Assembly (NCBI GenBank): GCA_963742735.1
Contig: CAVUMN010000002.1
Span: forward strand, 128,001 to 192,000
DNA from: an uncultured Actinomycetes bacterium
GTDB lineage: Bacteria; Actinomycetota; UBA4738; JBBDTT01
Reading direction: 5' to 3'
Length of the DNA: 64,000 bases
This document shows positions 1-64,000 of this stretch, piece by piece. A program made the position numbers and the translations under genes. Position 1 is the first letter of the stretch. Every line of letters begins with the position of its first letter. Below the pieces are notes generated by a model. It made no database searches and was not told where the DNA came from. It was given only the letters and a program-made list of their open reading frames with translations.

Positions 1-111
1 CGGGCTGCCCGAGGAGGCCCTGGAGGTCCTGGAGCGGGCCGCGCGCCCGCCCACGCCCCGGATCTCGACCTAGCCGGCCCGGGGGATCCCGCCCGTCCCG
101 GAACCGAGCCG

Positions 112-166
112 TTGACGCCATGCCGCCGGAAGGCGTATCGTGGGGCCTGATGAGAACGATTCTCAT
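112..166 (+). promoter_or_regulatory. Promoter (TTGACG-N18-TATCGT) and Zur/Fur box overlapping the znuA start codon
   Basis: TTGACG at 112-117, TATCGT at 136-141; palindrome ATGAGAA-CGA-TTCTCAT at 150-166 resembles the Zur/Fur inverted repeat; a Fur-family gene ends the operon. Confidence 0.75.
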
Positions 167-1025
167 TCTTGCTCTTGCACCGCTCCTCGTGCTGGGAGCC
201 TGTACGCGCGATCCCCGGGACGACAGCGGCGGGCGGCTCCAGGTGGTGGCCAGCTTCTATCCGCTCGCCGAGGCGGCACGGCAGGTCGGCGGCGAGTTCG
301 TCGAGGTGCGCGACCTGACTCCGCCGGGCGTCGAGCCACACGACCTGGAGCTCACCACCGACCAAGTTGATGCATTGCTGGATGCCGACCTCGTCCTCAC
401 GATCGAGGGACTCCAACCTGCCGTCGACGACGCACTGGAAGAGGCCGAGGTGCATGCTCTCCGGTTCGTTCCGTCCGGCGCGGATTCCCTTCCGTCAGGC
501 GAGGATCCCCACTTCTGGCTCGACCCGTACGAGTGGTCGACGGTTGGCCATGGAATTGCCCCAGAGCTCGCCGAGCTCGACCCCGATCACGCCCGGGACT
601 TTGATCGCGAGGCGCACCTCTACCGGCGCGATCTCGAGGCCCTCGACCAGGAGTACATGAAGGTTCTCGCAGACTGTGATCGCGACCTACTGGTGACCGC
701 CCACGACGCGTTCGGTCGCCTGGCCGCCCGCTACGGCCTCCGCGTGGAGTCGATCGCCGGGATCTCTCCGGAAGCCGAGCCGAGCCCGGCTCGCCTGGAC
801 GAGCTGACCGAGCTGGTCGAGCGAGAAGGCGTGACGACCATCCTCACCGAGGAGCTCGTGTCGCCCGAGGTGGCCGAGACCCTCGCCCGCGAGACCGGCG
901 TCAAGACGGCCGTGCTGAACCCCATCGAGTCCCTCACCGACGAGCAGCGCGCGGCCGGGGAGGACTACCTGTCGCTGATGGAGACCAACCTGGACGCGCT
1001 GTCGGAGGCCCTCGGATGCCGCTGA
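150..1025 (+). CDS. znuA: Zinc/metal ABC transporter substrate-binding lipoprotein
   Basis: Lipobox LGAC; motifs EPHDLE, DPHFWLDP, HDAFGRL; start taken at ATG 150. Confidence 0.9.
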   Translation: MRTILILALAPLLVLGACTRDPRDDSGGRLQVVASFYPLAEAARQVGGEFVEVRDLTPPGVEPHDLELTTDQVDALLDADLVLTIEGLQPAVDDALEEAEVHALRFVPSGADSLPSGEDPHFWLDPYEWSTVGHGIAPELAELDPDHARDFDREAHLYRRDLEALDQEYMKVLADCDRDLLVTAHDAFGRLAARYGLRVESIAGISPEAEPSPARLDELTELVEREGVTTILTEELVSPEVAETLARETGVKTAVLNPIESLTDEQRAAGEDYLSLMETNLDALSEALGCR

Positions 1026-1771
1026 CCGGCCCCCTCCTCGAGGCGCGCGGGGTCACGTTCGGCTACGGGCCGGAGCCGGTCCTCGAGGCCGTCGACGTCG
1101 CCGTCCACCCCGGCGAGTACGTCGCGCTCGTCGGGCCGAACGGCTCGGGGAAGTCGACGCTGCTCAAGCTCCTCCTCGGCCTGCTCCAGCCGCAGGCGGG
1201 CACGGTCCATCTCTTCGGCGAGCCGCCGGAGCGCTTCCGCGACCGCCGGCGCCTGGGCTACGTCCCTCAGCGTCCCGTCCTGGCCCGCGAGCTCCCGGCC
1301 ACCGTGGCCGAGGTGGTCGCCACCGGCCGCCTCTCCGCCCGCGGCTGGCTCGGCCGGTTCGGGCCGGCCGACCGGGAAGCCGTCGACGGAGCCTTGCTGG
1401 CCGTCGCGCTCGCCGACGAGCGGAACCGGCTGGTCGGCTCGCTCTCCGGGGGAGAGCAGCAGCGCGCGTTCATCGCCCGCGCCCTGGCCAGCGGCCCGGA
1501 CCTCCTGGTCCTCGACGAGCCCATCGCCGGTGTCGACGCGGCCTCGCAGCGCCGGTTCCGCGACACCCTTCGCTCGCTGGTGCGCGACCGGGGCACCGCG
1601 GTCCTGCTCGTCTCCCACGAGCTGGGCGCGGTGGGGGAGGACCTCGACCGCGTGGTCGTCCTCAAGCGGAGCGTCATCTTCGACGGCTCGCCCCAGGAGC
1701 TCGTCGAGTCGGGCGTGCACCTCGGCGTCCACCGCGAGGACCTTCCGCTCTGGCTGGAGGGCCTGCGGTGA
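1016..1771 (+). CDS. znuC: Metal ABC transporter ATP-binding protein
   Basis: Walker A GPNGSGKST, LSGGEQQR signature, LVLDEP, SH switch. Confidence 0.9.
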   Translation: MPLTGPLLEARGVTFGYGPEPVLEAVDVAVHPGEYVALVGPNGSGKSTLLKLLLGLLQPQAGTVHLFGEPPERFRDRRRLGYVPQRPVLARELPATVAEVVATGRLSARGWLGRFGPADREAVDGALLAVALADERNRLVGSLSGGEQQRAFIARALASGPDLLVLDEPIAGVDAASQRRFRDTLRSLVRDRGTAVLLVSHELGAVGEDLDRVVVLKRSVIFDGSPQELVESGVHLGVHREDLPLWLEGLR

Positions 1772-2646
1772 TCGGCCTCGTCTATCCCTTCGAGCGCGAG
1801 TACATGCAGCTCGCCCTGGCTGCGGGCCTGGTGGTCGGAGTCAGCGCGCCACTCATCGGGGCGTTCCTGGTCCAGAAGCGCATGTCGCTCATCGGCGACG
1901 GACTGGGCCACGTGGCGTTCGCGGGGGTGGCCGGCGGACTGCTCCTCGACGTCTGGCCGGTGTGGACCGCCCTGCTGTTCACCGTCGTCGCCGCGCTCGC
2001 CATCGAACGCCTTCGCGCCCGGGGGACCGCGAGCGGCGACCTGGCCCTGGCCCTGTTCTTCTACGGCGGGATCGCGGCCGGGGTCGTCCTGGCCGGCCGG
2101 GCCGGCGCACTGGACGCGAACCTCCTGCGCTACCTCTTCGGCCAGCTCATCACCGTGACCGGCGCCGACGTCCTCGCCGTCGCCGTGCTCGGCGGCGTGA
2201 TCGTGGCCACGATCGCCGTCGTGGGCCGGGCGCTGTTCGCCACCGTCATCGACGAGGACTGGGCCCGCGTCGCCGGCCTGCCGGTCGGCGCCCTGAACGC
2301 CCTCCTGGCCGTCCTCACCGCGATCACCGTGGTCGCGGCCATGCGGGTGGTGGGGGTGCTCCTGGTCGCCGCGTTGCTCGTGCTGCCCGTGGCCAGCGGC
2401 CAGATCCTGGCCCGCTCGTTCCGGGGGGTGTTGGGATGGTCGACGCTGGTCGGTGCGGGCTCGGTCGTCGCCGGTCTGGTTGCCGCGCGACTGTGGTCGC
2501 TCGCCCCCGGCGGGACGATCGTCCTGGTGGCCGCGGGGGTCTTCGCCGTCGCCGCCGGCATCGTCCGCTTCCGCCGCGGCCGTCTGCCCGAGGTCGTCCA
2601 CAGCGTCTCGGGCCACGGCGAGCCCCACGAGCATCCCCACAACTGA
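1768..2646 (+). CDS. znuB: Metal ABC transporter permease
   Basis: ABC-3 motif SLIGDGLGHVAFAG, many TM segments, His-rich C-terminal tail. Confidence 0.9.
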   Translation: MIGLVYPFEREYMQLALAAGLVVGVSAPLIGAFLVQKRMSLIGDGLGHVAFAGVAGGLLLDVWPVWTALLFTVVAALAIERLRARGTASGDLALALFFYGGIAAGVVLAGRAGALDANLLRYLFGQLITVTGADVLAVAVLGGVIVATIAVVGRALFATVIDEDWARVAGLPVGALNALLAVLTAITVVAAMRVVGVLLVAALLVLPVASGQILARSFRGVLGWSTLVGAGSVVAGLVAARLWSLAPGGTIVLVAAGVFAVAAGIVRFRRGRLPEVVHSVSGHGEPHEHPHN

Positions 2647-2649
2647 GCG

Positions 2650-3084
2650 ATGCGTGACGACCTGCATCTCACGGCCGCGACCCGCCTGAAGGCGACGCAG
2701 CAGCGCTATACGGAGGGACGGCGGGCCCTCGTTGACATCCTGGCCGCCGCGGCCCGGCCGGTCCCCGTCGACGACATCCTGGAGCAGGACCGCTCGTTGC
2801 CCCAGTCGAGCGTCTACCGCAACCTCGCCGTCCTGGAGCAGGCCCGAGTGGTCCGCCGCGTCCACGGCTCGGACGAGTTCGCCCGATACGAGCTGGCCGA
2901 GGACCTCTCCGAGCACCACCACCACCTGGTGTGCTCGAACTGCGGCAAGGTCGAGGACTTCGAGGCCCCCCCCGGCCTCGAACGGACGGTCCGCAGGGCG
3001 ATGGACGCCGCCGAGCTGAGCGAGGGCTTCTCCGCCCACGGCCACCGCCTGGACCTCGTCGGCCTCTGCCGCGACTGCGCGTGA
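2650..3084 (+). CDS. zur: Fur-family regulator (Zur)
   Basis: SVYRNL helix, HHHHLVCSNCG and terminal CxxC; last gene of the znu operon. Confidence 0.85.
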   Translation: MRDDLHLTAATRLKATQQRYTEGRRALVDILAAAARPVPVDDILEQDRSLPQSSVYRNLAVLEQARVVRRVHGSDEFARYELAEDLSEHHHHLVCSNCGKVEDFEAPPGLERTVRRAMDAAELSEGFSAHGHRLDLVGLCRDCA

Positions 3085-3185
3085 GCGCGGCTGGTACGTT
3101 GTAGGGGCGACGCCTCCGGCAGCCGGTCGGGGGACGGAGGGGACCACGGCAGCCGGTCGCGGTTCCAGGAAGGGGTGAAATCGAT

Positions 3186-4514
3186 ATGGCCGACACCATG
3201 GAGGCCATCACCGCCCTCGCCAAACGGCGGGGGCTCATCTTTCCATCGAGCGAGATCTACGGCGGGCTGCGCTCGTCGTGGGACTACGGCCCCCTCGGGG
3301 TCGAGCTCAAGCGCAACGTCAAGAACGCGTGGTGGCGGGCGATGGTCCAGGACCGTGCCGACATCGTCGGCCTCGACGCCGCGATCATCATGAAGCCCGA
3401 CGTGTGGGTGGCCAGCGGCCACGTCGACTCGTTCTCCGATCCGCTCGTCGAGTGCGGCACCTGTCACAAGCGGTGGCGCCAGGATCACCTCACCCCCAAC
3501 GAGGCGGGCGAGCTCGTCTGCCCCGACGACGGCGGCAAGCTGTCCGACCCCCGCCACTTCAACCTGATGTTCAAGACGTTCCTGGGCCCGGTCGACGACG
3601 AGGCGCACATCGCCTACCTGCGCCCAGAGACCGCGCAGGGGATCTTCGTCGACTTCGTCACCGTCCAGGCCGCGAGCCGCAAGAAGGTCCCGTTCGGGAT
3701 CGCCCAGATCGGCAAGAGCTTCCGCAACGAGATCACCCCGGGGAACTTCGTCTACCGCACCCGCGAGTTCGAGCAGATGGAGATGGAGTTCTTCGTCGAG
3801 CCCGGCACCGACGAGACCTGGCACGAGTACTGGATCGAGCAGCGCATGGCCTGGTACACGAACCTCGGCATCGACCCGACCCACCTCCGCGTCCGCGAGC
3901 ACGAGCAGGACGAGCTCAGTCACTACTCCAAGCGAACCGTCGACATCGAGTACGCGTTCCCGTTCACCGACTGGGGCGAGCTCGAGGGGATCGCCAACCG
4001 CACGGACTTCGACCTGAAGGCTCACGAGAAGGCCTCCGGCGAGGACCTCACCTACTACGACCAGGAGAACGACCGTCGGTACCACCCCTACGTCATCGAG
4101 CCGGCGGCCGGCGCCGACCGCGCCACCCTCGCGTTCATGCTGGATGCCTACACGGTCGAGGACACCACCACCGCGAGCGGCAAGACCGAGAAGCGAACGG
4201 TCATGCGGTTGCACAGGGACCTCGCGCCGATGAAGGTCGCGGTGCTTCCGCTCAGCCGACACGAGGACCTCGTCCCCGAGGCCAAGCAGGTGTTCGACCT
4301 GGTGAAGCGGCACTGGATGGCCGACTACGACGACTCAGGCTCGATCGGGCGCCGGTATCGCCGGCAGGACGAGGTGGGGACGCCCTACGCGGTGACCATC
4401 GACTTCGACACGGCAACCGACCGCGCGGTCACCGTTCGCGACCGCGACACCATGGCCCAGGACCGGGTCGCGGTCGACCAGCTGACCGGCTACCTGAAGG
4501 AGCGGTTGGACTGA
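3186..4514 (+). CDS. glyQS: Glycine--tRNA ligase (alpha2 dimeric type)
   Basis: [57 protein letters not shown]. Confidence 0.95.
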
Positions 4515-5830
4515 GCAGGCGACAGCCGGCCGCGCCGCTGGCCCTGCTCCTGCTCGCGACGGTGATCGGGCAGGGGATCGCCGTCGGCTCACGCCTGGCG
4601 AGCGAGCGCGAGCGGAGCGTCGTGCCCCACGTCACCCCGCTCGGCGAGGGCGTCACCTCAGACGAGGCTCGCGCCGCCCTCTGTCAGCGCGAGGCCCCCT
4701 CGCCCGAACCGGCCACCACCGGCCCGCCGCTGCCCGAGCCCCTGCGTCCGGTCGCCGCCGCCGTCGAGGACATCCGCACGCTCAAGTTCAAGCGCTCCGT
4801 GAACCCCGAGGCCGTCACCCGCGAGGAGATGGCGCGCCGCGCCGCGGAGCTCAACGCGGCCGCCTTTCCCGAGGACCGGATGGCCCGGCGAACCCTGGCA
4901 TGGCGCACGATGGGCGTGATCCCTCCCGACGCCGACCTGGTCGAGCAGCTGCGCACGTTCGCGCAGAACACGATCATCGGCTACTACGACACGCTGTCGA
5001 AGGAGCTCGTCTACGTCGGCACCGGTGACCCGAACCCTTACGAGCGGGTCATCCTGGCCCACGAGCTCACCCACGCCCTGGACGACCAGCACTTCCAGCT
5101 CGCGCGCCTGGACGCCATCGACGCGCGGTGCGAGGACGACGCCCTGATCGCCGGTGTCGCCATCGCGGAGGGCAGCGCACGGCTGACCGAGCTCATCTAC
5201 ATCTCCCGGGAGCTCACCCCGAACGAGTACGCGGAGTACCAGCAGGAGTCGCTGTCCGGCGGCTCGGCCCCGGTCGGCGTGAGCCCGTTCCTGATCAACC
5301 TGCTGCTGTTCCCGTACCCCTACGGCCAGACGTTCGCCCAGGGGATCGTGGCCACCGAGGGCTTCGGCGGGCTCAACGGGGCGATGCGAACGCTCCCCGC
5401 GAGCACCGAGCAGATCCTGCACCCGAACCGGTTCCCCGAGGACGCGCCCCGCGACGTCGACGTCCCCGACCTGGCCCCGGCGCTCGGGGAGGGATGGGCC
5501 GACCTTGACGTCTACGACGTCGGCGAGGCCTGGCTGCGCCTGGCCCTGACCCTGAAGCTCACCACCGTCGAGGCGGCGAGCGCGGCCGCCGGGTGGGACG
5601 GCGGCGAGTACCGGGCGTGGGCGAGCGGCGACCGGACCGCGGTCGCGCTCCAGACCCTGTGGGACGACGAACGCGAGGCGGGGGAGTTCGCGCAGTCCAT
5701 GCGCGCCTGGCTCGGCCGGACGGCGAGCGGCGCGGTCACCCGGGTCCACCGCGACGGCGCGAGGGTGACGGTGCTGTGGGCCCCCGACGAGGACGCGTTG
5801 AACGCGATGTCCAACGGCGTCCGCGCCTAG
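4511..5830 (+). CDS. Secreted/membrane-anchored zinc metallopeptidase-like protein
   Basis: N-terminal hydrophobic segment, [13 protein letters not shown] (HExxH) plus downstream [18 protein letters not shown]; start inferred as CTG overlapping the glyQS stop. Confidence 0.65.
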
Positions 5831-6475
5831 CTACGCGGCGACGACCTCGGCCTCGGCGGGCAGCAGCGCGGCGATGGCCTCGCCCAGCCGGCGGGTCAGG
5901 TGCTGAGCGCTCTCGCCCTTGCGAGGCTTGAGGGGCTTGCCGTAGACGACCTCCAGGGGCACCCGTCGCTGCAGGAGCTTTCGGTGGGTCCGCGTCCAGA
6001 TCCGTTGGGTGCCCCACACCGAGACGGGGATGAGCGGTGCGCCGGACTCCAGGGCCATGCGGGCGGCGCCGGTCTTCAGGCCGTCGATCCTGAACTCGAT
6101 GTTCATCCGGCCCTCGGGATGCAGCCCGACCACATCGCCCTCCCGCAGCGCCTCGATCGCGAAGCGGAACGCCTGGGCCGGGTCGTCGTCGCGGTCGACG
6201 GGGATGTGGCGCATGGCCCGCATCATCGGGCCCGAGATCCTGTGGCGGAACGCCTGGGCATGCGAGATGAACCTGACCAGCCGGTGGCGGGGGATCGCCG
6301 CGTAGCCGATGAACACGAAGTCCAGGAAGCCGACGTGGTTGGCCGCCAGGATGGCGGGGCCGGTCAGGGGCAGGTTCTCCTCGCCGCGGACGGTGATCTT
6401 CCAGCGCAACAGGCGCATCAAGCTGACCGCGAACCAGACGACGAAGTTGTAGAAGCGATTCTTCTGCGGACGCAC
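5831..6475 (-). CDS. Lysophospholipid acyltransferase (PlsC family)
   Basis: NHVGFLD (HxxxxD), HPEGR, KTGAARMA, PLIPV; start inferred at GTG 6475. Confidence 0.85.
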   Translation of the reverse strand: MRPQKNRFYNFVVWFAVSLMRLLRWKITVRGEENLPLTGPAILAANHVGFLDFVFIGYAAIPRHRLVRFISHAQAFRHRISGPMMRAMRHIPVDRDDDPAQAFRFAIEALREGDVVGLHPEGRMNIEFRIDGLKTGAARMALESGAPLIPVSVWGTQRIWTRTHRKLLQRRVPLEVVYGKPLKPRKGESAQHLTRRLGEAIAALLPAEAEVVAA

Positions 6476-6528
6476 GAGCGCAATGGTAGCGATAACGGCC
6501 TCGTCCGCGAAGCCGTTGACACAAGGGG

Positions 6529-6939
6529 CTACTGCGTGACGGCGCTGATCTCGATCAGGTGGCCGTCGGGATCGCGGGTGAACGCGCGGGTCTCGCGGCC
6601 GGACGTGACCGGCGGCGTCAGGAACTCGGCCCCGCGCGACCGCAGCGCCTCGTACGCGGCCCGGCAGTCCGGGACCCGGATCGTCCAGGCGTGGTCGACC
6701 CGGTCGGGATCGTGAGGCACGTCGAACGTCACGGTCGGCTTGTCGGGTGTGGGGCCGCCGCCGGTCACGAGCAGGACCCAGCACCCCAGGAACCGCAGGA
6801 CCACCGAGGTGCCGCCGTACTCGTACTCGACGGTCGCACCCAGGACGTCGCGATACCAGTCGCGGGAACGGGCGGCGTCGGAGACCACCAGGATCTGGGT
6901 GAGCTCCATCCCCTCGGCGGGGAACTCCGGAAACGACAT
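6529..6939 (-). CDS. VOC/glyoxalase family protein
   Basis: LVVSDAARSRDWYRDVLG ... RDPDGHLIEI. Confidence 0.85.
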   Translation of the reverse strand: MSFPEFPAEGMELTQILVVSDAARSRDWYRDVLGATVEYEYGGTSVVLRFLGCWVLLVTGGGPTPDKPTVTFDVPHDPDRVDHAWTIRVPDCRAAYEALRSRGAEFLTPPVTSGRETRAFTRDPDGHLIEISAVTQ

Positions 6940-6966
6940 GTGGGCAGCCTATTGGCTGCCCACATG
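6937..6966. terminator. Perfect 13-bp hairpin downstream of cspA
   Basis: CATGTGGGCAGCC-TATT-GGCTGCCCACATG. Confidence 0.6.
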
Positions 6967-6993
6967 CGTTGGGTTGCTACTTGAGCGGGATGC

Positions 6994-7206
6994 TCAGGCG
7001 GCGCTGGAAGGACGGACGTTGTTCGCCTGCGGGCCCTTCTGGCCCTGGCTGACGTCGTACTCGACCTTCTGGTTCTCCTCGAGGTTGCGGTACCCCTCGC
7101 CCGAGATCGCGCTGAAGTGCACGAAAACGTCGGCGGTTCCGTCGTCGGGGGTGATGAAACCGAAGCCCTTCTCTGCGCTGAACCACTTCACGGTGCCAGT
7201 TGCCAT
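6994..7206 (-). CDS. cspA: Cold-shock protein
   Basis: [15 protein letters not shown] (RNP1), DVFVHFSAI (RNP2). Confidence 0.95.
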
Positions 7207-7232
7207 GTGCTGTTCTCCTATCTGACTGCTGA

Positions 7233-7334
7233 CTACTTCGCTTGCTTGCCCTTCTTCGCCTTGCGCTTTTCCTTCAGGCTCTTCTGGGCGGTCTTCTTAC
7301 TACTTTTGGTTCCTCCCTTGTCCTTGTTGGCCAT
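7233..7334 (-). CDS. 33-aa lysine-rich small protein
   Basis: [33 protein letters not shown] preceded by GAGGAGAGGAG SD; directly upstream of cspA. Confidence 0.6.
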
Positions 7335-7356
7335 GAGGACTCCTCTCCTCGAGTGG

Positions 7357-7548
7357 CTAGGCCTTGCCGCCGGTGCGCCGGGCGGCCGCCGGGTTCGGGC
7401 CCCAACCGCGGTGGATCCCACACTCGTCGCTCGCGTTGTAGCGCGACAGCTGTGTGTCGCACACCGAACAGGTCCGACCTTGCCCGTAGGACTTCATGGG
7501 ACGGTCGTTGCTGCCGGCCAGAGCGCCGATGCTGTGGGTTCGTTTCAT
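7357..7548 (-). CDS. 63-aa putative Zn-binding small protein (CxxC...CxxH)
   Basis: MKRTHS...GRTCSVCDTQLSRYNASDECGIH; GGGAGG SD upstream; same strand as cspA cluster. Confidence 0.55.
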   Translation of the reverse strand: MKRTHSIGALAGSNDRPMKSYGQGRTCSVCDTQLSRYNASDECGIHRGWGPNPAAARRTGGKA

Positions 7549-7671
7549 GCGATCGGGTCTCCTCCCCAAGCACCCGGGGTTCGGGAGCCGTAGGAAGAGC
7601 CTACCGCGTTTTGGCCCTCCCTCGCCCCGAGCGACGAACCCGCGCCGGATCGGCCCTAGACTCGACGCGCC

Positions 7672-10600
7672 GTGGTGCGCTGTCCGGTTTGCAATCAGGA
7701 GAACCCCGAGCATGCCAAGTTCTGCCTGAACTGCGCCGCCCCGCTCGGCGCCGCGGCGATCCCCGAGGCCGAGGAGCGCAAGGTCGTCTCGGTCCTGTTC
7801 GCCGACCTCGCGGGGTTCACGGCGCGCTCGGAACAATCCGACCCCGAGGACGTCCGCGCGATCCTGCGTCCGTATCACGCCGCGCTGCGCAAGGAGATCG
7901 AGCGCTACGGCGGGACCGTCGAGAAGTTCATCGGCGACGCCGTCGTCGGGGTGTTCGGCGCGCCGGTTGCGCACGAGGACGACGCCGAGCGCGCGGTCCG
8001 CGCCGCGCTGCGCATCCAGGATGCCATCGGGGAGATGAACGCCGCCGAGCCGGGCCTCGACCTCACCGTCCGCTCGGCGGTCAACACCGGCGAGGCCGTC
8101 GTCACCCTCGCCGCCCGGACCGAGCTCGGCGAGGCCATGGTCGCCGGCGACGTCATCAACACCGCGTCGCGCCTCCAGGGCGTGTGTCCCGAGGGCGGGG
8201 TGGTCGTGGGGGAGATGACCCACCGAACGACCTCCGGGCTGTTCGACTACCGGCAGCTCGACTCCGTCCGGGTGAAGGGCAAGCGCGAGCCCGTCGCCGT
8301 CTGGCAGGCAGTCGCCCCGCTGAGCCGGTTCGGCGTCGACGTCCGACAGCATGCGGACACGCCGCTCGTCGGCCGGGACGACGAGCTCGACCTGCTCCGG
8401 CGAAGCCTCACCCGGACCCTCCGCGAGTCCAGCGTCCAGCTCGTCACCGTGATCGGCGAGCCCGGCGTCGGCAAGACCCGCTTGGTGTCGGAGGTCTTCG
8501 CCCACGTCGACGAGCTCACCGACATCGTCGCGTGGCGGCAGGGCCGGTGTCTGCCCTACGGCGAAGGCGTGACGTACTGGGCGCTGGGGGAGATCGTGAA
8601 GGCGCAGGCCGGGATCCTCGAGTCCGACACGCCCGACGAGGCCGCCGCGAAGCTCGAAGTCGCCGTGAACGGCGTGATCGAGGAAGAGGCCGACCGCGGC
8701 TGGGTCCGCGCCCGCCTCGCCCCGCTCACCGGGCTGGCCGTGGAGCAGGCCGACCAGGTCGAGAAGGGCGAGTCGTTCGCGGCCTGGCGCCGCTTCATCG
8801 AGGGCATCGCGGCCCGCGACCCGCTCGTCCTCGTCTTCGAGGACCTCCACTGGGCCGACCCCCCGCTCCTGGAGTTCATCGACCACCTCGTCGACTACGC
8901 CATCGGCGTGCCGATGCTCGTCCTGTGCACGGCCCGTCCGGAGCTGTTCGAGTCGAACCCCGATTGGGCCGGAGGCAAACGCAACTCCACGACGATCGCG
9001 CTCACGCCGCTCTCCGAGGACGAGACCGGCCGCCTGGTCTCGGCCCTCCTGCAGGACGTGACCCTCCCGCCGGACGTCCAGACGGCCCTGCTCGAACGCG
9101 CCGGCGGCAACCCCCTCTACGCCGAGGAGTTCGTCCGGATGCTCACCGACGCCGGCCTCCTCGAACGGACGAACGGCGAGGTGAAGCTCGTCACCGATCG
9201 TGACATCCCGGTGCCCGACACCGTCCAGGCGCTCATCGCCGCGCGCCTCGACACCGTGCCACCCGAGCGCAAGGCTCTCCTGCACGACGCCTCGGTGGTC
9301 GGCAAGGTGTTCTGGTCCGGCGCGCTCGCGTCCATGGGCCCTGCAGGGGAGCCCGCCGTCCGCGACGGCCTCCACGAGCTGGCGCGCAAGGAGCTGGTCC
9401 GCCCCGCGCGCACCTCCAGCGTGAAGGACCAGGCCGAGTACGCGTTCTGGCACGTCCTGGTCCGCGACGTCGCCTACTCCCAGATCCCGCGAGCCGCGCG
9501 GGCCGCGAAGCACCGCGCCGCCGCAGCCTGGATCGAGACCATCGCCGGCGATCGTGTCGCCGACCACGCCGAGCTCCTGGCCCACCACTACGTCCAGGCC
9601 CTCGAGCTCGCCCGGGCCAGCGGGGAGACGGAGGAGGCCGAGGCCCTCGAGGAGCCCGCGGCCCGGTTCCTCCAGCTCGCGGGGGACCGCGCCTACCTGC
9701 TCGACGTCCCGAGTGCCGACGCGTACTACCGCCGCGCGCTGGAGCTGTTCGCGAAGGGCCGCCCGGGCCGCGGCGAGTTCCTGGCGAAGGCCAGCCAGAC
9801 CGCCTATCTGCGGGGAGAGCTCGAGGAGGCCCGGCGGTTGGTGGAGGAGGCCGTCGAGGTCGCCCTGGCCGAGGACGATCAGCTCTCCGCGGGACGGGCG
9901 CTGCTGCATCTGGCCGAGGTCGTGTCCGACCTCGGAAGGACCGAGGCCGGCCGGGCGCCGCTGGCCCGAGCGGTCGAGATCCTCGAGGCGCTCCCGCCCG
10001 GACCGGACCTCGCCCGCGCCTACTCGTTCATGGCCCGCGACCGCACGCTGAGCGGCTACCCGGCCGAGGCTGTGCCGTGGGCCGAGAAGGCTCTGACCCT
10101 CGGCCGGGAGGTCGGGCCGCCGGCCGTCGTGGTGCGTTCGCTCCAGTACCGCGGGATGGCCCGGCAGGAGCTGGGGGATCCCGGAGGCCTGGAGGACTCG
10201 CGGGAGGCCCTGGCGGTGGCCACCGCGAGCGGGCTCGGATGGGAGACCGCGCGGGCGTACAACAACCTGTCCGACCAGGTGTGGTTCGAGGAGGGCCCCC
10301 AGGCCGGCCTTCGCCTGATCGAGGAGGGACTGAGGATCGCCGAGCAGCGGGGCGACGCGTTCGACGTGGCCTGGCTCACCGGCACGAGCATGCTTCAGCT
10401 CTACGAGGCCGGCGAGTGGGACGAGTGTCTCCGGCGGGCCACGGGGCTCTTGGAATGGAAGGCGGGGGAGAGCGGCTCCATCGGGCTCATCGCCGCGGCC
10501 GCCGCGGAGGCGGTCCAGGTCCAGCGGGGAGAGGTCGACGCGGCGGCCGCGCTCATGGAGCACTGGCTGCCGCGAGGCCTCGAGAGCCGGGAGCCCCAGA

Positions 10601-11070
10601 TGCTGATCCCGTCCCTCTCGGTGGCGACCGCCATCGAGTACGCGCGGGGGAACGCGGCGGCCGCGACCGCGCACCTGGACCGGGCGGCCGAGATCCTCGG
10701 GGCGTCGACGGGCACCCAGGGCACGCTCACCCAGCTCGATCTGCTGCGCGAGTCCGCGGCCGCGGGCGACCTCGCCCGATCGGAACTGTTGCTGTCTCGC
10801 GTCGGCGAGGCCACGAGGCGCGAGCGCCTGGCCCGCCTCTCGGGGGAGGCATACCTGGCCGAGGCGAAGGGCGATCGGGAAACGGCCGCGGCGGGATTCC
10901 GCGAAGCCGCCGGGCAATGGAAGGCGTTCGGCAGCGTCCCCGAGGAAGCCCACGCGCTGCTGGGCCTCGGCCGGGCGACCGGGGACCGCGAGGCGCTCCA
11001 ACAGGCGAGAGCCATCTTCGAGCGCCTCGGCGCGAAGCCGAGAGTCGAGGAGATCGACCGCCTGAGCTGA
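7672..11070 (+). CDS. Zn-ribbon / class III adenylate cyclase / STAND AAA ATPase / TPR protein
   Basis: CPVC..CLNC; VLFADLAGFT, EKFIGDAV, GDVINTASRLQ; GEPGVGKT, FEDLHWAD, GGNPLY; helical repeats at C-terminus. Confidence 0.9.
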   Translation: MVRCPVCNQENPEHAKFCLNCAAPLGAAAIPEAEERKVVSVLFADLAGFTARSEQSDPEDVRAILRPYHAALRKEIERYGGTVEKFIGDAVVGVFGAPVAHEDDAERAVRAALRIQDAIGEMNAAEPGLDLTVRSAVNTGEAVVTLAARTELGEAMVAGDVINTASRLQGVCPEGGVVVGEMTHRTTSGLFDYRQLDSVRVKGKREPVAVWQAVAPLSRFGVDVRQHADTPLVGRDDELDLLRRSLTRTLRESSVQLVTVIGEPGVGKTRLVSEVFAHVDELTDIVAWRQGRCLPYGEGVTYWALGEIVKAQAGILESDTPDEAAAKLEVAVNGVIEEEADRGWVRARLAPLTGLAVEQADQVEKGESFAAWRRFIEGIAARDPLVLVFEDLHWADPPLLEFIDHLVDYAIGVPMLVLCTARPELFESNPDWAGGKRNSTTIALTPLSEDETGRLVSALLQDVTLPPDVQTALLERAGGNPLYAEEFVRMLTDAGLLERTNGEVKLVTDRDIPVPDTVQALIAARLDTVPPERKALLHDASVVGKVFWSGALASMGPAGEPAVRDGLHELARKELVRPARTSSVKDQAEYAFWHVLVRDVAYSQIPRAARAAKHRAAAAWIETIAGDRVADHAELLAHHYVQALELARASGETEEAEALEEPAARFLQLAGDRAYLLDVPSADAYYRRALELFAKGRPGRGEFLAKASQTAYLRGELEEARRLVEEAVEVALAEDDQLSAGRALLHLAEVVSDLGRTEAGRAPLARAVEILEALPPGPDLARAYSFMARDRTLSGYPAEAVPWAEKALTLGREVGPPAVVVRSLQYRGMARQELGDPGGLEDSREALAVATASGLGWETARAYNNLSDQVWFEEGPQAGLRLIEEGLRIAEQRGDAFDVAWLTGTSMLQLYEAGEWDECLRRATGLLEWKAGESGSIGLIAAAAAEAVQVQRGEVDAAAALMEHWLPRGLESREPQMLIPSLSVATAIEYARGNAAAATAHLDRAAEILGASTGTQGTLTQLDLLRESAAAGDLARSELLLSRVGEATRRERLARLSGEAYLAEAKGDRETAAAGFREAAGQWKAFGSVPEEAHALLGLGRATGDREALQQARAIFERLGAKPRVEEIDRLS

Positions 11071-11154
11071 GAGATTCGTCACAAGGGGGTAGACGGACTC
11101 CGGCGCGCCTCCCACAATCCTCTCCGAGCGCTCATCTCGCCACCGGGAGGGTCC

Positions 11155-12690
11155 GTGTCCCGCCGCCGTACGCCGACAACACTCGTTGCCGCCGCCGTGT
11201 TCATCGTCATGGCTCTGGCATCGGGGTCGGTCCATGCCGAGGAGTGCACGCCCGGCCAGGACGGCTGCCTGCCCACGCCCGAGCAGTGCGCGACGGGCGA
11301 GCACAACGGCGTCGCCCTTGGCGAGGCGTTCCTCTCACTGTCGGTGTGCGCCGGCGCCGGGGGGGCGGCGCTCGTCTACGCCGGCGGCCAGCCGAACCCG
11401 CTCGCCCTGTGCGGCGCGATCGTCGTGGCCGGGCAGGTCCTGGCCGACGCCGATCCCAACGCCTGTACGGACGTCGACGGCCTGCTTCCTCCCCGCGTCC
11501 CGTATCGCGTGGTCCTGCCCGCGGACTATCGAACGTCGGGCCGCCGCTACCCCGTCGTCTACCTGCTCGCCGGCGGCGGCCACGACCAGGACGCGTGGCT
11601 CACCTACGACCCCGCCGATCCGAAGCTCCTGCAGACGCTGGCGAACCGAGGTGTGATCATCGTCTCGGTCTTCACGGGGATCACGTTCCACACCAACTGG
11701 CGCGACGGCACCGGCAACTACGAGTCGATGTTCGTCAACCAGGTCATCCCGGCGGTGGACCGGACGTATCGCACGATCGCCCGCCGAGGCGGACGGGCGA
11801 TCGCCGGGTTCTCGATGGGCGGCTACGGCGCGCTCGCCCTGGCCGCCCACCATCCGGACCTCTTCGCCGCGATCGGCTCGTTCTCCGGAGTGGCGGACAC
11901 CACGCAGGTGACGGAGGAGGTCAACTGGTATGTCGGGCCGGTCTCCCTCGGAACGTGGGATTCACCCGTGGGCCCCACCCCGTGGGGGGACCCCGTGACG
12001 AACGAGCTCTGGTGGCGGGACGCGAACCCCGTCGATCTGGTCCACTCCTACAACGGCACCTCGATCTGGCTGTCGACGGGTGACGGGACTCCGACCGAGG
12101 AGGAGCTTGCCGCCGGCGATCCGTTCGTGGCCCTGGGCGCGCAGGCCGAGGCGGCGATCTACCTGACGAACGAGACGCTGCACTCGGCGCTGGAGGGTGC
12201 CGGGATCCCGCACGACTACCGGGTCCATCCGGGGACCCACAGCGGCGTCGCGGCCGCGCGGGACCTGCGCGACTGGTTTCCGACGTTGTTGAAGGCCTTT
12301 GGCAGAAAGGATCCGGCGATCTTCCACCTGGATCGCGCGATCCCTGCGTTCGGGGCGTTCGGGTGGACGTTCCGCGCGGATCCGGAGCGGGCGCCCGAGG
12401 TCCTCCAGGTGGTGCGGGCCAGCCGCCGGGGCGTGTCGTTCCACGGATCGGGACAGACCCGCGTCACCACGCCGGCGTGGTTCCGGCCGGGGTCGCGGGT
12501 GCGGGTGAGCGACGAACTGGGCGCCGAGCCCGTGATCGGCACCGCCGGCAGGACGGGGAGGCTGTCCTTCACCGTCGACCTCGGCGCCCCGCATGCGTAC
12601 CAGCAGTACACGGCGCCCGCCCTCGCCGCGCAGTCGAACTCGTTCGCCCCCTACTGGGGGATCGCGATCCTGACGTTCACGATCCTCTAG
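11155..12690 (+). CDS. Secreted alpha/beta hydrolase (esterase, antigen 85-like)
   Basis: Signal peptide, YPVVYLL, AIAGFSMGGYGAL nucleophile elbow, PGTH. Confidence 0.8.
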   Translation: MSRRRTPTTLVAAAVFIVMALASGSVHAEECTPGQDGCLPTPEQCATGEHNGVALGEAFLSLSVCAGAGGAALVYAGGQPNPLALCGAIVVAGQVLADADPNACTDVDGLLPPRVPYRVVLPADYRTSGRRYPVVYLLAGGGHDQDAWLTYDPADPKLLQTLANRGVIIVSVFTGITFHTNWRDGTGNYESMFVNQVIPAVDRTYRTIARRGGRAIAGFSMGGYGALALAAHHPDLFAAIGSFSGVADTTQVTEEVNWYVGPVSLGTWDSPVGPTPWGDPVTNELWWRDANPVDLVHSYNGTSIWLSTGDGTPTEEELAAGDPFVALGAQAEAAIYLTNETLHSALEGAGIPHDYRVHPGTHSGVAAARDLRDWFPTLLKAFGRKDPAIFHLDRAIPAFGAFGWTFRADPERAPEVLQVVRASRRGVSFHGSGQTRVTTPAWFRPGSRVRVSDELGAEPVIGTAGRTGRLSFTVDLGAPHAYQQYTAPALAAQSNSFAPYWGIAILTFTIL

Positions 12691-12804
12691 GCCCGGGGCG
12701 AAACGGCTCCGGGGGCCGCTGCCCAATGCCCGCCAAGTTGCACGAAGAAGGACTATTGACTCCTGGCCGGGCGAAGCCCATAGCCTCGCCGCAACAACCG
12801 AGAG

Positions 12805-13650
12805 GCGGGCACGTTCACCTCGGGGAGCATCGGCACGACCAGCCTGGTCGTCGGTGAGACCTACTACAGCTGCGTGCAGGCATTCGACGCCGCCGGCAAC
12901 GAGAGCCCGATAACGGCATCCGACGGCGTCACGGTCGTCGCGCCCTCCTCCGGCGCCGACCTCGAGGCCGGCGTCGAGGACTCGGCCGACCCGGTCGCGG
13001 CCGGAACGACGCTCACCTACACCGCGCGGGTCCGCAACCTCGGCCCGGACGCGGCCACGAGCGTGACGGGCACCATCGAGCTCCCCGAATACGGGGTGTT
13101 CGTCTCGGCCACGCCGGGCCAGGGAACCTGCGGCACGCCGGTGAACAAGCTGATCAGCTGCAACTTCGGGACCATCGCCTCGGGTGCAACGGTGGACACC
13201 ACGGTCGTCGTGCGCATGACCCACGCCGGATCCCGCAGGCTCCGGCTGCTGGGGCTGGACTCCGCCGAGAACGAGCCGGTCTCGAACAACCACAGCAGCT
13301 CCGAGACGACGACGGTCAACGTCAACACCTCGGTGGTTCCGGGCGTGTCCTGCACCGTGGTCGGCACGAGTGCATCCGAGACCCTGGACGGCACGCCCGG
13401 CAACGACACGATCTGTCTGCTCGGGGGCAACGACGTCTCCAACGGCAAGGCCGGCAACGACCGGATCATCGGCGGCACGGGTATCGACAACCTCCAGGGC
13501 GGGGGAATGGGCAACGACACCCTGGAGGGCAACGGGGGCGGCGACACCCTGAACGTCAAGGACGGCTCGGGCGGCGACGCGGTCCACGGCGGCGACGGCT
13601 CCGACACCTGCAAGAAGGACCCGGGAGACACGGCCACGGGCTGCCCGTAG
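12805..13650 (+). pseudogene. 5'-truncated surface protein: FN3-like tail, DUF11 Ig-like domain, RTX Ca-binding repeats
   Basis: Frame reads ...GETYYSCVQAFDAAGNES (FN3 end), ADLEAGVEDSADPV..LTYT..VRNLGPDAA (DUF11) and GGxGxD repeats; no signal peptide; in-frame stop at 12781. Confidence 0.6.
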
Positions 13651-13707
13651 GGCCGTCCAGCCGCTCGCAGACGCGAGTCGGCGGTATCACGGCACTGCTA
13701 TATGGCC

Positions 13708-14067
13708 TCACGAAAGGGTCGCGGGCGGCCTGACCTCCAGCCCCGGCACCCTCGCGAAGTCGCGGGTGTTGCGGGTCATGAGGTCCAGCTTGTGAGCGAT
13801 CGCGGACGCCGCGATCAGCGCGTCGGGCGTCCGGATTCGGAGGTCGCGGCGCAGACGTCCGGCCCGCTCGGCGATCCGGCGGTCGACGGGGATCTCGGTG
13901 AACGGCGCGAGCAGGCGGTTGATGGTCCGCTCGTCGGCGCCGCGTCCGGCGAAGAGCTCGCACCGGGTGACGACGGAATAGGACACTCGGTCCGTGCCGG
14001 GATCGAACCTCCGCTCGCCGGTCAGGTGGGAGATCAGGACGTCGGTGTCGACCAGGACCTCAGCCAC
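13708..14067 (-). CDS. vapC: PIN-domain toxin (VapC)
   Basis: LVDTDVLI, CELFAG, PDALIAASA, TRNTRDF. Confidence 0.9.
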   Translation of the reverse strand: MAEVLVDTDVLISHLTGERRFDPGTDRVSYSVVTRCELFAGRGADERTINRLLAPFTEIPVDRRIAERAGRLRRDLRIRTPDALIAASAIAHKLDLMTRNTRDFARVPGLEVRPPATLS

Positions 14068-14281
14068 GGTCCCACTCGTCACGGGAGGGGGCCTTCAGGC
14101 GGGGGAGCGCGCCGAACGTAGCCTCGAGGGCCGATCCCGGATCCGGCGCCGCCCGGTCGAGATAGGCGTCCACCGCGTCTCGAATGACCTCTGCCAGGGA
14201 AACGTCCCGGCCCTTCGCGAGTTGATCCAGGCGTCGCCGCTGCTCGGCGGTCAGGTAGATCTGGGTGCGGGTGGATGCCAT
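14060..14281 (-). CDS. RHH/CopG antitoxin (VapB)
   Basis: RTQIYLT...SLAEVIRDAVD; overlaps vapC; TATAC-N6-GTATA inverted repeat at 14281-14296. Confidence 0.85.
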   Translation of the reverse strand: MASTRTQIYLTAEQRRRLDQLAKGRDVSLAEVIRDAVDAYLDRAAPDPGSALEATFGALPRLKAPSRDEWDRG

Positions 14282-14299
14282 ATACAGCGCAGTATACAT

Positions 14300-14704
14300 C
14301 TACATCGCTTTGTCCCCAGGCAGCCACCCGATCCCCTCCGCGATGCGTTCGACCCGTCGGACGATCGACCCGAACCCCCGCGGCTCCGGGTTCGAGTCGT
14401 CTCCCTCGACGGTCCGGTCACCGTCGCTGGTCCTGACGGTGATCGCCTGGGCGGAGGAGCAGGTCGTGAGCGGCGGGTACTCGGCGTCCCAGGTGAAGAA
14501 CCCGGACCGCTCGATGGACGAGGCGAGCGCCTCGAACTGCGCCGGTTCGAAGACGCCATGGTCGAATCCGAACGCCGAGACGAACGCGTCCCCGAACCAG
14601 GTGGCCGTCCCGTCGCGCCGCACCGTGCAGCGATAGACCGGGCACGGGCCGTAGCACATGCCCCGGCTGACGATGACCTCGAGGATGCCGCCGGCGGATC
14701 GCAT
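14300..14704 (-). CDS. DUF6438-like protein
   Basis: RGMCYGPCPVY...DGTATWFG motif. Confidence 0.6.
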   Translation of the reverse strand: MRSAGGILEVIVSRGMCYGPCPVYRCTVRRDGTATWFGDAFVSAFGFDHGVFEPAQFEALASSIERSGFFTWDAEYPPLTTCSSAQAITVRTSDGDRTVEGDDSNPEPRGFGSIVRRVERIAEGIGWLPGDKAM

Positions 14705-14763
14705 GCGCCCAGGCTACGAAGGGGGTATGACACGAACCGGATCCGAGTGAGGGGAGCGCAGCG

Positions 14764-15189
14764 ATGACGGAAGCGATCGTGGTTCAGCCGGGCGGGGGAG
14801 ACGAGGTCCGCACCGGCGGAGGCGTGGCGCACATCAAGGCGGAGCTCGAGGTCCTCCACGTGAACGAGGTCGAGTCCGGCCCGATGGACATGATCCCCCT
14901 GCACACCCACGAGCGGCACGCCGACGCGTTCTACGTCCTGGAGGGCGAGCTCGAGATCGCGACGTCGGAGACCGAGACGATCCGGCTGGGGGCCGGCGGG
15001 TTCGCCGTCGCCCCGCCGGGAGCCCTCCACGCGTTCGGCGTCCCCGAGCGGGCGCGATACCTGAACATCCATGCCCCCGGGATGGCCTTCGCGACCTACC
15101 TGCGCGAGCAGGTGGAGTACGGCCGGAAGGGCGAGCGCCCTCCACCCGAGTTCTTCGAGCGCTTCGACGTGCACTATCCGAATCAGTGA
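14764..15189 (+). CDS. Cupin domain protein
   Basis: PLHTH..ADAFYVLEGEL...GxxxxxPPGALH. Confidence 0.8.
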   Translation: MTEAIVVQPGGGDEVRTGGGVAHIKAELEVLHVNEVESGPMDMIPLHTHERHADAFYVLEGELEIATSETETIRLGAGGFAVAPPGALHAFGVPERARYLNIHAPGMAFATYLREQVEYGRKGERPPPEFFERFDVHYPNQ

Positions 15190-16085
15190 CTGAACGCGTC
15201 GCCGGCCTCGCGCTGGGGTTTGCCCTCGTCGTCGGGATCCTCGGATCCTGCGACGCCGAAGCCCCGGTGCCTACCGCCGCCCCGACCGCGATCGGCTCGC
15301 CGGTCTCGCCCGTTGCTTCGCCGCTTCCGGTCGCCATCCCCGAGCGTCCCTCGGCCGACGCCCGGGCCCTCGCCGCGGAGATCGAGCTGGTCGAGGACGT
15401 CCTGCACGACCCGACCGAGCCCGCGGAGCGCCTGCGAGCCGCCGGCGAGCTCCAGCAGCTGGCCTGCCGAAAGCTCGCGCGGGCGCCGGGCCTCATGGAG
15501 CGGGTGACGCCGTTGCTGTCGCCGCGGGCGCGCCGAAGCATGACCGCCGCCCTCACGGGCATCAGGGAGCTGTCGGTGATCGTCCCCGCACAGGAGGCGT
15601 TCCCCAGGGACTGGCGGATCGTGGCGCCCCCGCCGGCCGACGACCTCCTCGGGTACTACCGGGAGGCCGAACGCCGGTACGGCGTGCCGTGGGGCTACCT
15701 CGCGGCGATCCACCTGGTGGAGACGCGGATGAGCCGCATCGTGGGGCCGAGCTACGCCGGCGCCCAGGGACCGATGCAGTTCATCCCGTCGACGTGGGAG
15801 GCCTACGGCGAGGGCGGCGACATCCACGACACGCGCGACGCCATCATGGCGGCGGCCCGGCTGCTACGCGCCAACGGCGCACCGGGAAACATGGACAACG
15901 CCACCTATCGCTACAACCCGTCCTGGAACTACGTGGCCGGCATCAAGTCGCACGCGAGGCACATGCTCGCCGACCCCCGCGCCTTCTACGGGTACCACGC
16001 CTGGCGGGTGTTCTACCGGCATGTCGATGGGGAGTTCATCCTGCCCGTGGGGTACCCGAAGACTCGCCCCGAACCGGCGTCCTAA
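15186..16085 (+). CDS. Lytic transglycosylase (SLT) lipoprotein
   Basis: Lipobox LGSC; LAAIHLVET, AGAQGPMQFIPSTW, YRYN. Confidence 0.85.
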   Translation: MTERVAGLALGFALVVGILGSCDAEAPVPTAAPTAIGSPVSPVASPLPVAIPERPSADARALAAEIELVEDVLHDPTEPAERLRAAGELQQLACRKLARAPGLMERVTPLLSPRARRSMTAALTGIRELSVIVPAQEAFPRDWRIVAPPPADDLLGYYREAERRYGVPWGYLAAIHLVETRMSRIVGPSYAGAQGPMQFIPSTWEAYGEGGDIHDTRDAIMAAARLLRANGAPGNMDNATYRYNPSWNYVAGIKSHARHMLADPRAFYGYHAWRVFYRHVDGEFILPVGYPKTRPEPAS

Positions 16086-16095
16086 CGCCAGAGCG

Positions 16096-16827
16096 TCAGA
16101 AGCTGGTGCGCTCGGGGTCCTGGTCCCGGGCGTTCACGTCCTCATCCCAGTGATCGGCCCGGTTCCCCGTGGTCGGCAGCCCGCCGGCGTCCTTGAGCGC
16201 GCGGGCGGTGTGCATCAGGTTCCACGACATGATGGTGCAGTTCTTCAGCGTGAAGTCGTTGTCGTAGCCGACGGGTACCTCGGAGCCCTCGAGGACGTCC
16301 CCGTAGCTCGGGCCCGGGCCGGCCTCGCCGATCCAGCCGCAGTCGGCCTGCGGAGGGATCGTGTAGCCGATGTGCTGCATCGCGTAGAGGATCTGCATGG
16401 AGCACGCCTTGACGCCGTCCTCGTTGCCGGTGACCACGCAGCCCGCCGTCTTGCCGTAGTAGAGGTACTGGCCCTTCTCGTTGCGGTCTCCGCTGTAGGC
16501 GTACATCCGCTCGATCACCAGGCTCGCCACGCTCGACTTCATCCCGAGCCAGATCGGCGTGCCGACGACCAGGATGTCGGCGTCCATGATCTTGGCCTGG
16601 ATGCCCGGCCAGTCGTCGCGCGCCCGGCCACTCTCCGAGGTCGCGTCCTTCACCATCCCGAACGCGATCTCGTGATCCAGGACGTGCAGCAGCTCCACGG
16701 CGACTCCCTGCGACGCCATGATCCCCGCCGACCGCGCCAGCAGCCTCCGGGTGTGCGACGAAGCGGCGTCGTACTTGATGGAGCAGTTGAGCAGCAGGGC
16801 TTTGAGGTCTTCGAATCCGCTGGTCAT
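16096..16827 (-). CDS. Flavodoxin-family / NADPH-dependent FMN reductase
   Basis: ADILVVGTPIWLG, GKTAGCVVTGNEDG, IPPQADCGWIGEAGPGPSY. Confidence 0.85.
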   Translation of the reverse strand: MTSGFEDLKALLLNCSIKYDAASSHTRRLLARSAGIMASQGVAVELLHVLDHEIAFGMVKDATSESGRARDDWPGIQAKIMDADILVVGTPIWLGMKSSVASLVIERMYAYSGDRNEKGQYLYYGKTAGCVVTGNEDGVKACSMQILYAMQHIGYTIPPQADCGWIGEAGPGPSYGDVLEGSEVPVGYDNDFTLKNCTIMSWNLMHTARALKDAGGLPTTGNRADHWDEDVNARDQDPERTSF

Positions 16828-16847
16828 GCGGGCAGTCTACGCACGCG

Positions 16848-17258
16848 CTACGGGTGGATCTCGTACGTCGGCGTCAGGACGCGAACCAGGCGACGAACGG
16901 TCCTCTCCAGGGCGCGATCCGTCGTCACCAGGGTCGCGTCGAGGGCCTCGGCCAGGGTGACGTACATGGCATCGTACGGGCTGATCCGGTCCTGGAGCTG
17001 CCAGGCACGGTCGACCAGCGGGAACAGCGGGTAACGCGCCAGCGGCAGAGCCTCGAGGTCCTCGAGCGCTGCCCGGGCATCCCCTCGTCGCAGATGGCCA
17101 CCCAGCATCAGGCCGCGGATCGCCGAGAGCACCTCGACATCCACCAGGTGAGGGGCCGCGACGTTCGGCGCCGCCTCGCCCAGCCGCGCGGCGACCCACT
17201 CCTCGTGCTCCCGTCGCGCGAGCAGGTCGACCACCGCAGAGGCATCGAGGACGATCAC
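16848..17258 (-). CDS. vapC: PIN-domain toxin (VapC)
   Basis: IVLDASAVV, EV, YDAMYVTLAE, LVTTD. Confidence 0.9.
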   Translation of the reverse strand: MIVLDASAVVDLLARREHEEWVAARLGEAAPNVAAPHLVDVEVLSAIRGLMLGGHLRRGDARAALEDLEALPLARYPLFPLVDRAWQLQDRISPYDAMYVTLAEALDATLVTTDRALERTVRRLVRVLTPTYEIHP

Positions 17259-17488
17259 GGGAGCGGTCCACGGAGCTGCCGGATGATCTCGGCGCCGCCC
17301 GGGCCGTCCTTCTGCTTTGGACGCGATCGGATCCGTTGAAGCACCTCCTGCAGGCTTGGTCGATCGGCGAGGGGAGCGATCTCCGACAGCAGGTAGTCCG
17401 AAAGTGACATCCCGGCCAGGGCCGCCTTTGCCTTGAGCTTGCGGTGCACGTCCTCGGGAACGTTGCGGATCTGGATCATCTTCGACAT
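17255..17488 (-). CDS. FitA-like RHH antitoxin
   Basis: IQIRNVPEDVHRKLKAKAALAGMSLSDYL; overlaps vapC. Confidence 0.85.
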   Translation of the reverse strand: MSKMIQIRNVPEDVHRKLKAKAALAGMSLSDYLLSEIAPLADRPSLQEVLQRIRSRPKQKDGPGGAEIIRQLRGPLP

Positions 17489-17503
17489 GTCCTCCACATT
17501 AAC

Positions 17504-17520
17504 GCATGTGCACTACATGC
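17504..17520. promoter_or_regulatory. Inverted-repeat operator of the second vapBC
   Basis: GCATGT-GCACT-ACATGC directly upstream of the antitoxin start. Confidence 0.6.
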
Positions 17521-17550
17521 AGACGCACACGGCGAGGGAGGGTGACGAAC

Positions 17551-18399
17551 TTAGCTCGAGGCTCTGACACCGCCGCCGCGGAGACCCCGTGCACGGCCCG
17601 ATCCGTCTGCGGCCCGCCTCCGGCGACGTCCCCGGCCACCCTCGGCCACAGATCCGTCCTCCGCGGGTTCCACCGGCTCCGGCGAACCCGACAGGATCCG
17701 GTCGAGGGCCTCGTCCATGGGCCGGTCTTCGGAGCGCAGGAACGTCCGCAGCCAGGCCATCGCAGCCTCGAGCTGACGGAACGTCCTGGCCACCCGGGCC
17801 CGGATGTCCCGGTTCAGCTGCAGGCCGGCCATACGGCCCAGGATTCCGCTCAGGCGGTGCTGGACGTCGGCGAGCTCACGCGCCAACGACTCCTGCTGCC
17901 GCCGCCCGTGCAGCCCCTCCAACGGGCCGGGCGCCTCACGGGCCCCCCGGGCGCGGAGCTCCCGCTCGACCGCCGAACGGACGCGAGGATCGTCCAGCAC
18001 CTCCCGGACCCCGTCCCGGCTCCGCAGCATCGCCCGCGCGGTTTCCAGCCGGTCCCGGTCGCGACCCCGGCGATGGATCGCCCCCACGCCGCGACCCTCA
18101 CCGTCCGCCTTGCGCTCCAACCGAGTGGCCCGTTCCTTCGAGACGCTCGCCATCGTGTAGTACTCGTTGAACCTCCGCGTGCGCTCGGACGCGGGAAGCC
18201 CGCCGTACCGCTCCCAGACCTTCTTGAGCTGTGAGGCGTGGGACCGGCTGATGCCCAGCCGCTCCGCCCACCTCGTGAGGTCTCCGCGCTCGCCGTCGTG
18301 CCAGACGTCGTACGCGAGCTGCGCGAGCTCCCACTGGGTCTGCTCCGAATGCGTGAGGAGCGCTCGGCCCCTGGCCACCGCGGCCTCCAGATCCAACAT
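17551..18399 (-). CDS. DUF6192-like HTH/coiled-coil protein
   Basis: QWELAQLA..LTRWAERLGIS HTH-like segment; C-terminal MDEALDRILSG; GGAGG SD. Confidence 0.5.
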   Translation of the reverse strand: MLDLEAAVARGRALLTHSEQTQWELAQLAYDVWHDGERGDLTRWAERLGISRSHASQLKKVWERYGGLPASERTRRFNEYYTMASVSKERATRLERKADGEGRGVGAIHRRGRDRDRLETARAMLRSRDGVREVLDDPRVRSAVERELRARGAREAPGPLEGLHGRRQQESLARELADVQHRLSGILGRMAGLQLNRDIRARVARTFRQLEAAMAWLRTFLRSEDRPMDEALDRILSGSPEPVEPAEDGSVAEGGRGRRRRRAADGSGRARGLRGGGVRASS

Positions 18400-18761
18400 G
18401 CGGGCACCTCCTGTCAGGACGCCGGAGGCCCGCCTCCCGGTCGGCTGGGCCGGCCCCCGGAACGAGGCAAGCATTCTGCGCCCACCCGGACGCGGAATTC
18501 AAGGGGAAACAACTCAAGCCGAATCGGTATCGCGTATCTGCTATGTCGACGGTTGGGTGCCGGCCTCCGTCGCTTCACACGGTGCCCTTGACCATCGCCG
18601 AGAGGCAGGCTCCGCGCCGAACCCGGAGCGACGTCCGGCGAGCGAACCAACCGGGATCGCCGCGGCCGACGATCCCGTCCACCGCCCGATCCGGGCCGAA
18701 ATAGCGGATCCGCTATGCACGCGGGTGAGGCCCACCCGAGCCGGCGCCTACGCTCCCACCG

Positions 18762-19223
18762 GTGACTGAGACCCTGGACGCGCTGCGGGCGAAGTTCGAC
18801 GAGACCTTCGAGCAATGGGGCGTGACCCTCCCCGAAGACGACGTCGCCGAGCGCCGGTCCGGCTACCTGAAGCAGCAGGGCGGCTCCGGATCCGTCAGGT
18901 ACGTCTTCGGCAGCGACGACCGAGGCGAGTACCTGGAGTACTACGCCTTCCACCGCATCTGGGGCGACCACCACGCGCGGATCTACGAGTCCGGCGAGGT
19001 CGAGGCCCTGGAGGTCCTGCAGACGGGATACCCGATCGATCCGGATGATCCGGAGGTCGCCGCCCGGAACGAGCGGGAGATGATCGAGAGGAACCGGAAG
19101 CTGCTCGAAGAGCTCGAGACGGCGGGCCTCATGTCCGGAGGCCCCGTGCCAATGTCCTTCACGATCAACGCGACGCTGGTGTCGAACCCGGAGCTGGAGA
19201 AAGGAGGGAAGGAGGAGTCATGA
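18762..19223 (+). CDS. Hypothetical acidic protein
   Basis: Strong GC3 codon bias; stop overlaps next start (ATGA). Confidence 0.7.
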   Translation: MTETLDALRAKFDETFEQWGVTLPEDDVAERRSGYLKQQGGSGSVRYVFGSDDRGEYLEYYAFHRIWGDHHARIYESGEVEALEVLQTGYPIDPDDPEVAARNEREMIERNRKLLEELETAGLMSGGPVPMSFTINATLVSNPELEKGGKEES

Positions 19224-19765
19224 GTGGCGTCCCGATGAACCAACGCCCCCGGCTCCTCATCGACGTCGACGGCGTCATCAACGCCTTCGGCCGGCCGAAG
19301 CGCTCGCGGCGAACGATCGTCGGCCCGTACGAGATCGCGGTGCCGAGCGGAACGATCGGGAGGCTGCGGAGGATGATCAAGCCCTTCGACCCGATCTGGG
19401 CCACGACCTGGGCACAGCACGCACCGGTGTACATCAGCCCCCTGATCGGCGGCATCGGCGCCGACTGGGACTTCATCGAGTTCCCCTACCTCGGCCTCGA
19501 CCCGAGAGTGAAGCGAACCTGGAAGCTGGAAGGCCTCCTGGCCTGGGCCGAACGCGAGGAGAACGAGTCCCGCCCGCTGGTCTGGGTCGACGACGACCTC
19601 GACGAAGACGCCTTCGAATGGGCCGCCGCTCGAGTCGTCGCCGGCATCCCGACCGCGCTGGTCAAGACCGACGGCCTAGTGGGACTCTCAGAAGCCAACG
19701 TGGTCGAAGCTCTCGCTTTCGCGACGTCTTTGGAACGAGGCGACACCGTCTCTCGCCAAGCCTAA
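19220..19765 (+). CDS. HAD-superfamily phosphatase (HAD_SAK-like)
   Basis: LIDVDGVI, WATTW, WK, WVDDD, GL motifs. Confidence 0.75.
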   Translation: MSGVPMNQRPRLLIDVDGVINAFGRPKRSRRTIVGPYEIAVPSGTIGRLRRMIKPFDPIWATTWAQHAPVYISPLIGGIGADWDFIEFPYLGLDPRVKRTWKLEGLLAWAEREENESRPLVWVDDDLDEDAFEWAAARVVAGIPTALVKTDGLVGLSEANVVEALAFATSLERGDTVSRQA

Positions 19766-19767
19766 AG

Positions 19768-19968
19768 GCTCGACTTCATGTGAGCCAGATCGGCGTGCCT
19801 GTGACCAGGCGGTCGGCGTCCAGTTCATGGCCTGGATGCCGGCCGGTCGTCGCCGGCCCGCCCCTCCTCGGTCGGGTCCTTGACCATCCCGAACGCGATC
19901 TCGTGATCCAGGACCTGCAGGAGCTCGAGGTCGACCCCCGGGGGATGCCATGATCCCCGCCGACCGCA
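19768..19968 (-). pseudogene. Degenerate copy of the 5' part of the flavodoxin gene (16531-16736)
   Basis: Shared blocks such as GCTCGACTTCAT, GAGCCAGATCGGCGTGCC, ACCATCCCGAACGCGATCTCGTGATCCAGGAC and GCCATGATCCCCGCCGACCGC; indels present. Confidence 0.85.
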
Positions 19969-19984
19969 CCGAATGTGCGACGGG

Positions 19985-20431
19985 CTATGCCTCGTTGAAG
20001 AAAGCTCCCCCGAACCGCGGCCGAAGCTGATTGGCCAAATTGTCCGCGGTAACGGCGACATAGTCCACCGCGACCTCGAGCTCGTCGTCGTCGAGGGTAT
20101 CTCCGAGTAGCGAGTAGCCGAACGACAGGAGAGGCCTCTCTCCCTCGACCGCTAGTGCGAGTGCACCGAAGGCGAAGTCTGTGTTCGACTGCATGGCAAC
20201 GTAGCGGATCAACTCGTCTGTGATGGGCAGGTCTCGAAGGATCGGCGCGAAGACTTGGACTCGGGTGTACTGCTGGTCGAATACCTCGTCGACAAGTACG
20301 AACAGCCAGGTCGTCTCAACCATGGTCGGAACCGCGAGGCCCCCCTCGTCCGTCCAAAACGTCGACGGATACCGGCTCTGGAGCCGGTCGTGGATTCGCG
20401 CAAGAACGTCTCGTGCAGAACTCACCCTCAC
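19985..20431 (-). CDS. YbjN / T3SS-chaperone-like (CesT fold) protein
   Basis: VQVFAPIL..., FAFGAL, YSLLGDTLDDDEL..AV..VAVTAD..L..RFGG. Confidence 0.7.
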   Translation of the reverse strand: MRVSSARDVLARIHDRLQSRYPSTFWTDEGGLAVPTMVETTWLFVLVDEVFDQQYTRVQVFAPILRDLPITDELIRYVAMQSNTDFAFGALALAVEGERPLLSFGYSLLGDTLDDDELEVAVDYVAVTADNLANQLRPRFGGAFFNEA

Positions 20432-20458
20432 CCACCAGGTCTGCGGCCTAGCCAGCGC

Positions 20459-20608
20459 TCAGGTCCACCCTTTGCCCCCACACGTGGTGCACTTGCCGTT
20501 CCCTCCGCATCGGCTGCAAGAGAATGTACTGGGCCATTGATGAATCCTTCCAGTACCTCCGCACTTCTTGCAGTCCCCTGATGCGCCACAGCTGCCGCAC
20601 TTGGCCAA
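20459..20608 (-). CDS. 49-aa DnaJ-type zinc-finger mini-protein
   Basis: MAKCGSCGASGDCKKCGGTGRIHQWPSTFSCSRCGGNGKCTTCGGKGWT: four CxxC repeats, three exact CxxCxGxG; TTG start with GAGAGGA SD; missed by the ORF track. Confidence 0.75.
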   Translation of the reverse strand: MAKCGSCGASGDCKKCGGTGRIHQWPSTFSCSRCGGNGKCTTCGGKGWT

Positions 20609-20749
20609 ATCGGGTTCCTCTCGTTACATCCGTCGGAGTCGAGGCTACGTCCTGTCGCAGGTTCTGGTCAACGAAGGTACGGTATGCCCACCAACGGGCG
20701 CGGCGGTGGGGACCTTGCGTTCGAGCCCGGCGCTGGACATGCTTCAGGT

Positions 20750-21388
20750 GTGAACGAGGCAGGCGGATCCGCCCAGCGCCGCTACGAGCGGGAACGGGAA
20801 AAGCTCGACGCGTCGTTGCCGGCAAGCCGCTTCTGGCGATCCGTAACGAAACTCGGCTCGGACTATGAACGCCGCCTCAGATACGCAGAGGCCTGGGGAA
20901 AAGGCGCCGAGGGGGAGCGACGGACGGCGGAAGCGCTCCGACCACTCGAGGCCGAAGGCTGGATCCTTCTAAACGACCTCCCGCTTCCAGAGCGGAAGCG
21001 CGCGAACATCGACCACGTCCTCATCGGACCACCCGGCGTCTTCGTGATCGAGACCAAGAATTACAAGGGCCGCGGCCGCGTCGAGCGCTCACGGCTCGTC
21101 ATCAACGGGCGTGATCGCAAGCGAGATCTCGAGGAAGTCTGGCACGAGGCCGGAGCGGTTCAGTTTCTGTTGCGGGTTCAGCTTGCCAATGTCGGCCTGG
21201 ACGTCCGAGCCGTGCTCTGCATCCACAACTCCAGCCTCGAGGGAGGCTGGTTTCGTGAGCCCGAGATCGATCAGGTCCGGATCGCTTCACCCAAGAGGCT
21301 TGTGGCGTGGGTTCGATCTCAGCCGGCGAGGCTCAGTTCCGCCGACGTCCAGTCTCTCGCAGAGACACTCGCGATAGCCCTCCGCTGA
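20750..21388 (+). CDS. NERD-domain nuclease
   Basis: GAEGE, NIDHVLIGPPGVFVIETKNYKG. Confidence 0.85.
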   Translation: MNEAGGSAQRRYEREREKLDASLPASRFWRSVTKLGSDYERRLRYAEAWGKGAEGERRTAEALRPLEAEGWILLNDLPLPERKRANIDHVLIGPPGVFVIETKNYKGRGRVERSRLVINGRDRKRDLEEVWHEAGAVQFLLRVQLANVGLDVRAVLCIHNSSLEGGWFREPEIDQVRIASPKRLVAWVRSQPARLSSADVQSLAETLAIALR

Positions 21389-21404
21389 AGATCATGTCTT
21401 GGAA

Positions 21405-21840
21405 TCAGGAGACGTACGCCCTCCGGACCAAGGCGGGCGTCCAGGCACTGTGGCCATGTGGGCGGGCCACCTTTGTGTTCCTGTTGAGCGACTCCGCGAT
21501 CTCGTCAAGAGATTTGTGACTCTCGAGGAGCGTTCTGATCCGACTACGCCAGCCCCAGTCGCTTCTGTTACACATGACGTGGGCCAATCGGGCGTTGCCC
21601 GGGGTTCGCTTCCCCGGCCATCTCGGGGACTGGATAATGGTCGAGGTTGGGTTCCCAGTCACCCTCGTTCGGGGTTCGTTCGTCGAAGTGCCGACGGCCT
21701 TTTGGGCAGTAGCACTGCGGCATCTCGCATGCGAACTCCAGCAGCTGGCCCCACTCGGCCATCTGCACGAGTACGCCGTGCAACCCCTTCGCGCGCATGG
21801 CGCCTGCCAGATCTGATGGCGACGCCGATTTCTCAGGCAT
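21405..21840 (-). CDS. HNH nuclease-like protein with C-terminal recombinase-type helical domain (frameshift near 21620)
   Basis: CEMPQC..NLDHYPVP in one frame continues as GNARLAHVMCN..SLDEIAESLN..WTPALVRR in another. Confidence 0.65.
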
Positions 21841-21881
21841 CAGTCCTCCTCTTCAGCAAGGTGGGCGAGCTGTAACCCTTT

Positions 21882-24170
21882 CTAGTCGATCGGCCCTTGG
21901 GCCACCCGCGCCAGGACGCCTTGCTTGAAGAGCTCCAGGTCAGATTCGTCGTGGATGTTGCCCGCGACACGCGTGGTTCTGAAGCGCGCGCTGGATGGGT
22001 CGCTCAGTTCCTCGAGAGTCGAGTCCGCTGGGTGGCGCCCTATGAGCCAGAAGTGAACCCATTTCTTGGCGAAGTAGTAACCGCCCAGCCAGCGTTTGCC
22101 GGCGTAGAAGGAATGATGCGACCGAGCGTTGTGAATGACCTCGAGACCGGCTTCCATCAGCCACTCCTCGATACCGTCCACAGCATCCCGAACGAATTCG
22201 GTGGCCGCATAAGCTCTCAGCGCCACGTGCGAAGTTGGCGGAGTCGAGTTGCTAGAGAGCCCCTCCTCCGCTTCTCCGACCTCTTCCTCCGCCTCGGGGG
22301 GCGCCTGGAAGCTCAGCCCGTCCACACCGAGAGAATTCCAGAAGGGATCGGTTGGCCCAGGCCACAGCGACAGGAAACGGGCCGCAAGTTGCTGCCCGCG
22401 CTCGAGGATCGTCGACTCGTTCCACGATCCCGCGTACTCGTTCACTAGATCCTTGTTGAGGAACAGGACTGTGTGATCGCCCAAGGTCTCGCGCTTCTGG
22501 ACCCAAGCCGCGTTCGACAGAGTTGGATTGAGCTTGTGCGTGACCAGCGTCAGGTTGCCGAGTGAGTGCTTCAGGTTGTCGCGATTAGCGGTCGCCTCGA
22601 CGACGTTGACATCTGCTGGCAACGGCCAGTGCGGCTCCCAGCTCTGAGGGAGCACGTGCTCGATAGTGAGGACCCGCGGGACATGCGCTTCCTCGCTCTT
22701 GCCAGGGGAGCGAAGCGAGTCCTCGAGTGCCTCGAGGATCATGCGGAGCCGGCCTCTGCTCACCACCTTGTAGATGGGCAACGACAGCAGCGCGTCACGA
22801 ACCTGCTCGTCGGAGGGCCAGACCTGACTCTCTCCTTCGAGCCGGGCGAGAAACTCCACTGTCACATCGCCGGCGCGTGCCGGGTCCTTTGCGACCTCGC
22901 CGAGCAGCGAGAGGAATACCACGTTGTAGTTCTTTGTCGTCATCCGGCAGACGATTCGCCTGATGAGCCAACTCTCGACCGCCCGGGTGAGCCGCGTTCG
23001 CTGTTCTCCGGAGACCTCAGCCTCGGGATGTCCGAGAACGAACAGCAAGAGAGGGTTCGCCGTCGCGGTCTCGGTCATGCGAAGCCGGTAGAAGAAGGTC
23101 TCTTCCGGGCTGCCCGGTGGATGGAGATCGAATCCGCGGTACGTCTTCGCATGGTGGTCGATGTCCTTGAGGATGCCCTCCGGATCGTTAGTCTCGGCTG
23201 CGAACCGGCGGAACTGGGGGAAGAGCTCGTGCAGGCCGAGCTCCCGACCCCGGCGCATGGTGAGCCAGTGGAAGAAGAAGACGTCCAGCCGCGGCCGCGT
23301 AAGGCGACCCTGCGCGATCGACTCCCTCCACCAGTCAGTGTCGAGCGACCTCCAGTGTGACTCATAGAGGTCACCCATCGGCAGGCGACGCTCCGAGGCC
23401 AATCTAAAGAGCGAGTTCTTGATGAGGTCTGAAGCCAGGAGGGGTGTGCCCCGCGCGTTCAGCGTCTCGAAGATGACCTGCGCGTTGTCGTTCGGCTCGA
23501 GGTCGATTACTACCAGGCGCAGAAGCTGCCATAGGACTATGCGAAGAGCGTCCAGTCGTTCCGTCACGGAAGTATCGGGTGATTCGCTGAGCCACTCTCG
23601 GATCGCGGAGGCAAAGTATGTGTGTGCTTGGAAGATCGACGACTGGGAGAGATTCGCCAGATCGTCGCTTCCCCGCTCCTCCTTCTTCATCGTGGTGCCG
23701 AAGACGGCCTGATCGATGTTCGTTGGCCACACCTTGAAGCGATCGATGGAGCTGCGGATCAGGTCGGGGTCGTTGTCCGTCAATTTCCCAAACAGCTTCG
23801 TGCTCCCATCACCGGCTTCGGCGGCCACATCGGCTGCCGCGTCAAGGAAGAGTTGCAGCGTCGTTAGGCGTTGCTGCCCGTCGATGATGTTGCGCTGCTC
23901 GATCATGCCGGCCCCAAAGGGGAGTTGCTCGACCACGATTGCGCCGAGGAAGTGGGAAGGCGTTAGCGCCTCCGGCGTACCCTGGCTGGTGTCCTCCTCC
24001 GAAGCGACCGACCGTGCTGTGATCAGATTCTCGGCAACGGTCCGCAAGTCGTCCCATAGGGGTTCCCAGTGTTCCTCGCGGTTCCAGACGTAAGGACGCT
24101 GAAACAAAGGGACGATGTATGTCACCGGTTTGTTGAAGAGATTGGTGAGCGTCAGCGTGTCGGCTTTCAT
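21882..24170 (-). CDS. GmrSD-family type IV restriction enzyme (DUF262 + DUF1524) with extra C-terminal domain
   Basis: PLFQRPYVW, IIDGQQRLTT, IFETLNARG, TIEHVLPQ, LGNLTL..N. Confidence 0.9.
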   Translation of the reverse strand: MKADTLTLTNLFNKPVTYIVPLFQRPYVWNREEHWEPLWDDLRTVAENLITARSVASEEDTSQGTPEALTPSHFLGAIVVEQLPFGAGMIEQRNIIDGQQRLTTLQLFLDAAADVAAEAGDGSTKLFGKLTDNDPDLIRSSIDRFKVWPTNIDQAVFGTTMKKEERGSDDLANLSQSSIFQAHTYFASAIREWLSESPDTSVTERLDALRIVLWQLLRLVVIDLEPNDNAQVIFETLNARGTPLLASDLIKNSLFRLASERRLPMGDLYESHWRSLDTDWWRESIAQGRLTRPRLDVFFFHWLTMRRGRELGLHELFPQFRRFAAETNDPEGILKDIDHHAKTYRGFDLHPPGSPEETFFYRLRMTETATANPLLLFVLGHPEAEVSGEQRTRLTRAVESWLIRRIVCRMTTKNYNVVFLSLLGEVAKDPARAGDVTVEFLARLEGESQVWPSDEQVRDALLSLPIYKVVSRGRLRMILEALEDSLRSPGKSEEAHVPRVLTIEHVLPQSWEPHWPLPADVNVVEATANRDNLKHSLGNLTLVTHKLNPTLSNAAWVQKRETLGDHTVLFLNKDLVNEYAGSWNESTILERGQQLAARFLSLWPGPTDPFWNSLGVDGLSFQAPPEAEEEVGEAEEGLSSNSTPPTSHVALRAYAATEFVRDAVDGIEEWLMEAGLEVIHNARSHHSFYAGKRWLGGYYFAKKWVHFWLIGRHPADSTLEELSDPSSARFRTTRVAGNIHDESDLELFKQGVLARVAQGPID

Positions 24171-24854
24171 CGGGCCTCCGATGGGCGACTGCATTTCCAA
24201 TCCCGCTACAGGTTAGGTCTACACCCTTTTCGACAACACCGCCCCTCGGAAGTCGGCCCCGCCGTCGTAACTGTCGCGTCGAACCGCCTCCCCCAGAGTC
24301 CCGACGAGATTCAGTGGGGGTATTGGGCGCCGGATGATCTCCCGGTGTTCCCGCCAATGGGTTGACAGATGACAAGGCTACGAATCGAGCGCGATTCGTC
24401 GTCCGAGGTGGGGACATTCCGACGGAGGACGGGTGAATGGCAGCGCCCTCGGGGTGGGGGGATGGGTACGCGGAGATGGACCCTACTCTTTCTCCACCAG
24501 GCGTAGAAGCCGTGTTCCGCCGAAAACCCGTGGGAAGTCTAGGACGGATTGCTAGGTCTCTCCGCCGAGCGCTTCGTAGTGATCCAAACAGCTTCCGGGC
24601 TCTCGGCAAGGCATGTCCTAGCCTCGAAGGGTGAACCGGAACGCCCGCTTGAATCCGTTCGGCTCCCCAGCTGAGCCAGGAATGCCGTCCATGGCTTCGG
24701 GGATGCGGTCACTCAGTCGCGCCATACTGTTACAGCTCGACGTCGCAAGTCGGTCGCCCCGCGATCGGGCGCACGCGGGGGAAGGGGGCCCTGATCAGCA
24801 CCGAGAACGCCGAAACGCCGACCCCGACCCAGCGATTCTCCCCATCACCGCGGG

Positions 24855-25508
24855 CAGATCAAGACGCGTGACCGGGTTCGCGAGTTGGCGGAGGTCTATA
24901 CACACGAGCGTGAGGTCAACGCGATGCTCGACCTCATCCCAGACATGTTCGCCCCTGGTGTTGCGGCCACCGATATTAAGTTCCTCGAACCCGCCTGCGG
25001 CTCGGGCAACTTCCTGGAGGAAGTCCTACGTCGCAAGCTACGCAATATCCGATTCAGAGCCGTCCGCTCCGTCGGCGCCTATGAACACCGCATCCTGCGG
25101 GCAGTCGCCTCCATCTACGGTATCGATATCTCCGCGGAAAACGTCGCGGAGGCACGGGACCGTCTTGTCTCCGCCGTCCGGACGCACTACTACAACGATG
25201 CCAACAGCATCGAACCGACTGCTGGGTTCGTCTCCGCTGTCCGTGCCGTCCTCGACACGAACATCCTCAACGCGGATTTTCTTGCCGACGCTGCCACAAT
25301 CGAGATCGTCGACTACCAACCGATTCGTGGCGGATACTTCAAGCGAGTCTGGTCGATGCTGGACGGGTCGGCTGTGGTAGCAATACAACCGAGCCTATTC
25401 CAGCAGGAATCCGGGCCCAAGCAGGACGAGACACCGATCAAGTACCTTGATCTCACAATAACTCCACGGCCCACTCGCAAGGATGGGTCGACGCGGAGGA
25501 GCGCTTGA
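24855..25508 (+). CDS. Short SAM-binding DNA methyltransferase-like subunit
   Basis: QIKTRDRVRELAEVYT, FLEPACGSGNFL, IYGIDI; no NPPY-type motif; true start uncertain (possible indel upstream). Confidence 0.75.
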   Translation, partial: QIKTRDRVRELAEVYTHEREVNAMLDLIPDMFAPGVAATDIKFLEPACGSGNFLEEVLRRKLRNIRFRAVRSVGAYEHRILRAVASIYGIDISAENVAEARDRLVSAVRTHYYNDANSIEPTAGFVSAVRAVLDTNILNADFLADAATIEIVDYQPIRGGYFKRVWSMLDGSAVVAIQPSLFQQESGPKQDETPIKYLDLTITPRPTRKDGSTRRSA

Positions 25509-27058
25509 TGCCACAGGTGCTGGGCTTTTCGCACGTTCCCGACATCCTCGATTGCCTCGCTCAGCTGTCAAACGATGAGGTGCCCACGCCGCCCAGACTG
25601 GCACGGGCTATGCTCGACATCCTGCCCACCGAGGTGTGGTCCGACCCGAATCTCAAGTGGCTGGACCCATGCTCCAAGTCGGGAATCTTCCTCCGCGAGG
25701 TCGCCGCCCGACTGCTGGAAGGCCTTGGCGAGTGGGAGCCCGACTTCGAGAGGAGGCGGGACCATATCTTCCGCCAGATGCTATTTGGCACATCCATCAC
25801 GGAGATGACTGGCGTGATTTCTCGGCGCACCGTCTATTGCTCTCGCGACGCAGCGGGGGAACAAAGCGTCGTCGATGTCACCGACGAAGTGGGCAACCTG
25901 CCCTTCATTCCGGCGGAGCACGTCTTTCGGAAGGGCCCAACGACTACGTCGTGCGCCGTTTGCCGGGCACCGACTCAACTCGAGCGTGGCGACAGGCGGG
26001 AGAACTACGCCTATTCATTCATCCATGGGGCATATCCGACGAAGGAGATGAAGAACATGAGGTTCGACGTCGTGGTAGGCAACCCGCCTTACCAGATCGA
26101 CGATGGTGGCCACAACGCCAGCGCGACCCCGATCTACCACTTGTTTGTGCAGAAGGCCATCGAGCTGGACCCCAGATACGTCCTGATGATTACGCCGTCT
26201 CGCTGGTTTGCCGGCGGGAAGGGACTCGAGAAGTTCCGCAGAAGAATGCTCGCGGATAGACACCTTCGGACACTGGTCGACTACCCGAAGCTCTATGACG
26301 GATTTCCAGGTGTGAAGATTCGTGGAGGCGTCTCGTACTTTCTCTGGGATCGGCACCACGATGGCCCCTGCTCCGTGCAGACAATGTGGGATGGCGAACC
26401 ACTCGGACCACCTGTCGAGCGGTATCTGGACGTTTACGACGTGATCGTGCGAAGAAATGAAGCTGTATCCGTGTTGGAGAAGGTGCGCGCATTTGTGGCC
26501 GGAGGATCACCTGAACCGACACTCGAGAGCAAGGTATCCTCCATGAAGCCCTTTGGTCTTCGAACGTACTTCCACGGCGAAAACAGCCCGGCCGGAATGA
26601 CGGATCCCGTGAAACTCTTTGGGTCTCAGAAGGTGACCTGGTTGGAACGAGACGCCATTCCTCTGAATCAGCCTTGGATTAACGACTGGAAAGTGTTGGT
26701 CAGCCGGGTCCAGGGAACCAGTTCTGCTGTGGAGACGCAGTTCCTCGGGCAACCAATCGTCGCGGGTCCAGGTACTGCCTGCACCGAGACCTATCTCGTC
26801 GCTGGTCGGTTCCAATCAGAGGAGGAGGCGGAGAGATATGCGGCCTACCTGCGCACTCGATTCGTCCGCTTCCTTGTGTCGCTGAGGAAGTCGACACAAG
26901 ACGCGGCCCGCGGTGTCTACGCATTCATTCCCGATCTCCCAGTCGACCGAGTCTGGACCGACGAGATGCTCTACAAGCGATATCGGCTGACGAAGAGCGA
27001 GGTCAGCTTCATCGATTCCCAGGTGAGGGAGATGGCTGCGCCCGACCAGTCGGGTTAG
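25508..27058 (+). CDS. Eco57I-like N6-adenine DNA methyltransferase with TRD
   Basis: SNDEVPTPP, LDPCSKSGIF, FDVVVGNPPYQ, MITPSRWFAGGKGL. Confidence 0.85.
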   Translation: MPQVLGFSHVPDILDCLAQLSNDEVPTPPRLARAMLDILPTEVWSDPNLKWLDPCSKSGIFLREVAARLLEGLGEWEPDFERRRDHIFRQMLFGTSITEMTGVISRRTVYCSRDAAGEQSVVDVTDEVGNLPFIPAEHVFRKGPTTTSCAVCRAPTQLERGDRRENYAYSFIHGAYPTKEMKNMRFDVVVGNPPYQIDDGGHNASATPIYHLFVQKAIELDPRYVLMITPSRWFAGGKGLEKFRRRMLADRHLRTLVDYPKLYDGFPGVKIRGGVSYFLWDRHHDGPCSVQTMWDGEPLGPPVERYLDVYDVIVRRNEAVSVLEKVRAFVAGGSPEPTLESKVSSMKPFGLRTYFHGENSPAGMTDPVKLFGSQKVTWLERDAIPLNQPWINDWKVLVSRVQGTSSAVETQFLGQPIVAGPGTACTETYLVAGRFQSEEEAERYAAYLRTRFVRFLVSLRKSTQDAARGVYAFIPDLPVDRVWTDEMLYKRYRLTKSEVSFIDSQVREMAAPDQSG

Positions 27059-27062
27059 ATCC

Positions 27063-29572
27063 GTGGCGAATCGCATCTATGCCTATACCGTCGTAGGGAA
27101 GGACAGCGAGCCGTGGGAACGCACGGTCGGACAAACGCACGTCACCGGTGTTGGGTTCATCAAGGTGGGACAGACGACCAAGCCCACCGCCCGAACCCGT
27201 ATCAAGGAGCAACTCGGCACGGCCTATCCCAGCTTGGACGGTGTGACAATCCTCCTAGATCAGCCCGCTGCGCGTGCTGATGGCACTGAGTTCTCGGATC
27301 ACGATGTACATGATGCCCTCGTGGCCGCCGGCATCAAACGACAGGGCGGTGAATGGTTCGAGGCAACGCTGGATGAGGTCAGGGCGATTATCAACGCCGT
27401 CGCCAAGGGAAGGACGTTTGATCCGAAGCGTACGGAGTCCTTCCAGATGCGTCCCGAGCAGCAGCGAGCCGTCGAGGTCACCTCTGACTACTTCAAAGCT
27501 CAATCGGTGGGCCCATCGAGAAGGGCTCCCAAGTTCCTCTGGAACGCCAAGATGCGCTTCGGTAAGACCTTCGCGACCTACCAGTTGGCCGTGAGAATGG
27601 GGTGGAAGCGGATCCTGGTCCTTACCTATAAGCCGGTCGTGCAAAGCCAGTGGCGCGACGACCTACTCACACACATCGACTTCGACGGTTGGCGATTCGT
27701 CGACCGTGAGACCCACATCGGAGAGCAGGACGACTTGGTTGCCGGACCGAATCCGCTCGTTTGGTTCGCATCCTTCCAAGACCTCTTCGGCACGACTCCC
27801 GAGGGGGGCACCAAGCCGCACAATGACAAGCTCTACGTGATCAACTGGGACTGCATCGTCCTGGACGAGTACCACTTTGGAGCTTGGCGTGACTCGGCTC
27901 GTGACCTCTATGACCCCACAGACGAGGCGGTCGCCGAGGCGGAGGAACCTGACGAATGGGTGACCGAGGAGGATCTCGGGCTGAGAGTAGGCACTACCTC
28001 TACCTCTCGGGGACGCCGTTCAGGGCAATTACCAACGGCGAGTTCACCGAGGACGCCGTCTTCAACTGGACCTACGTAGACGAGCAGGCGGGGAAGCAAG
28101 GCTGGGACGAAAAGGCGCCCAACCCTTACGCCGAGCTGCCTCGCATGGAAATGTACGCCTACGAGATGAGCCAGGAGGCCGCCGTTTGGGCCGCGGGCGG
28201 CGAATTCAGCGGGTTCTCGCTCAACGAGTTCTTCAAGGCAAAGAGCGCGCACTCGAGTGGCACCGTCGCAGGGGCTGGTGCCTATGTGTTTGAGAGCCCG
28301 ACCCAGGTGTCAGAGTTCCTTGCCATGCTTCGCGGCAAGTTGTCTGATCAGATGAAGTCGTTAATCGTCGCTGGCCAGAAGCCCCCCTTTCCCTACGAGT
28401 CGGTTGGCTTCAAGAAGGCGGTGACACACTCCGTTTGGTTCCTCCCTGACGTAGCTTCATGCTTCGCCATGGGGGACTTGCTGAGGGTGGACCCCTACTT
28501 CTCTGCTTTCGAGATCGTGGTTTCCGCCGGCAGCAGCGGTGGGCAGGGCGCCGCGGCGAAACCTCCTGTCGAAGTAGCGATCGGAAAGGCTATGAAGGCG
28601 GGTGCGGGTTCGATCACCCTGTCCTGCGGAAAGCTCATGACCGGTGTGACAATCAGGGAGTGGGGGGCCATCCTCATGCTCCGCTCGTTGAAGTCACCCG
28701 AGTCATACTTCCAAGCCGCCTTTCGCGTGCAGTCGCCCTGGGCCTACAGAAACGCTGTAGGCGATCTCGATGTACAGAAGGACGTCTGCTACGTGTTCGA
28801 GTTTGATCCGAATCGCGCACTCTCCCTTGTGGCGGAGTATGGAATCCGTCTGGCCAGTTCGGGTGACGTCACGCCGTCCGAGGCCATCGGGCAGTTGCTC
28901 AACTACCTGCCCATATACGGTTTCGCGGGTGGCGCGATGACCCAATTGGACGCCTCTGCGGTTCTCGACTGGGCCACGGCCGGCATCGGAGCAACGGCCC
29001 TGGCGCAACGGTGGAATTCGCCGCTGTTAGTAGAGGTGAACGAACACACCCTGGCCGCTGTGCTGGATCACCCGCAGCTATTGGAGGCTCTGGAGCAAAT
29101 CGAAGACTTCCGAGCGCTGGTGCACAACGCCGAGTATGTCGTGACCTCCACGAGGCTCCTCAAGAAGGCAAAGCGAGAGCAAGGTGGCAAGCTCGATTCG
29201 GATCAGCAGAAGCAGCATCGTGAAACGGCTAGTCGGCGCAAGGAGATCCGAGAGAAGCTTCAGAAGTTCCTAGCCAAGCTCCCGGTGTTCATGTACGCGA
29301 CCGACTTCCGAGAAGAGGCCGTGAAGCATGTGATTGAGTCGCTGGACTCTGCTCTCTTCGAGCGGGTGACCGGTCTAACCGTTGATGACTTCAAGCTGCT
29401 CAACCAGATCGGCCTTTTCAACGCCCAACACATGAACGCTGCGATCTATCAGTTCAAGTCTTTCGAGACGGCCAGCCTCCACTACGCGGACGGCGCCTCT
29501 GAGGAGGAGGTTGAGGACAGGATTGGGCTCTGGGATCGCAGCATAGAAGCCTCCGAGCTTCCCTCCGGCTAG
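27063..29572 (+). CDS. GIY-YIG (T5orf172-like) nuclease - SF2 helicase restriction subunit (frameshift near 27985)
   Basis: IYAY..IKVGQT..RTRIKEQ..EWF; AKMRFGKT, LDEYHFG, YLSGTPF, MTGVTI..W, YFQAAFRVQSP. Confidence 0.8.
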
Positions 29573-29581
29573 CCGCGAGGC

Positions 29582-29630
29582 ATAGCGTCGACACTCAGTC
29601 GCTCCTAGTGAGTAATCGACAAACGGCTAT
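29582..29630. terminator. Imperfect hairpin between convergent R-M and HerA genes
   Basis: Nested ATAGC/GCTAT, TCGA/TCGA and ACTCA/TGAGT arms. Confidence 0.35.
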
Positions 29631-29665
29631 CTCTGGGTTGCGGGCATGTTCTCTACTCTTCCGAT

Positions 29666-31801
29666 CTAGGGCGGAGCCATAAGTCGATCAGGGTCCTTCT
29701 CGGGCCTGTATGGAATCTCAACGATGACGGGTCGCTCGCTTCTGATCGCCTTGCCGAACACGACGGCATTGAGCTGAGGCAAGTCCCGGAGAAGCTCGGC
29801 ATGCGCCCGTCCATAGACACTCGCGAGAAAGCTAACGCTCGTTTCATCGAAACTGCTGAGGGCCAGGATGGTGTTGCATTGCGTTAGAACATTCTTCGTG
29901 ACGGTCGCTGTGCGCTGGGCGACCACGAGCAAGCCAACACCGTACTTTCGACCCTGTAGGGCGATCTGGGAAATCTTTCCAACGACTCCGCGAGAGTCAT
30001 AGTCGCCTAGGCCCATCGTCGACGCTTCGGGCATTACTGTATGCGCCTCCTCCACCACCAGGAGCACACGGGGGCAGTCATCTGGGTGTTGTTTCGCATA
30101 TCTGAGCAGGCAAGATAGATACAGCTCAGTGATATGAAGAGTCGCCTTGGTGTTGGAGATTTCGTTTAGCGAGATTGTTCCGACTCGATCGCCGCCCTCA
30201 GTGGAGGTCAAGAATCCCTCGATCATCTGCTCGACGTCTTTGGTCAATTCCCCCCGGAATTCCTCCAAGGCCCGTTTCTCGGTCCCTGCCCCATACTGGC
30301 CGGTCTCTACGTCGAAGAGCCGCTCGCCCAGCCTGCGTGCCAGGTCGTCCGAGATGGTCAGATCCCGCGGTGTCACGTCCTGCAATCGCGCTGGGTACTT
30401 CGCAGTAAGGTCTATACAAAGGACCTTGATTCCCTGGTGCACGCAGTGGCGAATAAGTTCGAATGCGAGTTCCGTTTTGCCTGATCCGGTTACGCCCAAG
30501 ATTGCGGTGTGGAAGTCCAGTGTCTTGACGAAGGGGCCTGAGATAGGGACGCCGCTTCCGGGAACAATCCCGAATACGAAGTCACCCTCTGGAATCTCAT
30601 TTCCTTCTCCCAAGTCGGGCGAAGCAGCGAAGACAGCGGAATTCATGGTCGGCAACCAAGCCGCCTTCACGAAACCTCGATGGCGGGTCAGGACCCCTAG
30701 CTGAGCGGCGATCGCGTACTGTGAGCCGAGTCGGTCCGACTCAAGAGACTCCTCCCGCGTCACGCCTTCCATGACCTGGTAGTAAACCGTCTGGCCTGAG
30801 ACGCGGCACGATACAAGCAGGCCTTCCCGACAGAGCTCCTCACGCCACGTCTCAAAGCGGATCTCTCCGATGTTGGAATTCTCGATGACGAATCCGAGCA
30901 ATTGGGAGCCGGGTGTTCCGCCGAGTGCCTCGGCGATGGTCTCTCTGTCAGGCCGGTCAGCATCCGTGAGGGCATAGACAGAGCCACCGATTAGGCCTGG
31001 GATTGACTCTCCCGGACGTTTTGCTATGAGCCCCGTCCCGATTGCTTGTTGATCCCGCACCTGTCTGTACAGGGGCACGAGGAAATGCTGATGACCGTCC
31101 CCGTCCTGATATAGGCGTGGGGTTTCTTCCGTCCATCCCGCGCCAGGTCGAAGCGCGACACGAACTAGGTTTGGCCACTCGCTCAGGGTTACACGTCCCA
31201 GGGCCTCTAGCGTCTCCTTCGGTGCTCTGCGTCTGCTCAAGAATTGCGGAACTCTGAGGGGCCACAAAGCGACGAAGAGTCCCCAAAACACAACGAGCCA
31301 AGCCGTTTCGCGGGATCGCGAACCGTAGAAGGAGAATACGGCGAACAGAAAGACCACTGACTGCAGAAGTCGAGCCCTACCAAGGAGAACAGCAGGTTGA
31401 TAGGTGGCGGCCGCGACTCGCTTTCGCCAGCCCGTGAGATCCGGTCCCGTGCTAACGACGATGCACGTCGAAGCCATGAAGAAGACCACGACGCAGTAGC
31501 TGGTCACCAGCCACCAGCCCAAGCGTGGAGCTGAGCGGTAAACCGTGACGAGAGTGATTATTCCTGCCAACGCATTTACAGCGGAGTCTGCTGGGCGAGT
31601 GAACTTGTGTTCCAGAATTGCTGAGCCGAGCACCACCAGAAGCAGTCCTCCTTGAAAAACGGCGGACTCCTCCGGCCGCCTCGGCACCCACGCGCCCGTG
31701 AGAATTCGCGCGAGAACGGCGGCCACGCCGAGCGTCGTGAGCATTATCAAGACGCGAACCCACGGGGCGACGTACTCCTCCCGTTGGGCCTGTCGGGCCA
31801 T
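29666..31801 (-). CDS. Multi-TM HerA/FtsK-family ATPase (DUF87)
   Basis: About 6 hydrophobic helices in the first 185 aa; HAS-barrel-like middle; HTAILGVTGSGKT, LVVEEAH, GRKYGVGLLVVAQR. Confidence 0.85.
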   Translation of the reverse strand: MARQAQREEYVAPWVRVLIMLTTLGVAAVLARILTGAWVPRRPEESAVFQGGLLLVVLGSAILEHKFTRPADSAVNALAGIITLVTVYRSAPRLGWWLVTSYCVVVFFMASTCIVVSTGPDLTGWRKRVAAATYQPAVLLGRARLLQSVVFLFAVFSFYGSRSRETAWLVVFWGLFVALWPLRVPQFLSRRRAPKETLEALGRVTLSEWPNLVRVALRPGAGWTEETPRLYQDGDGHQHFLVPLYRQVRDQQAIGTGLIAKRPGESIPGLIGGSVYALTDADRPDRETIAEALGGTPGSQLLGFVIENSNIGEIRFETWREELCREGLLVSCRVSGQTVYYQVMEGVTREESLESDRLGSQYAIAAQLGVLTRHRGFVKAAWLPTMNSAVFAASPDLGEGNEIPEGDFVFGIVPGSGVPISGPFVKTLDFHTAILGVTGSGKTELAFELIRHCVHQGIKVLCIDLTAKYPARLQDVTPRDLTISDDLARRLGERLFDVETGQYGAGTEKRALEEFRGELTKDVEQMIEGFLTSTEGGDRVGTISLNEISNTKATLHITELYLSCLLRYAKQHPDDCPRVLLVVEEAHTVMPEASTMGLGDYDSRGVVGKISQIALQGRKYGVGLLVVAQRTATVTKNVLTQCNTILALSSFDETSVSFLASVYGRAHAELLRDLPQLNAVVFGKAIRSERPVIVEIPYRPEKDPDRLMAPP

Positions 31802-31920
31802 CTTTGAACCCCTTCGAGGGTCGTTACCCCGTAGTCTTGCAGTTCCCCTGAGATCTACGAGCCCGGCCGCGTGGATAAACTCAGCTTCAGCGCTGCGACG
31901 AGACCGGGAGGCTTCCCTAA

Positions 31921-32728
31921 ATGACCAAGTACGTCTACGACTTCTCTGAAGGTAATCGCGACATGAAGGACCTCCTTGGGGGGAAGGGGGCCCAACCTTG
32001 CGGAGATGACCAACCTCGGGCTGCCGGTGCCGCCTGGGTTCACCATCACTACTGAGGCTTGCCTCACCTACCTCAAGGAGACGACTTCCCGGCCGGCCTT
32101 CTCGACGAGGCTTCGACGCACCTCGCCACCCTCGAGTCCACCATGGGCCGCAAGCTCGGCGACCCGTCTAACCCTCAGCTCGTCTCCGTTCGCTCCGGGG
32201 CCAAGTTCTCCATGCCGGGGATGATGGATACCGTCCTCAACCTCGGGCTCAACGATCAGTCAGTTGAGGGACTGGGCGAAGCAGTCCGAGCGACCTTCGC
32301 TTCGCGCGCGACGCGTATCGCCGCTTCATCCAGATGTTCGGCAAGATCGTGCTCGACATCCCCGGCGACAAGTTCGAGGAGGTCCTCGACCACGCCAAGG
32401 AGGCCGCCGGCGTCAAGACCGACCCCGAGCTGAACCCCGACCAGCTCGCCACCCTCATCGAGTCCTTCAAGCAGATCATCCGCGACGCGACCGGCTCCGA
32501 CTTTCCGCAGGACCCGCGCGAGCAGCTGCGCCAGGCCATCGTCGCCGTCTTCTCCTCCTGGAACGGCGACCGCGCCATCGCGTACCGCCGCCAGAACAAG
32601 ATCTCCGATGATCTCGGGACCGCGGTCAACGTCCAGGCCATGGTGTTCGGCAACATGGGCGAGGACGTGGTCGCCGGCATCCGCAACACCTTGCGCATCG
32701 CCGAGCTCGGGTCCATCAACAAGGCGGC
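31921..32728 (+). pseudogene. Degenerate 5' fragment of ppdK
   Basis: Colinear with 36230-37126 from the ATG, with synonymous changes, indels and a 90-bp internal deletion; ends abruptly. Confidence 0.9.
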
Positions 32729-32784
32729 ATGACCCGCGACCGGCTCGTACGTCTGCAGCCGCGTCTCTCCGGCCGCTGGATCGC

Positions 32785-35340
32785 CTAAGCGTCGATCCGC
32801 TCCAGGCCGAGCTCCAGGGCATCGTCCGACTTCAGCCCCCGGCCGGCGACGAGCTCGCGCTCGAAGACTTCGTCCGACAGCGCGGCCCGCGCGTCTTGCT
32901 CCCACCCCTGCTCGATCTCGGCGATCTGCGGCCACGGGATCAGTCCCAGGGGTCGGCGGACCGCGTCGCACGCGCCGAGCATCTGCGCGGCGCGCTCCGG
33001 GGCGTCCTCCGCGAGGGCCAGGCCCGCCAGGCACGCCAGGACGTAGCCGGTCCCGGCCCGCGAGTCGATGTCCCGGTATCGCGCCACGGCCAGCCGCAGG
33101 TGCTCGCGCGCCTCGTCGAGCTCCCCGGCGCGCACCGAGTCGACGGCGAGGTGGTAGTGCGACTCCGCCTGCATGTTCACGTCGCCGAGCGAGCGGCCGA
33201 GCGACAACGCTTCGGCGTGCGCCGCCTTCGCCGCGGCGACGTCGCCGTCGTTGAGGAACAGGTCGCCCTGGTGTGACCGCGCGTAGGCAAGGCCGACCAT
33301 GTCGCCCGCCGCTCGGAACGTCCCCGCCGCCGACTCGAACTCCGCTCGCGCGGGGCCGTCCGGGTCGTACGGCCTGGACACGGCGAGGATCAGCTGCAGC
33401 ATCCCGGCGCGCTTCGGATCGCCGATCTCCTCCCACGCCGCGAGCGCCTTCGGCCCGAAGGTCGTCAGCTCCTCGTACCGAGACGACGTGAACAGACGTC
33501 CAGCCTGCATCCAGTGGACCATCGCCCAGTCGCGCGGGGTCATCGCCCGCGCCGACGGGGAGCCCTCCAGGACCGCGCTCAGGTCCGGCAACCGCTGGAG
33601 GCCCACCCGGATCTGCCAGAAGACCCACGCCGCGCCCATCGGATCGAGGATCGGCCCGACCGATCGGCCGGTCTCGATCAGCCACCCGAGGACCGCGAAC
33701 AGGTTCCCGACCTCGCCGTCGAGCCGCAGCACGGTCTCGGTCTGCTCGGCCGTGTGCAGCCGCGGGGCCTCCGCCCCGAACACCTCCATCAGACGCTCGT
33801 GCAGGTTCTCGAACACCCGGTCTCGGTCGCCGGAGGTGTCCAGCCGCGCGGACGCGTACGTGCGCACGATCTCGAGCATCCGGAAGCCCGGCTCGCCGTC
33901 CGGACGCTCGCCGACGGAGACCAGGCTGTGATCCACCAGCGTGGACAGATCCTCGACGACGTCATCCGCGTCCCACCCGCACACCGCCTCGACCGCGTCC
34001 AGCGTGAACGCCCCGCGAAAGACCGACGCTCGCTCGAGCAGCCGCCGAGCGGACGGGGTGAGCAGGCCGTAACTCCAGTCGAGCGTGGCCGCCAGCGTCT
34101 GCTGGCGCTCCGGCAGGTCGGCGAAGCCGCCGGCCAGGTCGAGCCGGCTGCCCAGGCGTTCGAGCACCTGCTCGGGCGAGAGCATGCGGAGCTGGGCGCT
34201 GGCCAGCTCGAGGGCCAGCGGCAGCCCGTCGAGCCGGCGCGAGAGCTCCGCGATCGCGGCCGCGTTGCGGGGCGTCACGTCGAAGGACCGCCGGACGTCG
34301 CGAGCCCGCTCGATCAGCAACGACGTCGCCGGTGCCGTCTCCACCTCCGCGGCCTCCGCCGAGCTCGGCAGCGCGAGCGGCAAGACCGGCCATTCGCGCT
34401 CCCCGCGCAGGCGCAGGACCGCGCGGCTCGTCACCACGACGTGGACATGCGGGCACCGGTGGAGGAGCTCGGCGAGCTCGTCGCCGGCCGCGACGACCTG
34501 CTCGAAGTTGTCCAGCAGCAACAGCATCCGCTTGCCCGCCAGCCGCCGGACGATCGCCTCGAGCGCGGGCTCGGTTCCCTCCGGCCGCACCCCGCACGCG
34601 GCGGCGACGGCGTCGAGCACGCGCGCCGGATCGAGCGTGGTGGTCAGGTCGACCCACGCCACCCCGTCGGTCCACCGGTCGCGCGTGCGCTCGGCGACCG
34701 CCAGGGCGAGCCGCGTCTTCCCGATGCCCCCAACCCCCGTCAGCGTCACCAGCCGCGTTGTGCCGTCGGTGAGGGTCTCGATGAGCCGCTCGACCTCCTC
34801 GTCGCGCCCGACCAGGCGCGTGACCGGCTGCGGGGGAGCGGCGAGCGGGCTCCCCGGCGCGCTCGGCGCCGCGAAGCGCTCGGTCAGCATGACCACGAGG
34901 TCGTCGGCCAGCAGGACGCGCAGCTCGCCGGCGTCGGCGAACGACTTGTACGAGACGTCCTCGGATTGCAGCTCCGTGAGGAGGTCCTTCAGCCGGGGCT
35001 CGATCTCGGGCGCCGGGCGCTTCAGGTACATCAGGCGCGGCATCGCGGCCCCGAGCCGGAACTCGTCCTCCAGCCCGGAGATCTCCATGTCCGGCCCGAC
35101 CCAGCCGTAGCGCTGCCAGTAGATCCCAACGAAGACGTCGGACTGTTCGAGGTAGGCGCGGTACAGGGCCCGCGGCGGATGCGGCCGCGCGCCGAGCTCG
35201 AACATGACCGGCGTCAGCCGCAGTCCCTCGATGGCCTCGCGCGCCGCGGCACGCTCGTCGGCCAGCTCGCCGAGCGTCGACGAGACGAACACGCGGAGCC
35301 GCTGATCCGGCGTTCGGATGCCCGCCGTTTCCTCGTCCAT
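32785..35340 (-). CDS. DUF4062 / NB-ARC (STAND) ATPase / TPR protein
   Basis: LRVFVSST..ER..SDVFVGIY; GVGGIGKT, LLLDNFEQ, LDGLPLALELA; TPR-like C-terminus. Confidence 0.85.
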   Translation of the reverse strand: MDEETAGIRTPDQRLRVFVSSTLGELADERAAAREAIEGLRLTPVMFELGARPHPPRALYRAYLEQSDVFVGIYWQRYGWVGPDMEISGLEDEFRLGAAMPRLMYLKRPAPEIEPRLKDLLTELQSEDVSYKSFADAGELRVLLADDLVVMLTERFAAPSAPGSPLAAPPQPVTRLVGRDEEVERLIETLTDGTTRLVTLTGVGGIGKTRLALAVAERTRDRWTDGVAWVDLTTTLDPARVLDAVAAACGVRPEGTEPALEAIVRRLAGKRMLLLLDNFEQVVAAGDELAELLHRCPHVHVVVTSRAVLRLRGEREWPVLPLALPSSAEAAEVETAPATSLLIERARDVRRSFDVTPRNAAAIAELSRRLDGLPLALELASAQLRMLSPEQVLERLGSRLDLAGGFADLPERQQTLAATLDWSYGLLTPSARRLLERASVFRGAFTLDAVEAVCGWDADDVVEDLSTLVDHSLVSVGERPDGEPGFRMLEIVRTYASARLDTSGDRDRVFENLHERLMEVFGAEAPRLHTAEQTETVLRLDGEVGNLFAVLGWLIETGRSVGPILDPMGAAWVFWQIRVGLQRLPDLSAVLEGSPSARAMTPRDWAMVHWMQAGRLFTSSRYEELTTFGPKALAAWEEIGDPKRAGMLQLILAVSRPYDPDGPARAEFESAAGTFRAAGDMVGLAYARSHQGDLFLNDGDVAAAKAAHAEALSLGRSLGDVNMQAESHYHLAVDSVRAGELDEAREHLRLAVARYRDIDSRAGTGYVLACLAGLALAEDAPERAAQMLGACDAVRRPLGLIPWPQIAEIEQGWEQDARAALSDEVFERELVAGRGLKSDDALELGLERIDA

Positions 35341-35463
35341 CCCGCCGACAGGCTAGTCGCGTCCGGCGCTGTGGCCACCCGTGGTTGGCCAGAACGTCCC
35401 TTCGCGCGTTCGCGGTACGGCCCTCCACTGTTCCACCCATGGCGTAGCCAGCTGTGGCCAAGC

Positions 35464-35660
35464 TCACGCCGCGAAGCACGACCCGATGACGTCGGCGACC
35501 TCCTCCGCCCCGACCTTGCCCTTCCTCGCCAATCGCTCGGACATCTTGGTGAACCCGGAGACGTCGACGAACGTCAGCGAGCCGTTGATGCGCTGATGGG
35601 GGGTCTCGGCCGGCCGGTGGGTGACGAGCCGCGGGAGGTACGGGCGCAGCCGGTCCGCCT
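35464..35660 (-). pseudogene. N-terminal fragment of an adenylate/guanylate cyclase gene
   Basis: LRPYLPR..GSLTFVDVSGFTKMSERLARKGKVGAEEV then stop. Confidence 0.7.
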
Positions 35661-35836
35661 CGATCGAGGCGTTCGCGGTGGGCTCCCGCCCGGGGCGTGA
35701 GACCGGCATCCGTCTCCCGTTCGCGGGGCGCCCCAGTGGACTGAGGACACGCCTGCACCAGAGCCTGCAGCACCCTCTGTCAGAGGCCAGGGATAGGGTG
35801 GCGCGCGTCTCCCCCTCCGAAGATGGGAGACGTACG

Positions 35837-36172
35837 ATGGCCGTGAGTGAACGCGATCGCCACCAGTTGTTCCAAGCGCTTCAGGGGAAGCTCGGTCCCG
35901 CCGAGGCGGAGACGATGATGGCGCTACTCCCACCTCTCGGCTGGGCCGACGTCGCCACGAAGCACGATATCGCGGAGCTCGAGAAGCGCATCGACCTTCG
36001 TTTCGAGGCTACCGGCGAACGCATCAAGACACTGGAGCACGCGCTCCTGGAGTCGTTCGAGCGTGGTCTCAAGGAGCAGGCTCACCGATTCACCATGTTC
36101 GCGCTCGCGCTCAACTCCGCGCTTGCCGTTGTGGTAGCCGGGCTCGCCTTCGCGGCGGCCCGCCTCGTGTGA
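35837..36172 (+). CDS. DUF1640/CCDC90-like coiled-coil protein with C-terminal TM
   Basis: LPPLGWADVATKHDI..coiled coil..hydrophobic tail. Confidence 0.65.
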   Translation: MAVSERDRHQLFQALQGKLGPAEAETMMALLPPLGWADVATKHDIAELEKRIDLRFEATGERIKTLEHALLESFERGLKEQAHRFTMFALALNSALAVVVAGLAFAAARLV

Positions 36173-36229
36173 CCGCTCGCTAGACTCGCTCCCAGCGCCG
36201 GGCGACCGAACGTGGGAGGCATCACACTG

Positions 36230-38955
36230 ATGACCAAGTTCGTCTACGACTTCTCCGAAGGCAACCGCGAGATGAAGGACCTCCTGGGGGGCAAGGGGGC
36301 CAACCTCGCGGAGATGACGAACCTGGGCCTGCCCGTGCCTCCCGGCTTCACCATCACCACCGAGGCGTGCCTGACCTACCTGAAGGAGAACGACTTCCCG
36401 GCCGGGCTCCTCGAGGAGGCGTTCGAGCACCTCTCCACACTCGAGTCCACCATGTCCCGCTCCCTCGGCGACCCGTCCGACCCCCAACTCGTCTCCGTCC
36501 GCTCGGGGGCGAAGTTCTCCATGCCCGGCATGATGGATACCGTCCTCAACCTCGGCCTGAACGACCAGTCGGTCGAGGGCCTCGCGAAGCAGTCCGGCGA
36601 CCTCCGCTTCGCGCGCGACGCGTACCGCCGCTTCATCCAGATGTTCGGCAAGATCGTCCTGGACATCGACGGCGAGAAGTTCGAGGAGGTCCTCGACCAC
36701 GCCAAGGAACAGGCAGGCGTCAAGACGGACCCCGAGCTGAACCCCGACCAGCTCGCCGAGGTCATCGAGACCTTCAAGGGCATCATCAAGGCCGAGCACG
36801 GCTCCGAGTTCCCCCAGGATCCCCGCGAGCAGCTGAAGGCCGCGATCGTCGCCGTCTTCTCCTCCTGGAACGGCGCCCGCGCCATCGCGTACCGCCGCCA
36901 GAACAAGATCTCCGACGACCTCGGCACCGCGGTCAACGTCCAGGCCATGGTGTTCGGCAACATGGGCGAGGACTCCGGCACCGGCGTCGCGTTCACCCGC
37001 GACCCCGCCACCGGCCAGAAGGTCCCCTACGGCGACTACCTCGTGAACGCCCAGGGCGAGGACGTCGTCGCCGGCATCCGCAACACCCTGCGCATGGCAG
37101 ACCTTGAGTCGATCAACAAGGCCGCGTACGACGAGCTCATGCAGAACATGGACGTGCTCGAGCAGCACTACCGGGACATGAACGACATCGAGTTCACGAT
37201 TGAAAAGAAGAAGCTCTGGATGCTCCAGACCCGTATCGGCAAGCGCACCGCGTTCGCCGAGTGGATCATGGCGAAGGACATGCTCGACGAAGGGCTGATC
37301 GACGAGGACACGGCTCTTCTTCGCGTCGACGCCGAACCGCCTCGAGGAGCTCTTCAAGAAGGTCATCTCCACCGACGCGAAGGCCAAGGCGAACGCCATC
37401 GCCTCCGGCCTCAACGCGTCAGCCCGGCGCGGCCACCGGCAAGGTCGTGTTCACCGCCGACGCCGCGGCCGAGGCCGGCAACAACGGCGAGCGGGTCATC
37501 CTGGTCCGCCGCGAGACGACCCCCGACGACTACCACGGCATGATCGCCGCCCAGGGCATCCTCACCTCCGCCGGCGGCACGAACTCCCACGCCGCCGTCG
37601 TGGCCCGCGGCGAGGGGATCCCCGCCGTCTGCGGCGCCGACGCCATCCGTATCGACCGCAAGGCCGGGCAGTTCGTCGCCAACGGCACCACCGTCAAGGA
37701 AGGCGACGTCATCACCATCGACGGCTTCGACGGCAACGTCTACGTCGGCGAGCTCCCCCTCGAGGAGTCCAAGCTCGAGAAGGCCCGCGGCGGCGACGCC
37801 GAGTCCCGCAAGGAGAAGATCTGGCAGGCCTTCGAGGCCCTCATGGCGCACGCCGACAAATCCCGCCGTCTGAAGGTCCGCGCCAACGCCGACACCCCCG
37901 ACCAGGCCACCAACGCCGTCGCCCGCGGCGCCCAGGGGATCGGCCTGTGCCGCACCGAGCACATGTTCCTCGGCGAGGAGCGCGTCGCCGCGGTCCGCAA
38001 GATGATCTTCGCCGACACCGCCGAGGAGGAGGCCGCCGCCTACGAGGCCCTCCTCCCGCTCCAGCGCGAGGACTTCGTCGGCATCTTCGAGGCCATGGAC
38101 GGCCTGCCCGTCACCGTCCGCCTGCTCGACCCGCCCCTGCACGAGTTCCTGCCCAACCACGTCGACGCGGCCGTGGCCGTCGCCGTCGCCGAGTCGCAGA
38201 ACGCCGAGAGCGTCGTGATCGACGACGAGAAGCTCTCCATGGACGACGCGAAGGCCCTGCTCCACCAGCTCGAGGCCCTCCACGAGGCGAACCCCATGCT
38301 CGGCCTCCGCGGCGTCCGCCTGGGGATCCTCAAGCCCGGCCTGTACGCCATGCAGGTCCGCGCCATCGTCGAGGCCGCCATCGCCCGCAAGCAGGCCGGC
38401 GGCAACCCGGTCGTCGAGATCATGATCCCGCTCGTCGCCACCCGCGCCGAGCTCGAGCAGATGCGCGACGAGCTCGAGCCGGTCGCCGAGAAGCTCATCG
38501 AGGATGCCGGCGCCGGCGAGCTCGACATCCTGTGGGGGACCATGATCGAGCTGCCCCGCGCGGCCGTCGCCGCCGGCGACATCGCCGAGGTCGCCGAGTT
38601 CTTCTCCTTCGGCACCAACGACCTCACCCAGACCGCGTTCGGGTTCAGCCGCGACGACATCGGCAAGTTCCTCGGCATGTACGAGGAGCGCAAGCTCGTC
38701 CCCGCCAACCCCTTCGTGACCATCGACCGCCAGGGCGTCGGCGAGCTCATGAAGATGGCCGTGGAACGCGGCAAGGCCGCCAACGACCACCTCCACCTCG
38801 GCATCTGCGGCGAGCACGGAGGAGACCCCGCGAGCGTCGTCTTCTGCCACGAGCTCGGCCTGGACTACGTCAGCTGCAGCCCCTTCAGGATCGAAACCGC
38901 CAGGCTCGCCGCCGGCCAGGCCGCAGTGGGGCTGGCCGAAGTCGCCTCGAAGTAA
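36230..38955 (+). CDS. ppdK: Pyruvate phosphate dikinase (two frameshifts near 37335 and 37420, probably sequencing errors)
   Basis: [67 protein letters not shown]. Confidence 0.95.
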
Positions 38956-39019
38956 TCGTGTCACTGCAGGGTGATTGACTTCCCAACTGCCCGGAAGGAA
39001 GGTTGCCCGAGGTGGTGAC

Positions 39020-39232
39020 GTGAGCGAGCAAGAGCGAAAGGATCTCCCCGACCAGCCCCCTTGGGATCCGCCTCCGCCGGGGTTCATGGATCGGCCCGAG
39101 GTCAAGAAGGCGGTCGAGGACACGCTGCGCCGCATGCGCGAGCGCAAGGACTGGAAGCCGGGCCGGACGGTAGACGAGATCTTCGACGAGTTCGAGGCCC
39201 GTGAGCGCAAACGTCTGGCGTCTGGAGACTGA
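39020..39232 (+). CDS. Putative antitoxin, module A (PPGFMDRPEVK motif)
   Basis: 70 aa, GAGG SD; paralogue of 43114-43320; overlaps the downstream gene. Confidence 0.6.
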   Translation: MSEQERKDLPDQPPWDPPPPGFMDRPEVKKAVEDTLRRMRERKDWKPGRTVDEIFDEFEARERKRLASGD

Positions 39233-39462
39233 CGCTGAATTCAGGCTGCTCGTTCCATGGCTTGAACAAACCAGGTCAGAGCCCCTCAGGCAGGGCCGCG
39301 ATGCGCGAGTGGCTGGCTTGGTTGAGCACTCACCCTGGCGGTGGAGCCCAGGAAGTACCAGGGGTCTACTCGGCGACGGTGCGCGGGGCGGGCGTAATCG
39401 TTGTCTGGACGCTCGATCACGACAAGCGAGAGATCGCGCTCGCTCTGATCGGCGAAGCGTGA
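39201..39462 (+). CDS. Putative RelE/ParE-like toxin, module A (frameshift near 39260-39295)
   Basis: MSANVWRLE.. then EVPGVYSATV..VIVVWTLD..IALALIG; aligns with 43283-43543. Confidence 0.55.
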
Positions 39463-39753
39463 GACACGAAGGGGTCCGCACCTGACACCAGAGACGACGT
39501 CGCCTCCCGCCGCCACTCACGAAAAATAGCGGCGGCGCTATGTTCCCGGCCGGCTGAGGCGACTCGTGGATGACCGCCCAACGCTTCCGTGCGGGACGCT
39601 GCGGGACCTACTGCGGCGCGGCACCTCGCACCGCTCGCCGAACCCCTGGATATAGCGCCTGTGGTCTATTCCGCTGAGTCGCCGTGCGGAGGCCTCGCCT
39701 CCCCTCCGGCACCGCCGCCCAACCATGACGGCCTTGGGGCAAGCTACTGCTGC

Positions 39754-40137
39754 ATGAAGCTCGTCTATCTCTACGTGGGTTCGAACGATGTGGGCGCCGA
39801 CCTCGAGCTCTACCGCGACGGCCTGGGCGCCCAAGTCGTCCTCGACATCTCCTCCGGCGGAACCCGCGTCGCCGCCGTCAGGTTCGGCGACGACCCCAAG
39901 AGTCCGCTCTGGCTCCTCGCCGACCACCGACGAGCCCCCAACGTCCTCCCCATCTGGGCGGTCGACGACCTGGACGCCACAACACGCGCCCTGAAGTCCG
40001 CCGGCTACAAGGACAACCTCGGCCATCGGGTCGAGGTGCCCGACGGCCCGGTCCAGCTCCTCACGGACCCGAGCGGGAACCAGATCGGCCTGATGGAGCA
40101 GACCCGCCCCAGCATCCTGGAGCGCGGCGGCCACTGA
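39754..40137 (+). CDS. VOC family protein
   Basis: FY-like LELYRDGLG, WAVDDLD, DPSGNQIGLME. Confidence 0.8.
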   Translation: MKLVYLYVGSNDVGADLELYRDGLGAQVVLDISSGGTRVAAVRFGDDPKSPLWLLADHRRAPNVLPIWAVDDLDATTRALKSAGYKDNLGHRVEVPDGPVQLLTDPSGNQIGLMEQTRPSILERGGH

Positions 40138-40265
40138 AATCCCCCGTCCGGGGCCCAACCACCCCCGGCCGGGCGATGTGCCGTGTCACCGCCCCGCGCT
40201 AGCGTGCGTCTGGTCAATCGTTCGGTCCCCTCCCTCGCCTGAACGCGAGTGGGAGGTGGTGCGTC

Positions 40266-41666
40266 ATGAAGGGATCCAGGCGATGGTCGAGCGTGGGCCT
40301 GGTGATGGGGGTGCTGCTCGGGGCGGCGCTCCTCGCGGTCGGCCGGAGCGCGGCCGGCCCCACGGGCACGCTCCAGCCCGACGCCGGTACTCCCGAGATC
40401 GACGTCGTGCACCGGAGCCCGCTGCTCGTGCTCCCCGGTGAGGCGGCCGCGCTCGACTACGAGGTGGTCTGCCCGACGGCCGACCCGAACGCGTCCTGCC
40501 TCGGCGCGGGCGACGTGTTCGTGAGGCGCGCCGGCGCGGAGTCCTACACGCGCCTGCCGCTGGAGCGTCAGGCCGGCGGCGTGCTGCGCGCCACCCTCCC
40601 CGCCGCGTTCTCGAACACCGGCTTCGCGTACTACGCGCGCATCCACGAGGAGACGACCGGCGCGACCCGCACCCTTCCCCCCGGCGGCGCGGACGGGCCC
40701 CATCGCGTGTGGGTCATGCGCAACCTGATGACGGTGAAGCTCGGCACGCACGCCTTCGGGCACACCCGCGCGCCGGACGCGATCGTCGCCCGCGGCGCGT
40801 GGGGGAGCGGACGCGACCAGTTCGGCCTCGACGACGGGTCCGAGCAGGCCCGGGTGGGTGTGGGGTCGTTCGACGTCGCGGCGGACGGCTCGGTGGTGGT
40901 GCTCGACCAGATCAACGGCCGGATCACGACGTTCTTCCCCGGGGTGGGAACGCGTCAGGTTCCGGTGTCGCTCGCCGGAGGGCTGGGGGATCTCGCCCTC
41001 GCTCCCGACGGGCGGATGGTCGTGGTCGAGACCGGCGGGCCCGGCGCGCGGACGCCCGCGATACGGCTGCTCGCGCCGAACGGCCGGCAGATCGCCGCCG
41101 GCCAGCTGGCCGAACGCACCTCCGGCCAGGTCCGGTGGAGCCCGGCCGGCGCGGTCGTCCAGCAGACGCCGTCCGACGCCTGGATGCAGGCCACCGAGGG
41201 GACGGCCTCCGTCCTCACCGTGGCCGAGCAGGGCCTGACCGCCCGCGTGGGCCGGCTCGTCGACGCCGCCGAGATCGACGCGCTCGTGAAGGGCGTCGCC
41301 GATCCCGAGGTCGAGCTCGTCGTCGACGCCCTGTCGAACGACACCCGCTACGCGCTGGTGTCGAACGACGAGGCGCTGTTCGGCTGGCGGGTCCTCAGCG
41401 ACACGACCCTGGGCGAGGTCCAGCTGGTCGAGCCGCACCGGGACGGACTGCTCGTGGTCCAGCGGGTGTGGACCGACCGGGTGGCCGAGTTCCGGGTCCT
41501 GCACCTCACGGCGCTCGGCGTGAAGCGCCGGTTCGCGGTCCAGGCCCTCGAGTGGGCGGAGACCTCTCCGCTCAGCCAGTTCCGCTACGCGAACGGCAGC
41601 CTGTACCAGCTCCGATCGACCGAGACCGGCGCCGAGATCGCCCGGTTCTCCGTGGGAGGTGAGTGA
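40266..41666 (+). CDS. Secreted Ig-like + beta-propeller protein
   Basis: Signal peptide; SFDVAADGSVVVLDQINGRI and DLALAPDGRMVV blade-like repeats. Confidence 0.65.
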   Translation: MKGSRRWSSVGLVMGVLLGAALLAVGRSAAGPTGTLQPDAGTPEIDVVHRSPLLVLPGEAAALDYEVVCPTADPNASCLGAGDVFVRRAGAESYTRLPLERQAGGVLRATLPAAFSNTGFAYYARIHEETTGATRTLPPGGADGPHRVWVMRNLMTVKLGTHAFGHTRAPDAIVARGAWGSGRDQFGLDDGSEQARVGVGSFDVAADGSVVVLDQINGRITTFFPGVGTRQVPVSLAGGLGDLALAPDGRMVVVETGGPGARTPAIRLLAPNGRQIAAGQLAERTSGQVRWSPAGAVVQQTPSDAWMQATEGTASVLTVAEQGLTARVGRLVDAAEIDALVKGVADPEVELVVDALSNDTRYALVSNDEALFGWRVLSDTTLGEVQLVEPHRDGLLVVQRVWTDRVAEFRVLHLTALGVKRRFAVQALEWAETSPLSQFRYANGSLYQLRSTETGAEIARFSVGGE

Positions 41667-42339
41667 GGTGACGGCCCGCCGGTTCGCGGCGAGCGCCTTG
41701 CTGGGGCTCGTCCTGGTGGCGGTGTGCGGCGTCCCGTGGGCGGCGGCGAACCACACCAACTTCCAGGACACGTGCGCCGGCGGCGCGTACAACATCACCT
41801 CGAAGATGAAGCGGTCCCAGTCGCGCGGCTACGCCGCTGTCGCCCGGTACGAGGGCTATCAGTGGGGCGGCGGGTGCTGGAACAACAACAACACGGACGA
41901 CGCGCCCGGCGATCCCACCGGAGATCCCAACTCCAACGGTGAGGGGGGCGACTGCTCCGGGTTCACCGCGAAGGCCTGGTACCTGCGGCCGGACACCAGC
42001 CAGTCCGGGTTCCGGATCCACGACGCCATGGAGAACTACCACGGGCCGCTGCAGGCCTGGGAGTACCGGGACGGCGTCAGCGCGCCGGTGTTCAACATCG
42101 CCAAGGCCGACGCGATCATGATGGACGCGTTCGCCTCCGGCGGCCACGTCGCCACGATCTACGCCACGTACTCCTACAACGCCGACGACATGATCGAGGC
42201 GCGGGGCGAGGCGTACGGGACCGGCATCTGGCGCCAGACGTACCGGGGCAACCCCGACTACGCGGGCGTCCGCCGGGCCATGTGGCAGCTCGAATGCCAC
42301 CCGAACTGCGCGGGCGCAGAATCGGAACCGGAGGCGTAG
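41659..42339 (+). CDS. Secreted NlpC/P60-like cysteine peptidase
   Basis: Signal peptide; YQWGG, DCSGF, GHV..Y, IEA. Confidence 0.75.
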   Translation: MSEVTARRFAASALLGLVLVAVCGVPWAAANHTNFQDTCAGGAYNITSKMKRSQSRGYAAVARYEGYQWGGGCWNNNNTDDAPGDPTGDPNSNGEGGDCSGFTAKAWYLRPDTSQSGFRIHDAMENYHGPLQAWEYRDGVSAPVFNIAKADAIMMDAFASGGHVATIYATYSYNADDMIEARGEAYGTGIWRQTYRGNPDYAGVRRAMWQLECHPNCAGAESEPEA

Positions 42340-42357
42340 GGACGTGATGAGAGAGGG

Positions 42358-43053
42358 GTGGTGACCGTGCGGAGGTGGACGGGTCTCCCGTTGTTGCTGG
42401 CGATCGCGGTCTGGGGCTCCGCGTGCGTCGGGGAGCCCGACGTCCCGCCCACGGTCACCACCCCCGCCACCTCCGGCACGCCGTTGGAGGACCACCCGGA
42501 CCTGGGCTTCGCGGTCTGGCCGGAGGACACGGAAGAGGGCGCCTTCGCCGCCTCGGAGAACCCGAAGCCGTACCGGTTCGACGCCGAGGAGACGGCCCTC
42601 GCCTTCGCGTCGGACGTCCTGGCCTGGGACGACGCGTCCACCGAGTCCTACGACGGGCCCGTGGAGTGCGGCGACCGGACGTGCCTCCTCGTTCGCCGAG
42701 AGCCCGGGGGACCGGCCGCGCTGGTCATCGTGGCCCAGCTGGTCCCGGAGCTGTGGTCGGTCACCTACGTCGGCTCGCCCGATGACACCTCGATCGCGCT
42801 CAGCCTGGGCGTGGAGGGCTCGAAGGTGAACGCCGTCTTCGACCTCGGCGACGCCTCCTCGGCCCGGTTGGTCGTCGGCTACGGCGGCCGCGGAGGGATG
42901 CACGTCTACCTGGAGACCTCCACGAAGCCCTGGGACCTCGGCTTCGAGCCCGACACGACCGGCCACTACCTCCTGACCTTCAGAGACGCCGACGGAGTGG
43001 TGACCGCCGCCCTCGGCGCCCCCCTCCCCAAGGGCGACCTGGCTGCGGGCTGA
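42358..43053 (+). CDS. Acidic lipoprotein
   Basis: Lipobox GSAC after a hydrophobic stretch. Confidence 0.65.
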   Translation: MVTVRRWTGLPLLLAIAVWGSACVGEPDVPPTVTTPATSGTPLEDHPDLGFAVWPEDTEEGAFAASENPKPYRFDAEETALAFASDVLAWDDASTESYDGPVECGDRTCLLVRREPGGPAALVIVAQLVPELWSVTYVGSPDDTSIALSLGVEGSKVNAVFDLGDASSARLVVGYGGRGGMHVYLETSTKPWDLGFEPDTTGHYLLTFRDADGVVTAALGAPLPKGDLAAG

Positions 43054-43113
43054 TTGACTCCCGATCCGAAAGGCGTAGCTTGGTGGAGGTCGACTCGGCC
43101 CCTGAGAGGAGCC

Positions 43114-43320
43114 ATGGAGGAGCAGCCGGCAGGCCAAGAGGTCCACAGCGAAGACGAAGGCGCGCCACCCGGTTTCATGGATCGTCCCGAGGTAAAAGCC
43201 GCGGTCGAGCGTGCGCTCCAGTCGGTTGGGAAGCACAGGATTCGTCCTGGACTAACGGGCGACCAGGCGCTTCGTCAGCTCCGTGAGTCCGGGTATCTGG
43301 AGGCTGGACGCAGCCAGTGA
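43114..43320 (+). CDS. Putative antitoxin, module B (PPGFMDRPEVK motif)
   Basis: GAGGAG SD; paralogue of 39020-39232. Confidence 0.6.
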   Translation: MEEQPAGQEVHSEDEGAPPGFMDRPEVKAAVERALQSVGKHRIRPGLTGDQALRQLRESGYLEAGRSQ

Positions 43321-43543
43321 GCTCGGCATCCTTGTCCGGTGGGAGCTGGGTGAAGCGGATAGGTCGGTGCGACGCCGAGTCCGCGAGTTCATCGATCAAC
43401 TTCTAAGTGACCCCGTCGGTCGCGGACGTGAAGAGGTGCCTGGAGTCTTCTCTGCACGGGTTCCACAGACGGACGTCACGCTCGTCTGGACGGTCCGCTT
43501 TGACGAGCAGCTCGTAGTGCTGGCCGTTGTCGGCCGCGGCTGA
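43283..43543 (+). CDS. Putative RelE/ParE-like toxin, module B
   Basis: 86 aa; helix RRRVREFIDQLLSDP followed by strands VFSARV, TLVWTV, LVVLAVV. Confidence 0.6.
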   Translation: MSPGIWRLDAASELGILVRWELGEADRSVRRRVREFIDQLLSDPVGRGREEVPGVFSARVPQTDVTLVWTVRFDEQLVVLAVVGRG

Positions 43544-43587
43544 GGCTCTCTGGTTGACACAGAATCTGTGAGCACGAGAATCGATTC

Positions 43588-43758
43588 ATGCGGAGGGTGA
43601 CTGTGCGGCTCGACGAGAGGGCGGCCCGGTGGGCCCGAATCGAGGCTGCCAAGCGCGACATGAGTGTCTCCGCTCTGATCCGCGAGCTCCTCGGCGAAAA
43701 GATGAGGCGAGAGACTTCCCCTCTTCGCCTCGGGCCGAATGAGCTGACTCGGTGCTGA
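43588..43758 (+). CDS. Orphan RHH/CopG antitoxin-like protein
   Basis: MRRVTVRLDERAARWARIEAAKRDMSVSALIRELL; upstream TTGACA overlapped by palindrome CACAGA-A-TCTGTG. Confidence 0.65.
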   Translation: MRRVTVRLDERAARWARIEAAKRDMSVSALIRELLGEKMRRETSPLRLGPNELTRC

Positions 43759-43786
43759 GCCCCTGGCGCCTTGCTAGCCTCGGTGG

Positions 43787-44395
43787 GTGGGGTTTCTCGG
43801 CCGGCATCGCATCTTCGCGACGCTCCTGCTGATCGTCGTTCTGGCGGTCGGCCTGGTCGGCGTCACGGCGGTCTCGGTGTGGCAGGCCGCGCACAACGAC
43901 GAGGCCTCACGGGTCGATCACGCGGACGCGATCGTGGTCCTCGGGGCCGCCCAGTACAACGGCCGGCCCTCGCCGGTCTTCCAAGCCCGGCTCGACCACG
44001 CCCTGAGCATGTTCCGCAACGGGTTCAGCGACCGGATCATCGTGGCCGGCGGCGGCCGGGCGGGCGACGTCTACACCGAGGGCGAGGCCGGCCGCGAGTA
44101 CCTGATGGGCGAGGGCGTCCCGCTCGAGTCCGTGAACGCGTCGGAGCAAGGGAACACGACCGTGCAGAGCCTGCGCGCGGTCGCCGATCTCATGCGGTCC
44201 GAGGGCCTGGACTCGGCGTTCCTGGTCTCCGACCCATGGCATAACCTGCGGGTCCGGCGGATGGCCCGCGACCTGGGGATCACCGCCTACGTCAGCGCCA
44301 CCGGCGCGTCGGCGGCGCGCTCCCAGGAGACCCGGTTCTCCGGCTACACCCGCGAGACGTTCGCCTACCTCTGGTACCGCGTCACGGGCCGGTAG
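43787..44395 (+). CDS. YdcF/DUF218 family protein
   Basis: ADAIVVLGAA, ARLDHA, AGG, NT, VSDPWH..R, RE. Confidence 0.85.
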   Translation: MGFLGRHRIFATLLLIVVLAVGLVGVTAVSVWQAAHNDEASRVDHADAIVVLGAAQYNGRPSPVFQARLDHALSMFRNGFSDRIIVAGGGRAGDVYTEGEAGREYLMGEGVPLESVNASEQGNTTVQSLRAVADLMRSEGLDSAFLVSDPWHNLRVRRMARDLGITAYVSATGASAARSQETRFSGYTRETFAYLWYRVTGR

Positions 44396-44549
44396 CGCTG
44401 CCCTCCTCGGTCGTCTCGACCGAGGCCGCCTCGGGGTCGAAGGTGCCCTCCTGCTCCAGGAACGTGTCCAGAGATCCGCATTGAGGACACTCGCCCATGC
44501 GGTTCTGCGATTTGTGTCCGCACACGGAGCACTCGTAGTAGCTGGGCAT
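44382..44549 (-). CDS. 55-aa rubredoxin-like Zn ribbon (RadA/LapB-type)
   Basis: YECSVCGHKSQNRMGECPQCGSLDTF plus acidic tail; GGAGG SD; missed by the ORF track. Confidence 0.7.
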   Translation of the reverse strand: MPSYYECSVCGHKSQNRMGECPQCGSLDTFLEQEGTFDPEAASVETTEEGSATGP

Positions 44550-44638
44550 GCGCTCACCTCCAGACGCCGTCCCTACCCGGGTCGCGAAGCAAGCAAACGG
44601 CCTCCGGGGGTGTCGGAGGGCCGTGCTAGTCTCGGAAC

Positions 44639-45640
44639 GTGACGAGCGTCCGTGAGCGCACGGAGGCCATCGAGCGCGACACCCTCTCCCCGCGGGCCGT
44701 TCGCTCCGCCGAGTCCAAGGGCCGCGAGGTCGAGGAGCCGCTGCATCCGCTGCGGACCGCGTTCCAGCGCGACCGCGACCGGATCATCCACTCGAAGGCC
44801 TTCCGCCGGCTGAAGCACAAGACCCAGGTGTTCATCGCCCCCGAGGGCGACCACTACCGGGTCCGGCTCACCCACACCCTCGAGGTCTCCCAGATCGCCC
44901 GCACCATCGCCCGGGCCCTGCGCCTGAACGAGGACCTCACCGAGGCCATCGCCCTCGGCCACGACCTGGGCCACACCCCGTTCGGCCACCTCGGCGAGCA
45001 GGCCCTGACCCCCTTGCTCGGCCGGCCCTTCAAGCACAGCGAACAGTCCCTGCGCATCGTCGAGCACCTCGAGAACGACGGGAGAGGCCTGAACCTCAGC
45101 TGGGAGGTCCGCGACGGCATCCTGAACCACCCCTGGTCCATGCAGATGCCGGCCACCCTCGAGGGCCAGGTGGCCCGCCTGTCCGACCGGGTCGCCTACG
45201 TGAACCACGACATCGACGACGCCATGCGCGCCGGCATCATCGCCGAGGACGACCTCCCCGACCACGTCCGCGACGCCCTCGGCGCCACCCACGCCGAGCG
45301 GATCGACACCCTGGTCGCCGACGCCGTCGAGTACAGCGAGGACCGCCCCGAGGTCGGCCTGAGCGAGCCGGTCGCCGAGGCCCTCGACGTCCTGCGCACG
45401 TTCATGTTCGAGCGCGTCTACGTGCGCACCGACGCCGCCGAGGAGCAGGACAAGGCCATCGGCCTGGTCCGCAGCCTGTTCGCCCACTATCTGGACCATC
45501 CCGACGAGATCCCGCCCGAGTACCATCTGGCTCCGGGCGACACGACCACCCGCGTCGCCGACTACATCGCGGGGATGACCGACCGCTACGCCCTGCGGAT
45601 GTACGAACAGATCTTCCTTCCCCAGGGATGGTTGCTGTAG
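44639..45640 (+). CDS. dgt: Deoxyguanosinetriphosphate triphosphohydrolase
   Basis: FQRDRDRIIHSKAFRRLKHKTQV, RLTHTLEV, HDLGHTPFGH, DYIAGMTD. Confidence 0.95.
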   Translation: MTSVRERTEAIERDTLSPRAVRSAESKGREVEEPLHPLRTAFQRDRDRIIHSKAFRRLKHKTQVFIAPEGDHYRVRLTHTLEVSQIARTIARALRLNEDLTEAIALGHDLGHTPFGHLGEQALTPLLGRPFKHSEQSLRIVEHLENDGRGLNLSWEVRDGILNHPWSMQMPATLEGQVARLSDRVAYVNHDIDDAMRAGIIAEDDLPDHVRDALGATHAERIDTLVADAVEYSEDRPEVGLSEPVAEALDVLRTFMFERVYVRTDAAEEQDKAIGLVRSLFAHYLDHPDEIPPEYHLAPGDTTTRVADYIAGMTDRYALRMYEQIFLPQGWLL

Positions 45641-45643
45641 GGG

Positions 45644-47448
45644 ATGCCGGGCCGGATCCGTAACGAGGACATCGACCTGGTCCGCGACCGCTCGGACATC
45701 GTCGGCGTCGTGGGCCAGTACCTCCAGCTGCGCAAGGCCGGTCGCGACTCCTTCGTCGGCCTGTGCCCGTTCCACCAGGAGAAGACGCCCAGCTTCAACG
45801 TCAGCCAGAACAAGCAGGTCTACCACTGCCACGGCTGCGACGCCTCGGGCAACGTCTTCAAGTTCATCCAGAACATCGAGAACCTCTCGTTCCCCGAGGC
45901 CGTCGAGCGCCTGGCCCAGCAGGTCGGCGTGACCCTTCGCTACGAGGGCCTCACCGCCCAGGACCGCCAGGCCTACTCGCGCAAGCGGGCCCTGCACGCC
46001 GCGAACGAGGAGGCCGCCGAGATCTACCACCGCTACCTGGTCGAGTCGCCGGACGCCGCCGAGGCCCGCGCCTACCTGAACGGCCGGGGGATCACCGAGG
46101 AGACCGCCAAGGAGTTCAAGATCGGCCTGGCCCCGAAGGCCTCGGACTTCCTGCTCCGGCGCCTGACCGGTGGCGGCAAGTTCTCGCCGGAGCTGCTCAT
46201 CGAGGCCGGCCTGGCCTCGAAGGGCGCCGACGGCCGTGTGTTCGACCGGTTCCGCAACCGGGTCATGTTCCCCACCAACGACCTCACCGGCCAGGCCGTG
46301 GGCTTCGGCGGCCGCATCCTGGACGACGGCCAGCCGAAGTACCTGAACACCGCGGAGACGCCCGTCTTCCACAAGGGTGACCTGATGTACAACCTCGACC
46401 GCGCGAAGGGCCCGATCAGCGCGAGCGGCCGGGCCATCGTCGTCGAGGGCTACACCGACGTGATCCTGCTCGAGCAGGCCGGCATCCTCGGCGCCATCGC
46501 CACCAACGGGACGGCGCTGGGCGAGGGCCACTTCCGGCTGATCTCCCGCTTCGCCGAGGTGGCGATCCTGGTCTTCGACCCCGACGCCGCCGGGGGCCGG
46601 GCCGCCGCCCGCGCGTACGAGTTCCACGAGAAGTTCGAGGTGCAGGCCCGGGTCCTGGTCCTGCCCGACGGGCTCGACCCCGCCGACTTCGTGGCCGCCC
46701 GCGGCGCCGAGGCGTTCGAGGCCCTCGCCGCGAAGGCCGTCCCCCTGGTCGAGTTCATGATCGCCCGGGCCCTGGCCGACCGGACCCTCGACACCCCCGA
46801 GGACCGCGTCCGCGGCGGTCCAGGCCGCGCTGCCCATCGTCACCGGCCTCGCCGACCCCGTGCGCCGCGAGCAGTACGCCAGCCTGCTGGCCGACCGGGT
46901 CGGCGTCACCATCGAGGCGGTGCTGCTCGAGCTCCAGCGGTCGTCGTCCTCCTCGGCCCGGCCGTCGCCCGAGGCGGTGCGGGCCGCGGCCGCTCGCGTG
47001 CCCCCGCACCAGAAGCGTGGAGCGCGAGGCGTTGAAGCTGCTGCTCCTCGGCGAGGACGCCGGCGAGATCGTCGGGGCCCTCGAGCCGGAGCGCTTCCAG
47101 ACCGCCCTGCATCGCCGCGCGTTCGAGGTCATCCGCGAGCGGGGCAACGACGTCGCCGGGTACGTGAACGACCTCGGCGACGAACCGCTCGCCAACCGGC
47201 TGACCGAGCTGACCGTCGAGCCGCTCGAGGGCGAGCCCACCCGCGAGTACGCGGAGGGTGTCCGGCTGCGCCTCGAGGAGTTCGCCGTGAGCAAGCAGAT
47301 CGGACAGTTGCTCAAGCAGATGCAGCCCATGAACCCGCTCGCGAACCAGGCCGAGTACGACCAGCTGTTCCAGCAGCTGATGGAGCTCGAGGCGCGCCGC
47401 CGCCGCCTCCGCGAACAGGTCGGGGAGACCCCCGCCGGCGTGTCGTGA
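45644..47448 (+). CDS. dnaG: DNA primase (frameshifts near 46814 and 47016, probably errors)
   Basis: CPFHQEKTPSF..CHGC, RFRNRVMFP, KYLNT, VEGYTDV, DPDAAG, DPAD. Confidence 0.95.
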
Positions 47449-47542
47449 TTCGAGGCTCCCAGCAGGGTCGACGTCCGATTTGGCCTGCTACTCTCGGGGT
47501 CGCCCAGAACACTTGGCAAGACATCGTTCCGAAGGGAAATCC

Positions 47543-48852
<1,310 letters not shown>

Positions 48853-48856
48853 GGCG

Positions 48857-49159
48857 CTACGGCGTCGCCGCAGCCCCCGGAAGCGCCAGGTCGGGATCCG
48901 GCGTGGCGTCGTCGTCCTTGTGCAGCCGCTCCTTGATCGCCTGGCCGGTCTTGCCGACGCCCTCCGACACCGCGTGGATGCCCTTGGTCGCGCCGGCCGC
49001 CGCGAGCTCCTTGCCCTTCTCGGCCGCGGCGTGCACCTGCGGGTTGCCCATGACCTTGCCCCATGTTGCGCGGATCTGCTCGTAGCGCTGCCGCCCCGCC
49101 TTGGCCCCGAGCACGTACCCGATGCCGCCGCCGATGATCAGTCCCCGCTTGAACCCCAT
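48857..49159 (-). CDS. Small actinobacterial membrane-associated protein (YtxH-like)
   Basis: GLIIGGGIGYVLGAKAGRQRYEQI; GAGGAGG SD. Confidence 0.7.
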   Translation of the reverse strand: MGFKRGLIIGGGIGYVLGAKAGRQRYEQIRATWGKVMGNPQVHAAAEKGKELAAAGATKGIHAVSEGVGKTGQAIKERLHKDDDATPDPDLALPGAAATP

Positions 49160-49224
49160 GCCGGCCTCCTCGCCACTTGGTCTTTCCCATTGTCCTTGCC
49201 GGGCGGGGTTCCGGCCAAACCCGG

Positions 49225-50712
49225 CTAGGAGACCGTGATCGCCGCGGCGGCGGAGTAGCCGGAGAACTTGCCGTTCGACGTGCGCTTCAGCCGGGCCCGG
49301 AACTGGTACGTGCCCGCCCCGGCGTCGGGGACGAAGGACGAGCTCACCGCGCGCGAGCCGGCCTTCCACATGGCGAAGAACGACGCCCCCGGCCGCCAGA
49401 TCTGCACGTCGTAGACGTAGCCCGTGGGCGGGATCGCCGAGGCCCACGTGACGGCGAAGCTGCTGGACGTCCCCCCGGTCCCCGGCGACGCCGAGATCGG
49501 GACCTTCACCGTCCCCTTCATCGACGGGTGCAGCGCGCACCCGAACGGGTAGCTCCCCGCCCCGTTGAACGCTCTCGAGAACGTGGCACCCGGGCTCCGG
49601 TTCCCCGACGCGTAGGCCGTCATCCCGGAGGTGTCGTCCACCGTGTGGCTGCTCGGCCCGTCGAACCGCCAGGTCAGCACGGTCCCGCGCGAAACCGAGG
49701 AGTTCGCGGGGGAGTACGAGAAGTCGCGCACGGCCACCGTCGACACCGGCGTCGACGTCTTGAACTGTCCCGAGTTCGGGGTGACCATGATCGAGGAGGT
49801 GTCGACCGCCTCGAACGCGCTGGCGGGGATGGACTTCAGCTCGTCCAGCAGGTCGGTGTTCCAGCCGTCCTCGGCCGATCCCTGGAAGAACCAATCCGAG
49901 CCGTTGTCCGCGACCATCATCCCGTAGGCCTTGAACGCGCGAAGGATGACCTGCGTGTCGGCCCGGTACGAGGAGATGTTGAAGGTCGACTTCATCCGGA
50001 ACCGCGCGCCCATCGGGGGCAGGTTGGGGTCGCTCGCCGCGCCGGCCTGGTGCCGCGCGGGCCAGACGTAGGACCGGTCGGTCCGCGAGGCCGTGACGCG
50101 GATCGCGTGGTCGATCACCCCGCGCTGGACCTCGTCCAGGCGCACGAGCCCCGCGAAGATCGGCAGCCCCGCCGCGTCGGCGGACGTCCACCCGGCCGGC
50201 CGAAGCGCGTTCGAGCGGAGGTCGAAGACCGCCCCCGAGCCGGCGTCCGAGCCGTTGTTCGGCGCGAAGTGCGCGTCGTAGAGCTCGTAGAGCTTGCAGT
50301 TGTCCTTGTCGAGCATGATCGCGTGCTCGTCGCCTTCACCGAGCTCGATGGGAGTGTCCGCGTCGAACGGGTACGGGCCGGGGTCGCTCTCGTCGTCGTA
50401 GAGGAAGCTCACCGAGACCTTGGCGTGGTTCCCGGGGACGACCTCGTAGGGGAGCCCGTACGGCATCGACTCGCCGGAGGGCCCGAAGTCGGGATGGAGC
50501 TTGCGGGTGCCCCCGCCCATCGAGGCGATCCACGCCGCGCTGCGCGAGTGCACCGGCAGCGTGGAGACGTTCGCGTGCCACACGTTGTCGGCCGGGAAGA
50601 CGGGACAGGCCTCGGCGCCGGGCGGCCCCACGGAGGGGCTCGCCGCCGGGGCGCCCTCACTCGTGCAGGCCACCAGGACGGCGACGGCCACCAGCGCCGA
50701 GAGCCGCTTCAT
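49225..50712 (-). CDS. Lipoprotein with uncharacterised catalytic domain, cupredoxin-like domain and FN3-like tail
   Basis: Lipobox LVAC; WTSADAAGLP, IDHAIR, YGMMVADNG; HTV...C..H..MKG. Confidence 0.7.
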   Translation of the reverse strand: MKRLSALVAVAVLVACTSEGAPAASPSVGPPGAEACPVFPADNVWHANVSTLPVHSRSAAWIASMGGGTRKLHPDFGPSGESMPYGLPYEVVPGNHAKVSVSFLYDDESDPGPYPFDADTPIELGEGDEHAIMLDKDNCKLYELYDAHFAPNNGSDAGSGAVFDLRSNALRPAGWTSADAAGLPIFAGLVRLDEVQRGVIDHAIRVTASRTDRSYVWPARHQAGAASDPNLPPMGARFRMKSTFNISSYRADTQVILRAFKAYGMMVADNGSDWFFQGSAEDGWNTDLLDELKSIPASAFEAVDTSSIMVTPNSGQFKTSTPVSTVAVRDFSYSPANSSVSRGTVLTWRFDGPSSHTVDDTSGMTAYASGNRSPGATFSRAFNGAGSYPFGCALHPSMKGTVKVPISASPGTGGTSSSFAVTWASAIPPTGYVYDVQIWRPGASFFAMWKAGSRAVSSSFVPDAGAGTYQFRARLKRTSNGKFSGYSAAAAITVS

Positions 50713-50777
50713 GGAAGCAGTATCGGCCGCCGGGCTCGCAAAGGTGAGCGCTGGGCCGCTGCTACACTCGCGGCCGA

Positions 50778-50850
50778 TCCGGGGTAGCTCAATCGGTAGA
50801 GCGGCGGACTGTTAATCCGTAGGTTGTGGGTTCGAGTCCCACCCCCGGAG
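50778..50850 (+). tRNA. tRNA-Asn (GTT)
   Basis: TCCGGGG/CCCCGGA acceptor stem, CTGTTAA anticodon loop, GGTTCGAGT T-arm. Confidence 0.95.
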
Positions 50851-50893
50851 CTCCGAAGCCGCAGGTCAATTGGCACTCAGTAGGGTTGTCTCG

Positions 50894-51391
50894 ATGTCGA
50901 GGGTCTTGGTGACTGGGATGTCGGGAACCGGCAAGTCGTCGGCTCTCGCCGAACTTGGCCGACGCGGGTATCGCGTCGTGGACACCGGTGACCCGGGCTG
51001 GCGCGAGTATCGCGAGGATGTTGAGTCCTCCGACGAGTTGCACCGTGGGGAGTGGCTCTGGGTCGAGGAAAAGATCACCGGGCTGCTGGACTCCGATGAT
51101 GGTCGATCGCTCTTCGTTGAAGGGTGCGTGAGGAACCAGGCGAAGTTCTACGACCGTTTCACGGCGGTCGTCCTGCTCAGCGCCTCTGCTGACGTGATCC
51201 TTGAGCGGGTCGCACGCAGAACGACGAACAACTACGGAAAGACTCCCTTGGAACGAGCGATGATCCTGGATGACCTCGCCCGGGTCGAGCCGCTCCTCAG
51301 GGAGGGCTGCACGCATGAGCTGGATGCCAGCCGACCGCTCGACGACATCGTCGCCGACCTGACCGCGATCGCGTCGCTTCGAACTGACTAG
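50894..51391 (+). CDS. AAA/NMP-kinase-like P-loop protein
   Basis: VLVTGMSGTGKSS, VVLLSA, RTTNNYGK. Confidence 0.8.
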   Translation: MSRVLVTGMSGTGKSSALAELGRRGYRVVDTGDPGWREYREDVESSDELHRGEWLWVEEKITGLLDSDDGRSLFVEGCVRNQAKFYDRFTAVVLLSASADVILERVARRTTNNYGKTPLERAMILDDLARVEPLLREGCTHELDASRPLDDIVADLTAIASLRTD

Positions 51392-52419
51392 GCCTCGAGC
51401 TCCGCGAGCATGAGCGGAAAGACCTCACCCGAGGCGTTCTTGCCCATGAGGACGTCGAGGTGTCCGTACTTCGGCAGCTCGTACAGCTTGTGGTAGTCGG
51501 GGCGCTGCTCGTCGAACCACCGGAAGGTCCGCTCCTGGCTCTCCGGCAGGAAGCAGAGATTCTGGCGGCCGGCGAAGAAGGCGAACCGGGCGTCCGTCTT
51601 GGGCGGCGCCGCGACGAAGTCGGCCGGAAGCTGACCCTGCCCGTCGAGTGACACCAGGTGCCCCACATCGACGCATCGCGCCATCTGGTTGAAGAACGAG
51701 AAGGGGACCGGGCCGAACTCGTGCTTCAGCCACTCGTGCGTGTTCTCGTTCAAGTTGGAGTGCCGCCAGAGTGCGGGACGGCCGGCGCCGTACGTGAAGC
51801 TGACCATCCGGCAGACGGTGTTGTTGCACTCCGCGTGGATCATGCGAACGGCCAGGGTGATGGCCTTCGCGAGCGGCGTCGGAGCGTCCTCGCCCCAATG
51901 CGGATCGAGGTAGGGCGTCAGCCTCGAGAGGATGGGTGCCAGCCGCTGCATCTTGAACTTCGAGACCGGTGGGATCACCGTGTGCAGCGAGACGGCGTTG
52001 GCGACGATCGTCTTCACCTCGGGCACCAGGCCGGCGACCGCCGACATCATGAAGCTGGTGGAGCCCTGGCAGTGGATCACGGCCTTCAGCTCGTCCGTCC
52101 CCGTCTCCTCGACCACCTTTTGCACGGCGGCAGGGTGGTCGTACAGGGCGGCCTGATCGAGGTCCCACTCGTTCGGGGCGAGATCAATGCTCGCCCGCCA
52201 GTTCTCCAGCCAGACGTCGTGCCCGGCCTCGATCAGCGCGTCGACCAGCGTCGTCTCGATGGGCGCGCGGAACAGGTTCGCGCGGACGCCGGCGCCGTGG
52301 ACCAGGATCACGGGGCCCTTCGTCGGCGTGCGCTCCCCGCGGACGTTGATCAGGTTGCATTCGAGCCCATCGCCCGCGGTGAACGGGACGACTCGATCTT
52401 CGTGGCGGGTCGAGGGCAT
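51388..52419 (-). CDS. Alpha/beta-fold hydrolase
   Basis: VILVHGAG, DVWLENWR, IHCQGS nucleophile elbow, YGHLD. Confidence 0.8.
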   Translation of the reverse strand: MPSTRHEDRVVPFTAGDGLECNLINVRGERTPTKGPVILVHGAGVRANLFRAPIETTLVDALIEAGHDVWLENWRASIDLAPNEWDLDQAALYDHPAAVQKVVEETGTDELKAVIHCQGSTSFMMSAVAGLVPEVKTIVANAVSLHTVIPPVSKFKMQRLAPILSRLTPYLDPHWGEDAPTPLAKAITLAVRMIHAECNNTVCRMVSFTYGAGRPALWRHSNLNENTHEWLKHEFGPVPFSFFNQMARCVDVGHLVSLDGQGQLPADFVAAPPKTDARFAFFAGRQNLCFLPESQERTFRWFDEQRPDYHKLYELPKYGHLDVLMGKNASGEVFPLMLAELEA

Positions 52420-52453
52420 CGGCTTGCGAACGCTCCTAGGGGCCGGAGCCCGG

Positions 52454-52879
52454 TTAGGCGAGCTCGCGAAGACGCGCGAGGACGTTGCCGCGGTGCTCGC
52501 GGTGCTCGTCGGGCGACATCGCCGCGAGCTGGCGCACCGTCTGGGTGAGCTCGTCCAGCGAGAAGGGCTTGCCGATGTGCGCCGAGGCGCCGGCCAGCCA
52601 TCCGTCCAGGCGGTCGCTCGAGGTCTGCTTCGCGGTCAGCATCACGACCGGGATGTGCGCGGTCAGCGCGTTGTCCTTGAGCTCGCGCAGCGCCGTGAGG
52701 CCGTCCATCACCGGCAGCATCCAGTCGAGCACGATGACGTCGGGCTGTTCGGTGATCGCGATCTCGATGCCGTGCGGGGCGTCGGACGCGGTGAACGCCT
52801 CCATCCCCTCGAACCCGAGGTTCAGCTGGCAGAGCTGCAGGATCGAAGGCTCATCGTCGACGACGAGTACGCGGGTCAC
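52454..52879 (-). CDS. Stand-alone response regulator receiver
   Basis: VLVVDDE, LDWMLP.MDG, MLTA, KPF. Confidence 0.9.
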   Translation of the reverse strand: MTRVLVVDDEPSILQLCQLNLGFEGMEAFTASDAPHGIEIAITEQPDVIVLDWMLPVMDGLTALRELKDNALTAHIPVVMLTAKQTSSDRLDGWLAGASAHIGKPFSLDELTQTVRQLAAMSPDEHREHRGNVLARLRELA

Positions 52880-52891
52880 GGGCGTTCCCTT

Positions 52892-53332
52892 CTATGAGGC
52901 CGCGAGCTCGCGGACACGCTCCAGCATGTCCGCGCGGTACGTGCGGCGTTCCTCGGGCGTCATGGTGGCGATCTTGCGAACCGTGTTGGTCAGGTGATCG
53001 ACCGCGAACGGCTTGTCGATGTGGGCGTAGGCACCGGCGATCCACGACTCCAACCGGTCCTTGGGCATCGCCCGCGCGGTGAGCATCACCACGGGGATCT
53101 GCGAGGTCTCGACGCGCCGGCCGAGCTCTCGAAGCACGGAGAGGCCGTCCATGAACGGCATCATCCGGTCGAGGATGATGATGTCGGGGCGCTCGGTGAC
53201 CGCCTTCTCGATGCCCTCTTCGCCGTCGGCCGCCTCGAGAACCTCGAATCCCTCGAAGGTCAGGTCGTACCGGCAGAGCATCCGGATCGGGTCGTCGTCA
53301 TCGATCACCAGGACTCGCAGGCTCTGTCCCAT
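52892..53332 (-). CDS. Stand-alone response regulator receiver (tandem paralogue)
   Basis: VLVIDDD, LDRMMP.MDG, MLTA, KPF. Confidence 0.9.
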   Translation of the reverse strand: MGQSLRVLVIDDDDPIRMLCRYDLTFEGFEVLEAADGEEGIEKAVTERPDIIILDRMMPFMDGLSVLRELGRRVETSQIPVVMLTARAMPKDRLESWIAGAYAHIDKPFAVDHLTNTVRKIATMTPEERRTYRADMLERVRELAAS

Positions 53333-53429
53333 GCACAGAAGAATGGGGTCGAGCGGCGTGTCTGAGTAGAGCTAATACGGACCATTTCCGTATGGTTCGG
53401 CCGAACTAGGTGCTTCTCCGCAAAGTTGC

Positions 53430-54023
53430 TTAGACGGGAAACATCGGGCCGTTGCAGTACGTGGAGCTCGCCGCGGACCAGTACACGGAGATCCGGGTGT
53501 CGGTGACGCCGTCGGCGCACTGGTAGCCGAAGTCACCGGAGCTGGCCGAGTCCAGCACGGGCGCGCCGCCGTCGACGATGTCGCTCCCGGTGCCGTCGTA
53601 GAGCGAGTCCTCGCCGTCCTCGCCGGAGAACTGGTCGTTGCCGGAGGCGCCGATCAGCGTGTCCCTGCCGCCGCTGCCGTACAGGAGGTCGGCCCCGGCC
53701 TCGCCGTAGAGCACGTCGTCCTCGGGAGAGTTCCCTCGCAGCGAGTCGTTGCCGTAGCCGCCGTACAGGCGGTCCTCACCCGAGCCCCCACAGATGTAGT
53801 CGTTGCCGCCGCCGCCCTCGATCACGTCGTCGCCGCCCCCGCCGTGGATCACGTCGGAGCCCTCGGTGCCCTTGATGAGCTCGCCGCTGGCCCCGCCGGA
53901 GCGCGTCACCGTCCGCCCGAAGCAGGTCGAGGGCGTCTGGGCCCCGACCGGGGCGGGGATCGCCAGCATCGCCAGCACGGCGATGAGCAGCAGGGCGATG
54001 ACGAGCGGGCGGCGGGCAGGCAT
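53430..54023 (-). CDS. Secreted RTX-type calcium-binding protein
   Basis: Signal peptide and multiple GGxGxDxLxG nonapeptides. Confidence 0.85.
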   Translation of the reverse strand: MPARRPLVIALLLIAVLAMLAIPAPVGAQTPSTCFGRTVTRSGGASGELIKGTEGSDVIHGGGGDDVIEGGGGNDYICGGSGEDRLYGGYGNDSLRGNSPEDDVLYGEAGADLLYGSGGRDTLIGASGNDQFSGEDGEDSLYDGTGSDIVDGGAPVLDSASSGDFGYQCADGVTDTRISVYWSAASSTYCNGPMFPV

Positions 54024-54124
54024 CACGTGTCCATTTCGCCCATTCCAAGTCACTCTCCTGCGTGTGTGACCGGGATCACCCTCTAGTGAATCTGCGGGTC
54101 CCCCGTCCGGGGGAGAATCGGGGC

Positions 54125-54991
54125 ATGGACGCCGGGCGCGAGATCGACAAGCTCTACGACCTGGAGCCCGAGGGCTTCGTGACCGCCCGCGACGCGCTGG
54201 CCAAGAAGCTCCGCGACGCAGGCCGGGCCGACGACGCCGCCGAGGTCCGGGCCCTGCGCCGGCCGACCGTCGCCGCCTGGGCCCTCAACCGTCTGGCCCG
54301 CGAGCAGGAGAAGCAGCTGGCCGAGCTGTTCGAGGTGGCCCGCGACCTGCGCGTCGCCCAGCGCGGAGCCCTGTCGGGACTGAAGGGCGGCCCGCTGCGG
54401 GAGGCCGCCAAGCGCCGCCGGTCGGTGGTCGATCGTCTCGCCGACGCGGCCGAGGACATCCTGGAGGCCTCCGGCCGCTCGGGATCGCATCGCGAAGCCA
54501 TCACGCGAACCCTGGAGTCCGCGATCGGCGACGACGAGGCCGCGGAGGCGCTGCGCACCGGTCGCCTCGAGAAGGAGATCGACCGTCCGCCCGGGTTCGG
54601 CGACCTGACCGGCCTCGCGCCGGTGCCGACCGGCAAGGACGCCGGCGCCCGTAACGCGAAACCGGCAAAGGCCGCCGCGAAGGAGGACCCCCGCGCCCGG
54701 CGGATTCGGACCCAGCGCGACGAGGCCGCCGACGACGCCCGCCGCGCCTCACGAGAGGCGGTCGCCGCGGGGGAGCGCGCGGTCCGGGCCGAGAAAGAGG
54801 CCGAGGCCGCCGCGCGCGCGATCGAGGGCCTCGAGCGCGACCTTCGCGCCGCCCGCCGCCGCGAGCGCGAGGCGGTGGAGGCCGCGCGGGACGCTACGGC
54901 CGGGGTGAAGAAGTCCGAGGCCGCCGCGGAGCGGGCCAGGACCCGGGTCGAGGACCTCCAGGCCCGCCTCGAGAAGCTGATCCGGGGCTAG
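54125..54991 (+). CDS. Conserved actinobacterial hypothetical coiled-coil protein
   Basis: LYDLEPEGFVTARD..LRRPTVAAWALN; C-terminal coiled coil. Confidence 0.7.
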   Translation: MDAGREIDKLYDLEPEGFVTARDALAKKLRDAGRADDAAEVRALRRPTVAAWALNRLAREQEKQLAELFEVARDLRVAQRGALSGLKGGPLREAAKRRRSVVDRLADAAEDILEASGRSGSHREAITRTLESAIGDDEAAEALRTGRLEKEIDRPPGFGDLTGLAPVPTGKDAGARNAKPAKAAAKEDPRARRIRTQRDEAADDARRASREAVAAGERAVRAEKEAEAAARAIEGLERDLRAARRREREAVEAARDATAGVKKSEAAAERARTRVEDLQARLEKLIRG

Positions 54992-56040
54992 CTCTTCCTC
55001 GGATCCTGGTCGGCGATGACCAGCAGCCGGTCGCCGTCCTGGATGCTTCGGTCGCTCGGGGGGTTGATCTCGTAGTCGACCTCGCCGCGAGTCAGCGCGA
55101 CCAGGATGCAGTTTCGTTCGGCCTTGAGCCAGGTCAGCGCGCTGGTGAACGTCATGCCGCACACGGCCATCGGGGGGGCGATCTCGTAAAACTCGGTGCC
55201 CCCGGGGTGCGTCAGAAGGTCGGTCACGGCATGGCTGATCCCGTGGTTGATCGCCGACGAGGCCAGCAGCGCTCCGGTCAGCTCCGCGCTGACGACCATC
55301 TCGTCCGCCTTCGCCCGCTGGAAGTGCTGGCGGTTCTGAGACTTGATGACCTCGACGCAGGTGTGCACGTCGGGATTGATCGACTCCACCGCCAGGGTGG
55401 CCAGGAGCGTTTTGGCGTCCATCTCGTCGGCGTCGAGGGCGGGGTTGGTCTCGTCGGCCAGGATGATGGCGGTGTCGGCCCGCTCGATGCCGGCCCGGTG
55501 CAGGTCGTCGGCGTTCGACGGGTTCCCGCGGATGAACGTCGTCAACGGGTCGGCGCTCGGGGTGACCTCCAGGTTCGCCAGGATCACCACCGCGCGCTTG
55601 TCCTCGACCTCCTCGGCGTGGAGCTCTCGCAGGATCTCTGCCCCCTTCGAGCTCCACCCGCAGATCACGATGTGCCCGCTCGCGCTCGACTCGCCCATGC
55701 CCATGTCCTTCCGTCGGATGATCTCGATGAGCTTCGTGGCCACCGCGCCGGTGGCCAGGGCCACGATCCCGACGCCGGTGATGACGACCACGTAGAAGAG
55801 GAACCGCCCGACCCCGGTCTCCACCTCGAACGCCGGCTCACCCTGCAGCAGCGTCTGCGTCACCCACCGGAACGCCTCCCAGATGTCCGGGCTGTCCTCG
55901 AAGATGTAGAAGACGACGGCGCACACCACCAGGAGCGCGACGGAGATGAGGATGCCGAGCACCAGGCCGCGCTGGAGCGAGCCGGCCGCGATCAGCCGAA
56001 GCCGTTGCATCGCTCGCATGCGGTGGTGCCGTGCGGCCAT
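54988..56040 (-). CDS. Two-TM ion channel with RCK/TrkA domains (MthK-like)
   Basis: Two TM helices with a pore segment, GHIVICGW, FIRGN, AGIERADTAII, INPP..IQDGDRLLVI. Confidence 0.8.
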   Translation of the reverse strand: MAARHHRMRAMQRLRLIAAGSLQRGLVLGILISVALLVVCAVVFYIFEDSPDIWEAFRWVTQTLLQGEPAFEVETGVGRFLFYVVVITGVGIVALATGAVATKLIEIIRRKDMGMGESSASGHIVICGWSSKGAEILRELHAEEVEDKRAVVILANLEVTPSADPLTTFIRGNPSNADDLHRAGIERADTAIILADETNPALDADEMDAKTLLATLAVESINPDVHTCVEVIKSQNRQHFQRAKADEMVVSAELTGALLASSAINHGISHAVTDLLTHPGGTEFYEIAPPMAVCGMTFTSALTWLKAERNCILVALTRGEVDYEINPPSDRSIQDGDRLLVIADQDPRKS

Positions 56041-56117
56041 GGCGTGCCTCCGTCGGGGTCGGGGCGCATGCTAGTGGGAAGCGTCACGGGACGGCGAGCG
56101 TTGGAGGGAAGGTGCGA

Positions 56118-56864
56118 GTGATCCGGCGGGCCAAGGAGATCTACCGAAAGCAGGGCGGGTGGTTCGACGCCCGCTGGCACTTCTCGTTCGACGATTACCG
56201 CGACCCCGAGTGGATGCAGCTCGGCGCGCTGCGCGTGTTCAACGACGACCGCCTGGTCCCCGGCGCGATCTGGCCCATGCATCCCCACCGCGACATCGAG
56301 GGCCTGACCTACGTCCCCGAGGGCACGTTCCGCCACGAGGACGACATCGGAACCGGTGGCGTGCTGCCCGAAGGATCGGTGCAGCGCATGACCCTCGGCC
56401 GCGGCGCGTGGCACTCCGAGCAGAACGCCTCGGAGACCGAGCCGCTGCGGTTCATACAGATGTGGATCCTGCCGGACGGGGGCGGGCTCGAGCCGAGCTG
56501 CGAGCAGCGGGCGTGGTCGAAGGCCGACCACGCCGACCGGCTCCACCGGGTCATGGCCCCCGAGGGCTCCGGCGACCCCGACGCGGTGAGCATCCACCAG
56601 GACGCCTCGGTCTACGTCGGCGTGCTCTCGCCCGGCGTCGAGGTCTCCCACGAGTTCTCCGGCCCTCGCCGGGGCGGCTACCTGTACCTGATCGACGGCC
56701 GCGCGACCGTCGACGGCGCCGAGCTGTCCACCGGCGACGCCATCAGGTTCGAGGGGGAGACCGGGTTCTCGCTGCGCGCCGAGGACGCGGCCGAGGTGAT
56801 CCTGGTCGACGTCCCTCTCGACTTCGAGCTGGTGGGCGTATGGGCGCGGATGCGGGGGGGCTGA
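56118..56864 (+). CDS. Pirin family protein
   Basis: HFSF, LRVFNDD, HPHRDIE, H.D, GAWHSE.N, QMWI. Confidence 0.9.
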   Translation: MIRRAKEIYRKQGGWFDARWHFSFDDYRDPEWMQLGALRVFNDDRLVPGAIWPMHPHRDIEGLTYVPEGTFRHEDDIGTGGVLPEGSVQRMTLGRGAWHSEQNASETEPLRFIQMWILPDGGGLEPSCEQRAWSKADHADRLHRVMAPEGSGDPDAVSIHQDASVYVGVLSPGVEVSHEFSGPRRGGYLYLIDGRATVDGAELSTGDAIRFEGETGFSLRAEDAAEVILVDVPLDFELVGVWARMRGG

Positions 56865-56889
56865 ACGCGTAATTCCACCCTTGTGGGTT

Positions 56890-56905
56890 TCGAACAGACG
56901 TTCTA
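56890..56905. promoter_or_regulatory. LexA (SOS) box
   Basis: TCGAAC-AGAC-GTTCTA, 13 bp before the radical SAM gene start. Confidence 0.8.
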
Positions 56906-56918
56906 GTCTTGTCGGTCC

Positions 56919-57914
56919 GTGGACCGCGAGCCGCTCTTCGAGCTGAGGCGTACGACCCTCGACACTCCGGAGTTCCGGGGCATCGAGTTCATCGAGGCCG
57001 AGTGCAAGACGATCATCAACCACGTCCCCGGCAAGTTCCTCCCGTTCAGCTGGACCATCAACCCGTACCGAGGCTGCAGCCATGCCTGTGTCTACTGCTT
57101 CGCTCGCGTCACCCATACCTACATGGACATGGACGCGGGCCGGGACTTCGAATCGAAGATCGTCGTGAAGGTCAACGGGCCGCAGGTCCTGCGGCGTCAG
57201 CTCGCGGCGAAGCGGTGGAAGGGCGAGCACATCGCCATGGGCACGGCGACCGATCCGTACCAGCGCGCCGAGGGCCGCTACAAGCTGATGCCGCAGATCA
57301 TCGAGGCGCTCAAGGATTACCGGAACCCGTTCTCCATCCTCACCAAGGGAACCCTGATCCTGCGGGACCTGGACCTGCTGGTCGAGGCGGCGAAGGTCTC
57401 CGAGGTCTCGACCGCGTTCTCCATCGGCACCCTCGACGAGGCCGCGTGGAAGGCCAGCGAGCCGGGTACGCCGCATCCCCGCAAACGCCTGGAGGCGGTG
57501 GCCGCGCTGAACCAGGCCGGCATCCCGTGCGGGGTGTTGATCGCGCCGATCCTGCCCGGCATCACCGATTCGCCCGAGCAGCTGCGCGAGGTCGTGGAGG
57601 GCTGTATCGGGGCCGGCGCCACCCACGCGTCGCCGATCCTGCTCCACCTGCGCCCGGGAATCCGCGAGGAGTACATGCCGTGGCTGGCCGAGCACTACCC
57701 GGATCTGGTCCCGCGCTACGAATCGATGTACACGGCCCGCTCGGGCTACGCGGCGAAGGCCGAACAGCGGGAGCTGGGGGATCGGGTTCACGCGATCGTG
57801 CGCGAGGCCGGCGGGTTCCGGCCCCCGCCCGCGGCCCTCGCCGCGCGGTTCCGCCGGGGGGAGAACGGTCGCCGAACCGCGCCCAAGCCGCCCGAGCAAC
57901 TGTCGCTCCTGTAG
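56919..57914 (+). CDS. Rv2578c-family (SplB-like) DNA-repair radical SAM protein
   Basis: INPYRGCSHACVYCFAR, TDPYQRAE, PILPGITD. Confidence 0.9.
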   Translation: MDREPLFELRRTTLDTPEFRGIEFIEAECKTIINHVPGKFLPFSWTINPYRGCSHACVYCFARVTHTYMDMDAGRDFESKIVVKVNGPQVLRRQLAAKRWKGEHIAMGTATDPYQRAEGRYKLMPQIIEALKDYRNPFSILTKGTLILRDLDLLVEAAKVSEVSTAFSIGTLDEAAWKASEPGTPHPRKRLEAVAALNQAGIPCGVLIAPILPGITDSPEQLREVVEGCIGAGATHASPILLHLRPGIREEYMPWLAEHYPDLVPRYESMYTARSGYAAKAEQRELGDRVHAIVREAGGFRPPPAALAARFRRGENGRRTAPKPPEQLSLL

Positions 57915-57930
57915 CGGTACCCTCCGGCGC

Positions 57931-58007
57931 GGGGCGGTAGCTCAGTTGGTCAGAGCAGCGGACTCATAATCCGTCGGTCGGTGGTTCGAGTCCACCCCGC
58001 CCCACCA
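57931..58007 (+). tRNA. tRNA with CAT anticodon (probably Ile2, otherwise elongator Met)
   Basis: GGGGCGG/CCGCCCC acceptor stem, CTCATAA loop, encoded CCA. Confidence 0.9.
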
Positions 58008-58012
58008 GCGCC

Positions 58013-58362
58013 TGTCGTGTTCCGGGTGATGCTGGACGTTCCGGCGTCACCTGATCCTGGACACGGCTTCGGCTGATCCTTGACACCTGTTTCGGGTGAT
58101 CCTTGACGGTGGCTTCGGCTGATGCTTGACGTCGCGCCGCAGTGGTTTCTCCTTGTTGGAGTCGACGAGGAGGAGGTACGGCGGTGCTGGTGGAGCTCAG
58201 CGTCATGGAGCAGCGGTACCAGGCGGTCCTGGCGGTGGTCCAGGATGGATGGACGGTCGTGGAGGTCGCTCGACGCCTCGGTGTCTCGAGGCAGAGCGTC
58301 CACGCTTGGATCGCCCGCTATCAGCCGACTACAAAGCGTCAAGCATCAGGTGGCACTTGACA
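58013..58362 (+). mobile_element. Internally deleted IS481-family element
   Basis: TGT...ACA ends with imperfect TIRs; truncated transposase HTH (MLVELSVMEQRYQAV..ARRLGVSRQSVHAWIARY, from 58184); 15-bp flanking direct repeat. Confidence 0.85.
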
Positions 58363-58470
58363 CGCCCCACCAGCGCCTTCGTCGTTGCGTATTGTGCGTC
58401 CGTTTTGACCGAACCCGGCAAGGGTACCGATCCTGCGGCGCCCCTGTGCCGTGCAGAGGTTGGAGGCGTC

Positions 58471-58881
58471 ATCGATATCGCCCGCTCGTTCCGGGCTCAC
58501 CCCGCCTCCTTGCATGCCGTACGCGAGTTCGTTCGCGAACAGGCCTTCTTCGCCGACGTCGGACCCATCGCCGACGACTTGATCCTGGCGGCCTCCGAGG
58601 CCGCGGCGAACTGCATCGTGCATTCCAACACCGACGTCATCGAGGTTCGCGTCCGCGCCGACGCGGATACGGTCGAGGTCGAGGTCGCCGACCGCGGCGT
58701 CTTCAAGCGGCGCGTGCCGGCGGCCATCGACGAGGGCGGCCGGGGGATCTTCATGATGATGGCGCTGATGGACGAGGTGGGCATCCGTCAGGGGAGCACG
58801 AACGACCCCGGGACCGTGGTGACGCTACGAAAGCGCTCGGGCCGTCAGCTGGCCCGGACCTCGCGCTCCGCCAGCGCCTGA
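58471..58881 (+). CDS. RsbW-like anti-sigma factor (HATPase_c_2)
   Basis: LAASEAAANCIVH, VADRG, GGRGIFMM..LMDEV, GTVVTL; start uncertain. Confidence 0.8.
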   Translation: MDIARSFRAHPASLHAVREFVREQAFFADVGPIADDLILAASEAAANCIVHSNTDVIEVRVRADADTVEVEVADRGVFKRRVPAAIDEGGRGIFMMMALMDEVGIRQGSTNDPGTVVTLRKRSGRQLARTSRSASA

Positions 58882-59237
58882 TCCTTCACGCAGAACCTGG
58901 CCGCGGGCAGGGTCCCGAGCCGGGCCGCGGGGATCGCCCGGTGGCAGGCCTCGCACCGTCCGTACGTCTTGTCCCTCACTCGCTCCAGGGCCCGCTCGAC
59001 GTCGAGCAGGTCCGCCTCGACGCTGGTGAGGATCGAGTACGTCTTGGTCTGCTCGAACTGCTCGGTCCCCATGTCGGCCGGATGCAGGCCGTTCATGGAG
59101 AGCTCGGCCGGCACCTCTCGAAGCTCGCCGTCGTCGCCGGGCGTCTCGTTGACCATGTCCGAGCGCATCGCGTCGCGCATCGCGATCAGGCGGGCGCGCT
59201 CCTGCTTCAGGCGCTGCCGTACGTGCTTGAGGTCCAT
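58845..59237 (-). CDS. DksA/TraR C4 zinc-finger protein
   Basis: HPADMGT coiled-coil tip, YGRCEAC..I...RL..LP.ARFCVKD. Confidence 0.85.
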   Translation of the reverse strand: MDLKHVRQRLKQERARLIAMRDAMRSDMVNETPGDDGELREVPAELSMNGLHPADMGTEQFEQTKTYSILTSVEADLLDVERALERVRDKTYGRCEACHRAIPAARLGTLPAARFCVKDQALAEREVRAS

Positions 59238-59305
59238 GTCGGCTCCCGTCGGCTCGGGGGTGCGGTGCCGCTTCATACCCACCCCCGGCCGGGGGCAACC
59301 GTCGC

Positions 59306-60097
59306 CTAGCGGCCGTTGAACCGAGGCTTGCGCTTCTCCATGAACGCCGCGACCGCCTCGCGATGGTCCTCGCTCTCCACGCACATCGTCTGGGCGTGGG
59401 CGGCCTGCTCGAACTCGGCCTCGATGGTCTGGTCGAACGCCCGGTCGATCAGGCTCTTCGACAGGCTCACCGGGATCGGCGGGGCGGCCAGAAGCTCCCG
59501 GGAAAACGCCTCGGCCTCCTTGGCCAGGGTGTCGGCCGAGACCACCCGGTTGGCCAGACCGATGCGCTCGGCCTCCTCGGCGTTGATGGGCCGTCCCGTC
59601 CACACGAGCTCCTTGGCCCGCGCCGGCCCCACCAGCCGCGTCAGGCGGTGGTTCCCGCCCAGGTCTGGGACCAGGCTGAACTTGATCTCGAACATCCCCA
59701 TGGTCACGTCGTCGGCCGCGACACGCAGGTCGCACGCCAGCGCGACCTGGAACCCGGCGCCGACCGCGTGGCCCTGTACCGCGGCGACGGTCGGCTTGTC
59801 CATGGTCGCCAGCACGTGGAAGCCCTTCTGCGCTCCGCGCACCCACGTCCGGAAGCGCGCGCCGCGCGAGCCGGCGAGCTGGCCCATCAGGTTCACGTCG
59901 ATCCCCGCGCAGAACGAGGACCCCTCGCCGCGAACGAGCACCACCCGGACGCCCGGGTCCGCCGCCGCGCGCTCCGCCGCCTCGCCCAGGTCGGTGAACA
60001 TCTGCGCGTTCATGGCGTTGCGCTTGTCCGGGCGGTTGAGCGTGATCGTCGCCAGCCCGTCGTGGATGTCGTAGCGAAGCGTCTCGAACTCGGACAC
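59306..60097 (-). CDS. Enoyl-CoA hydratase/isomerase
   Basis: LNRPDKRNA, FCAGID, AVGAG..ALACDLR, PDLGG. Confidence 0.9.
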   Translation of the reverse strand: MSEFETLRYDIHDGLATITLNRPDKRNAMNAQMFTDLGEAAERAAADPGVRVVLVRGEGSSFCAGIDVNLMGQLAGSRGARFRTWVRGAQKGFHVLATMDKPTVAAVQGHAVGAGFQVALACDLRVAADDVTMGMFEIKFSLVPDLGGNHRLTRLVGPARAKELVWTGRPINAEEAERIGLANRVVSADTLAKEAEAFSRELLAAPPIPVSLSKSLIDRAFDQTIEAEFEQAAHAQTMCVESEDHREAVAAFMEKRKPRFNGR

Positions 60098-60168
60098 GGG
60101 TCTCCTCCTCGAAGTCGAGCTTCATCGTCCCACCGGGCCGGGGCGGGGACAAACGCTATCCTCGCCCG

Positions 60169-60423
60169 ATGCAACGGGCCGCCTGCCACCTGTGCGGCCG
60201 GCCGACCTACGACCCGGACAAGCGGGAGCGGCCCTGGGCCCGCGCGGTGAGCGGGGGGCGCGTGGCCCTGGTGTGTCCCACGTGCCAGGCGGATCGGCCG
60301 GACTGGACGTCGTCGGTCGATCGGTGCTCGAGCTGCGGGAGCCACCGGCTGTCGCTGACCCTCGGCGACGTGGTGTGCCGGCAGTGCGGCGCGGTCTCCA
60401 CCCTCGAGGCACGGGCCGAGTAG
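60169..60423 (+). CDS. Small multi-CxxC zinc-finger protein
   Basis: CHLC, CPTC, CSSC, CRQC in 84 aa. Confidence 0.7.
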   Translation: MQRAACHLCGRPTYDPDKRERPWARAVSGGRVALVCPTCQADRPDWTSSVDRCSSCGSHRLSLTLGDVVCRQCGAVSTLEARAE

Positions 60424-60435
60424 CCTCTAGCTCCC

Positions 60436-60507
60436 GGGCGCTTAGCTCAGCGGGAGAGCGCCGCCCTTACAAGGCGGAGGTCGGTGGTTCGATACCACCA
60501 GCGCCCA
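60436..60507 (+). tRNA. tRNA-Val (TAC)
   Basis: GGGCGCT/AGCGCCC acceptor stem, CTTACAA loop, GGTTCGATA T-arm. Confidence 0.95.
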
Positions 60508-60518
60508 CGAAGATCCCG

Positions 60519-60564
60519 GTTGACACTGCCATTCGGAACGTTCTAACATTTCAGAACGTTCGGA
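60519..60564 (+). promoter_or_regulatory. Promoter with tandem palindromic operators
   Basis: TTGACA at 60519; TTCGGAACGTTCTAA and TTCAGAACGTTCGGA (GAACGTTC cores) upstream of the GbsR/MarR gene. Confidence 0.7.
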
Positions 60565-60577
60565 TGGAGGTGCGTAC

Positions 60578-61111
60578 ATGGAGATCGAGCGGGCACGGAG
60601 ACTGTTCGTCGACGGGATCGGGGCTGCGGCGGCGACCTCGGGGATCCTGAACCAGCTCCAGGGACGCATCTTCGGCCTCCTGTACCTGCAACGGCAGCCG
60701 CTGTCCCTCGATGCGATCTGCGAGGCCCTTCAGCAGTCGAAGAGCAACGTCTCGGTCAACGTACGTGAGCTCGTGGAATGGAACCTCGTCCGCCAGATCC
60801 ATCAGGCCGGCTCCCGCAAGGATCACTACGAGGCCGCGACGGACTTCTGGCGCGTGATGCGCGAGATCATGGAGCGGCGGTTTCGATGGAACATCCGCCA
60901 GGTCCTCGCCACGGTGTCGGAGACGGAGCGCGCCGCGAAGATGCGCCCCTCCAAGACGGCGACCGAGGACGCAGTCTTCCTCGCCTCCCGCCTGGACGCG
61001 CTCCGCGAGTTCGCCGAGGCGGTCGACGAGGGCGTGGAGGCCTTCGCCGAGGGCCGGCCGTTCACGTCCGAGCCGCTGCAGCGGATCCGGGTGATAGGCG
61101 GGAGCGAATGA
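60578..61111 (+). CDS. GbsR/MarR-family regulator
   Basis: GRIFGLLYL..PLSLD.I...L..SKSNVS..VREL..W.LV, RKDHY. Confidence 0.85.
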   Translation: MEIERARRLFVDGIGAAAATSGILNQLQGRIFGLLYLQRQPLSLDAICEALQQSKSNVSVNVRELVEWNLVRQIHQAGSRKDHYEAATDFWRVMREIMERRFRWNIRQVLATVSETERAAKMRPSKTATEDAVFLASRLDALREFAEAVDEGVEAFAEGRPFTSEPLQRIRVIGGSE

Positions 61112-61707
61112 GGCTCGCCGAGACCGAGCACACGTCCCGGCCCTGGCGGATCCACGAGCTCACCCCGGACTTCCGGCTCGAGGACGTGTGGGCGATGCCC
61201 ACGCCGGGCGGCCCGGACGACTTCCCCCGGCTGGTGCGGCTGGCGGCCGCGCTCGACCCGGCGCGGAGCCCCTCCCGCGCCGTCCGCGCGCTCTTCGCGC
61301 TCCGGTGGAAGCTCGGAGGGCTGCTCGGCCTGGACGACCCGGACACCGGCCTCGGCTCCAGGGTGCCGACGCTCCGGGACCGGCTCCCGGCGGACCTGCG
61401 CGAGGACTACTCCGGCCCGGACTTCACCCTTCCCTTCACCCCGCTGTACCTGCTCGAGGACGAGTTCGCCGCGGAGATCGCCAACCGGACCATGCACGGC
61501 GTCCTGCACCTCGGCTGGGTCCCGGACGGGGAGGGCGGCTACCGCGGCCAGATGGCCATCCTGGTGAAGCGCAACGGACTGCTCGGATTCGCCTACATGG
61601 CCGCGATCAGGCCGTTCCGCCACCTGCTCGTCTACCCGCCCGCGATGCGGGCGTTCGGCCGGGCCTGGCGGTCGAACGCTGCGTCGGTATCCACGGTCGC
61701 CCCGTAG
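61108..61707 (+). CDS. DUF2867 family protein
   Basis: RLEDVW, LFALRW, NRTMHG.LHL, YMAAIRPFRHLLVYP. Confidence 0.75.
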   Translation: MRLAETEHTSRPWRIHELTPDFRLEDVWAMPTPGGPDDFPRLVRLAAALDPARSPSRAVRALFALRWKLGGLLGLDDPDTGLGSRVPTLRDRLPADLREDYSGPDFTLPFTPLYLLEDEFAAEIANRTMHGVLHLGWVPDGEGGYRGQMAILVKRNGLLGFAYMAAIRPFRHLLVYPPAMRAFGRAWRSNAASVSTVAP

Positions 61708-61720
61708 GACCGGAGGAATC

Positions 61721-62137
61721 ATGAACCTGAAGCTGGCCACTGTTGCCTTCACGGCGGCCCTCGGCGTCCACGGAGCCGACCATCTCCGCAGGGGTGTGGA
61801 GGTGGTGCAGCCGGCCGTGTTCATCGGCGGCGCACTGCAGGCGGCCGTCGCGGTCGTCGTGCTGGGGTTGGTCCTGCGCGAGCATCCGTCCTCGGCGGCC
61901 TGGGCGATGGGGCTCGGGTTCGGCAGCGTGATCGTCTTCGCGCAGGCCCACGTGCTCCCGCACTGGGGCCCGCTCAGCGACTCGTTCCTTTCCGCCCCCC
62001 GGGTGACCCCGTTCTCCTGGGTGACCGCGGTGCTGGAGATGGGGATGGGGCTCGTGCTGGGCCTCGTCGCGATGCGAACCCGGCGAGGCCGGGACCGGCG
62101 GACATACGCCGGCGGGCCGGCAACGGCGGAGGCGTAG
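61721..62137 (+). CDS. Small integral membrane protein
   Basis: Four hydrophobic helices; HGADHLRRG; GGAGG SD. Confidence 0.7.
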   Translation: MNLKLATVAFTAALGVHGADHLRRGVEVVQPAVFIGGALQAAVAVVVLGLVLREHPSSAAWAMGLGFGSVIVFAQAHVLPHWGPLSDSFLSAPRVTPFSWVTAVLEMGMGLVLGLVAMRTRRGRDRRTYAGGPATAEA

Positions 62138-62142
62138 CTCCG

Positions 62143-62418
62143 ATGGTTCGCCAGATCGCCGTGCCGCCCGCCGCGCGAACGCTCAGCACGCTGTCACGCG
62201 TCGACTACGAGGACGGCTTCCTCGTCGAGACGGGCCCGGCGAAGGGCCGGACGGGGGAGCAATGGGCGCGCGCGATGCTGGAGAGCCTGCGGCCCGAGAC
62301 CCGACGCGCGCTCCGGTGGGGATGGTTCGGGCTGGGCGTGAAGCTCGGCTCGACGCGCGACGAGCGGCGCCTCCTCGAGCGCGCCGCCCGCGCGCCGAGC
62401 GGCGCCGGCGTCCACTAA
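62143..62418 (+). pseudogene. Probably 3'-truncated DUF2867-like gene
   Basis: STLSRVDYEDGF..EQWARAMLE..WGW..LG, then homology appears to break where it abuts the convergent gene. Confidence 0.45.
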
Positions 62419-62421
62419 CCG

Positions 62422-63111
62422 CTATCCGCGAAGCGCCGCTCGAAGGATCTCCACGAGCTCGCCGGAGGCGCGCAGCGTCCGGACCAGCTGATGGTCGCCG
62501 GACTCGTGGCCACGAAGGGACACGCCCGGCAACCCTCGCAGCCGCGTGGCGTGCGCCCGGTCCAGGTCGTAGTTCGTGCAGTAGTGCACGATCCCCGGCC
62601 CCTCCCAGCCTCGCAGGGTCCGGCGCAGGTCCAGCACCGCCCCGGCGGGCCGGCGCCGGTGGATCGCCGCGATCTGCTCTCGCCAGCGAAAGTCCCGCGC
62701 CCTGAACCGCCGCCACCGACCCAGGAAGGTCTGGGGCGAGAACGCATGCACCTCGTCCGCCCCGCACATCGCCCCGAACAGCAGCGCCGCGAACCCGCCC
62801 ATGGAGTTCCCGGTCATCACCACGCGTCGTGCCCCGGACTCCTGGATGCGCGTGCGCAGGCCGGCGGCGGCCTCCCCGACCGTCTCGCCGAGACCCGGCA
62901 CCCCTCGCTGGTACCAGGCCTGGGACAGGTCCCGGACGAACAGCCGCTTGGTGGGGACGTCCGAGGCCAGCCGGAGGAACTCGAACGGCGCGATGCCCAT
63001 TCCCCCCTTGATGCCGCCGAACGCGACCAGCAACGTGTCGGCCTTCGGCCCGAAATCGGTCGCGACCCCCACCGTGGGGTCCTCGACCTGCACGCGCAGG
63101 GGATCGGCCAC
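62422..63111 (-). CDS. Alpha/beta hydrolase-like protein
   Basis: LLVAFGG, RD...WY, GNSMGGFAAL, FSPQT, GDH. Confidence 0.75.
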   Translation of the reverse strand: MADPLRVQVEDPTVGVATDFGPKADTLLVAFGGIKGGMGIAPFEFLRLASDVPTKRLFVRDLSQAWYQRGVPGLGETVGEAAAGLRTRIQESGARRVVMTGNSMGGFAALLFGAMCGADEVHAFSPQTFLGRWRRFRARDFRWREQIAAIHRRRPAGAVLDLRRTLRGWEGPGIVHYCTNYDLDRAHATRLRGLPGVSLRGHESGDHQLVRTLRASGELVEILRAALRG

Positions 63112-63169
63112 GGCGCCGCAGCCTATACGCGTGTTCGTGAGCGGAAGGTGTCAGCTACCCTGTGCTTCG

Positions 63170-63934
63170 ATGACCGACGGACTCCAGGACCCTCAGCCCG
63201 AGGCCGAAACCGAGCCCGAGCAACCTCTGCCCCAGGATCCACTCCTGGCCCTGCAGGACCTCGATCTTTCCATCGACCGGCTCGAGGCCCGGGGGCACGA
63301 GCTGGAGGCCGGGGGCGAGGTCGGCGAGGCCCGCCGCCGCGTCGAGGACCTCGAGGAGCAGGTCGGCACCCTGAAGCTCGCCCTGGACGCGATCGGCCAG
63401 GAGCAGACCCGGTTCGAGACCGAGATCGAGTCCTACACCCGCCGCATCGACACCGAGCAAACCCGCATGTACGACGGCTCGGTCGCCAACCCCAAGGAGC
63501 TCCTGTCCATGCGGGCCGAGATCGACAACCTGAAGTCGCGCAAGTCCCGCACCGAGGACGAGCTGCTCGGCCAGATGGAGCGCCGCGAGGAGGTCGAGTC
63601 CCGTCTGAGCCCCCTGGAGGCGGAGCTCGCCGAGGCCAACGACCGGCTGGGGGAGCTGCGCGGCTCGTCCGCCACCGAGCTCGACGAGATCCGCTCGGCC
63701 CTGGAGTCCCGCGGGCAGGAGCGGGTCGAGGCCGCCGCCGGGATCGACGAGGAGCTGCTCGAGCTCTACGAGGAGCTCCGCGCCCTGAAGAAGGGGGTGG
63801 GCGCGGCGGCCGTGGTCGCCAAGGTCTGCATGGCGTGCCACCAGGAGCTCTCGCCGCTCGAGTACGAACAGGTGAAGAACGCGAGCGGCATCAGGCGGTG
63901 CCCGAACTGCCGGCGAATCCTGATCTTCGCGTGA
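63170..63934 (+). CDS. CT398/Rv2229c-like coiled-coil + C4 Zn-ribbon protein
   Basis: LLALQDLD.., LLELYE.LR, CMAC..CPNCRRIL. Confidence 0.9.
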   Translation: MTDGLQDPQPEAETEPEQPLPQDPLLALQDLDLSIDRLEARGHELEAGGEVGEARRRVEDLEEQVGTLKLALDAIGQEQTRFETEIESYTRRIDTEQTRMYDGSVANPKELLSMRAEIDNLKSRKSRTEDELLGQMERREEVESRLSPLEAELAEANDRLGELRGSSATELDEIRSALESRGQERVEAAAGIDEELLELYEELRALKKGVGAAAVVAKVCMACHQELSPLEYEQVKNASGIRRCPNCRRILIFA

Positions 63935-64000
63935 TCGTCCACTCCGACGGCGCCGCTCGGGGCAACCCGGGCCCGGCGGGGATCGGCGCGGTCGTCACCT
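63931..64000 (+). CDS. rnhA: Ribonuclease HI (partial, Rv2228c-like)
   Basis: MIVHSDGAARGNPGPAGIG; runs off the window. Confidence 0.85.
   Translation, partial: MIVHSDGAARGNPGPAGIGAVVT

Follow-up and report, generated by a model that had tools for sequence, protein, structure and literature searches.

The window analysed here, 64,000 nucleotides of one contig of an uncultured Actinomycetes bacterium, contains an acquired low-GC block (56-64% GC versus 66-75% in the flanks), in which GmrSD and restriction-modification (R-M) genes are found together with a complete gene (P0001) for a HerA-type ATPase with an N-terminal membrane domain, hereafter membrane HerA (Table 1). A first-pass annotation had described this block from the sequence, and it is real, as is the absence of a co-oriented partner: the membrane HerA gene is convergent with the neighbouring R-M operon, and the next gene on its own strand encodes a STAND NTPase, which is separated from it by 984 bp on the upstream side, with a pseudogene remnant in between, shows the native GC content of 72% and is not conserved at other loci. 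At the borders of the island, no convincing flanking direct repeats were found in the window, and no tRNA or integrase lies at the edges, while a search for promoter and terminator consensus sequences near the membrane HerA gene gave no signal above shuffles. The neighbouring restriction helicase gene looks frameshifted, so that the island in the window may be decaying.

Table 1. Membrane HerA gene, its protein features and the surrounding island, in window coordinates.
Feature	Position	Strand	Basis or remark
Low-GC acquired block	~20000..32000	.	Composition
NERD	20684-21388	+	Pfam, PADLOC
GmrSD	21882-24200	-	Pfam, PADLOC
Eco57I-like methyltransferase	25505-27058	+	Pfam, PADLOC
Split T5orf172/SF2-helicase gene	27063-29572	+	Pfam, PADLOC
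Membrane HerA gene (P0001)	29666..31801	-	Complete, 711 aa, ATG start; ORF and translation
N-terminal membrane domain, aa 10-188	31238..31774	-	Hydropathy, AlphaFold helices, Lys+Arg loop counts
Loop motif EHKFT(K/R)PADSxVN, TM2-TM3	31571..31612	-	Alignment; putatively cytoplasmic from the positive-inside pattern
Beta-rich region including HAS-barrel, aa 200-420	30542..31204	-	AlphaFold secondary structure, Foldseek
RecA-like HerA ATPase core with helical-bundle insertion, aa 421-700	29702..30541	-	Pfam, PADLOC, fold matches
Walker A GVTGSGKT	30473..30496	-	Sequence, alignment
Walker B VVEEAH	30041..30058	-	Sequence, alignment
GRKYG with putative arginine finger R618	29939..29953	-	Sequence, alignment; finger role by analogy with HerA structures
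AQR	29912..29920	-	Sequence
STAND NTPase	32785-35340	-	Next same-strand gene

Domain architecture of membrane HerA

The protein had been read as a 711-aa chain with about six N-terminal transmembrane (TM) helices, a beta-rich, HAS-barrel-like middle and a complete set of HerA motifs, and each part of this description was borne out. In Foldseek comparisons, aa ~200-711 superpose on whole HerA chains, the HAS barrel included, over 443-575 columns, with Sulfolobus HerA as the best match (4d2i_A; E 5e-19, 465 columns of the 464-residue chain) and 8wld, 8zit, 8xaw, 8j4u and 9c1n, from the anti-phage HerA complexes, matched at E 3e-16 to 1e-13. The fold matches include the HerA proteins of HerA-NurA, SIR2-HerA and DUF4297-HerA, and every structural relative above noise is a DNA-translocating HerA protein. 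Pfam DUF87, the HerA central domain, scores 26.3 bits (cut-off 23.2) over aa 414-473 only. All four motifs were found at checked coordinates and are invariant or nearly so across 30 members; G436, T438, G439, G441, K442 and T443 of Walker A, V583, E585, A586 and H587 of Walker B, Q616-Y620 around the putative arginine finger and Q629-R630 of AQR are identical in all 30 sequences. Judged by its modelled fold, membrane HerA is a member of the HerA clade of the FtsK-HerA superfamily, and six copies would be expected to form a HerA ring.

In the N-terminal part, hydropathy gives 5-6 hydrophobic segments within aa 10-188, and AlphaFold predicts helices at residues 13-35, 43-62, 69-85, 93-117, 125-140, 143-159 and 164-179. 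The Lys+Arg counts of successive loops alternate in 31 sequences (1.13, 0.23, 1.61, 0.35, 3.84, 0.32 and 2.65), and because of this alternation and the predicted helices the domain fits a topology of six membrane passes with both termini inside, in which helix 125-140 would be amphipathic and cytoplasmic. According to the AlphaFold model and the loop counts, the periplasmic side is limited to loops of 6-7 residues, hence nothing suggests how extracellular events could be sensed. A joint of ~20 residues connects the last TM helix to the beta region.

The membrane domain is well conserved. E64, T68, P70, D72 and N76 of the loop motif between TM2 and TM3 are invariant in the 30 aligned sequences, and the invariant polar residues of the domain as a whole are Q50, E64, T68, D72, N76 and S148. 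The mean pairwise identity is 56% in the membrane domain, compared with 46% in the beta region and 67% in the ATPase, and dN in the membrane domain is 0.03-0.08 at dS >1.1 for six of eight pairs of cassette copies (the method gave no value for the other two), which makes for rough dN/dS ratios, since dS is saturated. Its higher identity relative to the beta region, its low dN and its invariant polar residues favour the suggestion that the TM domain has a function of its own beyond passive anchoring, and these alignments show a family-wide sequence constraint on the domain, comparable to that on the motor.

A profile of the membrane domain matched 666 cluster representatives at E <=1e-3 among 1.84 billion. 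The best 149 of these 666 matches comprise 50 proteins of 640-800 aa, one of >800 aa and 98 that are shorter, mostly collinear fragments, and within these 149 the domain is confined to the N-terminus of the membrane HerA family. None of 12 matches of odd length contained an additional Pfam domain, and the 550-aa C-terminal extension of one protein (P0244) had no match in Pfam, PADLOC or PDB sequences. When the membrane domain alone was compared with other structures in a wide VIA-align search, designed or unrelated helical bundles were found at a best Z of 8.2 over 78-90 residues, where the helical background reaches up to Z 13, and a search for ESM Atlas look-alikes of aa 1-195 yielded no usable match. 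Complex prediction with four copies of the domain returned a score of 0.00, which speaks neither for nor against self-association.

Comparison with described systems

The family is not named by any model in PADLOC, NCBIfam or Pfam, in agreement with the earlier view that the architecture is not that of a named system. PADLOC-DB v2 gives only partial HerA matches, limited to the C-terminal half of the protein, and a match to the small mad8 ATPase, and no paper on a membrane or transmembrane HerA was found in full-text literature searches. To our knowledge, every HerA immune system described to date is a soluble complex of two gene products, with HerA controlling a nuclease or NADase that is a separate protein. 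SIR2-HerA (Nezha) and DUF4297-HerA (Gao 'Her') resemble membrane HerA in having a HAS barrel, a RecA-like core and a helical bundle with intact motifs, and in residing in defence islands, but membrane HerA is a single gene, in which a predicted six-helix membrane domain is fused at the effector position on the HAS face. SIR2 or DUF4297 neighbours were found neither among the 280 ORFs of 44 loci nor in the window, and membrane HerA scores 51.8 bits against 850 with NF042944 and 51.4 bits against 800 with NF042943, the NCBIfam equivalogs for anti-phage HerA.

HerA-NurA, the DNA-end resection machine of archaea and bacteria and a ring translocase acting on DNA ends (PMC11291478), provides the best fold matches (4d2i and also 9x1m). 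HerA-NurA is a conserved repair operon, whereas membrane HerA is membrane-embedded, accessory and horizontally mobile; no NurA domain is present in the 280 neighbour ORFs of 44 loci, and no neighbour is conserved across 46 loci.

The only PADLOC profile that is matched nearly from end to end is mad8 (E 1.4e-16, positions 29-297 of 314, aa 431-694). In the literature, mad8 is described as a HerA-like ATPase that acts alongside a DNA methyltransferase, and MAD7-MAD8 as an ATPase-nuclease module. Unlike membrane HerA, mad8 is a small soluble ATPase of an eight-gene operon and has neither a membrane domain nor a HAS region. Among nine neighbouring proteins of the window no mad1 or mad3-mad7 was detected, and a weak mad2 match (E 4.5e-4) falls on the methyltransferase, so that the locus was not assigned to MADS.

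Distribution and genomic neighbourhoods of the family

Membrane HerA represents a conserved, unnamed family of ~700-aa proteins, with full-length homologues of 50-65% identity across many phyla (more than 10 by the titles of genome records). The loci of relatives were gathered by an alignment-based search, a single-protein query having found none, and the genes are located in defence islands, restriction operons, plasmids and integron cassettes. One of 41 genomes of the same order carries the gene, which was not found in the 40 same-order relatives, and by this sequence comparison it is an accessory gene; phage genomes gave no tblastn match. No conserved partner gene was identified when 630 ORFs from 46 loci and the window were clustered, as no cluster is common to more than three of the 46 loci. 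A search for small conserved flanking ORFs (30 aa or longer, up to 700 nt from either end) returned only DNA similarity at the level of subgroups, which is accounted for by attC and by the end of the gene itself.

In six gammaproteobacterial genera (L015, L018, L020, L022, L026 and L046) the gene forms a complete one-gene integron cassette with its own attC. The 5' boundary of the cassette is TTATAAGCC in all six, and the attC, a hairpin of 75-76 nt that starts ~20-35 nt past the stop codon, scores 97-107 bits with model R1. In four of the six (L015, L018, L022 and L046), ORFs next to the gene are followed by additional attC matches, and in L046 an integron integrase adjoins the cassette (TIGR02249, 408.6 bits versus a cut-off of 265); for the window copy, the attC model gave no match in the window at E <=1. 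The existence of such cassettes indicates that a single gene is the unit in which membrane HerA moves and undergoes selection, and the initial description of the gene as stand-alone is thereby strengthened, together with the lack of a conserved neighbour in the 46 loci.

When the 280 neighbour ORFs of 44 loci were scanned, R-M or defence domains were found within 4-5 kb of the gene at 19 loci and comprise R-M, BREX, Gabija-like, Thoeris-TIR/SLATT, HEPN, AbiEii, ApeA, Wadjet JetD and Mrr types. Only toxin-antitoxin, mobile-element or lone-nuclease domains lie nearby at 11 loci, and the remaining 14 have no recognisable defence or mobile gene in the vicinity. By our own tally about 39 of the 280 neighbour ORFs are of defence type, which is far more than the ~1.5% of bacterial genes given in the abstract of PMC13434031, the sole baseline for these counts and one without a matched control.

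Such surroundings would also be expected if membrane HerA were an accessory, non-autonomous second-line module of R-M or BREX-type systems, which could, for example, hold DNA at the membrane or feed it there to a neighbouring nuclease, and which would confer no protection without these systems. In 13 of the 44 loci, genes of R-M type are found no more than 4-5 kb away, and eight loci have an R-M gene immediately next to membrane HerA on the same strand, at intervals of 13-168 nt, as would suit co-transcription; the convergent arrangement with the R-M operon in the window and the whole-profile match to mad8, the best in PADLOC and part of a methylation-associated defence system, can be read in the same way. 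We nevertheless consider such dependence unlikely, as there is no R-M gene within reach in 31 of the 44 loci, and the adjacent R-M types are unrelated (type I, type III-like, MmeI, Mrr and BREX), a diversity that speaks against any one partner protein. Moreover, a dependent subunit would be useless in the six loci where the gene is a one-gene integron cassette.

Genes of many functions other than defence travel in integron cassettes and variable islands. Membrane HerA could be an accessory membrane ATPase unrelated to foreign DNA, with a role in stress or envelope maintenance or in protein or polymer export, and a common cargo of variable regions. The many kinds of genes held by integron arrays are compatible with this, as are the 14 loci without recognisable defence neighbours. 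Three of these 14 (L028, L037 and L042) are Chloroflexota relatives of 39-42% identity that share a housekeeping-looking context, with synteny with metabolic genes, so that some members of the family may have a different function. Taken over all 44 loci, the homologues do not sit mostly in housekeeping surroundings. For the gene in the window, a function outside the handling of foreign DNA appears improbable: the structural relatives above noise all translocate DNA, R-M and defence neighbours are far commoner in the family than the gene baseline cited above, and the gene resides in a foreign-GC block of restriction genes and was not found in the 40 relatives of the same order.

N-terminal membrane helices combined with a ring-shaped P-loop DNA pump constitute the general plan of FtsK/SpoIIIE, of Streptomyces TraB, of the coupling proteins VirD4/TrwB of type IV secretion systems (T4SS) and of archaeal CedB. 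Membrane HerA follows the same plan and might be a DNA-transfer or uptake translocase of mobile elements, such as a TraB-like conjugative pump or a Ced-like importer, instead of a defence protein. Weak matches, limited to the P-loop, to TrwB_AAD_bind, CedB, CedD and TraD, and the presence of relatives on seven large rhizobial plasmids, four of which are typed conjugative, are in line with a role in transfer. This role is, however, very unlikely in our view, as TrwB_AAD_bind reaches 18.6 bits (versus 20.5) and TraD (TIGR03743) 15.2 bits (versus 366), FtsK_SpoIIIE is not matched at E <=0.01, and the top folds are those of HerA and not of FtsK, the HAS barrel being absent from both FtsK and TraB. 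The protein ends ~10 residues past the ATPase core and has no C-terminal winged-helix DNA-recognition domain.

The neighbourhoods argue in the same direction. At none of the 44 loci do T4SS, relaxase or coupling-protein domains lie near the gene, in keeping with the first-pass annotation, which had noted the absence of T4SS genes in the window, and genes for plasmid replication or spread, division, conjugation or Ced functions are likewise found at none of the 44. The plasmid copies adjoin Abi, restriction and IS genes and are located outside the transfer regions; one annotated plasmid copy lies beside a restriction endonuclease and Abi and Fic genes, and a second beside AbiEi/AbiEii and two reverse transcriptases.

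Candidate function and proposed mechanism

Membrane HerA is probably an undescribed candidate single-gene immune system, and we give about an even chance to the reading that it acts autonomously, as a single-polypeptide anti-phage or anti-mobile-DNA system. In the mechanism that we propose for such a system, the HAS-barrel face of a HerA hexamer would be tethered via the ~20-residue linker to a ring of 36 transmembrane helices, so that the membrane domain would occupy the position taken in soluble HerA complexes by the effectors NurA, SIR2 or DUF4297. By analogy with DUF4297-HerA, dsDNA would enter the cytoplasmic base of the ring and would be pumped in an ATP-driven manner towards the HAS face, and hence towards the membrane; DNA entry at the base and a proposed translocation towards the effector on the HAS side are described in PMC11291478. 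A pre-formed closed ring would thread onto free DNA ends only, by which linear invading DNA or restriction fragments would be told from the circular chromosome.

With respect to the output, DNA engagement may force the membrane ring open, leading to the loss of the membrane potential and to abortion of the infection, an outcome that we put forward tentatively and judge the most likely one. It is also conceivable, if rather doubtful, that the DNA would be retained at the membrane ring or extruded through it, so that genome entry would be blocked and the cell would survive. A more specific version, 'reverse injection', in which the hexamer would load onto the free end of incoming phage or plasmid DNA at the inner membrane and use ATP to pump the DNA out through its own 36-helix channel, strikes us as distinctly unlikely; immunity would then result from physical expulsion, as opposed to cleavage or cell death, and the cell would dispose in like manner of the restriction fragments that neighbouring R-M systems produce.

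BRiCs, such as Deva, are one-gene, membrane-located and integron-borne, and their homologues outside integrons are found in defence islands, with Deva being proposed to interfere with genome injection (bioRxiv 10.1101/2024.07.02.601719). The membrane HerA family has the same distribution over integrons and defence islands. In contrast to membrane HerA, BRiCs are small and have no ATPase, and the terms 'HerA', 'DUF87' and 'ATPase' are absent from the main text of that preprint.

Membrane HerA joins a motor to a conserved membrane module, for which the searches run returned no solved-fold match, in one polypeptide whose gene functions, or in any case spreads, by itself. If it does protect against phages, it would stand for a new effector logic, in which a ring DNA translocase is coupled directly to the membrane, and would offer a compact 2.1-kb unit for the study of DNA-end sensing at the site of genome entry. 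The carriers of the integron cassette include the culturable gammaproteobacteria Halopseudomonas, Marinobacterium, Chromohalobacter and Nitrincola, which makes the question directly testable.

Genomic setting and architecture of the membrane HerA

The gene for the membrane HerA is real, intact and horizontally acquired, and a purine-rich stretch lies a few bases 5' of its start codon. It is located in a block of about 20.0-32.0 kb with a GC content of 56-64%, whereas the surrounding region of the window has 66-75%, and among 41 genomes of the window's order it was found in the window's genome only. The block also contains a NERD protein, GmrSD, an Eco57I-like methyltransferase and a T5orf172/helicase gene, in keeping with the first-pass annotation of a low-GC defence block with GmrSD and restriction-modification (R-M) genes. 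The T5orf172/helicase gene, downstream of the methyltransferase, is split into two overlapping ORFs in different frames, which align in turn with successive segments of a single PADLOC type IIG profile, the first bearing T5orf172 and the start of a ResIII helicase; 27063-29572 looks like a single gene of about 830 aa, frameshifted near 27.9-28.0 kb. The exact right edge of the block is marked by the remnant of a broken gene, two short ORFs of which match the pyruvate phosphate dikinase N-terminal domain (PPDK_N). Just beyond the acquired block lies a STAND NTPase (DUF4062, NB-ARC, TPR) with native GC and no PADLOC match, which could be an Avs-like sensor.

A 711-aa ORF with HerA/FtsK motifs, about six N-terminal transmembrane (TM) helices and a HAS-barrel-like beta-rich middle had been described from the window alone, and each of these elements is recovered. 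All four motifs are present (see table), Kyte-Doolittle hydropathy gives 5-6 hydrophobic segments in residues 10-188, and an AlphaFold model (30 homologues as input, mean pLDDT 78.6) has helices at 13-35, 43-62, 69-85, 93-117, 125-140, 143-159 and 164-179, a beta-rich region at residues 200-420 and an alpha/beta ATPase with helical insertions up to residue 700. On average over 31 family members, Lys+Arg counts alternate from loop to loop (1.13, 0.23, 1.61, 0.35, 3.84, 0.32, 2.65). By the positive-inside rule, this pattern fits a topology of six membrane passes with both termini cytoplasmic, a helix 125-140 that lies along the cytoplasmic face, and periplasmic loops just 6-7 residues long. About 20 residues link the six-pass domain to the HAS barrel. 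The top Foldseek matches in the PDB are HerA proteins only, including SIR2-HerA (8wld, 8wod), DUF4297-HerA (8zit, 8xaw, 9c1n), HerA-NurA (9x1m) and Sulfolobus HerA (4d2i, E 5e-19), and because the alignment to the latter has 465 columns over a 464-residue chain, its HAS barrel is included in the match. Pfam covers the P-loop neighbourhood only (DUF87, 26.3 bits, cut-off 23.2), and TrwB_AAD_bind scores below its cut-off.

Coordinates of features in the window and, where a locus name precedes them, within loci carrying homologues of the membrane HerA gene (L001-L046)
Feature	Location	Strand	Remark
Eco57I-like methyltransferase	25505-27058		
T5orf172/helicase gene, first ORF	27063-28079	+	type IIG profile positions 146-300
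T5orf172/helicase gene, second ORF	27956-29572	+	type IIG profile positions 342-674
Membrane HerA ORF	29666-31801	-	711 codons open from ATG
AQR motif	29912-29920	-	verified by translation
GRKYG motif	29939-29953	-	verified by translation
Walker B VVEEAH	30041-30058	-	verified by translation
Walker A GVTGSGKT	30473-30496	-	verified by translation
PPDK_N remnant	31976-32732	+	profile positions 5-53 and 132-188
STAND NTPase	32785-35340	-	851 aa
R-M/defence domains nearby	L002, L004, L005, L007, L009-L016, L018, L023, L027, L031, L033, L039, L040		
Toxin-antitoxin, mobile or lone nuclease/helicase domains nearby	L001, L006, L008, L019, L021, L034, L035, L036, L041, L043, L046		
R-M gene directly upstream	L002, L005, L010, L012, L023, L027	same	gaps 13-154 nt
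R-M gene directly downstream	L004, L039	same	gaps 168 and 118 nt
M78-HTH-JAB-ThiF set	L002:10190-13902, L010:9016-12735		
Split homologue	L031:about 7300-10068		233 + 508 aa
attC of HerA cassette	L015:2801-2875, L018:10103-10178, L020:2704-2779, L022:10113-10187, L026:10116-10190, L046:10102-10176		
Further predicted attC	L022:10756-10830, L022:11740-11814	same	covariance model
Further predicted attC	L015:4058-4132	same	right behind TIR-domain ORF
Weaker further attC	L015, L018, L016, L046	same	covariance model
Integron integrase	L046:6769-7734	divergent from HerA cassette	TIGR02249
Chromosomal integron arrays	L046:6769-13140, L015:2801-5050, L022:10113-11814, L018:2340-10862		

Conservation of the family and its membrane domain

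A search of 5.8 billion proteins gave 329 matches, the best 120 of which have 686-752 aa and 49-67% identity at 95-100% query coverage, membrane domain included; the few homologues with a name bear the labels 'DUF87 domain-containing protein', 'ATP-binding protein' or 'hypothetical protein'. Alignment of 30 members shows invariant catalytic residues and many invariant positions in the membrane domain as well, notably a loop motif EHKFT(K/R)PADSxVN (E64, T68, P70, D72, N76) and Q50, W96, Y102, G141, S148, W173 and W180-P181; polar residues are kept in and next to the membrane helices. Mean pairwise identity is 56% for the membrane domain, 46% for the beta region and 67% for the ATPase. Among eight gammaproteobacterial copies, the membrane domain has a dN of 0.03-0.08 at a dS >1.1 (6 of 8 pairs computable), and the resulting dN/dS of about 0.02-0.05 is rough, since dS is saturated. 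These values point to purifying selection on the membrane domain as strong as on the motor, a constraint for which a passive anchor would have no need, which favours a functional role for the TM domain.

Among 1.84 billion cluster representatives, a membrane-domain profile matched 666 proteins at E <=1e-3 and 352 at E <=1e-10. In all 149 top matches analysed for architecture the domain begins within the first 46 residues; 50 have 640-800 aa, one has 1273 aa and 98 are shorter, mostly collinear fragments of the same architecture, and an additional Pfam domain was absent from 12 matches with unaligned tails or odd length. On these matches, the membrane domain is confined to the family. Modelled by itself (pLDDT 76.5), it matches generic helical bundles at most among 48,161 PDB representatives (Z <=8.2), and the ESM Atlas held no usable look-alike. 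The 1273-aa member (P0244) has a C-terminal extension of about 550 residues behind the ATPase, with no Pfam, PADLOC or PDB-sequence match, and a Leifsonia homologue is divided into two ORFs, probably by a frameshift, adjoining an Mrr-like nuclease and two C5 DNA methyltransferases.

Genomic neighbourhoods of relatives

An alignment-based search, with each species represented by a single genome, identified 50 loci, 46 with most of the gene, assigned by record titles to Chloroflexota, Acidobacteriota, Binatia, Planctomycetota, Ignavibacteria, Desulfobacterota, Gammaproteobacteria, Actinomycetota, Gemmatimonadota, Verrucomicrobiota, Omnitrophota and Saccharibacteria. BLASTP clustering of the ORFs of these 46 loci and the window gave no cluster common to more than three loci besides the membrane HerA, and a second search found no family-wide small flanking ORF, hence the gene has no conserved partner, in line with the lack of a co-oriented one noted in the window. 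Pfam neighbour scans took in 139 ORFs within 5 kb at 19 loci (minimum length 110 aa) and 141 within 4 kb at 25 loci (minimum length 120 aa); 12 listed ORFs were omitted because of their size or invalid coordinates, and L020 and L044 lack a sufficiently long neighbour ORF. R-M or defence-system domains occur at 19 of 44 loci, namely type I hsdRMS, a type III-like pair, MmeI, Mrr and C5 methylases, BREX BrxL, an OLD/UvrD Gabija-like pair, ThsB-TIR with SLATT, other TIR, HEPN, AbiEii, ApeA and JetD; 11 loci have solely toxin-antitoxin, transposase/integrase or lone nuclease/helicase domains, and 14 have no recognisable neighbour domain. By our count, about 39 of 280 neighbour ORFs carry defence-type domains, the sole baseline being a published, unmatched figure of 1.5% of bacterial genes (PMC13434031). 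At 8 of the 44 loci, the directly adjoining gene on the same strand is an R-M gene. T4SS, relaxase, NurA, SIR2 and DUF4297 domains were found at none of them, and the absence of T4SS genes reported for the window thus holds there too.

Among the 26 loci with a protein of 46% or higher identity to the query, 15 are in defence settings, which are less frequent among the more distant ones. Three Chloroflexota loci (L028, L037, L042; 39-42% identity) share a syntenic context that looks like housekeeping rather than defence (APH-like kinase, trypsin-like peptidase, hydantoinase). In this lineage the gene may be vertically inherited or have another role, so the family may not be uniform. In two Acidobacteriota loci, type I R-M and the membrane HerA are followed by one shared gene set (IrrE-like M78 peptidase, large HTH protein, JAB domain protein, ThiF/E1-like protein) that may be a further conflict system. 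Relatives with 28-38% identity, labelled 'DUF87 domain-containing protein', reside on seven large Bradyrhizobium and Aminobacter plasmids, one among a restriction endonuclease, an Abi-family protein, RelE, Fic and IS elements, another adjoining AbiEi/AbiEii and two reverse transcriptases; none was found in phage genomes.

Copies in integron cassettes

The eight gammaproteobacterial copies (L015, L016, L018, L020, L022, L023, L026, L046) encode 701 aa with 74-97% mutual identity and also share conserved DNA just outside the ORF. In all eight, GTTATAAGCC or a 1-2-base variant lies about 50 nt before the start codon, and its reverse complement, GGCTTATAAC, follows about 20-35 nt past the stop codon in six of the eight, with TTCTTATAAC instead in L026. 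The 3' element continues into an imperfect hairpin and GCGTTA, 75-76 nt overall in six copies, and in L026 the stem is preserved by changes on both sides. Its layout is that of an integron attC site, R'' and R' cores included. The six sites score 97-107 bits with a covariance model built from them, which also detects further same-strand sites directly behind neighbouring ORFs; searching the window with it gave no attC for the window copy. L016 and L023 retain the 5' boundary only, and in L023 an MmeI-type restriction gene immediately precedes the membrane HerA. The divergent neighbour in L046 (Halopseudomonas pertucinogena) is an integron integrase (408.6 bits, cut-off 265), so that the membrane HerA is the first cassette of the array.

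An integron cassette is typically a mobile unit of one gene with no promoter of its own. The cassette form, with its own attC at six loci, is the strongest available evidence for the membrane HerA acting alone, and it upholds the original description of a stand-alone gene. Integron cassettes encode phage defence genes with homologues also in defence islands without attC (bioRxiv 10.1101/2024.07.02.601719), and the membrane HerA family is distributed in the same way. Chromosomal arrays with the HerA cassette occur in Halopseudomonas, Marinobacterium, Marinobacter and Perlucidibaca, and most of their other cassette ORFs have no family match; in L015, the next cassette encodes a 387-aa TIR-domain protein and has its own attC. 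The HerA attC shows 93% mean column identity over six genera, whereas synonymous positions in the ORF beside it have reached saturation (dS >1), the non-coding element being conserved far better than silent positions of the gene.

Relation to known systems

The membrane HerA may be likened to anti-phage HerA complexes, but membership in these systems was rejected, as there is no partner gene and the NCBIfam models give 51-52 bits where their cut-offs require 800-850; PADLOC HerA profiles cover the C-terminal half only. Of the PADLOC profiles, only that of mad8, a small ATPase belonging to MADS, is matched over almost its full length, yet the other MADS genes are absent. FtsK, TraB, VirD4 and CedB share the general plan, but the membrane HerA falls in the HerA clade and lacks their genomic contexts. 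Full-text searches found no paper on a membrane-anchored or transmembrane HerA, only 'HerA-like ATPase', and no description of this family under HerA/DUF87 with transmembrane or defence. HerA, DUF87 and FtsK are unmentioned in the main texts of DefensePredictor (PMC13092281), a domain-centric screen (PMC13069673), a language-model survey (10.1101/2025.01.08.631966) and two integron papers. The first-pass annotation had likewise recognised no named system in this architecture. The family is widespread, unnamed and single-gene, with a new architecture within the HerA-based kind of defence, and the membrane HerA is a strong candidate anti-phage gene.

Proposed mechanism

As HerA proteins in general form hexameric rings, the membrane HerA would assemble 36 helices around the pore axis on the HAS side, the docking side of NurA, SIR2 and DUF4297 in solved complexes. 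For DUF4297-HerA, the hexamer base is the presumed DNA entry site and translocation toward the HAS-side effector has been proposed (PMC11291478); by transfer, the membrane HerA would drive DNA from the cytoplasm to the membrane ring. The predicted shortness of the periplasmic loops speaks against detection of events outside the cell. A closed ring would load on free DNA ends only, so that linear incoming genomes or restriction fragments would be targeted and the circular chromosome spared, which might also explain the repeated placement beside unrelated restriction systems. The output favoured here, tentatively, is that DNA drives the membrane ring open and the membrane potential is lost; retention or extrusion of DNA at the membrane is the second choice and rather unlikely.
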